DNA of 61,854 nt, filler included. It is 9 parts of 9 records of this genome, joined end to end, with 100 filler letters (N's around TTAATTAATTAA, not from the genome) between each part and the next. Parts side by side here need not be neighbours in the genome. Positions count along the whole stretch, not along the records: positions 20,984 to 26,600 come from SRR31156797_89045; 8 more parts are not named here. One strand, given 5' to 3'. A program made the position numbers and the translations under genes. Positions 1 to 61,854 of this stretch are shown here, in pieces; positions within the stretch are counted from its first letter, which is position 1; every line of letters starts with the position of its first letter. The notes beneath the pieces are model-generated. The model was not told the origin of the DNA, searched no databases, and saw nothing but the letters and a program-made list of their open reading frames with translations.

Positions 1-175
1 GTGTAACCAGCTTATCCCGGGCGGATTTATTTTCATGGGCCATTCCGAGCTCCTTGACTGCAACACCCTGCCGCTTATCTCATTGGCCCCGGCGGTTTAT
101 CAAAAGGTTCTTTCATGAAAAAAAGAGATACGGGGTTTTCTGCATGCTTTTTAAACAGACAACGATGGGGGTATT

Positions 176-2104
176 ATGAAAGAGAAAATACACCTGCTCC
201 TGGATATGATTAAAAAGGGGATCGCATCTCCCGAAAAACAGATAACACGCCTTGGCGCTCAATTGTCCGGTCTTTCCCGATCCATCGAATCTCTCATGTC
301 GGACGTGGAACCGGATTTTTTAAAAATAGGGGAAAAACTCCAGAGCATATATGCCGAAACCGAAGAACTCTCCCATATGGTCATGGAGGCCGTCGAGTCC
401 GTTGACAACCGGACGGGGGAGATGCCCCTTGCAAATGTGGGGGAATTTGCCCGGGAATCCGTGGAAAAGCTTAAATCTTTTCAGAGGGAGATCTCAGAAA
501 ACCTGGAAAACCTCTATGCCGGCAACAGCCACCTGGAAAAACTCTCCGGACTGTGTACGCAAACCGATAAAATCCCCTTTCTCCTCAATGTTATCGCTTT
601 GAATATCGCCATTGAAAGTAACCGTTCCAAAAAATCAGCTGAAATGTTTGCCGCTTTTGTTGAGGAAGTAAAACAACTTTCCAGCCAGATGGGCGCCATA
701 TCACAAGCCCTGTATGACGACACGGAATCAACCCGTGTGCAGCAGATCAAATCCCAGGAAAAATTGTCCAATCACCTGAATCATCTTTCAACCCTCTCCG
801 CATCCGCCGAAAAAATTGTAGATGGGGCAACGTCCGAAATCAGCCAGCTCATGGCCACCTCTCTTTCCTCACTCAAGAACGCGGGTGAATGTTCCGGCGA
901 TATCGCAAATCAGGTCAGCCGGATTGTCATGGCAATTCAATTTCACGATATTGTCAGGCAGCAGATCGAGCATGTGGTCATGGCATTGAAGGATGCGGAA
1001 AAATTATGCGTCCCGCCCCCCCGGGACAGGGGAAGCAAAGGTTCCCCGACCGATGGCGTCAGCCAGGCCTATCCCATTGTCAGGCTCCAAAATGCACAGA
1101 TCAAAAAGGCTGTTTCGGAAATAGATGAGGCATACCGTAACATTCTGACCGCCTTTGAGGCAATCGAGTACAAAGAATCGGAACTGGTTCAATGCATGGA
1201 GAGATCCATTATTCGTATCGCAGATGAGAATAAGGCGAAAAGCCCGTTTTCAGTGATAACCGCCAGCCTGGAAAACCTGAACGATCTCATGTCCCAGGCA
1301 AATGACCTGAACCGTCAGATTGAAAACGCTTTTTCAGAAGCCTCGGAATCAACCGAGCAATTATCAAACCACATCGAAGATGTTCAAAAACTGAGCCTGG
1401 ACCTCCATAGAAAAGCCCTGAATGCCATCATCAAGTCCGCCCATCTCGGGGAGATGGGCCGCACCCTTGAAGTCTTTGCCAAAGAGGTCGCACGCACATC
1501 CGACTCTACCAACCATTTTACGGAAGGGGTGACGGAAATTATTTCAAAAATCAAGAACTTAAGGGGCGGAGTGGGAAACGGGCCGTCCCATATGCAGGAA
1601 CAGGCTCCCCAGGCGGAGCCCCCCCCGGAATTAACTCTTGATGAAAGTAAACGGGCCATTTCCAACGCGTATCATATGTTTCTGGAAAACTCGTCAACGA
1701 CTTCAAAGTTGTCACAAAAACTGGAGGCAGCCATTGCCGATGTAAAATCAGACCTCTCTTTCATGCCGGATTTTTCAGCCCGGATGACCCTGTTGCTGAA
1801 CCGGTCGGAGGCGTTGCTTGAACAGCTCAGCCCCTGGAAGGGAGAAGATCATGAGAAAACAGCAACCGGTGTGATCGAGGCATCCCAACGCTACACAATG
1901 GCAAGCGAAAGATCGGTCCATGCCAGCCTGATTGACGCGTCTTCCGCCGGGGAATCGCCAAAGATCGCCCCGGAAGATCCAGCCATGGACACGGATTCAA
2001 ACATCGAGCTGTTTGAGGATGAAGAAATTCCTGCTGAAGAGCCCGTAAACCCTGAAGACAAAGAGGCAAGCAGTGAGTTCGATGATAATATTGAACTCTT
2101 TTAA
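176..2104 (+). CDS. Soluble methyl-accepting chemotaxis-like protein with two signalling-like coiled-coil regions
   Basis: 642 aa with no TM segment; MCP-like motifs LNVIALNIAIESNR and ALNAIIKSAHLGEMGRTLEVFAKEV; QFHDIVRQQIEHV motif; acidic tail ending NIELF. Confidence 0.75.
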   Translation: MKEKIHLLLDMIKKGIASPEKQITRLGAQLSGLSRSIESLMSDVEPDFLKIGEKLQSIYAETEELSHMVMEAVESVDNRTGEMPLANVGEFARESVEKLKSFQREISENLENLYAGNSHLEKLSGLCTQTDKIPFLLNVIALNIAIESNRSKKSAEMFAAFVEEVKQLSSQMGAISQALYDDTESTRVQQIKSQEKLSNHLNHLSTLSASAEKIVDGATSEISQLMATSLSSLKNAGECSGDIANQVSRIVMAIQFHDIVRQQIEHVVMALKDAEKLCVPPPRDRGSKGSPTDGVSQAYPIVRLQNAQIKKAVSEIDEAYRNILTAFEAIEYKESELVQCMERSIIRIADENKAKSPFSVITASLENLNDLMSQANDLNRQIENAFSEASESTEQLSNHIEDVQKLSLDLHRKALNAIIKSAHLGEMGRTLEVFAKEVARTSDSTNHFTEGVTEIISKIKNLRGGVGNGPSHMQEQAPQAEPPPELTLDESKRAISNAYHMFLENSSTTSKLSQKLEAAIADVKSDLSFMPDFSARMTLLLNRSEALLEQLSPWKGEDHEKTATGVIEASQRYTMASERSVHASLIDASSAGESPKIAPEDPAMDTDSNIELFEDEEIPAEEPVNPEDKEASSEFDDNIELF

Positions 2105-2346
2105 AGAAAGGTCCCGCCAATAAGACGCCTTATCACACCAAGGGTCTTTTCCTCCATTTTCAAACTGTTGCGCCTTTTTCATGCAGATTGTTCTCCGTTG
2201 AAAAACCTCTTTCAATTTTATAAAAGATACGGTATGTGAATGATGTAGCGATTCAAGAACGACTCATTCAGAAGATAAACAATAAAATGTTGGAAGCCGC
2301 TTCAGTAACAGAAGCGGGCTGTATGCTCTGGCTGTCGGATAATACA

Positions 2347-2420
2347 ATTTACACACTTGACTTAATTTGAACAGATGTATAAATTTGGTCATTCGTTTGA
2401 ATTAAGTTGACGGTGTAAAT
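2347..2420 (+). promoter_or_regulatory. Promoter/operator region of the TetR-RND operon
   Basis: TTGACT (2357-2362)-17 bp-TAAATT inside a long imperfect inverted repeat (ATTTACAC..ACTTAATT / AATTAAGT..GTGTAAAT). Confidence 0.55.
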
Positions 2421-2445
2421 CGTCTTTAATAATCAAGGAGATCAA

Positions 2446-3096
2446 ATGGCAAACTACTCCATAGGTCAGCAGACAAGGGATCTGCTGATCGAAGCTGCCG
2501 GAGAACTTGCAGCCAAGCATGGATTCTCGAATGTGTCCATACGCGCCATCGCAGAGCGTGCGGGCCAGAACATCGGCTGCATCCATTACCATTTCAAGTC
2601 CAAGGAAAAATTGTTTGAGGCCGTGATCCGGACCGCGACCCAGATGTATCGAACGGTTCCCTACTCAAAGACCCTTGCGCCCTTTGAGGAGCACCTGGAC
2701 CGGCCCGAGGTGCAGTCACGGGCCATTCGGGCCATTGTCAAAAGGGAGATCAACCTGACCTTTGACCCTGAAATGCCCTGGTGGCACAGCCGGGTGATCT
2801 ACCAGGTGCTCCATGCCAGGGACAGGCTCATGCAGCTGCTCTACGATGAGATCCTGGTTCCGAACATGGAATGCGTTAAACGGTTTTTCAAGCGGATCAA
2901 GCCGGAGCTCAATGATGATGAAGCATTCCTCCACACCATGCTCATCAAGTCTCCGGTCATTTCCCATGCCGAGAATGCCAAGAGTATTTTGGGCTTTCTC
3001 AAGAAAAAACAGTATGACCGGAAGTATCTAAAGCAGATGGAAGATCTGATCGTTCTCCAGACCCAGATGCTTTTGGGTCTGCCCACGGACAATTAA
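2446..3096 (+). CDS. TetR/AcrR family regulator (CerR/DUF1956-like C-terminus)
   Basis: HTH: LIEAAGELAAKHGFSNVSIRAIAERAGQNIGCIHYHFKSKEKLF; AAGGAG RBS. Confidence 0.9.
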   Translation: MANYSIGQQTRDLLIEAAGELAAKHGFSNVSIRAIAERAGQNIGCIHYHFKSKEKLFEAVIRTATQMYRTVPYSKTLAPFEEHLDRPEVQSRAIRAIVKREINLTFDPEMPWWHSRVIYQVLHARDRLMQLLYDEILVPNMECVKRFFKRIKPELNDDEAFLHTMLIKSPVISHAENAKSILGFLKKKQYDRKYLKQMEDLIVLQTQMLLGLPTDN

Positions 3097-3117
3097 CCAT
3101 TAACAAGGAATTTAGAA

Positions 3118-4260
3118 ATGAAAAACAGACGATTGATTGTGGTCGGCATGGTGGCTCTCATGGCATCGTGTTTGTTCGTTGCCCAACAGAGCCTGGCCCA
3201 GGCAGATGAGAACGGATCGGATCAGCCCCAATCTTCGGGTTCCCGTGGCGTGGTGCTGGAGCGGATCCACGGCATCAATTCCGCCATTGCCAAGAGTTAT
3301 CCCGGAACCGTCAAGGCTTCCAACACGGTAAAGCTTGCCTTCCGGGTGAGCGGCCCCCTGGTCCGGGTGAACATCAAGCCCGGCGATGCCGTGAAAAAAG
3401 GCCAGGTGCTCATGCAGATCGATACCCAGGATTACAAGGATAAGATCCAGGTGCTGGAGGCACAGATGGCGGGCTCCGTTTCCCAGTTGGAGACGGCAAA
3501 GCTTGATTTTGCCAGGGTGAAAAAACTCTTTTCCCAGAATGTGGTGCCCCAGGCCGATTACGACCATGCCATGAACGCGGTCAATACCCTCACCGCCTCG
3601 GTGGACGCCGTCAAGGCCCAGCTTCGAATCGCCCGGCACCAGCTTGGCTACACCTCCCTTCGGGCGCCCTATGACGGCATCATCACCCATCAGCTTATCG
3701 AAAACCACGAGATGGTCCAGGCCGGCAGGGTGGTGGTCGGGCTCCATGATATCTCCACCCTGGAGATCGAGATCAAAGTGCCTGAGAACGAAATCCTCAA
3801 CCACGGGCTCAAGAGTGGGGAAGCGGCCCTTGCCACCTTTCCTTCCCGGGCGGACCAGAAGTTCGATATTCAGCTCAAGGAGTGGAACACCGAGGCGGAC
3901 AGGATCACCCGCACCTATGCCATGGTTTTCACCATGCCGGCGCCCGGTGATTTCATGGTGCTGCCCGGCATGACCGCCGAGGTGGTCTGGTCAACCCCGG
4001 ACAAACAGCCAGAGATTATCACCATCCCGGCCAGGGCCCTTGTCACCGACAACAGCGGAGCGTCCGCGGTGTGGGTGTTTGACGAATCCTCCTCCACCGC
4101 CGTCAAGAAAAAGGTCGAGGTGGGCGGCCTGAACGGCTCTTCCCGCATTGTCGTCAAAAACGGGCTTTCCATTGGAGAGCGAATCGTTACCGAAGGTGTT
4201 GATTTTATCACCTCTACCATGAAGCTCAACGCCATTTCCATGAAAGGACGCGTTCAATGA
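3118..4260 (+). CDS. RND efflux periplasmic adaptor (MFP)
   Basis: Signal peptide, LAFRVSGPL..VKKGQVL lipoyl half-motif, LRAPYDGII, VLPGMTA; ATGA overlap with the next gene. Confidence 0.93.
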   Translation: MKNRRLIVVGMVALMASCLFVAQQSLAQADENGSDQPQSSGSRGVVLERIHGINSAIAKSYPGTVKASNTVKLAFRVSGPLVRVNIKPGDAVKKGQVLMQIDTQDYKDKIQVLEAQMAGSVSQLETAKLDFARVKKLFSQNVVPQADYDHAMNAVNTLTASVDAVKAQLRIARHQLGYTSLRAPYDGIITHQLIENHEMVQAGRVVVGLHDISTLEIEIKVPENEILNHGLKSGEAALATFPSRADQKFDIQLKEWNTEADRITRTYAMVFTMPAPGDFMVLPGMTAEVVWSTPDKQPEIITIPARALVTDNSGASAVWVFDESSSTAVKKKVEVGGLNGSSRIVVKNGLSIGERIVTEGVDFITSTMKLNAISMKGRVQ

Positions 4261-7200
4261 ATCCGGCTGAATTTGCCCTGAAAAACCGAACCTTTATGGT
4301 GGTGCTCACCATCCTGCTTTTGGGCGGCGGCATCCTCGCCTTTGAGAAACTCGGCCGGCTGGAGGATCCGACCTTTACCATCAAGACCGCCCTTGTGGTC
4401 ACCCAGTACCCCGGCGCCACCCCGCTGGAGGTGGAGGAGGAGGTCACCGATCTGGTGGAGGAGGCCATCAAGGCCATGGGCCAGGTCAAGGAGATCTATT
4501 CCACCTCCCAGGAGGGCCTCTCCCTCGTCTATGTGGACATGAAGGATGAGTTCCACAAGACCGAGCTGCCCCAGATCTGGGACGAACTCAGAAGAAAGGT
4601 CAATGACATCCAGAAGCGGCTGCCCCCGGGGGCCGGTCCCTCCATGGTCAACGACGATTTCGGTGATGTCTACGGCGTTTTTTTCGCCCTGACCGGGGAT
4701 AACTACACCCCGGCCCAGCTCAAGGACTACGCCGAATACCTGAAGAAAGAACTCCTGCTGTGCGATGAGGTCGCCAAGATCGATTTCTGGGGCATCCAGC
4801 AGGAGGTGATTTATATCGAGTTTGAACGGGCAAAGCTTGCGGGCCTTGGCATTCCGCCCCAGCTCATCTACCAGACCCTGAATCTCCAGAACGTTGTGGA
4901 GCCAAGCGGCCAGGTGGATGTGAACACCGAATACATGCGCATTTCTCCCACGGGTGAGTTCAAGAGCGAAACCATGATCGCGGATACCCTGATCGGCGGC
5001 GCACACGGCATGGTTCGCCTGGGGGATATCGCCACCATCCGCAGGGGGTATTACGAGCCTTCCAGAAATATCATGCGTTACAATGACAAGCCCTGCATCG
5101 GTATCGGCATCTCCACCGTGGACGGCGGCAACGTGATCACCATGGGGGATGCGGTCAAGAAGAAACTCCATGAGCTAGAGGGCCGGCAGCCGCCGGGCAT
5201 GGAGCTCAACACCATCTATTACCAGAGCCGGGTGGTGACCGAGTCGGTCAACGTCTTTCTCACCAACCTCGGGGAGGCCGTGGCCATTGTGGTGGTGCTC
5301 CTCATGCTCTTCATGGGATGGCAGAGCGGCATGCTCATCGGCATGATCCTGCTGCTGACCATCCTCGGTACCTTCATGGGCATGCTGCTCATGGACATCG
5401 ACCTTCAGAAAATTTCCCTTGGCGCGTTGATCCTGGCATTGGGCATGCTGGTTGACAACGCCATTGTCGTGGCCGACGGTATCCTTGTCCGGGTGGAGCG
5501 GGGCGAGGGCAGGGAAGAGGCCGCAAAAAAGGTGGTCCGGGAGAACCGGTGGCCCCTGCTGGGCGCCACCTTTGTGGCCATCCTGGCCTTTACCGCCATC
5601 GGGTATGCCCCCGGCAACGTGGGCGAGTTCTGCCGATCCCTTTTCCAGGTCATGGCCATCTCCCTGCTGCTCAGCTGGCTGTTTGCCGTGACCATCACCC
5701 CGCTCTTCTGTGTGTGGTTCCTGAAGGTTCCGGAAACAAAGGAGGGCGCGGACCCCTACGACAGGCCCATGTTCCGCGCCTACCGGCGCATGCTCCACCT
5801 GAGCCTCAGGGGGCGCTATATCACGGTGCTGGTCACCTTTGCGCTGCTGGCGGTTGCCATCCTCGGGTTCAAGTCCATTCCGTCCGCCTTTTTCCCGGGT
5901 TCCACCCAGCGCTACTTTTACGTGAACTACTGGAAACCCGAGGGCACCCATATCAAGCACACCGCCGACGACCTGGACCGCATCCAGGCGGACATCAGGA
6001 AGATGGAGGGGGTCACCAACATCACCACCTTTGTGGGGGAGGGGGCTTTACGGTTCCTGCTCACCTATGACTATCAGATCCCCAACACAAGCTACGGCCA
6101 GCTCCTGGTGGAGGTTGAGGATTATACCCAGGTGGACGGGCTTGTCAGTAAGGTCAACAATTATCTTGCGGCCAACTACCCTGATTCCGAACCCTATGCC
6201 CAGAAGATCATTTCCGGCCCGCCCATCACCTTCCTGGTGGAGGCGCGATTCCGGGGACCGGATATCGATGTGCTCCAGGATCTTGCGGCCCAGGCCAAGG
6301 CAATCATGCAGCAGACCCCCAACACCCGGGACGTCAGGACCGACTGGCGCCAGAAGATGCGGGTGATCCGGCCCCAGTTCTCAGAGACCCAGGCCCGCCA
6401 GGCCGGGGTAAGCCGGAGCGAGCTTGCCAAGGCGATCCGCTGGAATTTCAACGGCGTGATTGCAGGGCTCTACCGGGAGAGCGATGAAATGATCCCCATC
6501 ATCACCCGTCCGCCCAGGAACGAGCGGGATTCGGTGAACGACCTCAACAATGTCCAGGTTTACAGCGCCATGACCAACGCCTACATCCCCATCGGCCAGG
6601 TGGTGACCGAGGTGAAACCCGTGTGGGAGTGGCCCCTGATCAAGCGCCATGACCAGCAGCGGGCCGTCAAGGTCCAGTGCAACCCGGCCAAGGGCCTTGC
6701 CGCTCCCCTGCGCCTTGCCATGAAGGATAAAATCGAGGCATTGCCCCTTCCGTCCGGCTATACACTGGAGTGGGTGGGCGAGTTCGAGGCCTCGGCCGAT
6801 GCAAGGGGACCGTTGAAGAAAATCTTTCCCCTGTGCGCCCTTGGCATGTTCGTCATCGTGGTGGGGCTCTTCAACTCCATCCGCAGGCCCATGGTGATCT
6901 TCCTGACCGTGCCCCTCTCGGTCATGGGCATCGCGGCGGGACTGCTCTCCATGAATCTTGCCTTCGGCTTCATGTCCATCCTGGGATTCCTGGGGCTTTC
7001 CGGCATGCTGATCAAGAACGCCATCGTCCTGATCGAACAGGTGGAGATCCTCCTGCGGGAGGGATATCCGCCCTACAAGGCGGTCCTGGACAGCGCGGTC
7101 AGCCGTATGCGTCCGGTGGTCATGGCCTCGGGCACCACCATCCTCGGCATGCTTCCGTTGGTGTTTGATCCCATGTTCGCCACCATGGCCGTGACCATCA

Positions 7201-7298
7201 TGAGCGGTCTGTTTGTGGCGACCTTTTTGACCCTGATCATTGTTCCGGTACTCTACTGCCTGATGTACAGAATAAAATCCGACCACAACTACCTATGA
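4257..7298 (+). CDS. RND efflux permease (AcrB/AcrD/AcrF family)
   Basis: 1013 aa; GRLEDP, GMLVDNAIVV, GMLIKNAIVL and SRMRPV motifs. Confidence 0.95.
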   Translation: MNPAEFALKNRTFMVVLTILLLGGGILAFEKLGRLEDPTFTIKTALVVTQYPGATPLEVEEEVTDLVEEAIKAMGQVKEIYSTSQEGLSLVYVDMKDEFHKTELPQIWDELRRKVNDIQKRLPPGAGPSMVNDDFGDVYGVFFALTGDNYTPAQLKDYAEYLKKELLLCDEVAKIDFWGIQQEVIYIEFERAKLAGLGIPPQLIYQTLNLQNVVEPSGQVDVNTEYMRISPTGEFKSETMIADTLIGGAHGMVRLGDIATIRRGYYEPSRNIMRYNDKPCIGIGISTVDGGNVITMGDAVKKKLHELEGRQPPGMELNTIYYQSRVVTESVNVFLTNLGEAVAIVVVLLMLFMGWQSGMLIGMILLLTILGTFMGMLLMDIDLQKISLGALILALGMLVDNAIVVADGILVRVERGEGREEAAKKVVRENRWPLLGATFVAILAFTAIGYAPGNVGEFCRSLFQVMAISLLLSWLFAVTITPLFCVWFLKVPETKEGADPYDRPMFRAYRRMLHLSLRGRYITVLVTFALLAVAILGFKSIPSAFFPGSTQRYFYVNYWKPEGTHIKHTADDLDRIQADIRKMEGVTNITTFVGEGALRFLLTYDYQIPNTSYGQLLVEVEDYTQVDGLVSKVNNYLAANYPDSEPYAQKIISGPPITFLVEARFRGPDIDVLQDLAAQAKAIMQQTPNTRDVRTDWRQKMRVIRPQFSETQARQAGVSRSELAKAIRWNFNGVIAGLYRESDEMIPIITRPPRNERDSVNDLNNVQVYSAMTNAYIPIGQVVTEVKPVWEWPLIKRHDQQRAVKVQCNPAKGLAAPLRLAMKDKIEALPLPSGYTLEWVGEFEASADARGPLKKIFPLCALGMFVIVVGLFNSIRRPMVIFLTVPLSVMGIAAGLLSMNLAFGFMSILGFLGLSGMLIKNAIVLIEQVEILLREGYPPYKAVLDSAVSRMRPVVMASGTTILGMLPLVFDPMFATMAVTIMSGLFVATFLTLIIVPVLYCLMYRIKSDHNYL

Positions 7299-8671
7299 GG
7301 AATCCGATGATGAAACAGACCACACTTCTCCTTGTCCTCCTTCTCTGCTTCGCCTCCACGGGCGTTGCAGCACAAGGGCAAAAATCCGCCCTGGTGGTGC
7401 CCCAGGGAAGTTTGACCCTGGACGAGGCCTGGAAAACAGCCCTTGACAACTATCCGGGCATACAGGAGGCCAAACAGCGGATCGATGCCGCCAAGGCAGT
7501 GCTCAAGCAGGCCAAATCCGCATATCTTCCCACCGTTACGGCCCAGGGCGGTCTCAAGGCCAGGGATGTCACGGTCCAGCCGGACTGGAATCCCTATGAC
7601 CGGGTCGACGATTCCTTTAACGAGACGAGCGTGGGCATCCAGTTGACCTGGCTGCTCTTTGACGGGTTTTCAAGGGAGGCCAACACCCTTGCCGCCACCC
7701 ACGGCGTGGAACTGCGAAAAGAGCGCCTGGCCGATACCCGTCGCCTGCTCCTGAAGGCCGTTGCAACGGCTTACTACCAGGCCCAGCTGGCCGTCGAAGG
7801 CATGGTGGTGGCAAAGCAGAACCAGGAGTTCAACCAGATCCTGGAAAAGGATGCCCGGATCAAATGGCAGGTGGGTGCGGCCCCCGAGGCGGAAATGCTC
7901 AACTTCTCCGTAAAAGCCCTCCAGGCCGAGAGCGATTTCCAGGCGGCGGAGCGGGATTTCAAAATCGTGTGCGCGGCCCTGGCCCAGCTTATGGCCCTGC
8001 CCGAAGCAGAGCTGCCCGAAGACTTCTACCCGGTCCGGGTCACAAAGAGCGGGGAAGAGCCCCTTGAAACCTTTGAGAGCGACTATGAGTTCGCCCTGGC
8101 CCACCGTCCGGACCTCAAGGCCCTGGACGCGGGCCTGCTTGCCCAGGAGCAGCGCCTCAGGGCCGAGAAGGGAAATTACTCCCCGGACGTCGCCTTTATC
8201 ACCGGGGCCGGCTATCTCTTCCAGGACGGTATCACCGTCAAGGACCAGGAGGAGCACGAGACCTATGTGGGCGTTGTCGCCTCCTGGGACCTATATACCG
8301 GCGGCCGCAGAACGGGCAAGATCCGGGAAGTAAATGCGGAACTCCGGGCCCTGTCCAAACAGCGAGAGCAATTGCTGCTTGCCATGGGCTCCGCCATTCG
8401 CCAGAGCCGGGACCGGGCGGAAACCGCCTTTGAAACCTATGAACGCCAAAAGCGGACCCTGGAGCTGACCCAGCGGATCCGGGAGCATGTGGCAACCGCC
8501 TACCGGGAGGGCGCTCTGCCCCTGACCCGGCTCAACCAGGCCCAGACAGACCTTGTCCGGGCCTCCGGGGCCGTGGCCCTGACCTGGATCCAGTACCGGA
8601 TCGCCCTGGTCAACCTTGCGGCCGAGACCGGCCGGATCGATTTTCTGCCCGATTCCCCCCCAAGCAGCTAA
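7295..8671 (+). CDS. TolC family outer-membrane efflux protein
   Basis: Signal peptide, two OEP repeats (YLPTV..WLLFDG; YSPDV..WDLYTG), last gene of the MFP-RND operon. Confidence 0.9.
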   Translation: MRNPMMKQTTLLLVLLLCFASTGVAAQGQKSALVVPQGSLTLDEAWKTALDNYPGIQEAKQRIDAAKAVLKQAKSAYLPTVTAQGGLKARDVTVQPDWNPYDRVDDSFNETSVGIQLTWLLFDGFSREANTLAATHGVELRKERLADTRRLLLKAVATAYYQAQLAVEGMVVAKQNQEFNQILEKDARIKWQVGAAPEAEMLNFSVKALQAESDFQAAERDFKIVCAALAQLMALPEAELPEDFYPVRVTKSGEEPLETFESDYEFALAHRPDLKALDAGLLAQEQRLRAEKGNYSPDVAFITGAGYLFQDGITVKDQEEHETYVGVVASWDLYTGGRRTGKIREVNAELRALSKQREQLLLAMGSAIRQSRDRAETAFETYERQKRTLELTQRIREHVATAYREGALPLTRLNQAQTDLVRASGAVALTWIQYRIALVNLAAETGRIDFLPDSPPSS

Positions 8672-8688
8672 ACCAACTCTGTCCTCAA

Positions 8689-8712
8689 CGCCGGGAAGAC
8701 CCCTTCCCGGCG
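8689..8712 (+). terminator. Hairpin after tolC-like gene
   Basis: CGCCGGGAAG-ACCC-CTTCCCGGCG perfect 10-bp stem; no clear U-tract. Confidence 0.45.
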
Positions 8713-8805
8713 AAAATCCTACTTAACTGACTTTTAAAATTTTAATTCCCATCCCCATGCCCTCACACAGGAATATTCTTTGTGATTCCAAGTTTGATTA
8801 AAACA

Positions 8806-8821
8806 ATTAGGAATACCTAAT
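8806..8821. promoter_or_regulatory. Palindromic operator upstream of the TonB-dependent receptor
   Basis: ATTAGG-AATA-CCTAAT. Confidence 0.4.
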
Positions 8822-9001
8822 GTTGTTCAGTGTTGAAATAAAGTGCTTGCATAAAGTGACTACCTGGTATACACCTTCATGCTAACTGATTGGATTGTTG
8901 TTTGAAAGTTGTATCTGTTGTCGGGTTGCCTGTTGTGGAACTTGGTCGGGAGGCCGCGGCCGGATGCGTGACAAATCACGGGAGAATGAAAAGGAAGATT
9001 G

Positions 9002-9669
9002 ATGAAAAACAAGAGGACAGGATTTCAATTGATCAAACCGGTATGCTGGGCCCTTGTTATTGGGGCGGCACTGTGCGGGCCGGTCCAGGGCGAAATAAAG
9101 CAAAAGGTTGACGGGCAGGACCCGTTGCCGTCAGCTGCCCTTGAGGAGATTACCGTAACGGCGCAAAAACAGACGGAAAACGAAAAGGATGTCCCCATCA
9201 GCATGAAGGTGATCAATGGGCAGTCAATTGATGACATGCAGATTAAATCCGTCATGGATCTCGGCGCCCGGACCCCCAACCTCATGATGTTTGAAAACGG
9301 GGTGTCCGGAATGATTTCTCCTTCGTTTCGGGGCATCACATCGGACATCGAAGCCAGGGCGGTTCCCTCGGGAATGTACATAGACGGGGTGCCGGTGCTG
9401 GCCGGTATCGGATTTGACGAACCCCTGATGGATATTGAACGGGTGGAAGTGCTCCGGGGGCCCCAGGGGACTCTTTACGGTAAAAATACGGAAGCCGGGG
9501 TTATCAATGTCATCACCCGGCAGCCGGGAAATGAGGCACATATCAAGGGCGCGGTGGAATTTGGAGAGGACGACAAGCGGGAATACGCCATGACTGTCAA
9601 TGGGCCGATTGTCAAGGACCGCTTCTTTCTCGGCTTTTCCGGCCGCCACTATGAAAAAGACGGGTATGT
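9002..9669 (+). CDS. TonB-dependent receptor, N-terminal plug (truncated by contig end)
   Basis: LEEITVTAQK TonB-box region; DIERVEVLRGPQGTLYGKNTEAGVINVIT plug signature. Confidence 0.93.
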
Positions 9670-9769
9670 NNNNNNNNNNNNNNNNNNNNNNNNNNNNNNN
9701 NNNNNNNNNNNNNTTAATTAATTAANNNNNNNNNNNNNNNNNNNNNNNNNNNNNNNNNNNNNNNNNNNN
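9670..9769. other. Artificial contig linker
   Basis: N-run + TTAATTAATTAA (stops in all frames) + N-run, 100 bp. Confidence 0.98.
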
Positions 9770-11398
9770 GCCGATGCAGTCTTCAATGACCGCGGATAGA
9801 AAAGGGGACGGCATATAGAGGGCATGGGCCCGATCGACAAAGGCCGCGGCCTCCATCATTTTTATCACAAAGGAGTCGAGCTGTTTTCTGTAGGCCTCCT
9901 CGAGGGCTTCAAAGGAAGGATAGTCCGGCAGGTAGCCGGTATCGATTCCGATTTTATCACCGGTCAGCATGCAGACTCCGTTATTCAGAGTAAGCTCCAG
10001 AACCTTCACCAGGTTGAACATGGCCGCATCACTCCAGCCGAGGTTGTTTCCCGGGGTGGAGAGCTCCACACAGCCCACCAGACCGTAGTCCCGGGCATCT
10101 TCAGGCTCTATACCTGCCCGGATCAGGGCCGGGATGATCGACTCATCGTTGACGACCTGAGGCATCCCGCTCCCTCTGCCGATAACCCGGGAGCAGGCAT
10201 CGATGTACTCATGGGGGGAATCCTTATGCACCCGGGCGGTCAGGTTCGGTTGGGGGAGCCCCAGATGCTCCTGGGCTTTCAATAGAAGATAGGTCAATTC
10301 ATTGACTCCGTCGGCCTCACCTCCGGGTACAGCGATTTTTCCGCCGATGGAGATATTGAAACCGATGGGGAAACCGGCAAAGTACCGGGCTCCGTCGGAG
10401 TTCCGCATATAAACGATCTTGTTGAAGTTCAGGAAGAGGGACTCAACCAGTTCCAGGGCACCGGGTAAATCCAGCCCACCGGACTCGAGGTCCTTCATTA
10501 AAAAGGGGTAGAGGTCCTGATCCATCCGGCCCGGGGAGAAGGAGGAGGCGTTGGACTCCATCTGCAGAATAACAAAGAGAAACCAGACCGATTGAACCGC
10601 CTCCCGGAAGGTCTCCGGTGGTTCTGAAGAAAGCTTCCGGCAGATCCTCTCGATTTCCAGAAGATTTTCCTGCTGATCCATTTTTTCTCCGGCCATCTCT
10701 CCGGCCAGATCGGCATACCGAAGGATAAAGCTTACGGCGCCCTCCAGAGCCAGGACGACCGACTCGAGGAACTCCTTCTTTTCCGAATCGCTTTCCTCTT
10801 TCCAGTTCTTTCGGGCCCTCTCCAGAATTCCGGCGGGCCCCTGGTCGAGCCATTCAACGACGTTGGGGATAATATGGCCCTGAGCATGATCTTTCTGATT
10901 GATCTTCACCACTTTGGCAGTCCGGCCGATCTCTTCACCTATTTCCGAGGCGATGTACTCCTCCAGACTCCTGCCCTTCCAGAAGGGGATCAGTTCTTTT
11001 TGAAAGTACGTTTTATCTTCCGGCCGAACGAGGAAGCGGTCCTGGTCCCGATCGGATAAGGTGTCCAGTTCCTTTTTCACCCATTCGATCCCCGCTTCGG
11101 GAAAGACCACACCGTCCCTGATTCCCCGGGTCCGGTTCCCCGGAATCAATTCATCAGGTTCAATGCCAATCCGGATCTCCTCAAGTGATGCCTTAAGGGC
11201 CAGAGCACGATTCAATCGCCGAGATTTATCCGTATGACGGCGGTAGCTCTCGGTAATGAGAGCCGCCTGCTCAACCGAGAACCACCGTTCCCTGCCGGTG
11301 ATTCTTTCTTTGATCCTTTTCAGGTTCGGTTTGAAGGGGAGCTCCCATATTTCTGTTAACCTTTGGGGAGGCACCCTCCCGGCACTATGATTGTTCAT
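9770..11398 (-). CDS. pflD: PflD-type glycyl radical enzyme (3' end truncated)
   Basis: INQKDHAQGHI, ESNASSFSPGRMDQ, ARYFAGFP, LPQPNL and the Cys loop GCVELSTPG match E. coli PflD as I recall it; single-Cys loop, so not true PFL. Confidence 0.8.
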
Positions 11399-11487
11399 TT
11401 AATACCTCTTTGAGTGAACAAAGTATAGCTGTAAACTCGGGATTTGTACAGTAATGATGGGTTAAAACATGCAAATGAAAGCATATT

Positions 11488-11539
11488 GCTGTCATATGAT
11501 AATTTCTGATTGACAGCCCGCCTTTTTTTACCATAAACT
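11488..11539 (+). promoter_or_regulatory. Promoter with TCATATGA operator upstream of the reductase
   Basis: TCATATGA (11492-11499), 10 bp, TTGACA (11510-11515), then TAAACT 18 bp later. Confidence 0.55.
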
Positions 11540-11588
11540 GGCAGGTAATTGGACGGCCTGAGGACAGGCATATCGATAGGGAGGAAGT

Positions 11589-12455
11589 ATGAAGAAAATT
11601 CTAATCACCGGGGGAAACGGATTCTTCGGGACAAGGTTCCGGAGGCGTTATGGAGATGAATTTGAAATCCTCTCAACCGATGTGGATACTTTGAATATTC
11701 TGGATCGGGACGCCGTCTTTTCGGCGGTTTCCGAATTCCGGCCCGATTTCATTATTCATGCTGCAGCTATTGCTCTGACAGATTACTGCAATGCCAATCC
11801 GGAAAAATGCCGGAATATCAATGTCTCCGGCGCTCTGAATCTCGGGGAGGCCGCCCGGGAGAATGGGGCGGGACTTGTATTTCTGAGCAGCGAGCAGGTG
11901 TACAACGGAAATACCAACCGGGGTCCCTTCCGGGAGGAGGATCCGGCTGTGCCCGATACGGTCTACGGGGCGAACAAGCTGGAGGCCGAAGGACTGCTTT
12001 CGGAGATGTTGGAGGAACTGATTATCCTTCGGTTTACCTGGATGTTCGGTGTGCCCGAAAAGAATCGGCCCGTGGTCAATAATATCCTCTGGGATACGGT
12101 GAAAGGGATTATGAAGGGAGAACAGATGAAGGTCTCTCCCCATGAGTACCGCGGCCTGACCTTTGTGGATGATATGATTGAAAATTTCGGAAAGGTCTTT
12201 TCTCTGCCTCCGGGACGCTACCACATCGGTTCCGAAAACCCTTTGAGCCGCTATGATGTTGTGAAGCTGATCTTTTCAGAGATGGGGATTGAATCCCGGT
12301 TTGACGAGCTTATTATCCGGGATGAGGAGAAATACAGTGAAAATCCCCGGGATGTGCGCCTGGATACGGCGAAGGTCACCGGAGCAGGACTTTCATTTGA
12401 ACCCACCCCTGGAGCTCTGGCCCGCTGTATCTCCGAATTTTCATTGAAATTTTGA
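11589..12455 (+). CDS. RmlD-like extended SDR oxidoreductase
   Basis: ILITGGNGFFG Rossmann motif, IIHAAA, SSEQVY, catalytic YGANK. Confidence 0.85.
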   Translation: MKKILITGGNGFFGTRFRRRYGDEFEILSTDVDTLNILDRDAVFSAVSEFRPDFIIHAAAIALTDYCNANPEKCRNINVSGALNLGEAARENGAGLVFLSSEQVYNGNTNRGPFREEDPAVPDTVYGANKLEAEGLLSEMLEELIILRFTWMFGVPEKNRPVVNNILWDTVKGIMKGEQMKVSPHEYRGLTFVDDMIENFGKVFSLPPGRYHIGSENPLSRYDVVKLIFSEMGIESRFDELIIRDEEKYSENPRDVRLDTAKVTGAGLSFEPTPGALARCISEFSLKF

Positions 12456-12503
12456 TTGATTTTCAATGAAATTCTTGATTTTGCTTTTGAAATCGATTAT
12501 GCA

Positions 12504-12554
12504 GCTTTCATATGAAAATAAATGTTTGACAAATGAAAGTGCCGGTGTTATGAT
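12504..12554 (+). promoter_or_regulatory. Sigma70 promoter with TCATATGA operator upstream of the ABC operon
   Basis: TTTCATATGAAA palindrome (12506-12517); TTGACA (12526-12531)-17 bp-TATGAT (12549-12554) with extended TG. Confidence 0.7.
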
Positions 12555-12597
12555 CGTTTAAGAAATCACACAAAAACGAAAAGGAATGGAGGAATGT

Positions 12598-13869
12598 ATG
12601 AAAAAAGCACTGTTGATTCTGACGGCAGCCCTGCTGGCAGGCGGAATGCTCTTTGCCGGAGGCGGTCAGGAAGAGGCTGTAGAGGATGTAAACGAGGTTG
12701 AGGTTCTTCACTGGTGGACTTCCGGCGGTGAAGCGGCTGCTCTGAATGTTCTGAAGGAAGACCTGGAAGCCAAGGGAATTTCCTGGGTGGATTCTCCTGT
12801 TGCCGGAGGCGGTGGAACCGAGGCCATGACCGTTCTCAGGTCAAGAGCTACTTCCGGAAATCCCCCCGTAGCAGTTCAGATGCTCGGATTTGATATCATC
12901 GACTGGGCCGAGACTGGATTTCTGGCTAACCTGAACGAGATCGCCGAAGAGGAAAACTGGGATGCCGTTGTTCCCGAGGCCCTTCAGGGATTTTCGAAAT
13001 ATGACGGCAAATGGATTGCTTCCCCCGTTAATGTACACTCCACCAACTGGGTCTGGGCCAACAAACCCCTCCTTGATGGTCTTGGAATTGCCATGCCTAC
13101 CACATGGGATGAGTTCATTATGGCAATGGAAAAAGTTGAAGCCTCCGGAAAGGTCGCTCTTGCCCACGGGGGACAGGCCTGGCAGGATGCCACCATGTTT
13201 GATTCGGCTGTTATAGCCGCCGGTGGTGCCGATTTCTATAAAAAGACCATGATCGAACTGGATGAAGCCGCTCTCGGCTCCGCCACGATGGTTGATGCTT
13301 TCATGAAGATGGAGCAGCTCCGCTCCTTCGTTGACGACAATTTCTCCGGCCGGGACTGGAACCTTGCTTCCGCCATGGTTATTGAAGGCCAGGCTGCCTT
13401 CCAGATTATGGGTGACTGGGCCAAGGGTGAATTCCTCAATGCCGGAAAGGTTCCCAATGAAGACTTCTACTTCAGCAGAGTTCCCGGAACTCAGGACTGT
13501 GTGACTTTCAACTCTGACCAGTTTGTCATGTTTGACGTTGATCCTTCCCTGAGAAAGGCCCAGAACCTTCTGGCTGCCGCCATCATGACTCCCTCCTTTC
13601 AGGCTGCATTCAATATCGTCAAGGGTTCGGTTCCCGCCAGAACAGATGTTCCCATGGATGACTTTGATGCTGCCGGTAAACAGGCCATGAAAGATCTGAT
13701 CGCTGCTGCCGATGCCGGGAAGTTTATGGGTTCCATGGCTCACGGACACTCCTGTCCCGCCGCTGTCAAGAACGCCATGTATGATGTTGTTACTTCCCAC
13801 TTTAACGGCTCCTATGATGCCGCAACTGCTGCCGCCGAACTGGCTTCCGCTGTTGCCGCCGTTAAATAA
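12598..13869 (+). CDS. Sugar ABC transporter substrate-binding protein (glucose/mannose GtsA-like)
   Basis: [35 protein letters not shown]; spirochaete-type MLFAGGGQE signal; GGAGG RBS before ATG 12598. Confidence 0.9.
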
Positions 13870-13886
13870 TTTCTGTTGATAAACCG

Positions 13887-13924
13887 GGGCAGCTTACTTC
13901 CTAGGGAGGAGCTGCCCTTTTTTT
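13887..13924 (+). terminator. Intrinsic terminator between SBP and permeases
   Basis: GGGCAGCT...AGCTGCCC followed by T7. Confidence 0.75.
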
Positions 13925-14029
13925 AAGACATAAGTTCCGGGAGAAAATAAAATGCTTGTTTTCTACCGGAACCCCGGCAAGGATGAAGAATCAATGACGG
14001 GAGATCTCCCTTAGAAAAGGAACAATGCA

Positions 14030-14914
14030 ATGAACAGGAAACCAAAACTGCGAATGACCGGTGATGATCTGGTGGCCAGGGGAGTTCTGCTTCCCACGAT
14101 CATTCTGACCCTGGTATTCGTCTACGCTTTTATCATCTATACGGTGCTTATATCGTTCACCGGATCGAAAATGCTCCCGAATTTCAGCTGGGTCGGTTTT
14201 GAGAATTATGTCCGTCTTTTCAAACTGGCCCATTGGCACACGGCCCTGAGGAATATGCTGGTTTTCAGCGTTCTCTACATCGGCATTGCCACCCTCCTGG
14301 GGCTGATTCTGGCCATCCTGATCGATCTGAACAAGGCCGGGGAGCGGATCTTCCGCCCTATCTTTCTCTACCCCATGGCCATCTCCTTTATTGTTACCGG
14401 TACGGCCTGGAAATGGTTTCTCGATCCCGGTATCGGGCTGGAGAGGATAATGCATCTCTGGGGTTTTGAGGCTTTTAAATTCGGCTGGATAAAAAACGCG
14501 GATTTTGCCATCTACACCGTTGTTATCGCAGCCATCTGGCAGGTTTCGGGCTATGTTATGACCATGTTTCTGGCGGGGCTCCGGGCCGTGGACGACGCGA
14601 CGGTGGAGTCGGCAGTGGTCGAAGGGGCCACAGGCTTCCAGCTATACACCAAGGTGATTATTCCCCAGTTGAGGTCTTCCTTCCTGTCGGTTTTCGTTAT
14701 CCTGGGTCATATGGCCATCAAATCCTATGACCTCGTTGTCGCCCTGACCAGCGGTGGACCCGGCCGGGCCAGTGAGCTTCCTTCGACCTTTATGTACTCC
14801 TACACCTTCACCCGGAATCAGATGGGGGTCGGTGCCAGTTCGGCTGTCTTTATGCTTATCGTCATCGGAATCATCATCACGCCCTACATCAGGGCCCAGG
14901 TTAAGGAGGCTTAG
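14030..14914 (+). CDS. Carbohydrate ABC permease (MalF-like)
   Basis: WVGFENY, LAGLRAVD..ESAVVEGA EAA loop, multiple TMs. Confidence 0.92.
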   Translation: MNRKPKLRMTGDDLVARGVLLPTIILTLVFVYAFIIYTVLISFTGSKMLPNFSWVGFENYVRLFKLAHWHTALRNMLVFSVLYIGIATLLGLILAILIDLNKAGERIFRPIFLYPMAISFIVTGTAWKWFLDPGIGLERIMHLWGFEAFKFGWIKNADFAIYTVVIAAIWQVSGYVMTMFLAGLRAVDDATVESAVVEGATGFQLYTKVIIPQLRSSFLSVFVILGHMAIKSYDLVVALTSGGPGRASELPSTFMYSYTFTRNQMGVGASSAVFMLIVIGIIITPYIRAQVKEA

Positions 14915-14917
14915 AAG

Positions 14918-15790
14918 ATGTCTGTTAAGAGTATTATGAAAATGCGCCGGGGCTGGGATTTCCTGATCATCGGCTTGATGGTTATCTTTGCCGTCTACTT
15001 CCTTACCCCCCTCTATGTTATGGTTGTAAACTCATTCAAGCCTCTTGCGGAGATCCGGGTTGGGAATATGCTTTCGGTGCCGAAGGATTTCTCCCTGGAT
15101 TTCTGGAAGAAGGCCTGGTTGACCGCCCAGATCGGTGTACAGGCCACAGGTTTAAGACCCTACCTCTTCAACTCCATCAAGATGGTTATTCCCGCCGTCC
15201 TTATGTCTACCTTTATGGGGGCCTTAAGTGGCTTTACCCTCTCCAAATGGAAGTTCAAGGGATCGACGATTATTTTCGCTCTCATCCTCTTCGGCTGTTT
15301 TATTCCTTTTCAGATCGTTCTCATACCCTCTGCCCGGGTTCTGGGAATCCTTGGTGTGGCGGGTTCCACTCCCGGGTTAGTCATGATCCACACGGTTTAC
15401 GGTCTGGGGTTTACAACACTCTTCTTCAAAAACTCTTATGAGAATCTGCCGAATGAATTGATTCAGTCGGCCCAGGTGGACGGTGCCCATTTCTGGAGAA
15501 TTTTCACCCATATTATTCTGCCCAACTCGGCGCCGGTCATTGTCGTTTCGATCATCTGGCAGACGACGAATATCTGGAATGACTTCCTCTTCGGTGTTTC
15601 CTTCGGAGATGCGACTTCCCAGCCGATCACCGTTGCTCTGAACAATCTGGTCTCCTCCTCCACCGGAGTCAAGGAGTACAATGTGCATTTTGCAGCGGCC
15701 CTGATGGCGGCTATCCCGACCCTGGTCATCTACTTCGTTTCCGGTCGGTACTTTGTCCGGGGTTTGATGTCCGGTTCGGTTAAAGGCTAG
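14918..15790 (+). CDS. Carbohydrate ABC permease (MalG-like)
   Basis: LPNELIQSAQVDGA EAA loop, IWNDFLF, RYFVRGLMSGSVKG end. Confidence 0.92.
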   Translation: MSVKSIMKMRRGWDFLIIGLMVIFAVYFLTPLYVMVVNSFKPLAEIRVGNMLSVPKDFSLDFWKKAWLTAQIGVQATGLRPYLFNSIKMVIPAVLMSTFMGALSGFTLSKWKFKGSTIIFALILFGCFIPFQIVLIPSARVLGILGVAGSTPGLVMIHTVYGLGFTTLFFKNSYENLPNELIQSAQVDGAHFWRIFTHIILPNSAPVIVVSIIWQTTNIWNDFLFGVSFGDATSQPITVALNNLVSSSTGVKEYNVHFAAALMAAIPTLVIYFVSGRYFVRGLMSGSVKG

Positions 15791-15804
15791 GAGCGGTCAG
15801 CGGG

Positions 15805-16263
15805 ATGGATATGCTGGAGAAACTGGAGGCCGATGAACGGGAACTGGTGTTTGATTCCTTTTCCCATGACCGGGCTTTGGAGTTGGGATTTTTCCTGGTG
15901 GAGAAGGCGAAGGAGAAGGGGCTTGCTGTGGCTGTCCGAATCGATCGGAACGGTCAGACCCTCTTTCACTGTGCCCTGCCGGGAACCACGATCAGCAATG
16001 ATCAGTGGCTGGCGGGCAAGATTAATGTGGTCTATCATTTTCACCACTCTTCTTTCTGGGTGAAACACAGCCTTCTTTCCAAAGGAAAAACTCTTGATCG
16101 GGACCACTTTCTTGAACCCGGAGATTTCCGGGCCCACGGAGGGGCTTTTCCGATCTTTGTAAAAGGAACCGGTCTTGTTGCGGCTGCAGCAGTGTCCGGT
16201 TTGCCGGATCATGAGGACCACCAGTTCCTCACCGAATCGATCCGGAATTTCATGGGAGATTAA
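15805..16263 (+). CDS. Heme-degrading domain (GlcG/HbpS-like, UPF0303) protein
   Basis: FSHDRALELG, LFHCALPGT, HGGAFPI, VSGLPDHEDH. Confidence 0.8.
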   Translation: MDMLEKLEADERELVFDSFSHDRALELGFFLVEKAKEKGLAVAVRIDRNGQTLFHCALPGTTISNDQWLAGKINVVYHFHHSSFWVKHSLLSKGKTLDRDHFLEPGDFRAHGGAFPIFVKGTGLVAAAAVSGLPDHEDHQFLTESIRNFMGD

Positions 16264-16266
16264 AGT

Positions 16267-17241
16267 TTGAAGGATAAGATTATCTGCGGAGTGGATCTCG
16301 GCGGCACGAAGCTGGCGGCGGCTCTCTATTACACCGACGGCAGAAAAATTGATTCGGATATAATTCACGATCACAAGGATAAGGCACATGATGAAATCGT
16401 TCGGATTGTGGGGGAACTTGTAAAAAAACTGCTTGCCCGTAATGGTTTGAAGTCTTCAGATGTTCTGGGAGTCGGGGTCGGTCTTGCCGGTCATATCCTC
16501 CACAAGGAGGGGATGATCATCACCTCCAGCAATTTTCCCGTTAATTTCTATCACTATCCCCTTGTTAAAAAACTGGAAGCTGAACTTCCGGGGGTCAAGG
16601 TTTACCTCGATAACGATGCCAACACCCAGGCTCTGGGAGAGTACACCTATGGGGCGGGAGCCGATGGGGATTTTGAGAATCTTGTCTATATGACGATCTC
16701 CACGGGTATAGGTGCAGGGGTTGTGATAAACGGAAAGATGTACCGGGGGCGCAGCGGTACGGCGGGGGAAATAGGTCATTCGATCATCGATATGGATTCG
16801 GATATGCAGTGTACCTGCGGGAACTACGGCTGTGCTATGGCCCTCTCCTCGGGACTCTTTTTTCCGGAGCTTTATCGTCGGAAGCTGAAGACCGGCCTGA
16901 AAAGCGCCTTCGGGATCACCCCGGAGACGGCGGATACAGTGGATGGACATCTCATCAGCCGGGGCTACCGGGATGGAGATCCCGTTTCAACGGCTATCGT
17001 GGTAGATTCGGCCGATGTGGTCGGATACAGCGTCTTCAATGTGTTTCAGCTTCTCAATCCGGATGTTGTTGTATTAGGCGGCGGGTTGATGAACTTCGGA
17101 GAAAGCTTTACAAATAGAATAAAGGAAAAATTCTGTTCCCTTACCCAGGAGATGATGTGTGAGGAGATGGATTTATTGATTTCAGAGATGGGGACCGATG
17201 CCGGTCTTCTGGGGGCTGCGGCTCTGGCTCTGGAGGAATAG
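16267..17241 (+). CDS. ROK family sugar kinase
   Basis: GVDLGGTK, DNDAN, STGIGAG, AGEIGH, CTCGNYGC Zn site; no N-terminal HTH; TTG start. Confidence 0.9.
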   Translation: MKDKIICGVDLGGTKLAAALYYTDGRKIDSDIIHDHKDKAHDEIVRIVGELVKKLLARNGLKSSDVLGVGVGLAGHILHKEGMIITSSNFPVNFYHYPLVKKLEAELPGVKVYLDNDANTQALGEYTYGAGADGDFENLVYMTISTGIGAGVVINGKMYRGRSGTAGEIGHSIIDMDSDMQCTCGNYGCAMALSSGLFFPELYRRKLKTGLKSAFGITPETADTVDGHLISRGYRDGDPVSTAIVVDSADVVGYSVFNVFQLLNPDVVVLGGGLMNFGESFTNRIKEKFCSLTQEMMCEEMDLLISEMGTDAGLLGAAALALEE

Positions 17242-17253
17242 AGGGAGTTATAA

Positions 17254-18000
17254 ATGGACAAGCGGCTGGATCTGATTCTGGGAGTACTTTCCGATGGTCA
17301 CAAGGCCTCGGTGAAGGAGTTGGCTGAGAAACTTCATGTCTCCCCTGCTACGATCCGGCAGGATCTGACCCGGCTGGAGCAGGACGGTTTCCTGAAGCGG
17401 TTTCACGGCGGGGCCGTTCTGGATGAGACCGATGTGATTTCGCACCGAATGGCGATCAACTACGATGTTAAGAAGAAAATCGCTAAAAAAGCCGCCGGTT
17501 TTATCAGCGAGGGAGATACGATCTTCCTCGAGTCGGGTTCGATTATGGCTCTTCTTATCAAGGAAATTTCCTCCCTCAAAAAGATAACGATTATTACCTC
17601 AAATGCTTTCATTGCCCGTTCTGTGGAGCAGACTTCGGAGAATCGGGTGGTTCTTATCGGCGGTGTCTATCAGCCGGAGAGCGAGAGCCTTGTAGGCAAT
17701 CTGGCGGCCCTCTGTATCGATCACCTTCACTTCTCCAAGGCTTTTATCGGGGTGGACGGTTTTACAGACGGGACCGGTTTCACCGGCCGGGATATGATGC
17801 GGGCGGAGATTGCATCGAAGATCATTCAGAAGAGTCCCGAGGTCTACATTATCACCGATTCTTCAAAGTTCGGGCGGATCAATCTCTCCCGCTACTGTAC
17901 CCTGGGGGAGACAGACTGCGTTATTACCGATGCGGGGCTGTCGGAGGAGTACCGGGAACTCCTCTCCCGGGAGAGCGAACTGATCATCGTGGATGAGTAA
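17254..18000 (+). CDS. DeoR/GlpR family transcriptional regulator
   Basis: VSPATIRQDL..LKRFHGGA HTH, KKKIAKKAA, DSSKFG. Confidence 0.93.
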   Translation: MDKRLDLILGVLSDGHKASVKELAEKLHVSPATIRQDLTRLEQDGFLKRFHGGAVLDETDVISHRMAINYDVKKKIAKKAAGFISEGDTIFLESGSIMALLIKEISSLKKITIITSNAFIARSVEQTSENRVVLIGGVYQPESESLVGNLAALCIDHLHFSKAFIGVDGFTDGTGFTGRDMMRAEIASKIIQKSPEVYIITDSSKFGRINLSRYCTLGETDCVITDAGLSEEYRELLSRESELIIVDE

Positions 18001-18150
18001 ACTGAAAGGCATCTAAAAAGCAGAGTTTTTCCAGGCATTCTTATCATTGAACTCTCTGATGATCCTACTGGGCCCCCGAGAGGAGGGCGCGGCTTCTCAG
18101 ATCCCGAACGAAGTCTGATCCGTGCCGGGTCATTCTGTTTGAGTGGAGCA

Positions 18151-19092
18151 TCATTTCTCTTTCAGATAATCGACAACGCCTCTCCAGAGCCACCCCTTCC
18201 CACACTCCTCCAGGGGGGCCGGCTCCCGGCCATCCAGCTCCTTCTCCAGTGTTTTCAGATTAAAACCGTCATTCAGAACAGCCAGAGTACCGGATCGAAT
18301 GGCACCTTCCGGGCAGCCGTAGATACACCTCAGGCAGAGGGAGCACTCTTTACCGAATAAAGGTTTTCCTGTTTCCGGGAGAAGGCTGATGTTTCCGGTC
18401 GGGCAATTCATACTGCACCAGCCGCAGCCATTGCAGTTCTCGTCGATCCGGAAGCGGCGGGCAAAGCGGTGGCTGCCCTGTTTTTCAAGCATTGACAGGA
18501 ACCGGAGATGTGACATTTTTCCCGGAGTTCGCGGTATGCCGGCTCTGACAGCCTCCAGAAATTCTTCAGCGGCTTTTCCCGCCCTTTCGGGTAGGACGCG
18601 CAGGAGGCGGCAGGCGAGATCCTTTGGGGTTGGTGTGATGAGATTGACGGGCATCACAAGCATCTTTTCAAAAACAAGGTTGAATCCCTTCTTTTCAAGA
18701 CTGCGGGAGCAGGCTTCCATGCAGTTTCTGTTGATACTGAAGTCGCCTCCGCCGGAAACGGAGATGACTCCCATAGGCCGCCTCCGTCCGCTCAGAGTTT
18801 CTATCCAGTCATAAACCGGCCAGGGGGCATCGAGGGCATAAACCGGATAAAGAAGGAGGAGAGATTCGGCCTTTTCGGAAGCGGCTTTTATACTTTTGTC
18901 CCGGGTTTCATGGTCAGAGATGCTGACAGGCGTTTCTGTTGTGTAACGGGACGCTTCATCCGGGTAGAGGGGGACGGACAGGGGAACAAGTTCAATTTCC
19001 GCATTCCGAGCGGCAAGGCTTTCAGCCAGGCGGAGGGCCGCTTTCTCGGTTCCGCCGGTTCCGGAAAAGAAAAAGATGGACACTTTCTGCAT
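18151..19092 (-). CDS. EFR1-family flavodoxin/ferredoxin protein
   Basis: N-terminal FSGTGGT; CNGCGWCSMNCP and CSLCLRCIYGCP 4Fe-4S motifs. Confidence 0.85.
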   Translation of the reverse strand: MQKVSIFFFSGTGGTEKAALRLAESLAARNAEIELVPLSVPLYPDEASRYTTETPVSISDHETRDKSIKAASEKAESLLLLYPVYALDAPWPVYDWIETLSGRRRPMGVISVSGGGDFSINRNCMEACSRSLEKKGFNLVFEKMLVMPVNLITPTPKDLACRLLRVLPERAGKAAEEFLEAVRAGIPRTPGKMSHLRFLSMLEKQGSHRFARRFRIDENCNGCGWCSMNCPTGNISLLPETGKPLFGKECSLCLRCIYGCPEGAIRSGTLAVLNDGFNLKTLEKELDGREPAPLEECGKGWLWRGVVDYLKEK

Positions 19093-19131
19093 CGGCTTCC
19101 TCCTTATGTATAGTCAGCTGGTTTTGCCCGG

Positions 19132-20478
19132 CTAACCGAAGACCCGGCTGACCGCCTCCTTCAGGTTGGAGGCCTTGAAATACTCACCGGTTTTTTCCGC
19201 CTTACCTGCTCTCTTCAAAGGGGAGGGGCCGATGATTTTTGAAAAACCCATCTCCTTTGCCGATTTTATCCGCTTATCCAGGTGGGGTATGGGTCTGATC
19301 TCTCCCGCCAGGCTCAACTCTCCGGTGACCGCCGTATCTCCGGCGATGGCGACGCCGGTCCGGGCGGAGTAGAGGGCCAGGGCAACGGCGAGATCGATAC
19401 CTGTTTCCTTCAGATTCATACCGCCGGCTACATTGATATAGATATCCTGATCTGAAAACCGGAGGGAGAGATGCTTTTCCAGGACTGCGGCAATCCGGGA
19501 GACCCTCCGGGGGTCGACCCTGTCGGAGTAGGTTCGGGAGAGACCGCCCTTTGACGGGACGACCAGGGCCTGGATTTCGACCATCAGGACCCGTGAGCCT
19601 TCGAAAACAGGGACGGCGGCGATGCCGGCGGGGATTTCCTCCGACCGTTCCACCAGAAAGAGGGAGGAGGGATCGGTGACTTCCTCCAATCCTTTTTCGG
19701 TCATGGTGAAGAGGCCGATCTCATCCACCGAGCCAAAACGGTTTTTCGTGGATCTTAAGAATCGAACGTCGGTCCTGCTGTTGTCGAAGTAAAGGACCGT
19801 ATCCACCATATGTTCGATTACCTTCGGTCCGGCGATGGTTCCCTCTTTGGTGATATGGGCGACAAAGAAGAGAGCGGCTTCGGACCGGCGGGCCCATTCG
19901 ATCAGTTCATGACAGCAGTATTTCAGCTGATTGGGAGTTCCGGGAACGGTTCCCGCCTCCGGGGAGATAAGGGTCTGGATCGAGTCGATGATAACCATTG
20001 AGGGTTTTACGGATTTAAGGGCGGCGAGGATTGCTTCCAGTTCCGGTTCACAGAGGACCTCGATATCCCGGCTGATTCCCAGGCGATCGGCCCGCATCTT
20101 TATCTGAGCCGGAGCCTCCTCTCCGGAGATGTAGAGGACTTTTCCCGGAGGAGGAAATGAGTCGGCCGCCTGAATCATCAGGGTGGATTTCCCGATCCCC
20201 GGCTCTCCGCCGACCAGGATCGCCGCACCTTTCATGATTCCGCCGCCGAGAACCCGGTTAAACTCTCCGATCCCCGAGGTGTAGCGGGTTCCCTCTCCTG
20301 CTTCCAGGGAGGCCAGACTTTGGGTGGCCGGGGCTTTTGAGGCACTCTTATGCCGGGCCGGTTCCTCTTTTCCTTCGGTGAAGGTGTTCCACTCTCCGCA
20401 TTGGGGGCATCGGCCCGTCCATTTCGGTTCCTGATGTCCACAGGAGCTGCATTCAAAAAATGTTCGTTTCTTCGCCAT
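19132..20478 (-). CDS. radA: DNA repair protein RadA/Sms
   Basis: CSSC..CPQC Zn finger, GEPGIGKST Walker A, KNRFG motif, Lon-like C-terminus; start moved to MAKKRT. Confidence 0.96.
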   Translation of the reverse strand: MAKKRTFFECSSCGHQEPKWTGRCPQCGEWNTFTEGKEEPARHKSASKAPATQSLASLEAGEGTRYTSGIGEFNRVLGGGIMKGAAILVGGEPGIGKSTLMIQAADSFPPPGKVLYISGEEAPAQIKMRADRLGISRDIEVLCEPELEAILAALKSVKPSMVIIDSIQTLISPEAGTVPGTPNQLKYCCHELIEWARRSEAALFFVAHITKEGTIAGPKVIEHMVDTVLYFDNSRTDVRFLRSTKNRFGSVDEIGLFTMTEKGLEEVTDPSSLFLVERSEEIPAGIAAVPVFEGSRVLMVEIQALVVPSKGGLSRTYSDRVDPRRVSRIAAVLEKHLSLRFSDQDIYINVAGGMNLKETGIDLAVALALYSARTGVAIAGDTAVTGELSLAGEIRPIPHLDKRIKSAKEMGFSKIIGPSPLKRAGKAEKTGEYFKASNLKEAVSRVFG

Positions 20479-20659
20479 GAGAATACTCTCGGTCAATTAG
20501 AAGAAAATTTCAAGGTGGTGTATCGATCCGGCGGCGGATGGGAAAAGTTTTCTCCACATTATAAAAAAGTTCATATTGTTAAAAAAAATTCACATTTTCG
20601 GGATTTCACCTGAAAAAGCGTATTAGAATATATGTATAAGTTTATTCAGGAGTTTAAAT

Positions 20660-20883
20660 ATGAGCAGGTTTCCGGACGATTTTATTTGGGGTACGGCGAC
20701 ATCAGCCTATCAGATTGAGGGTGCCTCCCGTGAGGACGGGCGTGGTGAATCAATCTGGGACCGCTTCTGTCACACCCCCGGGAACATACTGAACGGCGAT
20801 ACAGGCGACAGGGCCTGTGAGCACTATTATAAAATAGAAGAAGATCTGAACATTCTTCAGGATCTGGGTGTTGATTCTTACCG
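20660..20883 (+). CDS. GH1 beta-glucosidase, N-terminal fragment
   Basis: FPDDFIWGTATSAYQIEG GH1 signature; cut by the linker. Confidence 0.92.
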
Positions 20884-20983
20884 NNNNNNNNNNNNNNNNN
20901 NNNNNNNNNNNNNNNNNNNNNNNNNNNTTAATTAATTAANNNNNNNNNNNNNNNNNNNNNNNNNNNNNNNNNNNNNNNNNNNN
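20884..20983. other. Artificial contig linker
   Basis: N-run + TTAATTAATTAA + N-run. Confidence 0.98.
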
Positions 20984-20984
20984 C

Positions 20985-23900
20985 TTCGGGAAGCCCGTGG
21001 CGGGTGGCAGGGTTCACATTACTGCATGGGAGGCCGACGTTGAGCAGCGTGTGTTTACAGAAAAGCATCTGACCCTGGACGAACATGGATATGTCGAGTT
21101 TGACCTGACGTGTCCCGACACACTTGTGGGTCGAGAGCAGAACTCGGGGGATGCAGAGTTCCGCCTGGTCTTTGAGATTCAGGATACTGCAGGACAGACG
21201 ATTGAACGGAATGTCAGCAGGATCATCAGCGCACAGCCCGTGAAGCTGACCCTGATTCCCGAAAGCGGGAAACTGGCCCAGGGGCTTGAGAATCATATTT
21301 ATGCGTTCGCGACGTATCCGGATGGGAAGCCGGCAGAAGTCCGTCTTGTGATTTCCGGGCTTGACGATGAAGTCATGACGTCGCCATCGGGTGTTGCGCA
21401 GTTTGAACTGATACCGCAGGAGTCGGTTGTGGATTTGACGATTCGTGCGATTGACGCTGAAGGGCGATCGGTAACGGAGCAGTTTACGCTGAAATCTCAT
21501 CGCCCAGGGGAGTGTTTCGTCCTCCGCACAGACAAGGCTGTGTATGCCGGCGGTGAGACCATTCAGATCACAGTTTTCGCCAGTGGCAAACAGCCCGTGT
21601 ATGTTGATCTGATCCAGGACGACCAGACGATTCTGACGGAGTCGATCAATGTTTCTCAATCCGGCATCGGTGAATATGCATTTGACATCCCCCCGGATCT
21701 GTCGGGGACGATTGAGCTGAACGCCTATCGATACGGGAGACAAGGACTTGCGGTTCGACAATCTCGTGTTCTGCAGATTACCGCAGCGGACAACCTGGCG
21801 ATTTCGGTTGAGACGGATAAGCCCGAATACCGCCCGGGCGAAGAAGCGAAACTGACCTTCAGGATTACGGATGAAAACGGTGATCCCGTACCCGGTGCTC
21901 TGAGTCTGTCAGCCGTGGATGAAGCGGTATTCGGAGTGCAAGGCACCCGACCGGGCCTGGAGAATACGTTTTTCAATCTTGAGCAGGAAATTCTCAAACC
22001 GATCTACGCTCTTTATCCATGGTCGCCGGATCTGGATACAAGCTTTGGGCATGAAGACCGGGTACTGCTGAATAAGGCATTGATGGCGTATGCCAGCACT
22101 CATCTTGATTCCTCGATGATGACGCGAGATGAAGTATTTCAGATCATGCTTGATCAAGGGGACATTGTCCCTCGCCAGCTGGAGTTCCTGAAAAAATACG
22201 ATATCAACGAGCTTCTCGAGCAAGGTAGTTTTTCTGAAGACTTTGTCCAGTTGATGAAACAGACGGGCTCCAATCGAGTTCAATCTTCAACCTGGCCAGA
22301 CAAGGAGAGATCGGCACAAGTCAGCTCCCAGGAATGGAAGAACCTGTTCGGCACGATCTGGCTTATTCTTGCGATCACCGGAGGAAGCGTCCTGTTTGTA
22401 ATCGTTGCTGTTCGTACCGGACTTTTCTGGCTTCTATTTTTCCTTGCATCGTGTGCATTACTGATTTCCATCATGCTTCCGTCACTGAGTCGAGCTAGAA
22501 GCTCATCGAAATCAATGATGGCGAAGGCAACCTTGAAAGGACTCGATACCACTCTGAAGATCATGCAGAACGAAGGTTTTACCCTAAACAATCCTCAATC
22601 GGGTGAGGGTGGTGACTCTGTTCGTGTTCGCCAGTGGTTCCCGGAGACGCTTTTGTGGCGGCCGGAGTTGATTACTGATGATAACGGTCATGCACAGCTT
22701 TCACTACCGCTGGCTGACTCGATCACATCCTGGCATCTTTCGGCCAGTGCGGTGTCCGGTGAAGGGCAGCTTGGTGGAATGACTTCCGGGATCCGGGTCT
22801 TCCAGCCGTTCTTCGTCGACCTGGATCTTCCTGTTGCACTGACTCGCGGCGATGAGATTTCCGTCCCGGCCGTGGTGTATAACTACAAGGACACCGCGCA
22901 GACCATTCAGCTCGAACTGGCAAAAGCAGAAGGTTTCATTCAGCTTTGCGAAAGCACGCAAGAGGTTTCCCTTGAAGCTGGTGAGATCGGAGCAGTCTAC
23001 TTCCGCCTCCGTGCGGACCAGGTTGGAACCCAATCGATTGAGATTATTGCCCGTAGTGAAGGAACGGATGCGGATGCTGTTCGTCGCGATGTTGATATTG
23101 TGCCGGACGGAAGAAAGATCGAAAAGGTATTCAATGGGACCCTGTACCCGGATGGTTCCATTCCGATTCAACTTCCGGACAATGCCATCGACGGCAGTGC
23201 AAAACTGCTTGTGAAGTTCTACCCGTCGACCTTCAGTCAGCTTCTGGAAGGACTGGATGGGATCTTCAAACGTCCGTATGGGTGTTTCGAACAGACTTCC
23301 TCGACAACGTACCCGAATATCCTGGCACTGGACTACCTGATGCAAACCGGCAAGTCCGCACCGGAAGTCGAGGCGAAAGCCCGCCAGTTCATTCATCTTG
23401 GATACCAGCGGCTGCTTGGATTCGAAGTGTCCGGGGGCGGATTCGACTGGTTCGGCAGACCACCTGCCAACGTGACGCTTACGGGTTACGGCTTGCTGGA
23501 ATTCCAGGACATGGCGAAGGTTCATGACGTTGATCCGGCACTGATCGAACGGACGCGTCAGTGGCTTCTGAATCATCAAAAGGGTGATGGCTCCTGGTCA
23601 CCGGCCAATTCCGGTCCATGGCATCAGAACCCGACTCAGCGAGACAATGCAAGGCTCAGCACAACCGCGTATATCGCCTGGGCTGTGTTCCAGAACGGAG
23701 CCGGCCAGGAGGATGTCTTTACGACGAAAAGATTTCTCCTGAGTCACAAACCAAGAGACATCCAGGATCCATACACGCTTGCTCTTGTGACGAACGCCCT
23801 GATCGAAATGGGAGAAAACAGATCGATCATCCGGCCGTACATCCAGAGATTGCAGTCGCTTGCCCGATATACCCAGGGCAGCAAACAGGCATACTGGACC

Positions 23901-24746
23901 ATACAGAAAAACGGAAGGACAGCGTTTTATGGACGAGGACGTACAGGCAACATTGAAGCCACCGCGCTGGCCACGCTTGCGCTGATCAAAGCAAACGAGG
24001 CACATAAGCTCAGGAATTCTGCCCTGACCTGGTTGACCGAGCAGCGTGACGGCAACGGGACGTGGGGCAGTACCCAGGCCACTGTTCTCGCTCTGAAAGC
24101 CCTGATTGCCGGAACCGGTAAACCAACTGGCGAGCAAGTGCGTCGCAAACTCGACATTACTTTTGACGGAAAGGGCATCCGTAACTTGAACCTGGCTCCG
24201 GATCAGAACGATGTGTTGCAGTTGATTTCACTTTCGGATCAGGTCACTACCGGGACTCATACCCTGGTTCTGGCAGACAGAACCAATACCAATACCGGCT
24301 ACCAGGTCGAGTTCAGTTATCATGTTCCGGGCGAAAAGCCCAAAGATGTTGACCCTTCGCTTCGGATTGACCTGGAGTACGATCGGACGGATCTCGAAGT
24401 CCGCCAGACCGTCAATGCAACGGCCCGGATCATGAACACGAAAACACAATCCATTCCGATGGCGATTGTGGATCTTCCGGTTCCGGCAGGCTTTGCACCC
24501 GACACGTCTGCCCTTGACGCGATGAAGAAAGAGGGGTTGATCGGGAAATACCAGGTGACGCCTCGCAGCATTATCGTATATCTTCGCTCCCTGGAGCCTG
24601 AGAAGGAGATCGTGATTCCTTATCGTCTGATCGCAACGATGCCGGTGGATGTTCACGTTCGCCCCGCGAAAGTATACGAATACTATAACCCAGAACAGGA
24701 AGCAGAAAGCAAGCCGACAGCACTGCGAGTCGCACAGACGGCTTGA
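20985..24746 (+). CDS. Alpha-2-macroglobulin family thioester protein (5' truncated) with an internal membrane/pilin-like insert
   Basis: Frame open from the contig edge (FGKPV); TDKPEYRPGE, AVDEAV, VRQWFPETLLW, DSITSW, thioester PYGCFEQ, WGSTQAT, VYEYYNPE. Confidence 0.9.
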   Translation, partial: FGKPVAGGRVHITAWEADVEQRVFTEKHLTLDEHGYVEFDLTCPDTLVGREQNSGDAEFRLVFEIQDTAGQTIERNVSRIISAQPVKLTLIPESGKLAQGLENHIYAFATYPDGKPAEVRLVISGLDDEVMTSPSGVAQFELIPQESVVDLTIRAIDAEGRSVTEQFTLKSHRPGECFVLRTDKAVYAGGETIQITVFASGKQPVYVDLIQDDQTILTESINVSQSGIGEYAFDIPPDLSGTIELNAYRYGRQGLAVRQSRVLQITAADNLAISVETDKPEYRPGEEAKLTFRITDENGDPVPGALSLSAVDEAVFGVQGTRPGLENTFFNLEQEILKPIYALYPWSPDLDTSFGHEDRVLLNKALMAYASTHLDSSMMTRDEVFQIMLDQGDIVPRQLEFLKKYDINELLEQGSFSEDFVQLMKQTGSNRVQSSTWPDKERSAQVSSQEWKNLFGTIWLILAITGGSVLFVIVAVRTGLFWLLFFLASCALLISIMLPSLSRARSSSKSMMAKATLKGLDTTLKIMQNEGFTLNNPQSGEGGDSVRVRQWFPETLLWRPELITDDNGHAQLSLPLADSITSWHLSASAVSGEGQLGGMTSGIRVFQPFFVDLDLPVALTRGDEISVPAVVYNYKDTAQTIQLELAKAEGFIQLCESTQEVSLEAGEIGAVYFRLRADQVGTQSIEIIARSEGTDADAVRRDVDIVPDGRKIEKVFNGTLYPDGSIPIQLPDNAIDGSAKLLVKFYPSTFSQLLEGLDGIFKRPYGCFEQTSSTTYPNILALDYLMQTGKSAPEVEAKARQFIHLGYQRLLGFEVSGGGFDWFGRPPANVTLTGYGLLEFQDMAKVHDVDPALIERTRQWLLNHQKGDGSWSPANSGPWHQNPTQRDNARLSTTAYIAWAVFQNGAGQEDVFTTKRFLLSHKPRDIQDPYTLALVTNALIEMGENRSIIRPYIQRLQSLARYTQGSKQAYWTIQKNGRTAFYGRGRTGNIEATALATLALIKANEAHKLRNSALTWLTEQRDGNGTWGSTQATVLALKALIAGTGKPTGEQVRRKLDITFDGKGIRNLNLAPDQNDVLQLISLSDQVTTGTHTLVLADRTNTNTGYQVEFSYHVPGEKPKDVDPSLRIDLEYDRTDLEVRQTVNATARIMNTKTQSIPMAIVDLPVPAGFAPDTSALDAMKKEGLIGKYQVTPRSIIVYLRSLEPEKEIVIPYRLIATMPVDVHVRPAKVYEYYNPEQEAESKPTALRVAQTA

Positions 24747-24769
24747 ACCATTTCGATCACAATACCAAC

Positions 24770-24803
24770 AGCCCGGTGGAGCACAGCTTCACCGGGTTTT
24801 TTA
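24770..24803 (+). terminator. Intrinsic terminator after A2M
   Basis: GCCCGGTGGAGC-ACA-GCTTCACCGGGT followed by a T-tract. Confidence 0.8.
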
Positions 24804-24839
24804 TCTGCAGTACAAGGTCAGAAAAAAGGTGGGGCAGGA

Positions 24840-26600
24840 TTATTCTTTTTCGTTTCCGTTGACGCCGTTGTTGCTGCGGACGGCCTCCTTTGTAGGATTC
24901 GCACCGCCTGCTTCGGGCTGGAATTCGGGGACAAGGTTGCGGAGGTTCGCGACGATCTCTTCCTTGTTGCCTTCATCAGCAAGGCCGATGAGCTGCTGCA
25001 TGCTGGCACAGAGAGCATCCCAATCTTCGGGGCGGTGGGTCCATGCGTAGATCTTGGGGTGCTTGGTTTTGCCCATGTCTTCACCAGCGACGGAAAGCTC
25101 TTCGAAGAGTTTCTCGCCCGGGCGGACGCCGGAGAACTGGATGTCGATGTCGACATCGGGACGAAGACCGCTGAGCTGGATCATGTCTCGTGCGAGGTCG
25201 ACGATCTTGACCGGATCGCCCATGTCGAGCACGTAGATTTCCCCGCCGTTGCCCATCGTCCCGGCTTCGAGAACCAGCTGGGACGCCTCGGGGATGGTCA
25301 TGAAATACCGGATCATCTCCGGGTGGGTCACCGTGACCGGGCCGCCGTTGGCGATCTGCTTTTTGAAGATCGGAACAACAGAGCCACTGCTGCCCAGGAC
25401 ATTACCGAAGCGAACCGTGACGAACTGGGTATCGCTGCGATGGTTGAGCTGCTGAACGTAGAGCTCAGCCACGCGCTTGGAGCAGCCCATGATACTCGTC
25501 GGGTTGACGGCCTTGTCGGTCGAGATCATGACCATTTTCTTGACGCCGCACTCGACGGCAGCATCAGCAATGGTTCTCGTTCCGACGACATTATTCTTGA
25601 CCGCTTCGCCGAAGTTGATTTCCATCATCGGCACATGTTTGTGTGCTGCTGCGTGGAAGACAGCGGAGGGTGTTTCTTCCCAGAAGATGGTCTTGATGCG
25701 TTTGGCGTCGCAGATGTCCGCGATGCGTGGAACAATGTCCAGGTCCGGATGCTTGCGGCGGAGTTCGCGGTCGATCTCGAAGAGATTGTTTTCCGCCTGC
25801 TCAAGCAGAACGAGACGCTTGGGCCCGAACTTGGCAATCTGGCGGCACATTTCCGAGCCGATACTTCCGCCAGCACCGGTAACGAGAATCCGCTTGCCTG
25901 CGAGGATGTTTCCGATGGCATCGACATCCAGCGAAACGGGAGGACGACCGAGAAGGTCTTCGATCGATACGTCACGGACCTTGCTGATTTCAACGCGACC
26001 GGAGATGAGGTCGCTGACTTCCGGAATTGTGCGGAAGCTGACGCTCATCCCCTGGCACTGTTCGACGATCCGGCGAATCTCTCGTGGAGGCGCACCAGGC
26101 AAAGCGATCAACACTTCTTCGACTTCATTTTCCTCGATCACTTCGCGGATCTTCGAAGTAGAGCCGAGGACTTCAATTCCATGAATGCGATTGCGCAGGC
26201 GACTGGGTTCGTCATCGAGAAAACCGATCACTTCCTGGTGTTCGCCTGAACGGATAATTTCCCGAACGACGGTTTCCCCCGCGCGATCCGCGCCAACGAC
26301 CAGCACTCTTCGCCTTAATATATCATCCGGAATGCGTCGGACTTCTTCGTGGTAGAGCCTCCAGCCCATGCGTGTAACCGCAACGAGACCGATCGTCCCC
26401 ACCATGTCCGACAGAAAAACGGCAGCCTGACGAAAGCCAATGTTATGCGTGTTTGTCCAGTCATCCAGAAGGTTGGGTCTGAGCGATGCAACCGTGAAGA
26501 ATGCGACCATCAGGAACATCGAGCCTACATACGACGCACTGGCCATCCCCAGGAGATCCCGCAGACCCACGTAGCGCCAGGAAATTCGATACTGGCGGAA
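24840..26600 (-). CDS. Polysaccharide biosynthesis NDP-sugar 4,6-dehydratase (CapD/PglF/WbpM type), 5' truncated
   Basis: IEDLLGRPPV, VTGAGGSIGSE, HAAAHKHVP, STDKAVNP, VRFGNVLGSSGSV, RPGEKLFEEL. Confidence 0.93.
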   Translation of the reverse strand, partial: FRQYRISWRYVGLRDLLGMASASYVGSMFLMVAFFTVASLRPNLLDDWTNTHNIGFRQAAVFLSDMVGTIGLVAVTRMGWRLYHEEVRRIPDDILRRRVLVVGADRAGETVVREIIRSGEHQEVIGFLDDEPSRLRNRIHGIEVLGSTSKIREVIEENEVEEVLIALPGAPPREIRRIVEQCQGMSVSFRTIPEVSDLISGRVEISKVRDVSIEDLLGRPPVSLDVDAIGNILAGKRILVTGAGGSIGSEMCRQIAKFGPKRLVLLEQAENNLFEIDRELRRKHPDLDIVPRIADICDAKRIKTIFWEETPSAVFHAAAHKHVPMMEINFGEAVKNNVVGTRTIADAAVECGVKKMVMISTDKAVNPTSIMGCSKRVAELYVQQLNHRSDTQFVTVRFGNVLGSSGSVVPIFKKQIANGGPVTVTHPEMIRYFMTIPEASQLVLEAGTMGNGGEIYVLDMGDPVKIVDLARDMIQLSGLRPDVDIDIQFSGVRPGEKLFEELSVAGEDMGKTKHPKIYAWTHRPEDWDALCASMQQLIGLADEGNKEEIVANLRNLVPEFQPEAGGANPTKEAVRSNNGVNGNEKE

Positions 26601-26700
26601 NNNNNNNNNNNNNNNNNNNNNNNNNNNNNNNNNNNNNNNNNNNNTTAATTAATTAANNNNNNNNNNNNNNNNNNNNNNNNNNNNNNNNNNNNNNNNNNNN
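26601..26700. other. Artificial contig linker
   Basis: N-run + TTAATTAATTAA + N-run. Confidence 0.98.
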
Positions 26701-26731
26701 GGCCTTATGGCCGATATTATGATCAACCCCC

Positions 26732-27283
26732 AATAACAAAATCAGCGACATTAGTGTTTTACAGAATCTTACCGGACTGACAAGTTTAACTCTTCGCAAT
26801 AACGCCATAAGCGATATCAGTGCATTACAGGATCTTGCAGGACTGGCGGATTTAGATCTTTCAGAAAACAGCATCAGTGATATAAATGCCTTACAGAATC
26901 TTACAGGACTGACAGGGTTACGTCTTTCCGGGAACAGCATCAGTGATATAGACGCCTTACAGAATCTCACGGGACTGACAGGGTTACGCCTTGCAGAGAA
27001 CAGCATTAGTGACATAAGTGTTTTACAGGATCTTACAGGACTGAGCTTATTAATCCTTCACAGTAACAGCATAAGCGATATAAGTGCTTTACAGAATCTT
27101 ACCCACCTGCTGTGGGTAAATCTTTCCAAGAACGAGATAAGCGATATAAGTGTTTTGCACAACCTTACGAAGCTGACACACTTAAGCCTCATTTATAACA
27201 CCATCTCATGTGATGACATCAATACATTAAAGGAAACCCTGCCCAGTACAACGATCCTTCATAACTGCACTCAACCATTATAG
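26732..27283 (+). pseudogene. Internalin-type leucine-rich repeat gene, 3' part lacking a start (absent from the ORF track)
   Basis: Hand translation NNKISDISVLQNLTGLTSLTLR-NNAISDISALQDLAGLADLDLS-... gives about seven 22-aa LRRs (66-bp DNA repeats) and a cap ending NCTQPL*; in-frame TGA at 26720-26722 and no start codon before the repeats. Confidence 0.75.
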
Positions 27284-27428
27284 ACAGGACTGTCATTACC
27301 TGAGACAGTACACCGGTTTAAGGTAAAATATTGCTGACACGAAACTCACCTTGAAGTTTCGGTACTCATCCGGGGTGATCCACATCATCCCGGATGAGCT
27401 GCAACCGGTTGTTAATGCCACGGACGAG

Positions 27429-27518
27429 GATTACGATATACCCATTGCGGTCCTGGGCATGCTGACCCTGGGCATGGCCATGGATTTCGCCATTCACTTC
27501 CTGGATGTTACTCCTTAA
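27429..27518 (+). pseudogene. Short remnant of an MMPL/RND transporter gene
   Basis: Translates DYDIPIAVLGMLTLGMAMDFAIHFLDVTP*, resembling the MMPL GxAVDxxIHF helix. Confidence 0.5.
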
Positions 27519-27678
27519 ACATTCATTCTGCTGTTACGGTGCTGGAAAAGCTAAAAAACTGGCAGAAATAATGGGAAAGAACGACCCGACCATGTGACTC
27601 AGCTTTCGGAATTGTTTTCTTAAATGAGCCCCATCATCGTATTCATTTTTTGGTATCCTTTCCGTTTTGACCTGTCGG

Positions 27679-29064
27679 CTACTGAAAACTCCATTTTATA
27701 TTAAAAAACACGGTATCGTTATCCTTGATCCGCTCAAGATAAGGGTTGTTCCCGCCTTGATAGAGAACCATGCCGAGTTTCAGGGAAATGCTGTCTGACA
27801 GGTCATAGGCGATTTCTAACCTTTCAAACCCGCCATTGCCGCCATGTTTGCCGGAAATTCCGGCAACGGCGGTGATGTTGAGGGTTTCATTGAGAAAATC
27901 CCTTTCAGCCCTGAATGCATATTCCCGATGGTCTCTTTCGGCATAATCGGGGGCCGATGCCATCATTGGCTCAAAGGAACGTATATGACTGTTAAATACT
28001 TCCAGTGTAAGGGTGGTATCAGTAACGCCTGAATATTCGATTCCGGCCAGGAGATCAATTTTTGATTTCTCTTTTCCGGGCATGGCTGAAAACCTGATGC
28101 CGTCAACCCATGCCGCCTCGGCCTTGAAAAGGAACGTTCCCAGCGCCATGGCAACGGTTGCGCCCCCCATGGTGATCCGGGGATATTTCCTAAAGGATTG
28201 CCCCTGGGAATCCGTACCCGCATAGGGGGTGTCATGGTAGACATTGGCAAAGTAGACACCGCCATCCCAGCCCTCGAACCGGCCTGTCAGGGCTGCGGCG
28301 AACTGGGTGTTTTCCAGTGAGGAACCGGTGTGATCCACCGGCGCAAGTTCCGAATCCGACGGATAGAACGGACTGCCGGATACCGGCATCATCCTGTGCC
28401 GGACTTCATGGATCACCAGCCAGGTCAGGTTCCAGGCCGACGCATAGAGATCCAACCTTGTCATTGCCGCGGAAAGACGAAGGTCCTCGATGTCGGTCAT
28501 GCCGGGTTTCCGGGTGTCCATGGGATTTACCACATCCACCACCCGGAAGGATTCCGATGTCCCCCATGCCACAATCTGCCTTCCGGCCCTGACGTCGATA
28601 AACGGGGTCAAGCTCTTTTCGATCCAGGCCTCCTTCAGCTCAAATTCCATTTCCGTGTCTGAGATGTAGTCATCCGTATGGTTATTTCTCCCGTTGATTC
28701 CACAAGAAAGATCGTGGGAGAAATCCGTCCGGGCAAAAAACTCCCAGCCAGAATAACCGGCCTTGAAATTCAGGCCGAGTTTTCCTTCCAGCCCGGCAAG
28801 TTTTTTCAGTTCATCACCATCGGGATATGACCGGGCGCGGCCTGTAAAAAATTGGGAGGAAAGGGCTGCGAAGCCGTATATCTCCATGATTTCATCCGCC
28901 CCGGTTTCCGTTTCCAGATCCCCGCCACGCCACCCGGCCGTGTCTTCTTCAAATCCTTCCATTATCAGGTCAAGGGATTCCTGGTCCGCAGGGAGCCCAA
29001 AGGGAAAGAGAAGCATCACTATAAAAAGAAACCCCACCCATAGGGATCCGCCATTCCTTTTCAA
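27679..29064 (-). CDS. DUF1302-like outer-membrane beta-barrel protein
   Basis: Signal peptide, GRQIVAWG..VVDVVNP.D, C-terminal IKWSF; follows LolA-like and MMPL genes. Confidence 0.75.
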   Translation of the reverse strand: MKRNGGSLWVGFLFIVMLLFPFGLPADQESLDLIMEGFEEDTAGWRGGDLETETGADEIMEIYGFAALSSQFFTGRARSYPDGDELKKLAGLEGKLGLNFKAGYSGWEFFARTDFSHDLSCGINGRNNHTDDYISDTEMEFELKEAWIEKSLTPFIDVRAGRQIVAWGTSESFRVVDVVNPMDTRKPGMTDIEDLRLSAAMTRLDLYASAWNLTWLVIHEVRHRMMPVSGSPFYPSDSELAPVDHTGSSLENTQFAAALTGRFEGWDGGVYFANVYHDTPYAGTDSQGQSFRKYPRITMGGATVAMALGTFLFKAEAAWVDGIRFSAMPGKEKSKIDLLAGIEYSGVTDTTLTLEVFNSHIRSFEPMMASAPDYAERDHREYAFRAERDFLNETLNITAVAGISGKHGGNGGFERLEIAYDLSDSISLKLGMVLYQGGNNPYLERIKDNDTVFFNIKWSFQ

Positions 29065-29066
29065 GA

Positions 29067-29879
29067 TTACTCCACTCCCTTTTCAAGTTGTCTCACCGTG
29101 AACATATTTTCCGGAAGCCCCTTGTTATAACGGATATCGCTATGAAAAAGGATTGTGCCGTGTTCTTTTTTCTTGCCCTTTCTGGTGGTCATGTGAAGCT
29201 CGACAGGGGTCCAGATCCCGTCAATCTTCTCCATTTTTTTAATATCCATGTATTTGAGCTTTGCCCCCTCCTTTACCCAGTGGACGGCCCTCACCACCAC
29301 ATGGCAGTCCTGTCTCACAAAAAGAATGGATCGGGTATAGCCAAAATCATCGATGACCTTTTGGGTTCTGGGCAGGGACTCGATCACCCAGCACCTGTTT
29401 CCCCTGACCTCCGTCTCCTTGATCAGGCGATAGTCATAATTATCAAGTTCCCTGTCCGTCATGTCCGCATAGGAATAGTCCGAGCCCATGAAACTCGAGG
29501 TCTTGTCATCCGACGCAATCCTCTTGGTTTTGTGGAGTGCCGGAAGATACAGCCACTGGTCGTCATCGTTTTTTCCGTCATAATCATAGTTCAGGAACCC
29601 CGTATCCTTTACATCCACGGGGGAGAGGAAAAAACTGAGTTTCAAGGTATCGTCTCCCCTGTCAAGGGAAAATGTCTTAAGGTTCCGGATTCTTTGCTTG
29701 CCATGTTTATCCGTCAATATCATCTTCATGGTGGATGACCTGTCGTCTCCATCGTACCTTGCATCCACCTTTTTCATGATGCTCCGGGCTTCCGGATCAT
29801 CGGCCCATGGGATTGAAACGCTCCAGGGCGCACAAAGAAAAGCTATCACGACTGAAAGGGTCAAAAATGGCTTGTTCAT
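29067..29879 (-). CDS. Outer-membrane lipoprotein-sorting (LolA-like, DUF1329-related) protein
   Basis: PVDVKDTGFL, DDQWLYLPALHKTKRIAS, SFMGSDYSYAD. Confidence 0.88.
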   Translation of the reverse strand: MNKPFLTLSVVIAFLCAPWSVSIPWADDPEARSIMKKVDARYDGDDRSSTMKMILTDKHGKQRIRNLKTFSLDRGDDTLKLSFFLSPVDVKDTGFLNYDYDGKNDDDQWLYLPALHKTKRIASDDKTSSFMGSDYSYADMTDRELDNYDYRLIKETEVRGNRCWVIESLPRTQKVIDDFGYTRSILFVRQDCHVVVRAVHWVKEGAKLKYMDIKKMEKIDGIWTPVELHMTTRKGKKKEHGTILFHSDIRYNKGLPENMFTVRQLEKGVE

Positions 29880-29890
29880 GTTGTTTCTCC

Positions 29891-32338
29891 TTATGGGATA
29901 TTCTTCTTGGCTGCAAAAGTGACGTCAGCCGTTGCAAGTCCGCCGTTGTCCCGGGACGGAACCGGGTCCGTCCTGAAAAGCAGGGTCATGATGGCGGGGG
30001 CGACAATAAAATCGGACACAAGGGCAATGATGATCGCCGCCCCGGTAAGGAACCCGAAATCGTTGAGGTGATGCATCCTTGAAAACAGATAGATGAAAAA
30101 TCCCGTTGAAAGCACGCAGGAGGTTACAAGCATGGCCCTTCCCGCCGAAAGAAAAGTCTTTTTTACCGCCATATACGGATCATCATACTCTTCATAGTAC
30201 TTGCGGAAATTGTGCATGAAGTGGATGGTGTCATCCACAGCCAGGCCGATGACGATATTTCCAACAAGCATGACAAAGAGGCTCATGGGGATATTCAACC
30301 ACCCGACGATGCCGAGGATCATCACGATGGGCAACAGGTTCGGCACCATGCTCACCAACCCCATGCGGAAATTTCCAATGAGAAAAATCATGAGGAATGT
30401 GATGGCGACCAGGGCATAGCCATAGCTTATGCCCATGCTCCGTATGCCGTGTGCAATCACCTGGGAATAGATCATCATCAACCCGGTGGTCGTTACGGAT
30501 GCATCGGGAAGCCGTTTCTGCAAAAGCCGGTTCACACGGGAGATATAGGCCTTATAGGCAACCGCGTCGTAAAAAGGCAGCTTTACCGACAGCCGGGCCT
30601 TGCTGAACATGGAATCGGTGAAATCCTCCAGGTCGTCCGATCCGCTGTTTTCAAAGAGAAGAAGCTCCTGGGACACAAGGGCCCTTGTTTGAGGAATGCT
30701 GTAGAAGGCGGTTTGGTTTTCGTTCAACGCCCTGTTTGTCTCCTTGAGGATCTCAATGATGGACCAGGCCTTGCCGGTGGCGACCTCCCCCGTGTCCAGG
30801 GATTCGATCTCTTTACTCACCGTTTCAAGATTCTTCAGGAACTCCGGATCATGGAGCCCGTTTTCCATGCCTGTGTCTATGACCACCTCCAGGGTCATGG
30901 TGCCCTTCATCACCCGGTCGAGGGTCTCCGTATCCATGCGGATTTTTTCAGTTTCAGGAAGCCATCGAAGAAGATCATGACTGAATTTTATCCTGGGAAG
31001 TCCCATGCACGCGGTCGCAAAAAGAATTGCTGAAACAATGAGCACCGTCCCCGGATGACCGGTTGACATCCTTGCAATCCGGATCAGGAAAGAATCAAGC
31101 CGGCCCTGGTTTCCCGTTTTTTTTCTCTTCTTGCCAATCCGCACAAAGGAGAGCAAAGGCGGCAGGAGAAGAAAGGTATAGAGCATGGCAAAAAACACGC
31201 CCGCCCCCGCAAAGATGCCGAGTTCGCCCACGGGGGCGACCTCCGATGTCGCAAAGGAGAAAAGTCCGGCGGCCGTGGTGACGGCGGTCATCAGCACGGG
31301 AAGACCGGAATGCCCCATGGCGTGGGCCACCGCGTCCTCCCTGGCGTTGCCGTTCCCGAGACTGTTGTAGAAAAGGGCAAGGATATGAACAGAGTACCCC
31401 ACACTTACCGCCAGAAGAAAGGACGGCAAAATCTGGGTCGGCAGCTTTATGGCCACGTCAAGCAATGCCATGGTGCCGATGGTCGAAAACAGGCTCAATG
31501 TAACGACCAGCAGAGGAATAAATACTCCAGAGGCCCGTTTGAACACAAGTACGAGACAAATTGCGACGGCAAGATATGCAAGGCGCAGAAACCGTTTTGT
31601 ATCCCCGGGCAGCATTCTTTTCAGAAAATGGTTCACCGACAGGGAACCGGAGAGATAAATCCTGAAGTCCGGGGCCTCAAATTGTTTCACCACCCTTTCC
31701 ACGGCCATTACGGCTTTGCTTTTCTCCGTCTCGGAAAGCCAGGCGGTATCTTCCGTGACATCATCAAAGCCTTCCATGACCGCCTCTTCATCAAGAGATG
31801 AGGCGTAAGGCATCAACTTGATCACGATATTTGTGGTCTTCAAATCCGATGAGATAATGAGGTTTTTGTATAATGGCGTCGACAGGACCCGTTTTCTCAA
31901 TGCATCCATCTTTTGTTGATTTTCGGGGAGATGCCCTAGCAAATCCTCCACAACAAGTTCATCCCCCTGCCCCCAGGTGCTTCTCACATTGATCAGGCTG
32001 GTTATGTCGTCCATATGGGGAACCGTCTCTTCAAGGGCGTTGTGCAGGGCTTGAAGTTTTTCAAGAAAGCCGGTTTCAAAGATATTCCCGGATTCTATTC
32101 CCACGATGATCAGATCATCATTGCCGAATTCACGCTTAAAATCGGTGTAGGCGGTCAGGGCTGCATCATCCTTGTGCAGAAACCCTTCGGTGGTGACATC
32201 CACCCTGATTTCCGGCAAGTTGGATGCAATAAGAAAAAAGAAAACCATGACAACGAACAATGTTTTAAACCGGTGCCTGAAGAGTTGCCTGGCCGTTAGT
32301 TCAAAAAAGTTTTCAAAATAATTCCGTATGGATTCCAT
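29891..32338 (-). CDS. MMPL/RND family transporter
   Basis: 815 aa, two halves with TTAAGLFSF and GLAVDDTIHF motifs. Confidence 0.9.
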   Translation of the reverse strand: MESIRNYFENFFELTARQLFRHRFKTLFVVMVFFFLIASNLPEIRVDVTTEGFLHKDDAALTAYTDFKREFGNDDLIIVGIESGNIFETGFLEKLQALHNALEETVPHMDDITSLINVRSTWGQGDELVVEDLLGHLPENQQKMDALRKRVLSTPLYKNLIISSDLKTTNIVIKLMPYASSLDEEAVMEGFDDVTEDTAWLSETEKSKAVMAVERVVKQFEAPDFRIYLSGSLSVNHFLKRMLPGDTKRFLRLAYLAVAICLVLVFKRASGVFIPLLVVTLSLFSTIGTMALLDVAIKLPTQILPSFLLAVSVGYSVHILALFYNSLGNGNAREDAVAHAMGHSGLPVLMTAVTTAAGLFSFATSEVAPVGELGIFAGAGVFFAMLYTFLLLPPLLSFVRIGKKRKKTGNQGRLDSFLIRIARMSTGHPGTVLIVSAILFATACMGLPRIKFSHDLLRWLPETEKIRMDTETLDRVMKGTMTLEVVIDTGMENGLHDPEFLKNLETVSKEIESLDTGEVATGKAWSIIEILKETNRALNENQTAFYSIPQTRALVSQELLLFENSGSDDLEDFTDSMFSKARLSVKLPFYDAVAYKAYISRVNRLLQKRLPDASVTTTGLMMIYSQVIAHGIRSMGISYGYALVAITFLMIFLIGNFRMGLVSMVPNLLPIVMILGIVGWLNIPMSLFVMLVGNIVIGLAVDDTIHFMHNFRKYYEEYDDPYMAVKKTFLSAGRAMLVTSCVLSTGFFIYLFSRMHHLNDFGFLTGAAIIIALVSDFIVAPAIMTLLFRTDPVPSRDNGGLATADVTFAAKKNIP

Positions 32339-32416
32339 GCTGATCGCGCTCCTCCATTTAAAAGAATAAAATTGGCTTACTCCCGCCGCCCCAGTATTTG
32401 ACTCCCGGGACCGGCA

Positions 32417-33175
32417 TCACGGATCCGTCAGCCCATCGGACATCTCCCGCAATGCAGGAATAAGGGACATGGCGTAGGGCATGGGCCCGGCAAAGGGCGC
32501 TGTCATCCCCTTCTCCTTTATGGCAAGCAGCCCCACCACCAGGTCTTCCAGCATCGATCCGGGAACAGCAAAAAACATCTCGGCTTCACCGGTTCCCGCA
32601 ACAATACGTTCACCACGCCCTGGAATGACAAGGCACGGCTTGCCGGTGAATCCCAGGCGGCAGGACAACCCGATGCCTGTGGAGGAGGAAACGGCATCCC
32701 CCTGTTCATGGACCAGCCCGGTGACCAGATGGCTCATCTGGGCCGGGGTACCGTAGATCCACACCACGTCCGGCTTACATGGAACTTTTCTCAAAGGATA
32801 CGCCACCACCCCCTGAAAGGCCCCCGGCGTCATGAGCGGCAGCTGTCGGGCCATGGACAGCGCCAGCTCCCGATCGGTAAGATAGCCGGCCTCCAGGGTG
32901 AACCGTGCATAGTCCTCAATTTCGGCAAGCGCCTTGAGACCGAAGGCCACGAGACAAGGGGGGCAGGAAATATCCTCGGTCTTGAGCCCGACGGCCACCC
33001 CTTCACGGCGGGCAAAGTTGGTCCACTGGCACAGGGGGGACTTCAATCCCTGATCCGAGGGACGGACAACCTTTGAAGGCCAATTTTCTCCCTCCGGCAC
33101 CAGGGAAAGCCCCAACGGTTCGGTGCCGGGTCGGACAGTATCGACAATAACATCATGTGCGTACGAGTAATTCAT
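32417..33175 (-). CDS. DUF169 family protein
   Basis: LCQW, ISCPPCLVAFGL, YPL..PDVVWIYGTPAQM; start moved to ATG 33175 behind GGAGAAGG. Confidence 0.75.
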   Translation of the reverse strand: MNYSYAHDVIVDTVRPGTEPLGLSLVPEGENWPSKVVRPSDQGLKSPLCQWTNFARREGVAVGLKTEDISCPPCLVAFGLKALAEIEDYARFTLEAGYLTDRELALSMARQLPLMTPGAFQGVVAYPLRKVPCKPDVVWIYGTPAQMSHLVTGLVHEQGDAVSSSTGIGLSCRLGFTGKPCLVIPGRGERIVAGTGEAEMFFAVPGSMLEDLVVGLLAIKEKGMTAPFAGPMPYAMSLIPALREMSDGLTDP

Positions 33176-33205
33176 AATTCCTTCTCCCAATGTTTTAATA
33201 TGGTT

Positions 33206-33979
33206 TCAATTATTTGCCGCGGCCCGGCCCGATGGTGATGATGAAAATCTGCTCCTGCCATAGGAAAGGAATACCCCTGAAATCCCCATGACAGTAAAAA
33301 TAACCAGGCTCATCCGCATGCTGTTGACAAATCCGGTTCCTGTTACCGCAGTCACCGGCTGGTTGCCAATAAAGATGGAGAGAATCACGGCGATGATCGT
33401 CATGCTTGTCATCATTCCCGTATAGCGCATGGTTGAGACAAGGGCGGATGCAAGGCCATAATGGACCGGCTGAACACTTGCCATGATGGCGGTCAGGTTC
33501 GGTGAGACAAACAGGGCGAAACCGGATCCCAGGAGAATCTGAACAAAAACGATCATGGCAAAGGAAGAGCCCCGGGATAGAAACGCGGCGACAAACAATC
33601 CCGCCGTACACACGCCCATTCCGAGGGTTGCAATATTGGCGGGGGTATGCCTGTCCGCCAATCTGCCGGCCATGGGAGAAAACACGGCCTGGATCACCGG
33701 CTGGATGATTAAAACACAACCGGTGGTTTCAGGGGAAAAACCCTTTACGATCTGAAGATAGATACTGAAAAAAAACATCACGCCGAAAGAAGCGGCATAG
33801 TTGATCCATGTGGATAAACAGTTAAATGAAAATGAGCGGTTACCAAGGAGCATATGTATATTGAGCAGGGGCGATTCCGCTTTGTATTCATATACAAGAA
33901 AAACCGTCAGTCCCACCACACCGCAAAGGGCGATCCATTTTGCTATTTCCAGTTCCTTTGCCTGGGTTGTGCCCACAAT
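33206..33979 (-). CDS. MFS transporter (DHA2-like), C-terminal part
   Basis: PLLNIHML, YLQIVKGFSP, GRLADRH, SPN motif; cut by the linker. Confidence 0.85.
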   Translation of the reverse strand: MVGTTQAKELEIAKWIALCGVVGLTVFLVYEYKAESPLLNIHMLLGNRSFSFNCLSTWINYAASFGVMFFFSIYLQIVKGFSPETTGCVLIIQPVIQAVFSPMAGRLADRHTPANIATLGMGVCTAGLFVAAFLSRGSSFAMIVFVQILLGSGFALFVSPNLTAIMASVQPVHYGLASALVSTMRYTGMMTSMTIIAVILSIFIGNQPVTAVTGTGFVNSMRMSLVIFTVMGISGVFLSYGRSRFSSSPSGRAAANN

Positions 33980-34079
33980 NNNNNNNNNNNNNNNNNNNNN
34001 NNNNNNNNNNNNNNNNNNNNNNNTTAATTAATTAANNNNNNNNNNNNNNNNNNNNNNNNNNNNNNNNNNNNNNNNNNNN
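33980..34079. other. Artificial contig linker
   Basis: N-run + TTAATTAATTAA + N-run. Confidence 0.98.
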
Positions 34080-34239
34080 AATTAATTCATACGTGTGTAT
34101 AAATAAGCCGGCGGGCAGAGCCGTCAACAGAACCTCCCGCTTTGTAATCGGAAAATGGTTGGTCGTGCCGCCGCGGGCGTTTTTTGGATATTTCCCGCAC
34201 AGAAGGCCTCTAATCGCCCCATCTGCATAAGGAATCGTC

Positions 34240-34857
34240 ATGACTTCAACAAAAGACAAAATTTTCGACGCCGCTGAACTTCTCTTTGCCGAATGCGGCA
34301 TAGACGGCGCCTCATTGCGAGCAATTACCAATAAAGCCGGAGTAAACCTTGGCAGCATTCACTATTACTTCGGCAGCAAAACAAATTTGCTTAAAGAGCT
34401 TATTAAAGCCAAGGTTGGGGAATTCAGTGAAGAAAAAATCAATGAATTAAATGAGTTTATAAAAAGCGGAGAGAGAAATTTTAAAAAACTGTGGCTCATA
34501 CACGCTCGAGGATCATTGAAAATGGGAGCAGAAAAGCCGAATATGCTGCGAATTGCCGGTCATCTCGTTTGGTCCCCAAAAAATGAATACCGGGAATTCT
34601 TGAGTACAATGGCTTCAGAATTCGAGGAAGCTTTTGTGAGGGAGGTTTTGAGTTATTTACCAAAGGATTGCATCCGGGAAGCAGAAAGACGTTGCCGTAT
34701 AATGATGTCAATGATTTTTATGACTTCCATTGACGCTTATAGATTCCATCTTACCATGCATAGACTTCGCCTCAAAATCGAGCCTGATGAATTGGCCAAT
34801 GAAATGGCTGAGATAGCATCTTCTGCAATGCAGAAATTTATGCCCGGTAATGCCTGA
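34240..34857 (+). CDS. TetR/AcrR family regulator
   Basis: TKDKIFDAAELLFAECGIDGASLRAITNKAGVNLGSIHYYFGSK HTH. Confidence 0.92.
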   Translation: MTSTKDKIFDAAELLFAECGIDGASLRAITNKAGVNLGSIHYYFGSKTNLLKELIKAKVGEFSEEKINELNEFIKSGERNFKKLWLIHARGSLKMGAEKPNMLRIAGHLVWSPKNEYREFLSTMASEFEEAFVREVLSYLPKDCIREAERRCRIMMSMIFMTSIDAYRFHLTMHRLRLKIEPDELANEMAEIASSAMQKFMPGNA

Positions 34858-34977
34858 ATAATCTAACCAACTCAAATCAGGATTGCCCGACGAAACAATC
34901 CACAGCATCTCCCGGCGCGCAATGTTGCCGTAGAAGCCGGGAAGATATGAACTCAATGCCAGGCGGGAGTTTAAGTT

Positions 34978-36069
34978 ATGAATAAAAAAAACGGTATACT
35001 AATAGTCTTGATAATATGCTTTGCCCTGATGTCTCTCACCGGTTGCGAGGAAGAGGCGGCGCAAGATAATAAAAAAGTCATTCGCCCTATAAAGGTGATG
35101 ACCATCGGCAAGAACGCCGACCAATCCACGGCCAAATATCCCGGCAAGGTAGAAGCCGGTCGCAAGGTGGACTTTTCGTTCAGGGTGCCCGGTCCTTTGG
35201 TTAAACTTCCCATCAGGCCCGGTTTGATAGTTAAACAGGGTGAAATGCTAGCTCAAATCGATCCCCGGGATTATGAGTTCGCCCTGAATAACGCCAGGGC
35301 GGCTTATAACGACGCTATGAAAAATTTTGAACGGTACCGGAAATTGATGGCCAAGGGCGCCGTATCCAAATCCGCTTACGACAGCAGCCAAAGTGCATAT
35401 TTAAGAACCAAAGCCGCCCTGGATCAGGCTAACGCCGCCCTAAAGGATACAAAAATTTATGCGCCCTTTGACGGCGTAATTGCAAAAACCTATGTGGAAA
35501 ACCATCAGGACGTTCAGGCAAAACAACCCATTGCCAGTCTTCAAAGCATGACCAACCTGGAGGTCGTGGTTCAGATTCCTGAACAGGACGTTCTCTTAAG
35601 CGGCGCCAGGGAAGAATACGAAACCAAGGTTCGACTCGAGGCGCTGCCCGGTGAGGAATTTCCGGCCAGGGTAAAGGAATTTACTACCGAAGCCGACCCG
35701 ACGACGCAGACTTTCAAGGCTACCTTTATTTTGGAGCATCACGAGAATTTTAATATTTTACCCGGTATGACCGCGGAAGTAATTCTTCGCCGGAAATTGT
35801 CCGATTCCCCAAAAGATTCAATATTAATAATTCCGGTGGAATCCGTTCTGGTTGATGAGAACAACAATCAATATATCTGGAAGCTGAAAAAGGAAAACAA
35901 CACGGTGCATCGTGTTCCCGTCAAAGTCCAGACCTTGACCGGGGATTGCATCGTGGTAACCAAGGGACTGGCCGTGGGAGACACAATTGCAGTGGCCGGG
36001 GTTCATTATCTCCATGAAGGCATGGAAGTATCAATTTTCAAAACCGAACAAGGGCGGTGCGGCCAATGA
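34978..36069 (+). CDS. RND efflux periplasmic adaptor lipoprotein (MFP)
   Basis: Lipobox LTGC, FSFRVPGPL, IYAPFDGVI, ILPGMTA. Confidence 0.93.
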   Translation: MNKKNGILIVLIICFALMSLTGCEEEAAQDNKKVIRPIKVMTIGKNADQSTAKYPGKVEAGRKVDFSFRVPGPLVKLPIRPGLIVKQGEMLAQIDPRDYEFALNNARAAYNDAMKNFERYRKLMAKGAVSKSAYDSSQSAYLRTKAALDQANAALKDTKIYAPFDGVIAKTYVENHQDVQAKQPIASLQSMTNLEVVVQIPEQDVLLSGAREEYETKVRLEALPGEEFPARVKEFTTEADPTTQTFKATFILEHHENFNILPGMTAEVILRRKLSDSPKDSILIIPVESVLVDENNNQYIWKLKKENNTVHRVPVKVQTLTGDCIVVTKGLAVGDTIAVAGVHYLHEGMEVSIFKTEQGRCGQ

Positions 36070-39000
36070 ATCCCGCTCGACTTGCTATTGAAAAAAACGT
36101 TATCACCATCGTCTTTACACTGATGATTTTAATCGGCGGCGCCGTGTCGTTCTTTCAGTTGGGACGACTGGAAGATCCTGAATTCACAATCAAAACAGCC
36201 GTGGTCACAACAATGTACCCGGGCGCCGCCGCTCACGAAGTCGAAGATGAGGTCACCGAAGTGCTGGAAACCGAAATCCAGCAATTGGCCCAACTTAAAC
36301 GCTTGCAATCAAGGTCCATGAGAGGCCTTTCCATTATTAATGTCGAAATGAAGGACGAATTCGACGGTTCCGAACTGCCCCAGGTCTGGGATGAACTGAG
36401 GCGCAAGGTCAGCGCGGCTCAGGCAAAGCTGCCGCCGGGCGCCGGTCCGTCCTCTGTTAACGATGATTACGGCGACGTATACGGAATCTTTTTCGCCGTA
36501 ACCGGAGACGGCTACTCATATGCTGAAACCAAGGAGGTTGTGGATAAAATTCGCAAGGAACTGCTTTTGGTGGAAGATGTAGCCAAAGTGGCATTTTACG
36601 GCGACCAGTCCGAATGTATTTACGTGGAAATGTCAAGCCGGCGGATGTCTCAGTTAGGTGTGTCCCCAGCACAAATATACGGCGCCCTGGCCCAAAAAAA
36701 CCTGGTTAATAATTCCGGCCGGGTCCTGGTTGGCAGCGAGTACATTCCAATTGACCTTACCGGCGATTTTAAAACGGCCGAACAGTTGGGAAGCATTCTG
36801 ATCCGGGGAGGAAAAAGCGGCGCATTGATACATCTGAGAGATGTGGCGGAAATCAAGAGAGGCTATATTGATCCGCCCAGGAACATGCTCAGGTTCAATG
36901 GGCAGCCCGCCATAGGCCTCGGCGTCTCAATCACTTCCGACGGCAACGTTGTTCGCATGGGTCGCGCTGTTAAAAAGCGTCTCAAGGAACTGGAATCGGA
37001 AATTCCAGTCGGCATCGAAATGAATGTTATTACTTTTCAATCCGACCTGGTGGAAAAGTCGGTAAACGGCTTTCTGATTAACCTTGCCGAAGCCGTAATT
37101 ATTGTAATTGTTGTTTTGATGATATTTATGGGCCTGCGCAGCGGCCTGATAATCGGCGGCGTACTGTTACTGACCATTGCAGCCGCGTTTGTGCTGATGG
37201 CCGTTCATGGCATCAACCTGCAGAGGGTTTCACTGGGCGCACTTGTTTTGGCTCTGGGCATGCTTGTGGATAACGCCATCGTTGTTACGGAAGGCATACT
37301 GGTGAGAAAAAGCCGGGGCATGGACAGTCTGGAGGCTTCGGCCCTGACCGTGAAACAGACGGCGCTGCCGCTTCTGGGCGCAACGGCCGTGGCCATACTG
37401 GCCTTTGCCGCCCTGGGACTGTCGAATAATTCCGCCGGCGAATTCTGCAACTCGCTTTTCTATGTAATGCTGTATTCCTTGCTGGCCAGTTGGGTGTTGG
37501 CTGTAACCGTCACGCCTTACATCTGTCACATTTTTCTAAAACCCAAACAACTCGAAAAGGACGCCGACCCCTACAAAGGACTCCTTTTTACAGTGTATAA
37601 GCCTGTCTTGAAATTCGCCCTCAACTACCGGCTGCTGACGGTTGTCGGCATGGGCGGGCTGCTGGTGATTTCCATTCATGGATTTGGATCCGTCAAACAG
37701 AGTTTTTTTCCTTCTTCCACCCGGCCGGCTTTCCTGGTCAATTATTGGCTGCCCCAGGGAACTCACATTGAGCGGACCGCCGAAGACTTGAAAGCAATGG
37801 AGAAGTATGTAAAAAAACTGCCCGGCGTCAAATCTGTTACCGCCTTCATCGGACAGGGCGGCTTGCGATATTACCTTGCCTTGTCCCCTGAATTTCCAAA
37901 TACTGCTTACGGCCAGCTAAAAGTAGTTGTTGATGATTACAGAAAGATTGATGAACTGATAAAACTGGTTCAAAAAGAGGCTTCCCGCAAATACCCGGAC
38001 GCCCTTTGCTTCACCCAAAAATTTGAATTCGGGCCCGGGGCCTCGGGCAAAATCAGGGCCAGGTTCACCGGGCCGGATTCGAATGTCCTGCGGTCGCTGG
38101 CCGGCAAGGCCAAGATGATTATGAGAGAAAATCCAAACGCCCGCGACATCCGGCACGACTGGCGGCAACGGGTGAAGGTGATCAGACCGGTGCTGGCCGA
38201 AGCACAGGCTGAAAGAAACGGTCTTGGACCCATGGAGGTGGCGGAGGCGATTAATGAGTCTTTTTCCGGTCGATCCATCGGAGTTTTTCGCCATGGCGAC
38301 GATCTGCTGCCAATCATCGCGCGTCCTCCTCAAAACGAACGTTCCAGTGTGGACGCCCTGGCCGGTCGGCAGATCTGGAGCCCCCTGGCGGGACGAATGA
38401 TTCCACTGGGCCAGGTAGTGTCTCATTATGAAACTGACTGGGAAGACGATATCATCAGGCGCAGAAATCGTAAGCGCACCATCGAGGCGATTTGCGATCC
38501 CATTTCCGGTACGGCCAGTGAATTACTGGCCGAAGTGAGGCCCAGAATAGAAGCCATCGAGCTTCCGCCCGGATATGAACTGGAATGGGGCGGCGAATAC
38601 GAAGACTCAAAAGACGCCAACGAAAGCATTTTCGCCGGCCTTCCGGTGACAATGATCCTTATTGTTATGGTCGTTATCGCCCTGTTTAACGCAATCCGGC
38701 AGCCGCTGATAATATTCCTGAGCCTTCCCTTGATGGTGATCGGCGTAACCGGAGGCTTACTGGCGACAGGTTTGCCAATGGGCTTCATGGCCGTGTTGGG
38801 ATTTATCAGTCTGACCGGCATGCTCATCAAGAATGCAGTGGTCCTGATCGACCAGATTGACCTTGATATCCGTGAAGGCAAACCCAAAGCCGAGGCTATC
38901 CGGGATGCATCCATCAGCCGCGTCCGTCCGGTGCTCATGGCGGCCGTCACAACGGTCCTGGGAATGATGCCCCTGCTGCAGGACGCCTTTTACAGCAGTA

Positions 39001-39107
39001 TGGCCGTCACTATCATGGGAGGCCTGACTTTTGGAACCATACTCACATTGATATTCATTCCCGTGCTGTACTCCCTGTTCTTCAGGGCGGGGAAAACAGC
39101 CGATTGA
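36066..39107 (+). CDS. RND efflux permease (same subfamily as 4257-7298)
   Basis: MNPA start overlapping the MFP stop (ATGA); GRLEDPEF, GMLVDNAIVV, GMLIKNAVVL, SRVRPV. Confidence 0.95.
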   Translation: MNPARLAIEKNVITIVFTLMILIGGAVSFFQLGRLEDPEFTIKTAVVTTMYPGAAAHEVEDEVTEVLETEIQQLAQLKRLQSRSMRGLSIINVEMKDEFDGSELPQVWDELRRKVSAAQAKLPPGAGPSSVNDDYGDVYGIFFAVTGDGYSYAETKEVVDKIRKELLLVEDVAKVAFYGDQSECIYVEMSSRRMSQLGVSPAQIYGALAQKNLVNNSGRVLVGSEYIPIDLTGDFKTAEQLGSILIRGGKSGALIHLRDVAEIKRGYIDPPRNMLRFNGQPAIGLGVSITSDGNVVRMGRAVKKRLKELESEIPVGIEMNVITFQSDLVEKSVNGFLINLAEAVIIVIVVLMIFMGLRSGLIIGGVLLLTIAAAFVLMAVHGINLQRVSLGALVLALGMLVDNAIVVTEGILVRKSRGMDSLEASALTVKQTALPLLGATAVAILAFAALGLSNNSAGEFCNSLFYVMLYSLLASWVLAVTVTPYICHIFLKPKQLEKDADPYKGLLFTVYKPVLKFALNYRLLTVVGMGGLLVISIHGFGSVKQSFFPSSTRPAFLVNYWLPQGTHIERTAEDLKAMEKYVKKLPGVKSVTAFIGQGGLRYYLALSPEFPNTAYGQLKVVVDDYRKIDELIKLVQKEASRKYPDALCFTQKFEFGPGASGKIRARFTGPDSNVLRSLAGKAKMIMRENPNARDIRHDWRQRVKVIRPVLAEAQAERNGLGPMEVAEAINESFSGRSIGVFRHGDDLLPIIARPPQNERSSVDALAGRQIWSPLAGRMIPLGQVVSHYETDWEDDIIRRRNRKRTIEAICDPISGTASELLAEVRPRIEAIELPPGYELEWGGEYEDSKDANESIFAGLPVTMILIVMVVIALFNAIRQPLIIFLSLPLMVIGVTGGLLATGLPMGFMAVLGFISLTGMLIKNAVVLIDQIDLDIREGKPKAEAIRDASISRVRPVLMAAVTTVLGMMPLLQDAFYSSMAVTIMGGLTFGTILTLIFIPVLYSLFFRAGKTAD

Positions 39108-39252
39108 TGTCAACGGCGCCCGACCCGGTGCAGGTTCTCGGCGGCGTAATTTGGCCCGGTCAGGATAAACATTTGCAGGTGCGCGCCGCACCTGTACAAA
39201 TGGAACAAGCTGTTCATATTAGTTTGAAACAGGTGATGTATCAGGAAATATC

Positions 39253-39282
39253 GTAGGTTGGGTTTGCGAAGCGTAACCCAAC
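39253..39282 (+). repeat. GTAG-type REP element
   Basis: GTAG + GTTGGGTT-TGCGAAGCGT-AACCCAAC palindrome near the contig end. Confidence 0.65.
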
Positions 39283-39295
39283 AATTTCAAGGTGT

Positions 39296-39395
39296 NNNNN
39301 NNNNNNNNNNNNNNNNNNNNNNNNNNNNNNNNNNNNNNNTTAATTAATTAANNNNNNNNNNNNNNNNNNNNNNNNNNNNNNNNNNNNNNNNNNNN
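39296..39395. other. Artificial contig linker
   Basis: N-run + TTAATTAATTAA + N-run. Confidence 0.98.
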
Positions 39396-39823
39396 CCTTT
39401 CAGAGAAACCGAAGGCATGAAGTAATGATATCCTCCGGAAGCTTCGGAGTATCCGAAGCCGTCGTATTCGACGATATCTGCATCGGGCCATTGGTAGAGC
39501 CAGCCGGCCCCGATACCCGCCTGGAAATAGACCGGTGAAAGCCTCATCGTCCTGACCGCAAGCTCCGGGGTCAGGAAGAGATTGAGTGAGTAATCGGGGT
39601 GGTTGTAGAAACCGGCAACTCCCCGGAGGAGAAGGGCTTCGTGTTCACCTGAGAGGAATTCCCATTCAGCGAAAACCGAAAACCCGGGATGTGCGATCAT
39701 CTCTCCGAAATATCCTATACCCACGGAGAGTCCCTTACCGAAGAGGGGCACCGACGGGATAAAGCTGCAGATCAGAAATGAAAAGACTATGATTTTTTTT
39801 CCCATGAAATCAATATACATCAC
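39396..39823 (-). CDS. Hypothetical secreted beta-strand-rich protein (truncated)
   Basis: Signal-like N-terminus, alternating aromatic beta pattern, YFGEMIAHPG. Confidence 0.55.
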
Positions 39824-39852
39824 TGCCGGGACAATATTATTAGCTTTCGATT

Positions 39853-39888
39853 AAAAACCCGAACCGCTTCCAGGGAAACGATTCGGGT
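39853..39888 (-). terminator. Terminator after tctA
   Basis: AAAAACCCGAA...TTCGGGT stem, U-tract on the minus strand. Confidence 0.6.
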
Positions 39889-39916
39889 GAATTCAAAGGA
39901 GGATGGAAGTCAAAGA

Positions 39917-41458
39917 TTAATTGTTGGCCTGCTTCTGTTTCCTGCCAAACCGGGCCTTCAGCTTATCGGCGGTCTTCTTATAAACCGGGGTCTGGCTGAG
40001 GACCATAAAGACAATAACCAAAAAGAGGATCAGGGCTACAGGCCGGGTCAGGACCGGGAGAAAACTCCCCTTGGAGACCATAAGGGCACGACGCAGATTG
40101 GTATCGGCCATACCTCCGAGGATAACACCAATTACAAGCGGGGCAATAGGATACTTCATCTCGGTAAGGAAGTAGGCCATGATACCCACGGGGAACATCA
40201 GGTAGAGGTTGAAGATCTTTGTTCCCAGAGCATAGGATCCGATGATGCAGAGAACCCCGATAACCGGCATAAAAAGGCTGATTGGGATCCTCAGGACCTT
40301 GATCACCTGTTTGGCCAGAAGGATACCGCAGATCCACATACAGACCGAAGCCAGAAGAAGGATCGCCGTAATCTTCAGATAGAAGCCCGGGTGATCGATA
40401 TTGAGCATGGGGCCGGGATTGAACCCGTGGAGCAGAAGGGCTCCCAGAAGCATGGCCGCAGGAGGTGAGCCGGGAACACCGAGGCTTAAGAGGGGGATCA
40501 TCGCTCCGCCGATACAGGCGTTGTTCGCCGTCTCGGTGGCGATAACCGCCTCTTCCATCCCTGTTCCGAATTTGTCACCGTTCTTGCTCGCCTTTTTGGC
40601 AGCTCCATAGGAAACCCAGCCGGCGATATCTTCACCAATCCCCGGAACAGCACCGATACCGACACCAATAAGGGCGGACCGGATGATATTGCCCATGTTT
40701 TTACCGATCTTTCTCCAGGAAGGGAGGATCCGACCGACGTCGGCCATCTCTCCGTATTTGAAATCATCCCGAAGGGTCTGCATAATCTGGGGGATACCGA
40801 AGGCTCCTATCAGAACCGGAACCAGGTCCAGGCCTGAATCCAGCTCACTGAATCCGAAAGTAAAACGGGGATAGGTCTGGAGTTTGTCCCGGCCGATTGT
40901 CGCCAGCCAGAGGCCTATAAAACCGGCAATCCAACCCTTGAAGGCCAGGTCCTGGCTTGTCAGGGTTCCGGATATCACGATTCCGAAGAGAGCCAGGAGG
41001 AAAAACTCGAAGGAGGTGAACTCCAGAGCCAGGCCGGAAATAAGGGGTGAAAAAGAGACAACGAAGATCATCCCGATAAAGGTTCCGATGGCCGAGGCGG
41101 TTGTTGTCAGGCCCAGTGCCATCCCGGCCTTTCCCTTCTTCGCCAGAGGATAGCCGTCCATGGCCGTTGCCGCAGCAGCGGCCGTCCCCGGGATATTAAC
41201 GAGGATCGCTGTATACGATCCACCGTAAACTCCGCCGACGTAGATGCCCATCAGCGCGACCATGGCGGTTGCCGGACTCATCCCGTAGGTAAGGGTCGTT
41301 AAGAGCGCGACACCGAGGGTGGCGGTCAGACCCGGGGTAGCACCGAAGATAATCCCCATGATAACCGAGGCGAAAAGAAGAAGCATGGCCCCGGGATTGA
41401 TAAGAAGGGTTCCTATCTCAATAAAAAAACTCTGCAAGGTACCGAAAATTAATTCCAT
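39917..41458 (-). CDS. tctA: Tripartite tricarboxylate transporter large permease TctA
   Basis: GATPGLTAT, YGGSYTAILVNIPGT, DGYPLAKKG, ETANNA, LGVPGS. Confidence 0.93.
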   Translation of the reverse strand: MELIFGTLQSFFIEIGTLLINPGAMLLLFASVIMGIIFGATPGLTATLGVALLTTLTYGMSPATAMVALMGIYVGGVYGGSYTAILVNIPGTAAAAATAMDGYPLAKKGKAGMALGLTTTASAIGTFIGMIFVVSFSPLISGLALEFTSFEFFLLALFGIVISGTLTSQDLAFKGWIAGFIGLWLATIGRDKLQTYPRFTFGFSELDSGLDLVPVLIGAFGIPQIMQTLRDDFKYGEMADVGRILPSWRKIGKNMGNIIRSALIGVGIGAVPGIGEDIAGWVSYGAAKKASKNGDKFGTGMEEAVIATETANNACIGGAMIPLLSLGVPGSPPAAMLLGALLLHGFNPGPMLNIDHPGFYLKITAILLLASVCMWICGILLAKQVIKVLRIPISLFMPVIGVLCIIGSYALGTKIFNLYLMFPVGIMAYFLTEMKYPIAPLVIGVILGGMADTNLRRALMVSKGSFLPVLTRPVALILFLVIVFMVLSQTPVYKKTADKLKARFGRKQKQANN

Positions 41459-41473
41459 TTTTCCAACTCACTC

Positions 41474-42223
41474 CTAGTATTTGAACGAATAGTAGAGGAC
41501 GTTCATATGGTCGATGATTATCCCCTCGTTGGGCAGCGGAGTAAGGAGGGGGTAACGGAAAATCGGACAGAGGATCAAAGGGGTCAGGATGGAAACGAAC
41601 ATGACTGTCCTGATCTTTTTGGTCGAAAGACCATCGGCCTTCATCAGCCTTCGGGCATAGATATTCATCCAGACAAGACAGAGGATTGCCAAAGCATCCA
41701 TAGTATAGGGATAGAGGCTGATCAGAAAACCTCCGATCCCCGTGGCAAAGAGAATGAGGAAGGCCAGAGACTGGATGATGAAGTACCGGCTCAGATACTT
41801 GAACACCCGGGGACTCTCGGAATAGAAAGCAGAACAGATAAAAAACAGGAAGATGGCAATACTGACGACGAAGTCGATGTAGGGAATATAGAGATAAATA
41901 AAGGATCCCAGGGCGAGAACAATCACCCAGACCCGGATGGTTTTCGGATCCAGTTTTTTCTCGGTTCTGTCTTTTGCCCCCTCAACAAGGGCTCGGAGGC
42001 CACCGTCTTTTACAGCGACAAAACAGAGGAGTCCGCCCAGCAGGATAAGGGCAACCCCTATGCAGAGAGGAAAAAGGGACGGGGCTACATACCAGTGGGC
42101 CTGAACTCCGCCGTAGCTGGCGGTCATGGGCATCTGAAGGGCCATGATGGTTACAAACGCTCCAAAGAGCATAATGATAATACTGGTGATGAAGTCGGAT
42201 TTTCTTAAGCTTATAAGCTCCAT
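41474..42223 (-). CDS. tctB: TctB-like small membrane subunit (extended)
   Basis: Lies between tctC and tctA; PSLFP motif, many TMs. Confidence 0.7.
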   Translation of the reverse strand: MELISLRKSDFITSIIIMLFGAFVTIMALQMPMTASYGGVQAHWYVAPSLFPLCIGVALILLGGLLCFVAVKDGGLRALVEGAKDRTEKKLDPKTIRVWVIVLALGSFIYLYIPYIDFVVSIAIFLFFICSAFYSESPRVFKYLSRYFIIQSLAFLILFATGIGGFLISLYPYTMDALAILCLVWMNIYARRLMKADGLSTKKIRTVMFVSILTPLILCPIFRYPLLTPLPNEGIIIDHMNVLYYSFKY

Positions 42224-42311
42224 TGAAGTACCTCGAAAGAATAGAAGTCAAACATAGTATAATCCCCCGGGAAAACCCGGGGGAAGGATTTACGGATGTC
42301 AATCTCCCAAA

Positions 42312-43334
42312 TTACGGTTTGGGGATGTTCAGGTCGGCGGGATCAACATCGGCGGCGCCGAGGTCCCAGAGGGTCCATGCAAAGTTGGATTCGAGGGCGG
42401 AGAAAACAGCATTGGCCTCGGGTCCTCTTTTTCCGGAAAGAACGTAGTACTTCTCTTCTCCGAACTTCTTTACAGCATCGGAAGCCATGGCTTCGTCGAA
42501 GGCGGCATAGAGGGTATCCTTGACCGTCTGAGGAACGTCGGCGGGTACGGCAAAACCGATGGACTGGGCCAGGGGGAGGTACTTGGAAAGGTCAGCATAA
42601 GCATCAAAAGCCGAGGGAATCATGGTTCCGTCGAGGTCGAAGGAGTCGGGAGTCAGCATTCCGAGGGGTTTCAGCTTTCCGCCTCTGATAAGTTCAGCCT
42701 GTTCCGCTACGGAGGTAACAATAACGGTGATTTCACCGGTCATGGCCGCATTCTGAGCCGGAGCAGAACCGTCGTAGGGGATGAACTGAAAGTCGGCACC
42801 GGAGCCGTTTTCAAGAGCCAGAAGATTCAGGTGGTGGATGGAACCGGAACCGGAAGCACCGGCGAGGATCGAATCGGGTGCGGCCTTGGCGGCTTCAATC
42901 AGCTCTTCGATGGTATCATAGGGAGCATCGGGGGTAACGGAGACAACATCGGGGGATCCACCGATAATGAAGGTGTCCCATACATTGAAGCGGTTGGACC
43001 ACGCACCTTTAACACCGGCGGTTACATTGGACTCGGAAAGACCGGTCAATGTATAACCATCATGAGCAGCACTGTAGCCGTAGGTCATACCGACGGAACC
43101 GGCGGCACCGCCTGTCTTGTTAATAACATTAACATTAACACCAAGAGCCTTGGACATTTCAGTCATAACAACACGGTTACAAACATCGGTACCACCACCG
43201 GCACCCCAGACAACGACGGTCGTGACATCACGAGTCGGATAGTTGCCCTGTCCGGCCGAGTCGGCCTGACCGCTTGCGAATGCCATTCCAGTCAGGATAA
43301 GCATTGATGCTAAAATTACAACCAGTTTTTTCAT
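42312..43334 (-). CDS. tctC: TctC/Bug family substrate-binding protein
   Basis: YPTRDVTTVVVWGAGGGTD, NKTGGAAGSVG, DGYTL, IPYDGS. Confidence 0.92.
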   Translation of the reverse strand: MKKLVVILASMLILTGMAFASGQADSAGQGNYPTRDVTTVVVWGAGGGTDVCNRVVMTEMSKALGVNVNVINKTGGAAGSVGMTYGYSAAHDGYTLTGLSESNVTAGVKGAWSNRFNVWDTFIIGGSPDVVSVTPDAPYDTIEELIEAAKAAPDSILAGASGSGSIHHLNLLALENGSGADFQFIPYDGSAPAQNAAMTGEITVIVTSVAEQAELIRGGKLKPLGMLTPDSFDLDGTMIPSAFDAYADLSKYLPLAQSIGFAVPADVPQTVKDTLYAAFDEAMASDAVKKFGEEKYYVLSGKRGPEANAVFSALESNFAWTLWDLGAADVDPADLNIPKP

Positions 43335-43486
43335 AAGAAACTCCTTTAAGATATTATTATCGTTTCGGAAGGCTCCGCGTTACGGCAAGTATTCTACCAT
43401 ATAAAAGCTTCCGAACAATTCACAAAAATCAATCAGGGGAGATTCGATTTCCCCAAAATCCTCCTGTAAAACCCTTCTCTTCTCTT

Positions 43487-44464
43487 TTATTTACCCTCCT
43501 TGAAAAACATTTCTTCTTCCAGGTATTTCCACATATCGAGATACTCATCAGATGCCATTCTTTTTCGGAATTCCGCACGGTCAAAACCCTTTACCAGGTT
43601 CCACAGCTTGTTGGTCCACCGGGCGTTCGCCTCGAAGGTCCGTTTGATATCCAGCCGCTGGGGAGATGTGTCGGAGGTCAGATAGTCCTCATACCCGTAC
43701 TCCTGCAGGTAGTAGAGAAACTCGGCGTAGGCCAGAAAATTGTGAGAGCCGCAGATGTAGTCCCAATCCCATTTCCGATCGTTGTCGTTGATGTGGATAT
43801 AATAGGGGAACCGGCTCTCGGCAATCAGACAGAGGGCCTCGGCGGGATTCTCTCCCCCGTAGAGGGAGTGGCCGAAATCCATGGTTACCCCGATATTCTC
43901 ATTGCCGATTTTCTCGAGCATATAGAGGGCCTTGGCGGCGGTATCGAGGAAACACTTTCCCCGGACCTCGCTGGGTTTGTACTCCAGAAAGAGGGGGATT
44001 TCCGGAAGGTAGTCACCGGCTTCGGCGAAACCGTCGGCCATATTCTTCCAGGCGGTGGCGTAGTTTTCCTGAAAACTGAACTCATAACCATCCCCGAGAG
44101 GACAGCACTGCACCTTGTCGGCACCGACGGCCTTAGCATAATCCTTGGCCTCTTTAACAAACCGAATGGCTTTCTGCCGGATTTCTTTGTTCTGAGAAGT
44201 GATGCCGCCGCTGACAAATTCCGGCTCACTTTTGATATTGCAGTTGATCGCCGCAATATTCAGTCCCTTGCCTTCCAGAATTTTTTTCAATTCATCTGCT
44301 TCCGGAACCTCGTAGGGATAAACGATTTCGACGCCGTCCACATCTTCCATCTCCGAAACCAGTGAGAACTTGTCCTCCAGGCTTTTCGGTTCGTTGTACA
44401 TCCGGAATCTGTCCTTCGTCTGCCCCAGAAAACCGGTGATAATGCCGCATTTAACCTTTTCCAC
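43487..44464 (-). CDS. Xylose-isomerase-like TIM-barrel sugar isomerase
   Basis: EYKPSE, DFGH and HIND metal-binding motifs; GTG start. Confidence 0.85.
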   Translation of the reverse strand: MEKVKCGIITGFLGQTKDRFRMYNEPKSLEDKFSLVSEMEDVDGVEIVYPYEVPEADELKKILEGKGLNIAAINCNIKSEPEFVSGGITSQNKEIRQKAIRFVKEAKDYAKAVGADKVQCCPLGDGYEFSFQENYATAWKNMADGFAEAGDYLPEIPLFLEYKPSEVRGKCFLDTAAKALYMLEKIGNENIGVTMDFGHSLYGGENPAEALCLIAESRFPYYIHINDNDRKWDWDYICGSHNFLAYAEFLYYLQEYGYEDYLTSDTSPQRLDIKRTFEANARWTNKLWNLVKGFDRAEFRKRMASDEYLDMWKYLEEEMFFKEGK

Positions 44465-44508
44465 TTATATACCTCGCTTTAAATTTTCAGGCCCTATTTG
44501 CCCAGGAG

Positions 44509-44608
44509 NNNNNNNNNNNNNNNNNNNNNNNNNNNNNNNNNNNNNNNNNNNNTTAATTAATTAANNNNNNNNNNNNNNNNNNNNNNNNNNNNNNNNNNNN
44601 NNNNNNNN
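44509..44608. other. Artificial contig linker
   Basis: N-run + TTAATTAATTAA + N-run. Confidence 0.98.
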
Positions 44609-44707
44609 GCTGAAACAAGTTCAGGATGACCCGCGAGGTTTTCTCTCCTTCTCTACACCTCTCCTCCTCATACTTGTAAACGTCACAGAAAAAATGTAGA
44701 TTAGCAC

Positions 44708-46408
44708 ATGATTTTTCCTACAACAAAAACTGAAATGACAAAACTCGGCTGGCAACAGTGTGATGTCATCATCGTCAGCGGCGATGCATTTGTGGATCAT
44801 CCTTCTTTTGGCCCGGCGATCATTGCCAGAGTCCTTGAAAAAGAAGGCTACAGAGTGGGAATATTGGATCAGCCCGACTGGAACGATGCACAGAGCGCCA
44901 TGCGCCTGGGCGCTCCGCGCCTTTGCTTTGCCGTAACGGCAGGCAACATCGATTCCATGGTCTCGCACTATACCGTTAATCATAAAAAACGTTCCGAAGA
45001 TAATTATACACCCGGTGGCAAAGCCGGCAGGCGGCCCAACAGGGCGAGTATCGTTTACACCAATCTTTTGCGCTCGGCCTTTAAGGACGTGCCCGTCATT
45101 CTGGGTGGCGTTGAGGCAAGCCTGCGGCGCATAGCGCATTACGACTATTGGACAAATAAAGTCAGGCGCTCAATTCTCATCGACTCCAAAGCCGATCTCC
45201 TTATCTATGGCATGGGTGAGCTTCCGGTCAAAGAGCTTGTCAAGCGTCTTGATAGTGGAACAGCTATCCGCGAGATACGCGATGTTCCCGGAACGGTTTG
45301 CCGGGTCAATGAGGTCAAGGGTGTGGAACTGCCATCATTTGAAGAAGTTCAGAATGACAAAAAAGCTTTCAATAAAATGACGCGACTGCATTACGAGAAT
45401 CGCGTTTTTCCCTATGCAAAAGATCTGTATCAAAAACACGGTGATCAGATCCTAAAGATCAACGCACCTGCGAAACCCCTTAGTACAAAAGAGATGGATG
45501 CCATTTACGATCTGCCTTACACACGCAGGCCGCATCCCAAATACAAAGAAAAGATCCCCGCATACGAACAGATCAAAGATTCCATTACCGCTCACCGCGG
45601 TTGTTTCGGCAATTGTTCCTTTTGCGCTATCACCTTTCACCAGGGACCACGGGTTCAAAGCCGTTCAAAAGAATCTGTGCTTAAGCAAGTGAAGCTCATG
45701 GCAAATGATCCCAAATTCAAGGGGACCATCAGCGATATCGGCGGTCCGACCGCCAACATGTACGGCATCCACTGCGCTATCGGCGGATGTAAAGAAATGA
45801 ACTGCCTATACCCTGAAGTCTGCGAACATCTTGTTGTAACTGATCAGAAAAAATATATTCAACTATTGAAAGAAGCCTCCAAGGTACCCGGTATCAAGCA
45901 TGTGTATATCGCCTCCGGATTGCGTCACGACTTGGCACTGGAAGATGAAAAAGCCATGGAGCAGATGGTTACCACCTACACGGGCGGCCACCTCAAGATC
46001 GCGCCCGAGCATTTAGTTGACAATGTCACCCGAGCCATGAATAAACCACCGGGCAAGGTCTACTTGCGCTTTGTGGAGAAATTCAGACAATTTTCCAGAA
46101 GGGCAGGCAAAGAACAATACATTGTGCCTTATTTCATTTCGGGCCATCCCGGTTGTACGGACGATGACATGATGCAATTGCAGAAAATGCTTAAAGCCAG
46201 CAATCACAAATTGCAACAAGCCGCAGATTTCTATCCAACCCCCATGACCATGGCCACCGCCATGTATCATACCGGCTTTCATCCTCTCACCGGGGAGAAA
46301 GTCCATGTGCCCAAAACTGCCAAAGAAAAGCTCAAGCAATTCGGCATGATGATGTGGCACCGGCAGGCGAAGCCTGACGGAAGTAAAAAGGCAAAAGTAA
46401 AAAGGTAA
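44708..46408 (+). CDS. ygiQ: YgiQ (UPF0313) radical SAM protein
   Basis: GDAFVDHPSFG, AGNIDSMV, GGVEASLRR, HRGCFGNCSFC, DIGGPTANMY, FYPTPMT. Confidence 0.93.
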   Translation: MIFPTTKTEMTKLGWQQCDVIIVSGDAFVDHPSFGPAIIARVLEKEGYRVGILDQPDWNDAQSAMRLGAPRLCFAVTAGNIDSMVSHYTVNHKKRSEDNYTPGGKAGRRPNRASIVYTNLLRSAFKDVPVILGGVEASLRRIAHYDYWTNKVRRSILIDSKADLLIYGMGELPVKELVKRLDSGTAIREIRDVPGTVCRVNEVKGVELPSFEEVQNDKKAFNKMTRLHYENRVFPYAKDLYQKHGDQILKINAPAKPLSTKEMDAIYDLPYTRRPHPKYKEKIPAYEQIKDSITAHRGCFGNCSFCAITFHQGPRVQSRSKESVLKQVKLMANDPKFKGTISDIGGPTANMYGIHCAIGGCKEMNCLYPEVCEHLVVTDQKKYIQLLKEASKVPGIKHVYIASGLRHDLALEDEKAMEQMVTTYTGGHLKIAPEHLVDNVTRAMNKPPGKVYLRFVEKFRQFSRRAGKEQYIVPYFISGHPGCTDDDMMQLQKMLKASNHKLQQAADFYPTPMTMATAMYHTGFHPLTGEKVHVPKTAKEKLKQFGMMMWHRQAKPDGSKKAKVKR

Positions 46409-46520
46409 AAGGAATTAACCCTTTTTCTTCTCTTCACCACCTCGATAGCTCTTGTTTTTGTGACGCAGGTCACACTCAAAATATCGCGATTGACAAAGCC
46501 CTGAATTACGCGTAATATTA

Positions 46521-47300
46521 TTGCAAATGAGTGGGACGAATCTAAAATATCTCGTGATATGCCGAGTGTTTTTTGGCGCTTGTTATGCCGTGATCTGGCA
46601 CACTGGATCGGTAATGCCGGTCACTGTTGGCAAGGATCCTCAGTCTAGCGCTTTTCACCCGGCTATCTTTCCCGACACACTGTGTTTCGCTTCATCCTGG
46701 TCACCATTATATTCCGGTTTTGGGATAAATGAGGGTATGATATATGGAGGAAGCTCAAAATTTGATCTGTCAATAAAAACACAGTATCATAAATTGATGT
46801 CGAACCATCAGCTAAGTGTTGGATTCCCCATTCTGGATGAAATAAATATTAAAGCGGGACTGCAACTACACTATACCTTATCCGCATTGCATGGAGTCGA
46901 GTCTTTGCACAAGGGATCCTGCTCTGGAGGCCTGATTATCAGTCCCAGGCCAAACTGGCAGGCATCCCTGTGCTCCATGCATATCTTGTGTTTCCCCAAA
47001 GACAGTATAGAGCAATTACTCGAACCAAAACTCGGAGCAGGTATCAACTTCGATATTCTGCCAACTTTAGGGTTGTGTATTCTGGCGCAAAAAACAGATG
47101 GACTTTCCTGGCAATTATTTGGTGGAATTGCTTGGCGTCCATTAAAGATATTGTCCTGCGGATTGAAATATGAAATTGGAAACGATAACCTTTTCTTCAA
47201 CTTAGAATTGGCTCCGGGCAATTGGAAAATGTATGTTTCTATGGGCCTGCATCGTTATCTGGGATTTACACAGCAGATCATGATCGCTTATGAGCGGTGA
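46521..47300 (+). CDS. Hypothetical beta-strand-rich protein (start uncertain)
   Basis: Long ORF overlapping the next gene; ends H.YLGFTQQI. Confidence 0.55.
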   Translation: MQMSGTNLKYLVICRVFFGACYAVIWHTGSVMPVTVGKDPQSSAFHPAIFPDTLCFASSWSPLYSGFGINEGMIYGGSSKFDLSIKTQYHKLMSNHQLSVGFPILDEINIKAGLQLHYTLSALHGVESLHKGSCSGGLIISPRPNWQASLCSMHILCFPKDSIEQLLEPKLGAGINFDILPTLGLCILAQKTDGLSWQLFGGIAWRPLKILSCGLKYEIGNDNLFFNLELAPGNWKMYVSMGLHRYLGFTQQIMIAYER

Positions 47301-48642
47301 TCCACCTCTAGGAATATATCTGTATTTGTTAATGATCCTTTTTGTAAAGGTTCAAGCTCAGGACAGCCTTTTCCACCCGGAGCTTCTAAGTCCGCAAGCA
47401 AGTGAGGAATTTGAAAACGAAGGTAATACCAAACTGCACATAAGCTTTGGAGAAGAAATTGAATTTCGAACAAAAGCACAGTTTACATATAAAGGCCTGG
47501 AATTTAATTATCAAAACGAAGGAGGCAGTAGCCAAAAAATTAAGCAAACAACATCATTGTGTTGGTCATGGAAATCATATGTGACAGGAAGCGGTAAAGG
47601 TCAACCGCATATCGCAAAAGGGATCATATTGGGTAATACCATGATGCGCTTTTCACCGTCATTGTCCGGTCAGGCAGGAGTACGGCCATCAAAATTTAGG
47701 ATTGGCGCCTATGACCAATACAAGGAATTAACATTGATAGGTCTCAATGTTAGATCAGTTAATATTAATATATTCCGTTTTGATGAAATACATGCCGGTG
47801 TTGTAGAGTATGCAAGCGGGGGTTTACGAGCCGGTTTAGCGACATATATTTCCGATCAATTTACGATGGAAGTTTGGGGTGGGTATACCGATAAAAAGAT
47901 CAAAACATGTATAAACACGTCTGTTTCTGGCTGGAAGTTCAATCATATATTAGCAGACATTCTGTATAAAAAGGAAAATCTATCGCTATTTGGATCTTCA
48001 GTGTATCTAAGTAAAGATTTTGATGGAGTAAAAGCTGACAGCAAATGGGGCTCGAGTTTACAACCCGGAAGTCGTGGCCATGCAATAGGAACAAGTTTCA
48101 GTTCATCCCCTTGGAAAGCAAGTTGCATTGCGTATAGTATCTTCGGATATCAAATGAACGAAAAGCGATGCATGTTGGACATTAGATTTAGAAAAAGCCC
48201 CATAGAACTCAATTTTGCATACAACTTTAAAATGACTATAGAATTAAAGGAGGACAATAAGTTCCCTTTTGCACTGATAGAGGAAAATGAAAGTCATCAT
48301 ATATGCAAAATTAATGCGAAGATCAAACCACACCGAGAACTTGAAATATCATACCAAATTCAAGGGGATATATTACATCCTCTCTCACATGTTGGGGTAT
48401 TCCGATTGACTTATAAAAAGAAAGGACACTTACTGAAGTTCCAGATATCACATTGCAACGGACCGGATAGTGATCTATATTTTCTTAGACCGCTGTCATT
48501 TTCAACTTACGGCATTAGAAAAGCACCGACAGAAAAAATAAACTATCTGGATTTGCTTTATTCAAAAAAGATCGGTGATACGGAAGTATATATTCTTTTA
48601 AGGAATGAAGGGATAAATGTTGGAATAACAGTTAAAAATTAA
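47290..48642 (+). CDS. Hypothetical secreted protein, probable beta-barrel
   Basis: 450-aa ORF, signal-like VKVQAQD, amphipathic beta pattern. Confidence 0.6.
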   Translation: MSGDPPLGIYLYLLMILFVKVQAQDSLFHPELLSPQASEEFENEGNTKLHISFGEEIEFRTKAQFTYKGLEFNYQNEGGSSQKIKQTTSLCWSWKSYVTGSGKGQPHIAKGIILGNTMMRFSPSLSGQAGVRPSKFRIGAYDQYKELTLIGLNVRSVNINIFRFDEIHAGVVEYASGGLRAGLATYISDQFTMEVWGGYTDKKIKTCINTSVSGWKFNHILADILYKKENLSLFGSSVYLSKDFDGVKADSKWGSSLQPGSRGHAIGTSFSSSPWKASCIAYSIFGYQMNEKRCMLDIRFRKSPIELNFAYNFKMTIELKEDNKFPFALIEENESHHICKINAKIKPHRELEISYQIQGDILHPLSHVGVFRLTYKKKGHLLKFQISHCNGPDSDLYFLRPLSFSTYGIRKAPTEKINYLDLLYSKKIGDTEVYILLRNEGINVGITVKN

Positions 48643-48666
48643 GGACAAGTTCATGGTGCACGGTGC

Positions 48667-49620
48667 TTACTTGAGCTTACTGATATCTCCACCAAGCTCT
48701 AATCCCGCAATATGCGAGGTGTCCTTGAAGAGCAATTTGCCTTTACGGTTCCGCAGTTCAATGTGCAGGGTGGAGTTCAAGCTCTCTTTCATCTGGCGTT
48801 CCATGTTGCCTTCAACCGGTGCGATCAGTCCGCCGCCTTCACCCAGTTCGGCATGCAGGCGCAGTGAATATTTGCCTTGCTTGATAACGACATTCACCCC
48901 CCAGTCATGTTGCTCCAGCACCTTGATGCGTCCACCCAGATAGGTGGAAAAACGATATACTTTTTCACCAACGTTCAGAAAGCCCAGAAAGCCGGTGAAG
49001 TGCATGCCCATCCAGGGGATCTTGGCAATGGACAACATGAACGAAGCGTCCAAATCCTGAAAAGGATTGGCCTGCATCCAGATCCAGGTCTCCGGGAAAG
49101 AACGGCCCCAGTCCTTTTCAATGTAGCCAATACCGTTCTCAAAGCCATATTCATTGCCGTTGATGGTCAATGCTCCATGAACCTTATGGCGCATGGACAC
49201 CACCCCGTGATAGCATTCCATAAATGGAACATAGGTGAACGGCCCCATGATGCCGGGTGATAGAAAATGTTTGGGAAATAAATGAGTGTCTTCAAAGATC
49301 AAGTCACCATGCATGGACACGCCGTCTTTATCATAGTTCAAATGTATCCCGCGATCAGAGAAGAAATTATTTTCGACAGCCGCAGCAAAATGATCTGACT
49401 CATAATGAAAATCTTCGAGAGGAAATTTTAAATATTGGGTGTCGTGCCCAGAAGTATTGACCTGAATAAATGCATGGCTATCCTTACCGAGAGAAACGCC
49501 CGGAATAAAAGCAATGGATGTCGTGAGGTCATCGCTGAGACATTTAATGTACCAGCCTTCGAAATAGGACTTCTTATTAAGCTTGCCTTGAAATACCGGT
49601 GGATTGGATCGCCTGTTCAT
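48667..49620 (-). CDS. Tocopherol-cyclase-like (lipocalin-fold) protein
   Basis: YFEGWY, GIMGPFTYVPFMECYHGV, GYIEKDWGRSFP..WIWMQ. Confidence 0.88.
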   Translation of the reverse strand: MNRRSNPPVFQGKLNKKSYFEGWYIKCLSDDLTTSIAFIPGVSLGKDSHAFIQVNTSGHDTQYLKFPLEDFHYESDHFAAAVENNFFSDRGIHLNYDKDGVSMHGDLIFEDTHLFPKHFLSPGIMGPFTYVPFMECYHGVVSMRHKVHGALTINGNEYGFENGIGYIEKDWGRSFPETWIWMQANPFQDLDASFMLSIAKIPWMGMHFTGFLGFLNVGEKVYRFSTYLGGRIKVLEQHDWGVNVVIKQGKYSLRLHAELGEGGGLIAPVEGNMERQMKESLNSTLHIELRNRKGKLLFKDTSHIAGLELGGDISKLK

Positions 49621-49776
49621 GATTCCTCCTTTTTGAAATTATGTATTGTTGAATTAAAATCATATTTATTTTTCCGGAATATTCTTTCACAGGAACAATT
49701 CACAGGGCATAAAATAAACAGCATAGTTAAACGCAAATCATTTTGTATCACTTGAATTTGGGAGTAAATTACTTAG

Positions 49777-49919
49777 ATGGCCGAGAATACGACAAAACAC
49801 ACGATTTTATGGGTGGATGACGAGATACATCTTCTGCGTCCCCACATTATGTTCCTCGAAGAAAAGGGTTATGAGGTCAAAACAGCAACCAATGGCGTGG
49901 ATGCTTTGGAGATCATCAA
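49777..49919 (+). CDS. Response regulator receiver, PorX/PglZ-like, truncated
   Basis: ILWVDDEIHLLRPHIMFLEEKGYEV. Confidence 0.75.
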
Positions 49920-50019
49920 NNNNNNNNNNNNNNNNNNNNNNNNNNNNNNNNNNNNNNNNNNNNTTAATTAATTAANNNNNNNNNNNNNNNNNNNNNNNNN
50001 NNNNNNNNNNNNNNNNNNN
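49920..50019. other. Artificial contig linker
   Basis: N-run + TTAATTAATTAA + N-run. Confidence 0.98.
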
Positions 50020-50067
50020 TATATTGAATTCATGTTGTCAAGAAATATTATCCGGTATTGGATAACA

Positions 50068-51393
50068 TCAAAGAATTACCAAAGAACATCCTGAATCTGT
50101 CGAAGGCTCTTTAACGCATGCTGAGTCACAACCGTCCCCAGGTATAAGGTTTCCATCATCACATTCTTCGCCTACATTGAGCTCACCGTTTCCGCATTCA
50201 AGTTTACACTCATCATCACAGCCATCACCTTGATCAAAGTTTCCGTCATCACATTCTTCGTTCTTACCTTTCACACCGTTACCGCATTCGGTTTTACAAA
50301 CTAGATCGCAACCATCATTTGATACAGTATTTCCATCATCGCAGTCTTCATTTGTCTGAACGGTGTTATCGCCACATTCACCGGTAATTTCTGTACAGTC
50401 TTTTGAGCAGTAATCTCCGTCTTCTTCATTTCCATCATCACAGGCTTCCGCACCTTCTTTTCGAAAATTTCCACAAACCTGTATCTCACAAATTGATTCA
50501 TCATAACCGTTACAGTCAACATTGCATTTTGCGAACATTTCAGGGATGTAACTACCAAGTTCTGCGCAGTCTTTTTCATCACCCACTTCACAGATCTCAC
50601 CATCATCAATATCCCCGTCTCCACAAATATTATCAAGATCATGTCCCGTTTTATCTTCCATGACCACTTCGATCCATTCTCTAAATTTTACAACTTGAAC
50701 AGAATATGACCCTTTTTGGGAAGAACATTCTCCGGCTACAAAAGACGCAACTCCTGATACAACATTTTTCCCATTTTGCTGGGTGAACATAGGCCCACCT
50801 GAATCTCCAAAACATAGTCCTGTTGGATTTCCAACTTCGATAACCTTTTCATTGTTCCACACACTCAATATCTGTGTTTCTCCCCAACGCTGAGTTCCGC
50901 TGTCCTGTTTTTCTGTTCCAGTTACGCCATAACCAACGACAAGACCTTTTTCACCGACAGTTTCCTGAGGATTGTCCCTTATAGGATAAACTTGGTGATT
51001 AGCGATCTTTTTATTGAGATAGATCAACGCCAGATCAGCATTTGGATGAGGAATTACATCCTCTCCCACAGCAAGAGTTCCTGAGGTATAGCCGCAGTAC
51101 AGCCCGCTTTTTACACTGATCGATTCCGGATCATGATAAACAGCATTAGCCGAAGTATAATTGGACGCAATACAGTGATGGGCAGTGAGAAGCATTTGAG
51201 GGTCAATAATAGTTGCAGTGCATGTTGAGATACCTTCCGCACCTTCAACCATGATCATCACAACTCCTGTAAAACTTTCTTCCCACTTTTCTTTTGTGGT
51301 CTCTTCACCACCCACGATCTTAAACTCATTACTAAAAACAACAACAGGCAAGAGAAAACTGAATAAAATAAAACACTTAGCAAACATCCTCAT
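50068..51393 (-). CDS. Secreted S1 serine protease with Cys-rich (DUF4215/Myxococcales-type) repeats
   Basis: IVGG, TAHHC, DLAL, GDSGGP; about five CGxG..ExCDDGN..GDGC repeats; C-terminal SGCSLVIL. Confidence 0.88.
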   Translation of the reverse strand: MRMFAKCFILFSFLLPVVVFSNEFKIVGGEETTKEKWEESFTGVVMIMVEGAEGISTCTATIIDPQMLLTAHHCIASNYTSANAVYHDPESISVKSGLYCGYTSGTLAVGEDVIPHPNADLALIYLNKKIANHQVYPIRDNPQETVGEKGLVVGYGVTGTEKQDSGTQRWGETQILSVWNNEKVIEVGNPTGLCFGDSGGPMFTQQNGKNVVSGVASFVAGECSSQKGSYSVQVVKFREWIEVVMEDKTGHDLDNICGDGDIDDGEICEVGDEKDCAELGSYIPEMFAKCNVDCNGYDESICEIQVCGNFRKEGAEACDDGNEEDGDYCSKDCTEITGECGDNTVQTNEDCDDGNTVSNDGCDLVCKTECGNGVKGKNEECDDGNFDQGDGCDDECKLECGNGELNVGEECDDGNLIPGDGCDSACVKEPSTDSGCSLVIL

Positions 51394-51509
51394 AACGACC
51401 TCGCGGGCTAATCCTAGTCTATTAATTAAATACCTGCTTTAGAGTATCAAACTGTTAGATATTGTCAACTGATGAATAATTTAAGAGCGTCTGAATTATT
51501 ATTTTAGAA

Positions 51510-53309
51510 TTAATCTTTTACGAAATACTTTCCTCTTTTCTTGTAATGAGTGTGGAGAAGTTCATGAGCCTTATGACTTCCCGGAGTTCCGAAGTATTCT
51601 TTGTAAAGCTTTGCGATAAGAGGATTTTCATGTGATTTTCTGATCTCGATATCCTCATCTTCCTGATAGATCGCCTTTGCTCTTGCAAGTCTGATCTCAG
51701 GAGTAGTAGGGATAGGCTGTCCACCACCACCGAGACATCCTCCAGGGCATGCCATTACTTCGATGAAGTGATAATCGATCTCACCGGCAACAAGTTTTTC
51801 CATCATAACTTTGGCATTGCCTGTTCCATGAACAACTGCAACCTTAAGCTCAACACCTTCAAGCCACTTGTACTCTTTTTTAACATTTTCAAGTTTAAGA
51901 GCAGCATCCTTGATCCCTTCCATTCCTCTAACAGGAGTAACATTGAGTTTATCAAAAGGAACAGGACGACCGGTAACAAGTTCATAAACAGTTCTAATCG
52001 CAGCTTCCATAACTCCACCAGTAGCACCGAATACCATTCCTGCACCACTACCTTCTCCAAGAACAGGATCGAACTCTTCCTGCGGCATATCTGCAAGATG
52101 AAGACCCGCTTCCTTAAGCATCATCGCCATCTCTCTTGTTGTAAGACCATAATCGACATCTTTAAAACCGCTATCGCTCATTTCAGGACGGTTACATTCA
52201 TATTTCTTTGCACTACAAGGCATTAAAGCAACAGTTCTGATCTTTGATGGATCAACACCGATCTTTTCTGCATAATAAGTCTTAATAACAGCACCGTACA
52301 TCTGCTGAGGAGACTTACATGATGAAAGGTGGTCAAGATACTGAGGATAGTAATGCTCAGCAAATTTAACCCAACCTGGTGAACAGGATGTGAACATTGG
52401 AAGTTTCACTTTTTTATCTTTTTTAACAACAGCCTTGTGAAGTCTTTCAAGAAGCTCTGTTCCTTCTTCCATAATTGTAAGATCAGCAGCAAAATTTGTG
52501 TCAAGCACCTTGTCAAAACCGGCTCTTCTAATTGCAGCATTAAGTCTCTTTGTCACTCTGGTTCCCGGAGCATAACCGAACTCTTCACCAATTGCAGCTC
52601 TTGGACTTGGAGCAGTCTGCATGATAACAAAAAGGTCAGGATTTTCAATATCTTCCCAAACCTCATCACTAACATCCTGAGTCCAAAGCGCACCTGTAGG
52701 ACAACGGTTTACACACTGACCGCAGTTAATGCAAACAACATCGGCAATAGACTTGTTCAGCGCAACCTGGATCTCAACATCATGCCCTTTATTTGCAGTT
52801 TCATAAACATTCACTTTCTGCATATCAATACAAGTTCTGATACATCTCTTACAGTGAATACACTTATCCTGATCTCTAATAATTGAGAAAGATTTTGTAT
52901 CCTTTTCATAACGTGCTTCCTTTACATGAGGAAAACGGAATTTATCAACACCATGCTCATCGGCAAGTTGTCTTAATTCACAGTTTCCATTTCTTGGACA
53001 GGTATAACAATCACCATAATGTTCAGCCAGAACCAGATCAAGATTAACTCTTCTTGCCTTTCTAACTCTTTCAGTTTTGGTCTTTACTGTCATTGGTTGA
53101 GTTACAGGATAGGCACATGAAGCCTGAAGATTTCCCATACCTTCGATCTCGACCATACACATTCTGCATACACCCGCAACATTGAGATCCGGATGATGAC
53201 AAAGAACAGGAACTTTTACACCGGCTTTTTCACAGGCTGAAAGAACTGTAGCGCCTGATTCAACCTTAACGTCGATACCATCAATATTTACTTTTATCAT
53301 TTTGCTCAT
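51510..53309 (-). CDS. hydA: [FeFe] hydrogenase group A catalytic subunit
   Basis: 2Fe-2S, HxxxCxxC and 2x4Fe-4S motifs; H-cluster motifs TSCSPGW, MPCSAKKYE, EVMACPGGCLGGGGQP. Confidence 0.95.
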   Translation of the reverse strand: MSKMIKVNIDGIDVKVESGATVLSACEKAGVKVPVLCHHPDLNVAGVCRMCMVEIEGMGNLQASCAYPVTQPMTVKTKTERVRKARRVNLDLVLAEHYGDCYTCPRNGNCELRQLADEHGVDKFRFPHVKEARYEKDTKSFSIIRDQDKCIHCKRCIRTCIDMQKVNVYETANKGHDVEIQVALNKSIADVVCINCGQCVNRCPTGALWTQDVSDEVWEDIENPDLFVIMQTAPSPRAAIGEEFGYAPGTRVTKRLNAAIRRAGFDKVLDTNFAADLTIMEEGTELLERLHKAVVKKDKKVKLPMFTSCSPGWVKFAEHYYPQYLDHLSSCKSPQQMYGAVIKTYYAEKIGVDPSKIRTVALMPCSAKKYECNRPEMSDSGFKDVDYGLTTREMAMMLKEAGLHLADMPQEEFDPVLGEGSGAGMVFGATGGVMEAAIRTVYELVTGRPVPFDKLNVTPVRGMEGIKDAALKLENVKKEYKWLEGVELKVAVVHGTGNAKVMMEKLVAGEIDYHFIEVMACPGGCLGGGGQPIPTTPEIRLARAKAIYQEDEDIEIRKSHENPLIAKLYKEYFGTPGSHKAHELLHTHYKKRGKYFVKD

Positions 53310-53326
53310 ATCTAATCACCCCCTGA

Positions 53327-54481
53327 TTATCTGAAAAGAATTTCATCTTTAAACTTTTCAGAAATGCTTAAAAATGAAGAAGGAATACTCTGCCCAAGCC
53401 CGCATTTTGCACTGTCTTTCATAACAGAACATAAATTCACAAGCTCTTTGTAGTATCTCACACTTTTTTCACCCTTTTCTATCATTCTAACACCCTTTAA
53501 GAGCTGATACGCTCCCTCTCTACATGGTGTGCACTGTCCGCAGCTCTCTTCTTCAAAGAATTCAAGAATATTTTTAAGCACATGGAGCATGTCTCTATCT
53601 TCATTGAAAACTATTATAGAACCGCCCGGAGGAAGATCTTCATAGGCTAAAACTCTTTTAAATTCACTCTTGTCGATATTTATTCCTGAAAAACCACCAA
53701 CCTGGACAGATTTCGTGTTCTTTGCACCAACAAGTTCAAGCACTGATTTAAGACTTGTTCCCATCTCAAGTTCATATACTCCCGGTTTTTTAACATCACC
53801 GGAAATACTGAAAAGTTTTGTACCTTTGGAATTAACAGTTCCCATTTTTGAGTACCAGTCAGCACCATTTACGGCAATATGTATAACCGTTGCAAAAGTT
53901 TCCACGTTATTTACAAGTGTCGGTTTCTCGAGATATCCTTTCTGAATTGGAAAAGGTGGTTTATTTCTCGGCTCACCTCTGTTTCCGTTAAGTGATTCGA
54001 TAAGAGCAAACTCTTCTCCACAAACATAGGCTCCGGCACCAAGTCTTATATTTACATCAAATTCAAAAGCTTTTTTAAGAACCTTTTTCTTAAAATCTTC
54101 TACAGCTTTCTCAAGTTTTGGAAGCATACCGGCGTATTCGCCTCTAAGATAGATAATTCCCTTTGTGGAACCTATTGCAAAACCTGCAACTGCCATTCCT
54201 TCTAGAACTTTAAAGAAATGATCTTCAAGAAGAACCTTATCCTTAAATGTTCCCGGTTCGCCCTCATCCGCATTACAGATCACAGTCTTTACTTTGCTCT
54301 TTTCATTAGCAGAAAATCTCCACTTAAGCCCTGTTGGAAAACCGGCTCCACCACGACCTCTGATACCTGAATCAATAAGATCTTGAATAACTCCTTCAGG
54401 TTTTTTCTTAACAGCAGCCTTAATAGCGCTTCCTGCTTTAAATTCACCGAGTATTATTTTCTTTACTTGTGCTTTGCTCAT
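53327..54481 (-). CDS. hydB: NADH/FMN-binding (NuoF-like) hydrogenase beta subunit, short form
   Basis: RGRGGAGFPTGLKW, NADEGEPGTFKD, ESCGQCTPCREG, CGLG; 384 aa with no terminal ferredoxin domains. Confidence 0.9.
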   Translation of the reverse strand: MSKAQVKKIILGEFKAGSAIKAAVKKKPEGVIQDLIDSGIRGRGGAGFPTGLKWRFSANEKSKVKTVICNADEGEPGTFKDKVLLEDHFFKVLEGMAVAGFAIGSTKGIIYLRGEYAGMLPKLEKAVEDFKKKVLKKAFEFDVNIRLGAGAYVCGEEFALIESLNGNRGEPRNKPPFPIQKGYLEKPTLVNNVETFATVIHIAVNGADWYSKMGTVNSKGTKLFSISGDVKKPGVYELEMGTSLKSVLELVGAKNTKSVQVGGFSGINIDKSEFKRVLAYEDLPPGGSIIVFNEDRDMLHVLKNILEFFEEESCGQCTPCREGAYQLLKGVRMIEKGEKSVRYYKELVNLCSVMKDSAKCGLGQSIPSSFLSISEKFKDEILFR

Positions 54482-54960
54482 TATCTTTTCCTCCTGTACT
54501 CACTGATAGTATCAAGAGTTGATTCCGGTGTAAGGGAATCATGAAGATCACTGTTTACAAGCATTGCCGGACCCTTGTCGCAAAGTCCCATGCAATTTGC
54601 ATATTCAAGTGTAAAAAGCCCATCCGGAGTTGACTGTCCAAATGCGATACCGAGCTCTTTTTCCAGTGTCTTTTTGATCTTGTCCTTTCCGCTCATGTCA
54701 CAGCTTATTGTCTGGCATAATCTGATGACAAAACGACCCTTGTTCTCAGTGTTAATAAAAGAATAAAATGTAGCAACGCCGTGAATTTCTCCGATGCTGA
54801 TGTCCATCAGCCTGTTGATCTCAATAAAAGCACTTCCACTGACATAACCGAATTCTTCATTGATCTCTCTAAGCACAGGAAGAAGATTCTCCCTTCCAGG
54901 ACCATACTTTTTAACGGTTTTTTCAATGAAAGAAACTAGATGATTAGTTCTGCATTCCAT
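54481..54960 (-). CDS. hydC: NuoE-like [2Fe-2S] hydrogenase gamma subunit
   Basis: VATFYSF, CQTISC, CMGLCDKGPA. Confidence 0.9.
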   Translation of the reverse strand: MECRTNHLVSFIEKTVKKYGPGRENLLPVLREINEEFGYVSGSAFIEINRLMDISIGEIHGVATFYSFINTENKGRFVIRLCQTISCDMSGKDKIKKTLEKELGIAFGQSTPDGLFTLEYANCMGLCDKGPAMLVNSDLHDSLTPESTLDTISEYRRKR

Positions 54961-55177
54961 TTGTTCCCTCCCACAGGATTATTAAGTTTGGTGCGAACAC
55001 CTCTATTTCGGACCCCGATGTCCATATTATAGTCCGGATATTTCAGGTCAAGATTTTTTGCTTAATAAACTAGCGTTAGACAACTAGAATAATATCTATA
55101 AAGTCTCGGTCATTTCTGCTAATAAAAATATGTCTATTATTTTATTGAAGAAAACAACTCTGAATTATCCTTGATGA

Positions 55178-55277
55178 NNNNNNNNNNNNNNNNNNNNNNN
55201 NNNNNNNNNNNNNNNNNNNNNTTAATTAATTAANNNNNNNNNNNNNNNNNNNNNNNNNNNNNNNNNNNNNNNNNNNN
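55178..55277. other. Artificial contig linker
   Basis: N-run + TTAATTAATTAA + N-run. Confidence 0.98.
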
Positions 55278-57186
55278 ACTCCGCCTGATACTCGTTTGCC
55301 GGCCTATATCCATTGATACTGCCGAGAACTTCTCCAGTGCTGTCCAATACCACGGTCAGCGGGAACCCTTTTTGCCCATAAATCTCTTTCAAACCTCTAT
55401 CTTTATCTGAATTGGCCTTGACCCAAACGAAATCATCGCCCATCATCTTGATTCTGGGGTCGACGAGGGTTGTGTTGAAGAGTTTTTTACAATATTTGCA
55501 CCAATCCGCATACAGCACCAAAACGGTTGGTTTGTTCTCCTTTTCGGCGATTTCGATCCCCTTTCCGTAATCATCGGTCCATTCAATATCAATCCCCGCA
55601 AAGCTGGACGCCTTTTTCAGGCCAATCAATTGGATGTGCAGCTTGACATCCTCACCGGCATAGGGCTTGTTGAAATCCACCGTGAATTTGCGGTCATCTA
55701 CCGACACGACGATCCCCTTTTTGTCTTCCAGCTCGAAGTTGGCGCCCAGCTTGGGGGTCAAATGAATGTGAATCTGATCGTCAATCACTTTCATGCGGGT
55801 CATGCCGAAGTCGGAGTCGACCTCACTGGACACCGGGGAAAGCTGCAGAATCGCCCCTTTTTCCGTGGTGTCGATGACCTTGGCGTTGGTGTATTCATTG
55901 ATCTTGACGGTTTTTCCCTTTAGCGGGAATCCGCCGAATTGCTTCACATACACGTCTGCCGGTACGGTCTGGCGGACTGGCATAATTTTGGTTCGGTCAT
56001 ACTGTCGCATCAATCCGGGAATCCGACTTCCGAAAATGTCAGCGGACGGAACGGTAATATTATTCCCGTCCCCCAGCTTCATTCCCTCCAAACCTTCTGC
56101 CAACCCGGGAAAAAGTTCGTCCCCGCCCACAAATACCGTTTGCGGGCCGTATGCCTCCTGCACCTTATAACCGTCGATTTTATTTTGCTTGGGATCGGTG
56201 GCGACATCCTCCCGCGTGGTCCAAACCACTTCCCCGGATTGCAGCCGGGCCGTACCGGCAACGACGGCCAGGTCGCCCTTTTGGGCAATCCGTTGATAGA
56301 AATAGGCCGGCTTCGGCTCGGCACCTGCGGCATCCACCTCGGGTTGGATCACCTTCACCGATTCGGTGGGTTTCCTCGGAATGGTGATCATTTTTGCATC
56401 GCAGGTCAATGTTTCGCCACCGAAAGCATGGGCATAATCGACACGAAAATTTCTTCCGCTCACTTCTGCGATAAGTCCCACGGCAGGTCCAACACGAACC
56501 AGCGTTCCTTCTTGGGCATCGATTTCGATGCGGTAGTGATCGCCCTGGTCCGTGACGATGACCGGCCCGAATGGCCCATCGATAGGACCCTTGGAAAGCG
56601 GTTTGAATTCGACGACGACCGCATCCCCCTCTACAGCGGTGACAATCCCGTTGACGCCTTCATGCAGAACCACATGCTCACCGATTTCCGGTTCGGCGGC
56701 GGTTACGCGCTTGAAAATCGATTTCGCGTAGCGGATGGTCTTGGGATTGGTTTTGATCCGCGCCAACTGAATGGTTCGCTCGATTTCGGGAAGGTCCATT
56801 TGCGCTTTCGTATCGATGACGAAAGTCCGGGGTGTTTCCAGGGGCCAGTTGTCCGCCTTTTTTACAAGATCGACGATTACGACTTCTTCTAGATATTGTA
56901 ATTGATTTTGATCTTGCTGAAGGTCTTCCGGAGACAGATCGGTGATATCGGCAGGACCATAATTCGTTCTTTCGATGAAGACATCTGCCTTGGGATAATC
57001 CGGCGATGCAGCCACGACCGGGTCGGTGGTGGCAATGATTTTGCCGTCCGGCAGACGGCAGGTATAGTCCAGTCCGCGGCCCATGTCGGCCATTTCCTTC
57101 TGCGGTGATGTCACCGCCTGATTGGTGGTGGTGCAGGAAATCAAGAATACAAAGCTAAGAATGATCAAAATTCTAAGGTTACACAT
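55278..57186 (-). CDS. Lipoprotein with two SlyD/FKBP-like PPIase modules and a C-terminal thioredoxin domain (3' truncated)
   Basis: Start moved to MCNLRIL (lipobox LISC); VDYAHAFGGETL and VDFNKPYAGEDV FKBP ends, FPGLAEGLEGMKLG; YADWCKYC. Confidence 0.8.
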
Positions 57187-57456
57187 GCTGGTACACTCCC
57201 TACGATGGTTGATAAAGAAGTTGTCAATGATACTTCGTCCGATGTGGCCGGAACCGTTCGTGAACATAAGGTTTCAGGAATAACAGGCACATGATTCATC
57301 AAACTGGCGCGGCGTGTTGCAATCGTCCGCAGATTCACATATTTCCGACGGTCTTGATTTCGGCCATGGCCAGTGGAATGAAATGATCTTATGCGACAGG
57401 ATTGTTTGGATTCGATTAAGAACGTATTAGAAAATGGATAGGTAGGGTAGGAAAAC

Positions 57457-57488
57457 AAAAAGAAAAGCGGGCTGCCGGGGCAGCCCAC
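57457..57488 (-). terminator. Terminator after the Cys-rich protein gene
   Basis: GGGCTGCC-GG-GGCAGCCC preceded on + by an A-rich tract (U-tract on -). Confidence 0.65.
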
Positions 57489-57520
57489 TTATTTTCATGC
57501 AATTGTATTACGCGAGGAAA

Positions 57521-58996
57521 CTACCGGACCGGGTAAGCGATACCGCTGGTCTTGGAGACTTGCATCTCGTCCTGGGTAGCCCAGAAGTAAGCGCGCTGGC
57601 CGAAACCTCCGTAGGTCAGGAAGGAAGGATCGCCAGCCTGGGTCTGGATCGCGTCGATGATGGCCAGGTCTTCATCACCGTAGCAGCCGGCACTGGTATC
57701 CAGGAAGCACTGCTGTGCAGCCCAGAAGTTGTACTTTCCGTTGGCCACAGCCTGGCGGCTGGGAGCCACACCCTGATACATCAACTGATGGATACCATCG
57801 ATAACCTTGGATCGGTACATGACCTTGTCGGCGTCGACGTAGCCGATACCGCCGTCATAGCGAGCCACGCAGTCCTGGGTCAGGTCGGAAGAACTTTTGT
57901 AGTGCCAGAACTGATTCAGAGCAGTAACACCTTTGAAGGTGGCGTCTCCGCGGAATACGGTGTCCAGCAAGGTCTGGTGGGTACCGGAACCGCCGTGGCG
58001 GGCACATTTGACGATGGCCAGATTGGAGAAGGACGGTCCGAAGTCGGTCCAGTTGGTCACCTGGTTGGAGAAGATGTGCAGAACCATCAGGCGGGAGACG
58101 TTTTTCATCGGCTGGGCGTCGCAACCCAGGGTAACCGTCGAGCCTACAGTGTTGATTTCACAATCGGAGGCATCGATACATTCGGTTTCTGCAGCGACAA
58201 TGGTGGCGTCCAGGTCGGCAGTCTGGTTTCCGTCCATACACACGCCGGTGCCGCTCTCGTCGGTGTCGATACACTTGTAGGCACCCCGGCAGGAGAGGAG
58301 ATCAGTTTCGTCGGGATCACATGCCCAGCCACGTTTGTCGTAGGCCAGGTGCGCATCGTCATCCAGGCCGTCGTAGGTGCAGACAGCCTCTGTCACGCCG
58401 TTGTTGGCAATGAAGCCGAAGGGAACCACAACGCCGCCGTAGAAGGTATCGGCCGTGGTCGGATAGCCGGCGGCATTCCCATGCTGAATGAAAGGATCGG
58501 AGCCACCGCCGACCGGTGAACCCGAATAGCCGTCTTCATAACCAAAGGTGGTTGCCTTGAGCTCTTCACAGGCCACGTCGGCACAACCGATCTGGCAGGC
58601 AGCATTCACGGTACCGGTACAGTCGAAAGGGGTGCCGTCGAAGGTACAGGTTCCAGGATCAGCCCAACCATCGCTCGTTTCGCAGTCGTAGTTGGTGCAG
58701 CCATAGGAAGAGTTGACGACCTGGTAACGCACGTAAACGGTGTCAGGGGCGGTGCCCGCACCGACGTCACAACCCGTAGCGCCGATGATCAGGTTCTTGT
58801 CGTCCGTTCCATCCAAAACGGCGGTAGTACAGCCAAAGGCAGCCTGAACCACGGCGGCACCGGATGCTTCCCAGAAACCGGCCTGGGCTGAAGCGCCGCA
58901 CTGGTTGATGGTGTAGGTTGCGGCAGAAGCCGTACCGATCATACCGATGGCCGCGACAGCAGCCACAGCGAGTGTAAACAGCTTTTTCATTTTCAT
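57521..58996 (-). CDS. Secreted Cys-rich protein with PstS/PBP-like motifs
   Basis: Signal peptide ending ASA; GASAQ, IFSNQVTNWTDFG, RHGGSGT, GGIGYVD, VANGKYNFW; 22 Cys, no CxxCH. Confidence 0.7.
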   Translation of the reverse strand: MKMKKLFTLAVAAVAAIGMIGTASAATYTINQCGASAQAGFWEASGAAVVQAAFGCTTAVLDGTDDKNLIIGATGCDVGAGTAPDTVYVRYQVVNSSYGCTNYDCETSDGWADPGTCTFDGTPFDCTGTVNAACQIGCADVACEELKATTFGYEDGYSGSPVGGGSDPFIQHGNAAGYPTTADTFYGGVVVPFGFIANNGVTEAVCTYDGLDDDAHLAYDKRGWACDPDETDLLSCRGAYKCIDTDESGTGVCMDGNQTADLDATIVAAETECIDASDCEINTVGSTVTLGCDAQPMKNVSRLMVLHIFSNQVTNWTDFGPSFSNLAIVKCARHGGSGTHQTLLDTVFRGDATFKGVTALNQFWHYKSSSDLTQDCVARYDGGIGYVDADKVMYRSKVIDGIHQLMYQGVAPSRQAVANGKYNFWAAQQCFLDTSAGCYGDEDLAIIDAIQTQAGDPSFLTYGGFGQRAYFWATQDEMQVSKTSGIAYPVR

Positions 58997-59090
58997 TACC
59001 TCTTTCTTGTCCTCATGTTATAATCGTTGACCTATATTGACAAACTTTCTCTTCCCTTTTTTTCTCTCTCCCACATCGAGCGGGAGTTAT

Positions 59091-59116
59091 ACGGCTTCGG
59101 CTTTTGCCGAAGCCGT
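59091..59116. other. Intergenic hairpin
   Basis: ACGGCTTCGGC-TTTT-GCCGAAGCCGT perfect 11-bp stem. Confidence 0.6.
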
Positions 59117-59175
59117 TGGCACTCTCAGATTGTTGCTAAAGGGTTAATGGATTGAACATCGATGGATGGATCTAC

Positions 59176-59901
59176 TTATGCGTTTTTTCTACGCAGGCCG
59201 ATCAGACCGAGCAGGCCGGAACCCATCAGCCACACGGCTGCGGGAACCGGAACTTCGCTGGCGGTGAGAACCAGGGTGCTGCCGGTGGTATCGAAAGAGA
59301 AAGCAAACTCTTCGACAATGTCGCCGGTGCCCATAGCGTCAAAAGTGTACATGGCTGCGTCAGCCAGGTCGCCGTTCATCTGTGTTTCGGCGCCGAACAG
59401 GCTGTTGGCGTCGACCATACCAGCATAGGTGCCGGCGGCGTTACCTTCCATAAGCATGCTGGCATAGTAGGAACCGGTTGCCTTGGACTGAATCTCGGTC
59501 TGCCCCATTAAGCTGGACATAGCCAACATACCGCCCTGGAATTGTTGGTAAGCAGCCGTGCTGGCGCTAAAGTCAGCGGTGTCGCTACTGAAGTAAGCGA
59601 GATCATCCCCGAAAGAAGAGGTATAACCGCCACCAACAATGGCAACGTAAACTTCGTCCCAGGAGGTTGCTCCGATATCATCCAGGGTGATATCGGTGTC
59701 TATATCAGAGGTCAAATCGAACAGGCCAGCGCCCAGATCAAAGTGCACTTCGTTGCCGTCGGTGCCAACGGGAAGGCTATCGTTGTCGGCCTCCACATAG
59801 GCGACCAGTTGAAGTTCACCCAATTCGAAATCAGCCATGGCCTGGCCGGCAACACCTACCATTAACATTGCAGCAGCAACTACAGCGAAAAGCTTTTTCA
59901 T
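59176..59901 (-). CDS. VPLPA-CTERM (PEP-CTERM-like) exosortase-target surface protein
   Basis: MKKLF signal peptide (ATG 59901, GGGAG RBS); acidic body; C-terminal EVPVPAAVWLMGSGLLGLIGLRRKNA. Confidence 0.88.
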   Translation of the reverse strand: MKKLFAVVAAAMLMVGVAGQAMADFELGELQLVAYVEADNDSLPVGTDGNEVHFDLGAGLFDLTSDIDTDITLDDIGATSWDEVYVAIVGGGYTSSFGDDLAYFSSDTADFSASTAAYQQFQGGMLAMSSLMGQTEIQSKATGSYYASMLMEGNAAGTYAGMVDANSLFGAETQMNGDLADAAMYTFDAMGTGDIVEEFAFSFDTTGSTLVLTASEVPVPAAVWLMGSGLLGLIGLRRKNA

Positions 59902-59955
59902 TTTATTCTCCCTAAAGATAAAGTTATTTTTTTTGATTTGCTGTACTCGATTTTC

Positions 59956-60038
59956 ATCCGGCAACCTGGCAATCTTGATGGCACCAAGACCCATGGTTTT
60001 CCGACCCCCGGTTGCCCGAGGTGTGGCTTTATCTGGAG
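59956..60038 (-). ncRNA. c-di-GMP-I (GEMM) riboswitch
   Basis: Minus strand GATAAAG-CCACACCTCGG-GCAA-CCGGGGGTCGG-AAA-ACCATGGGTCTTG..CAAGATTGCCAGGTTGCCGGA: GNRA-capped P2, AAA junction, P3, 3' GGTTGCCG; about 55 nt upstream of the CTERM gene. Confidence 0.85.
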
Positions 60039-60153
60039 GATCATTGTCGGCTCTTAGGTTCAGAGCCCTATTAAATAAGAACTTTTATACCCGGCTGGAT
60101 TCAACACCCTTATTTTTTTCCCACCTCCCTTCCGGTGTTTCGGGGTTCATGCG

Positions 60154-60200
60154 AATAAAAAAAGCCCGGAAAACGATCTACGATTCGTCTTCCAGGCTTT
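60154..60200 (-). terminator. Intrinsic terminator in the leader upstream of the riboswitch
   Basis: Minus strand AAAGCCTGGAAGACGA..TCGTTTTCCGGGCTTT followed by TTTTATT. Confidence 0.75.
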
Positions 60201-60488
60201 CTGGTACCTGATTCGATCAGGTCAGCAAAGTACCCTGTTTGATTTGTCTATTGTCAAACGCCGGGTTTTTTTCGGGCTTTCCGTTTTGCCGAGGCAAAAC
60301 GACTATTCTGCATTCACCAGTTGAAAAATGTTTCTTAAAATTGGTTGATTGATGGTTGAAAACCTTTATGGGAACGTTACTTATCGATCTTATATTAGCA
60401 AAATATTAGCACTGTATTCAAAACCTGTTAATTCGCACAAATTATTTTATTTCCCTGCTTTTTCAGATAGTTTAAAGTCACCCCCAAT

Positions 60489-60671
60489 TCATTTCTTTTT
60501 GAGGATCTCTTCGAACCGTTCCACCCGTCCCACATTCCCCTGGGTGTAGTTGACCTTGATGTATCCGGTAAAATTTTCATGACGAATGTTCATCAGATAC
60601 TCGAGCAGTCTTTTCAATTTTCCCGCCTGATTCGATTTTGGTTTCTGTATGACTTTGGCTGGCATATTCAT
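60489..60671 (-). CDS. Small basic protein, possibly YezD/DUF2292-like
   Basis: 60 aa from ATG 60671; helix followed by FTGYIKVNYTQGNVGRVERFE beta-hairpin pattern. Confidence 0.55.
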   Translation of the reverse strand: MNMPAKVIQKPKSNQAGKLKRLLEYLMNIRHENFTGYIKVNYTQGNVGRVERFEEILKKK

Positions 60672-60826
60672 GATTGAGTAAACGCTCTGGTTCTTGATGT
60701 TCAGATGAAAAAATGGGGCGAATCGATCACGTTGCTTGTCATTCTCTATTTTCAAAACAGGTACTAAGTAAGCAAGTCATGTTAGCTATTAATTAGCAAA
60801 AAATAAAGATTTTGTATTTTTCGATC

Positions 60827-60980
60827 CAGGGTAACCGCATTTGGATCGATTTCATGTTTTTCGCGGGCATGGCCCGCTCCTACATCACCCCATGGCTCAG
60901 AGTATCGGCTGTTTTCTGTAGGAGCTGGCCACGCCCGCGAAAATTGTTTTCCTCCTTGAATGTCAAATGCGGTTACCCTG
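60827..60980. mobile_element. 154-bp MITE with 17-bp TIRs, 10-bp target duplication and an internal REP pair
   Basis: CAGGGTAACCGCATTTG (60827-60843) / CAAATGCGGTTACCCTG (60964-60980); TTTTTCGATC on both flanks. Confidence 0.85.
60861..60940. repeat. Inverted pair of GTAG-type REP units
   Basis: TCGCGGGCATGGCCCGCTCCTACA (60861-60884) and TGTAGGAGCTGGCCACGCCCGCGA (60917-60940). Confidence 0.75.
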
Positions 60981-61056
60981 TTTTTCGATCCTGCAAAATT
61001 GAAAGAGGGGGAAAATCCCCCTCATTTCAAGTTTCATAACAATAAGGGAAGTTGCT

Positions 61057-61830
61057 TTATTTTTTTCTCCGGATCCTGGAACGGAGACCGGTCAAGCCGA
61101 GGAGACCGGAGCCGAACAGAACGACTGCACCGGGGATAGGAACCTCGCTAGTTCCGGAAGTATAGGTAGCCATCAGGGTTCCACTCGTGGTGTCGAGTGT
61201 CCAGGAACCGATTTCGCTCAGCACGCCAAACGATGCGCTGCCGTCTGTAAACGTGGTAACATCATATTGGTACATGGTCATCGCATCATCCATTACACCT
61301 TCGGTCAGTTGCAGCTCTCCTCCAAATCCGGAACCCGCGTTGATCAGTCCACCATAAGAACCGGGCGAATCTCCACTCATCTGAAAGTATCGCCAATACT
61401 CACCATCGGACTTGGCCCGTATTGTATCCAGGGCGCCGGTCATACTGGAATTTTCCAGGATCGCTTGCTGGAACATGCTGTAGGTATTTGCAGAAGGTGT
61501 AAACTCGGTTGTGGAACTGGCAAAATAAGCAGGCACGTCAGAAAATGACGCATCATAGCCGCCGCCGAAGATCCCCACGTAGATGTCATCCCAGCTCGTA
61601 GCATCATAGTCGTCCAGGGTTATGCCCGTGTTTATGGTCGTGCCGTCGATTGCATCCAGACTGGTGCCCAGATCGAAATGAACCTCATAGCCTTCTGTAC
61701 CGACAGCGATCGTATTGTCCTCCTCCTCTATCGCCACCAACTGAAAGTTACCCAGCTCGAAAGCTGCTTCAACCGAACTCGTCATTCCCACCAACATGCA
61801 AACGGCCAAACCAATTAAGATACGTTTCAT
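61057..61830 (-). CDS. VPLPA-CTERM surface protein, paralog of 59176-59901
   Basis: Signal peptide; FELGNFQLVA..EVHFDLG..ITLDD..ATSWD shared with the paralog; C-terminal EVPIPGAVVLFGSGLLGLTGLRSRIRRKK. Confidence 0.88.
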   Translation of the reverse strand: MKRILIGLAVCMLVGMTSSVEAAFELGNFQLVAIEEEDNTIAVGTEGYEVHFDLGTSLDAIDGTTINTGITLDDYDATSWDDIYVGIFGGGYDASFSDVPAYFASSTTEFTPSANTYSMFQQAILENSSMTGALDTIRAKSDGEYWRYFQMSGDSPGSYGGLINAGSGFGGELQLTEGVMDDAMTMYQYDVTTFTDGSASFGVLSEIGSWTLDTTSGTLMATYTSGTSEVPIPGAVVLFGSGLLGLTGLRSRIRRKK

Positions 61831-61854
61831 TTTTCCTTCTCCTTTGAATTCTTC

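Follow-up and report, generated by a model that had tools for sequence, protein, structure and literature searches.

A bacterial thioester alpha-2-macroglobulin with a predicted membrane hairpin and a putative pilin-derived helix at the bait position

Organization of the gene and position of the insert

The window, i.e. the entire stretch of DNA analyzed (61,854 nucleotides), includes a contig at positions 20984–26600, preceded by a joiner (N44-TTAATTAATTAA-N44, 20884..20983, no strand) made of filler and not of genomic DNA. The contig carries on the plus strand a partial CDS for a thioester alpha-2-macroglobulin (A2M) family protein, which reads as a single open frame (20985..24746). The 5' end of the gene is absent, the ORF being cut at the contig joint. 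The protein, denoted P0002, measures 1249 aa (ORF 20997–24746), is numbered from the GTG at 20997 in the GVG frame, and is short of ~350 N-terminal residues relative to homologues of 1600 aa. The gene downstream encodes a Polysacc_synt_2 dehydratase, and is convergent (opposite strand).

Four A2M domains are found in order in P0002, each above the Pfam cut-off and all encoded on the plus strand: A2M_BRD (PF07703, residues 176–312, 21522..21932), modelled by AF2 as beta domains with pLDDT ~90; the A2M domain (PF00207, residues 551–641, 22647..22919); the thioester domain (PF07678 TED_complement, residues 746–1036, 23232..24104); and the receptor-binding-type C-terminal domain (PF07677 A2M_recep, residues 1155–1237, 24459..24707). 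The A2M_BRD region corresponds to macroglobulin domains N-terminal of the insert described below. A preliminary description of this DNA had reported an intact thioester, and PYGCFEQ is present at residues 760–766; translation and alignment place the motif G762-C763-F764-E765-Q766 at 23280..23294 (plus strand), and GCFEQ is invariant across 90 aligned family members. Among solved structures, P0002 is closest in sequence to eukaryotic A2M and complement proteins (human A2M, E 4e-52), and the top Foldseek matches of the P0002 model are C4, C3, CD109, A2ML1 and C5.

The Pfam domains leave a gap between the end of A2M_BRD (312) and the start of PF00207 (551), which houses the insert. In phmmer searches of the PDB, residues 543–1236 align with residues 730–1459 of human A2M (6tav_A), and the alignment with the C3b alpha' chain starts at position 13 of the latter. 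The peptide RVRQWFPETLLW (residues 543–554, 22623..22658, plus strand) falls on TVRKYFPETWIW of human A2M, just after the bait, which we take to be residues 690–728. Judged from the phmmer alignments to human A2M and C3b, and from the Pfam borders at 312 and 551, the insert occupies the bait/anaphylatoxin position of a eukaryote-like thioester A2M. Its location at the bait site, directly before the VRQWFPETLLW-type motif, had been proposed from the letters alone, and is borne out by the same alignments and borders.

The bait-position stretch is, in the AF2 model, mostly a structured helical insert with a hairpin, and ~17 residues (526–542) alone look flexible. All its modules are encoded on the plus strand. 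The pre-membrane part (residues 313–449, 21933..22343) is conserved in alignments and mostly helical in the model, and features a PGLE..FF.LEQE.L.P.Y motif, common to soluble relatives too. The peptide that follows is the exact translation of 22344–22650, inside the 20997–24746 frame. It starts with membrane helix A (residues 450–472, LFGTIWLILAITGGSVLFVIVAV, 22344..22412), identified by translation, AF2 and hydropathy, and continues with a two-residue turn in translation and model (R473-T474, 22413..22418), putatively at the cytoplasmic side. Membrane helix B (residues 475–494, 22419..22478), defined by hhalign and hydropathy, corresponds to pilin alpha-1N (pilin positions 2–21), and an amphipathic helix (residues 495–525, PSLSRARSSSKSMMAKATLKGLDTTLKIM, 22479..22571), supported by hhalign and AF2, to pilin alpha-1C from P22 onwards. 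A variable linker (residues 526–542, QNEGFTLNNPQSGEGGDSV, 22572..22622), delimited by the family alignment and AF2, is a candidate for the true bait. Linkers have a median length of 15 aa and are 50% P/A/S/G across the family, and pLDDT in the P0002 linker is low at residues 531–538.

As a whole, the insert is conserved in a family found almost exclusively in Planctomycetota. Residues 310–560 are spanned by 206 relatives at E<=1e-3, and the hairpin columns are collinear in 90 aligned sequences. Concern that the insert was made by an assembly chimera or a frameshifted junction could arise from the nature of the stretch, a string of short low-coverage contigs, and from the depth, which is 1–6 in run X1, the one run with matching DNA reads (share 0.73). 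Against such an origin, whose probability is negligible, the frame is open throughout the P0002 ORF, and the alignment with the 206 independent relatives is collinear across the whole stretch. The contigs of run X1, which are short, match it at 100% and show neither joints nor variants, but X1 is probably the source sample, hence not independent. No RNA run was listed as matching the stretch. A chimera is thus ruled out by the collinear relatives and by the survey of loci L001–L042. Relatives in organisms other than planctomycetes carry at the same position a soluble GspG-like domain or six membrane helices. Automatic annotation tags some family members as 'pseudopilin PulG' or 'DUF1559 domain-containing protein'; on A2M members such tags are misleading, and can be corrected.

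The membrane hairpin and its pilin-like helix

Hydropathy (Kyte-Doolittle, 19-residue window) peaks in P0002 at residues 454–472 (2.60) and 476–494 (2.61), the maximum elsewhere being 1.02. The AF2 model (37-row alignment, mean pLDDT 79.1, pTM 0.48) features helices 428–474 and 477–525 separated by the two-residue turn, with flanking MG domains at pLDDT ~90; helix B and the amphipathic helix make one continuous helix of 49 residues. Hydropathy and the AF2 hairpin confirm the two hydrophobic helices of the preliminary description. Two membrane helices were counted in the insert at 30/33 scorable loci among L001–L042, almost all labelled Planctomycetota, and the number of helices is even in 38/41 of all membrane-type inserts, counts on the tree having been made inside the properly delimited insert. 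By hydropathy, 63/88 full-length members have exactly one N-terminal helix and two hairpin helices, and the N-terminal helix is found in 81/88. The hairpin is accordingly predicted to be membrane-embedded, its topology being deduced from hydropathy, a model of pTM 0.48, and even helix counts. Five K/R residues follow helix B and one resides in the turn, contrary to the positive-inside rule; the same holds for real pilins. The protein had been proposed to be anchored through its bait. The hairpin does lie at the bait site, but in full-length homologues a further membrane helix is found at the N-terminal end, behind an anti-sigma domain, and the bait would not be the sole anchor.

Helix B and the following helix align by hhalign in register with pilin positions 3–54. 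An alignment of the subclade of P0002 (31 rows) matched 19 genuine DUF1559 N-termini at 98.4% (E 9.8e-15, 52 columns in register), the DUF1559 template alignment being drawn from one genome and of low diversity. The LPA-type subclade scored 99.7% against DUF1559 N-termini, and controls (reversed query, helix A, helix 1) scored 0.4–8.8%. The P0002 sequence alone is weakly pilin-like (62.7%, E 7e-5). PF07596 (DUF1559) is found above cut-off in the homologues P0109 (50.4 bits), P0077 (44.2), P0024 (25.4) and L007 (51.9), the match covering only profile positions 1–47 of 268. A profile of the insert only found 64,519 library proteins, and PF07596 was present in 23/25 of those sampled. The pilin link rests on profiles and homologues, because the P0002 insert alone matched no pilin family, N_methyl included, at E<=10 in Pfam and NCBIfam, where only weak, unrelated membrane families were hit.

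P0002 retains the pattern of a hydrophobic alpha-1N of ~21 residues, a Pro near position 22, and an amphipathic alpha-1C; positions are numbered by setting the Pro of LPS as P22. The pilin-like module is internal (475–525), located behind membrane helix A, and features neither a short basic leader nor a globular pilin domain. By profile comparison, helix B and the amphipathic helix derive from alpha-1 of a DUF1559/type II pseudopilin-like protein, with loss of the peptidase site. That the helix after the hairpin turn is pilin-like had been suggested early, and stands on the subclade hhalign score of 98.4% and on the Pfam DUF1559 matches in homologues. The anatomy and the pilin ancestry, taken as a joint claim, are very likely correct.

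The prepilin-peptidase site is absent in P0002, which reads R at position -1, TGLFW at positions 1–5 (T at +1, W at +5), and A at position 14. The lack of a canonical G|FxxxE site, seen already in the letters, thus holds, R being at -1 and W at +5. Processing of P0002 by a prepilin peptidase looks unlikely, since G-1 and E5 are missing. If the peptidase cut between the helices, two A2M chains would result, held together via a shared MG6, as upon furin processing of C3. The pilin topology of helix B, whose N-terminal side would be cytoplasmic, fits such a cut, and G-1 and E5 are both kept in 6/109 unique inserts (e.g. G|ITVVE in L018/P0116, G|SRVIE in L044); P0029 reads G|ITLVE. G-1 is however needed for prepilin-peptidase cleavage, and is present in 19/109 unique inserts only, and is replaced by R in P0002, which also has W at +5. 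The 'leader' removed would moreover be a membrane helix of 23 residues plus an outside domain of 750 residues, which has no known precedent. This reading is therefore very improbable.

Helix B could alternatively still act as a pilin helix, docking on a type II secretion (T2SS) or type IV pilus (T4P) platform or packing with DUF1559 pseudopilins, and the A2M would then reside at the machinery, or serve as a pilin decoy or guard. The alpha-1 signature is strongly kept across an old, order-spanning clade: PF07596 scores up to 52 bits on 47 residues, and of 109 unique inserts, 46 have E at pilin position 5 and 38 have G at position 14. Soluble relatives retain a GspG-like globular domain at the bait position (T2SSG at or above cut-off in 8/13), and DUF1559 genes are very many in such genomes, 148 matches being found in one. 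The subclade of P0002 has lost E5, G14 and the AREAARR motif, however, and several other lineages have lost the pilin signature altogether. No T2SS or T4P genes were seen beside the gene, downstream genes of relatives having been sized and oriented only, and recombination with the many paralogues could keep the pilin similarity. A persisting pilin function is improbable. The pilin decoy, the T2SS/T4P association, and triggering by intramembrane or pilin-targeting proteases, all put forward in the preliminary description, would likewise be conjectures. A pairing of E5 with a basic residue 3–4 positions upstream is unsupported, such a residue being present in 26/46 inserts with E5 and 28/63 without.

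Sigma and anti-sigma factors in relatives

In full-length relatives an anti-sigma domain resembling RsiW comes first, and a single membrane helix next. zf-HC2 matches 20/30 N-termini of homologues, and the N-terminal profile of homologues matches RsiW (E 2.2e-6), RslA (1.3e-4) and ChrR (0.02). An ORF with Sigma70_r2 and r4_2 domains lies directly upstream, on the same strand, at 24/32 loci among L001–L042, and upstream sigma ORFs were identified also at L054 and L067. These ORFs pass the superfamily model TIGR02937 alone, and none of the named ECF subgroups in NCBIfam matched them. The 8/32 loci without a sigma ORF are L006, L008, L013, L021, L022, L026, L027 and L039, the wrong ORF having been scanned for L021 and L022. 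L008 seems devoid of the anti-sigma domain, and the closest full-length relatives of P0002 (P0003 and P0007) have lost the zinc-binding Cys of zf-HC2. Because the P0002 gene is cut at the contig end, both its anti-sigma domain and its upstream sigma gene are deduced from homologues. P0002 probably belongs to the anti-sigma family, its N-terminus and upstream region lying beyond the contig end.

The hairpin might be a mere membrane anchor for a periplasmic trap, as is the lipid anchor of ECAM, and the anti-sigma domain of relatives might be independent of protease attack, or absent in P0002. The two helices are kept in subclades without any pilin signature, such as Gemmataceae L026, L032 and L036, and the existence of six-helix and no-helix relatives shows that the inserted sequence is interchangeable. 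According to PMC5764988, the known bacterial A2Ms are retained at the inner membrane in other ways. On the other hand, an N-terminal membrane helix is already present in full-length relatives, so that another anchor at the bait calls for an explanation. In addition, all sigma-bearing loci (24 in L001–L042, plus L054 and L067) have membrane-type inserts, and the upstream sigma ORF is found in 0/11 loci on the other side of the tree (6 with soluble inserts, 5 unscored). Since the sigma gene accompanies only membrane-type inserts, the insertion of the bait into the membrane would be linked to the regulator. The anchor-only explanation is consequently rather doubtful.

Comparison with known systems and proposed function

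Eukaryotic A2M, C3-C5, CD109 and TEP1 share with P0002 the domain order and the CxEQ thioester, and are its best sequence and fold matches. Precedents for an extra module at the bait site are the anaphylatoxin domain and the site where C3 is processed. Eukaryotic proteins carry a soluble bait or an anaphylatoxin domain, whereas P0002 carries a putative membrane hairpin with a pilin-derived helix; moreover P0002 is bacterial and would be membrane-bound, and its relatives are fused to an anti-sigma domain. DUF1559 (PF07596) pseudopilin-like proteins and GspG (PF08334) have an alpha-1 in register with helix B, and soluble relatives of P0002 carry a T2SSG-like domain; in contrast to these proteins, the module of P0002 is internal rather than N-terminal, resides behind another membrane helix, and has no G-1/E5 site. 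With class I zinc-binding anti-sigma factors (B. subtilis RsiW, M. tuberculosis RslA) the relatives share the domain, the membrane helix that follows, and the upstream ECF sigma gene. RsiW has a small outside domain whose regulated proteolysis inactivates the factor. The outside domain of the A2M relatives differs from those of RsiW and RslA, as it measures 1500 residues and is predicted to re-enter the membrane twice.

ECAM/YfhM and Salmonella Sa-A2M (type I) are thioester periplasmic traps at the inner membrane, according to PMC5764988 and PMC4498604. P0002 is distant from both in sequence (E 3e-9 and 2e-7, respectively). ECAM has a soluble bait and its gene is in operon with PBP1c, whereas P0002 features a hairpin at the bait site and its relatives follow an ECF sigma gene. 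The lipoprotein signal and the PBP1c operon of type I proteins were not found, homologues starting with an anti-sigma-like domain and a helix, and the N-terminus of P0002 itself being missing. Pseudomonas MagD (type II) is, according to PMC5764988, an A2M working at the inner membrane in a multi-protein setting. MagD is encoded in the six-gene mag operon and has neither thioester nor membrane helix; P0002, in contrast, has a thioester and membrane helices of its own.

On balance, the best overall explanation appears to be a membrane-tethered thioester A2M which makes up the outside domain of an ECF anti-sigma factor and works as both trap and sensor. The full protein would measure ~1600 residues. 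An RsiW-like anti-sigma domain in the cytoplasm would come first, then one membrane helix, and the gene would follow an ECF sigma gene. The predicted topology has three membrane helices: the N-terminus would be inside and macroglobulin domains 1–6 outside, and the hairpin would dip in and out, helix A running from outside to inside. After the hairpin, the pilin-like helix, the short P/A/S/G-rich linker, and the MG7-CUB-TED-RBD half would all be outside. Such a protein would serve both as a protease trap tethered to the inner membrane and as the sensor for a pair of ECF sigma and anti-sigma factors. Once an invading protease had cut the exposed linker, the A2M would rearrange and capture it by way of the thioester. 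A conformational shift, or proteolysis at a later step, might then relay the change from the membrane-anchored bait through the hairpin and N-terminal helix, and the sigma factor would be released, turning on a defence response. This signalling mechanism is put forward tentatively. Since a cut in the linker would not by itself shorten the outside domain attached to helix 1, the mechanism does not directly imply a classical site-1/site-2 cascade. A wider scheme, possible but doubtful, combines a complement-like sensor with transcriptional output, whose bait a pseudopilin-derived hairpin would pin to the membrane, a prepilin peptidase which would split the G-1/E5 members at the C3-processing site, and GspG-type and six-helix variants as further solutions on the same pseudopilin insertion.

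According to PMC5764988, bacterial A2Ms fall into two types, both of which act as passive protease traps in the periplasm. The protein family analyzed here, if the trap-and-sensor explanation is true, would be a third, eukaryote-like type among bacterial A2Ms, with a trap connected to gene regulation. We know of no earlier case of a membrane-embedded bait region in any A2M or complement-family protein, and, to our knowledge, the reuse of a pilin helix inside another protein has no earlier example. A search of openly accessible papers, supplements on ECF classification aside, found no description of A2M with a pseudopilin or DUF1559, of a planctomycete bait, or of A2M with ECF sigma/anti-sigma factors. 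The family naturally exemplifies the insertion of a domain at the hotspot which, in complement proteins, houses the anaphylatoxin domain, and it provides a directly testable model for the bacterial sensing of foreign proteases.

The A2M gene and its place in the window

The window is made up of nine contigs, separated by N44-TTAATTAATTAA-N44 linkers (9670-9769, 20884-20983, 26601-26700, 33980-34079, 39296-39395, 44509-44608, 49920-50019, 55178-55277), and is not a single chromosome stretch. GC content varies from 39% to 60% from contig to contig, and the bin may be mixed in origin. Gene neighbourhood across the linkers between these short contigs is meaningless. The A2M contig spans 20984-26600 only, and the A2M gene is thus cut at its 5' end; its sole neighbour on the contig is a convergent gene for a Polysacc_synt_2/PseB-like dehydratase (24840-26570). 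The preceding contig ends in a truncated gene start (20661-20883, + strand; MSRFPDDFIWGTATSAYQIEGA...), which we take to be family-1 glycoside hydrolase-like. Other contigs encode a serine protease of the trypsin family that has a DUF4215 repeat (50068-51393, - strand), adjoined by a Fe-only hydrogenase cluster (51510-54960), and two operons (2446-8671 and 34240-39107, on different contigs), each made of TetR, membrane-fusion protein and AcrB-type RND pump genes, the former including an outer-membrane factor in addition.

The partial A2M-family protein, P0002 (1249 aa, numbered from the GTG at 20997), is encoded by a single open frame (20997-24746) spanning the segment 22344-22650 (+ strand), of which the peptide quoted in the preliminary description is the exact translation. 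Pfam domains identify P0002 as a member of the A2M family: A2M_BRD (residues 176-312), A2M (551-641), the complement-type thioester domain (746-1036) and a receptor-binding-type domain (1155-1237). The thioester motif GCFEQ (762-766) is intact, as originally reported.

A membrane hairpin at the bait position

Two hydropathy peaks stand out in P0002, at residues 454-472 (2.60) and 476-494 (2.61), all other values being ≤1.02; they mark helix A (450-472) and helix B (475-494). The downstream motif RVRQWFPETLLW (543-554) aligns with TVRKYFPETWIW of human A2M (730-741), and in the C3b alpha' chain it falls on position 13, which places the 240 residues between A2M_BRD and RVRQWFPETLLW at the bait/anaphylatoxin position. 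Residues 170-720 were modelled with AlphaFold2 (37-row alignment, mean pLDDT 79.1, pTM 0.48), which placed confident macroglobulin domains on either side of the insert. The latter is modelled as several short helices, followed by long helices 428-474 and 477-525 separated by a two-residue turn, and by a low-confidence linker. Foldseek matches of the model are C4, C3, CD109, A2ML1, C5, A2M and ECAM. A short linker joins the pilin-like helix to the second A2M half; it has a high content of P, A, S and G, with a family median length of 15 aa (FTLNNPQSGEGGDSV in the window by the same measure). The flank following helix B carries more basic residues than the hairpin turn. The protein is an A2M with an intact thioester, in which a conserved membrane hairpin, the second helix pilin-derived, occupies the bait position ahead of a P/A/S/G linker. 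This anatomy, with membrane topology as predicted, is held with high confidence.

The insert is a family trait. Of 1210 candidates, 206 matched residues 310-560 of P0002 at E≤1e-3; among the 120 matches listed, 118 cover the segment in full, most relatives measure ~1600 aa, and organism names, where given by the source, all denote planctomycete groups. Hairpin, LP(S/A) motif and next helix are collinear in a 90-sequence alignment, and a genome scan confirmed at least 591 relatives. One public run contains the stretch, in joint-free contigs identical to the window; coverage there is low, and this run probably represents the source sample itself. That the insert arose by misassembly has a negligible probability.

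In sequence P0002 resembles eukaryotic A2M (E 4e-52) far more than it does Sa-A2M (3e-9) or ECAM (2e-7), and its assignment to the ECAM type was rejected, as was its assignment to the pilins. Published accounts class bacterial A2Ms as type I, with a thioester and an operon including PBP1c, such as ECAM and Sa-A2M (PMC5764988, PMC4498604), or type II, such as MagD, lacking the thioester and encoded in the mag operon (PMC5764988). Compared with these types, as portrayed there, the family described here has another anchor, another gene partner and another bait. Searches of openly accessible article texts found no account of A2Ms with a pseudopilin or membrane insert, nor of A2M anti-sigma factors.

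Pilin ancestry and variants of the insert

The window's insert alone matches no pilin family. In homologues, positions 1-47 of PF07596 (DUF1559; cut-off 23.3 bits) match straight after the hairpin turn (P0109, 50.4 bits; P0077, 44.2; P0024, 25.4; locus L007, 51.9). By hand count, 33 of the 120 relatives listed have a precomputed PF07596 match, and for 10 the JGI name is 'pseudopilin PulG'. Against 19 genuine DUF1559 N-termini, all from one Singulisphaera genome, hhalign assigned to helix B plus the next helix of the LPS-type subclade, which includes the window (31 rows), a probability of 98.4% (E 9.8e-15; 52 columns, pilin positions 3-54), to the LPA-type subclade (50 rows) 99.7% (E 3.7e-27), and to the window sequence alone 62.7% (E 7e-5). 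Controls scored 0.5% (reversed query), 8.8% and 6.3% (helix-A region) and 0.4% (N-terminal helix region). Among 1.84 billion representatives, an insert-only profile matched 64,519 proteins at E≤1e-3; tightening the threshold to 1e-10 leaves just 193. The bulk match the helix-B part only, at their own N-termini, and 23 of 25 sampled carry PF07596, 20 of 25 N_methyl above cut-off. Helix B is pilin-derived.

Numbering the proline of LP(S/A) as P22, 109 unique inserts feature E5 in 46, G14 in 38, G-1 in 19, and G-1 with E5 in 6. In the window copy these positions read R (-1), TGLFW (1-5) and A (14); the canonical prepilin-peptidase site is missing, as the preliminary description held. Splitting of P0002 into two chains by prepilin peptidase is accordingly very improbable, and processing is possible in the six members with both residues. 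Helix B might still work as a pilin helix, with secretion machinery, pilus machinery or DUF1559 pseudopilins as its docking partner. How strongly many lineages keep the alpha-1 signature speaks for this, but the window's subclade has lost it, and this reading is rather improbable. The Singulisphaera genome behind locus L006 (G001) has 148 DUF1559 matches; recombination with so large a pool of paralogues could maintain the similarity of the A2M's pilin-like helix.

From the genome scan 80 loci were kept, and inserts were delimited from VDE(S/A)V(F/Y) to FPET. Of these, 56 were scorable; 9 lacked the anchor motif, and 15 FPET or the thioester motif by the patterns used. Inserts have two membrane helices at 30 loci, all among L001-L042, six at 8 (L033, L048, L054, L060, L063, L067, L068, L072) and none at 15; odd counts in L017 (3), L029 (1) and L044 (5) are probably threshold noise. 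Even numbers leave both A2M halves on the same membrane side. Six-helix relatives, and L044, are labelled Chloroflexi, Verrucomicrobia, Myxococcales and others; a pilin-like helix closes the insert in L044, L067 and L027. The motif 'DPWG..Y....S.GPDG..GT.DDI' occurs in helix-free inserts (from loci labelled Armatimonadota, Acidobacteria and others), and T2SSG (GspG, PF08334) matches 8 of 13 tested at the cut-off of ≥21 bits, 3 of 13 below it. A GspG/T2SSG-like globular pseudopilin domain resides at the bait site in the non-planctomycete loci L043, L046, L047, L050, L053, L055, L061 and L077. Two further helix-free inserts, L074 and L079 (labelled Acidobacteriota), carry CarboxypepD_reg instead, with T2SSG at 13.7 bits in the former and no match in the latter.

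A rapidly built, unrooted tree from the last 720 residues splits off the two-helix clade, whose 32 rows include the window, with SH-aLRT 99; L067, L027 and L044, with several membrane helices and the pilin helix, form a clade on the other side. Judged from this distribution across the split, the pseudopilin-derived module at the bait site appears older than the planctomycete clade.

Anti-sigma domain of relatives and proposed signalling

In full-length relatives the N-terminus reads 'H..D.YLH..L....A..V..HC..C..C', and a membrane helix comes next, around residue 87. The preliminary description, correct as to the hairpin at the bait and the pilin-like helix, had the protein anchored through its bait; given this N-terminal helix, predicted anchoring is not by the bait alone. 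zf-HC2 matches 20 of 30 N-termini (best E 6e-8), and their profile matches the anti-sigma factor RsiW over the full domain (E 2.2e-6), RslA (1.3e-4), ChrR (0.02) and DdvA (0.08); the top match, a designed repeat protein, was discarded as spurious. A Sigma70_r2 plus Sigma70_r4_2 ORF, passing the ECF superfamily model only, lies directly upstream on the same strand in 24 of 32 loci among L001-L042. None was found in L006, L008, L013, L021, L022, L026, L027 and L039, the wrong ORF having been examined in L021 and L022. On the other side of the tree just two loci, L054 and L067, were found to have a sigma gene, each with a six-helix insert; the 11 remaining loci with a candidate ORF yielded none. 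The window's protein, whose own N-terminus lies beyond the contig end, probably belongs to this anti-sigma family. The A2M of L008 appears to begin at the membrane helix, with no anti-sigma domain, and the N-terminus of P0077 itself matches Sigma70_r2, which may reflect fusion of the sigma and A2M ORFs by a gene caller.

Exactly one N-terminal and two hairpin helices were found in 63 of 88 full-length members, and one extra weak segment in 15 more. The full-length protein would cross the inner membrane by three helices, with the anti-sigma domain facing the cytoplasm and the two A2M halves lying on the periplasmic side. The hairpin may be a plain second anchor, a reading we consider unlikely. 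A role in signalling is a tentative reading drawn from homologues and from what is established for A2Ms and ECF systems. A cut in the linker alone would leave the domain on the first helix at its full length, so that a classical two-step proteolytic cascade is no automatic consequence. A protease entering the periplasm would cut the linker, the A2M would rearrange and capture the protease through its thioester, and the membrane helices may relay the event to the anti-sigma domain; this last step, which would free the sigma factor, is put forward tentatively.
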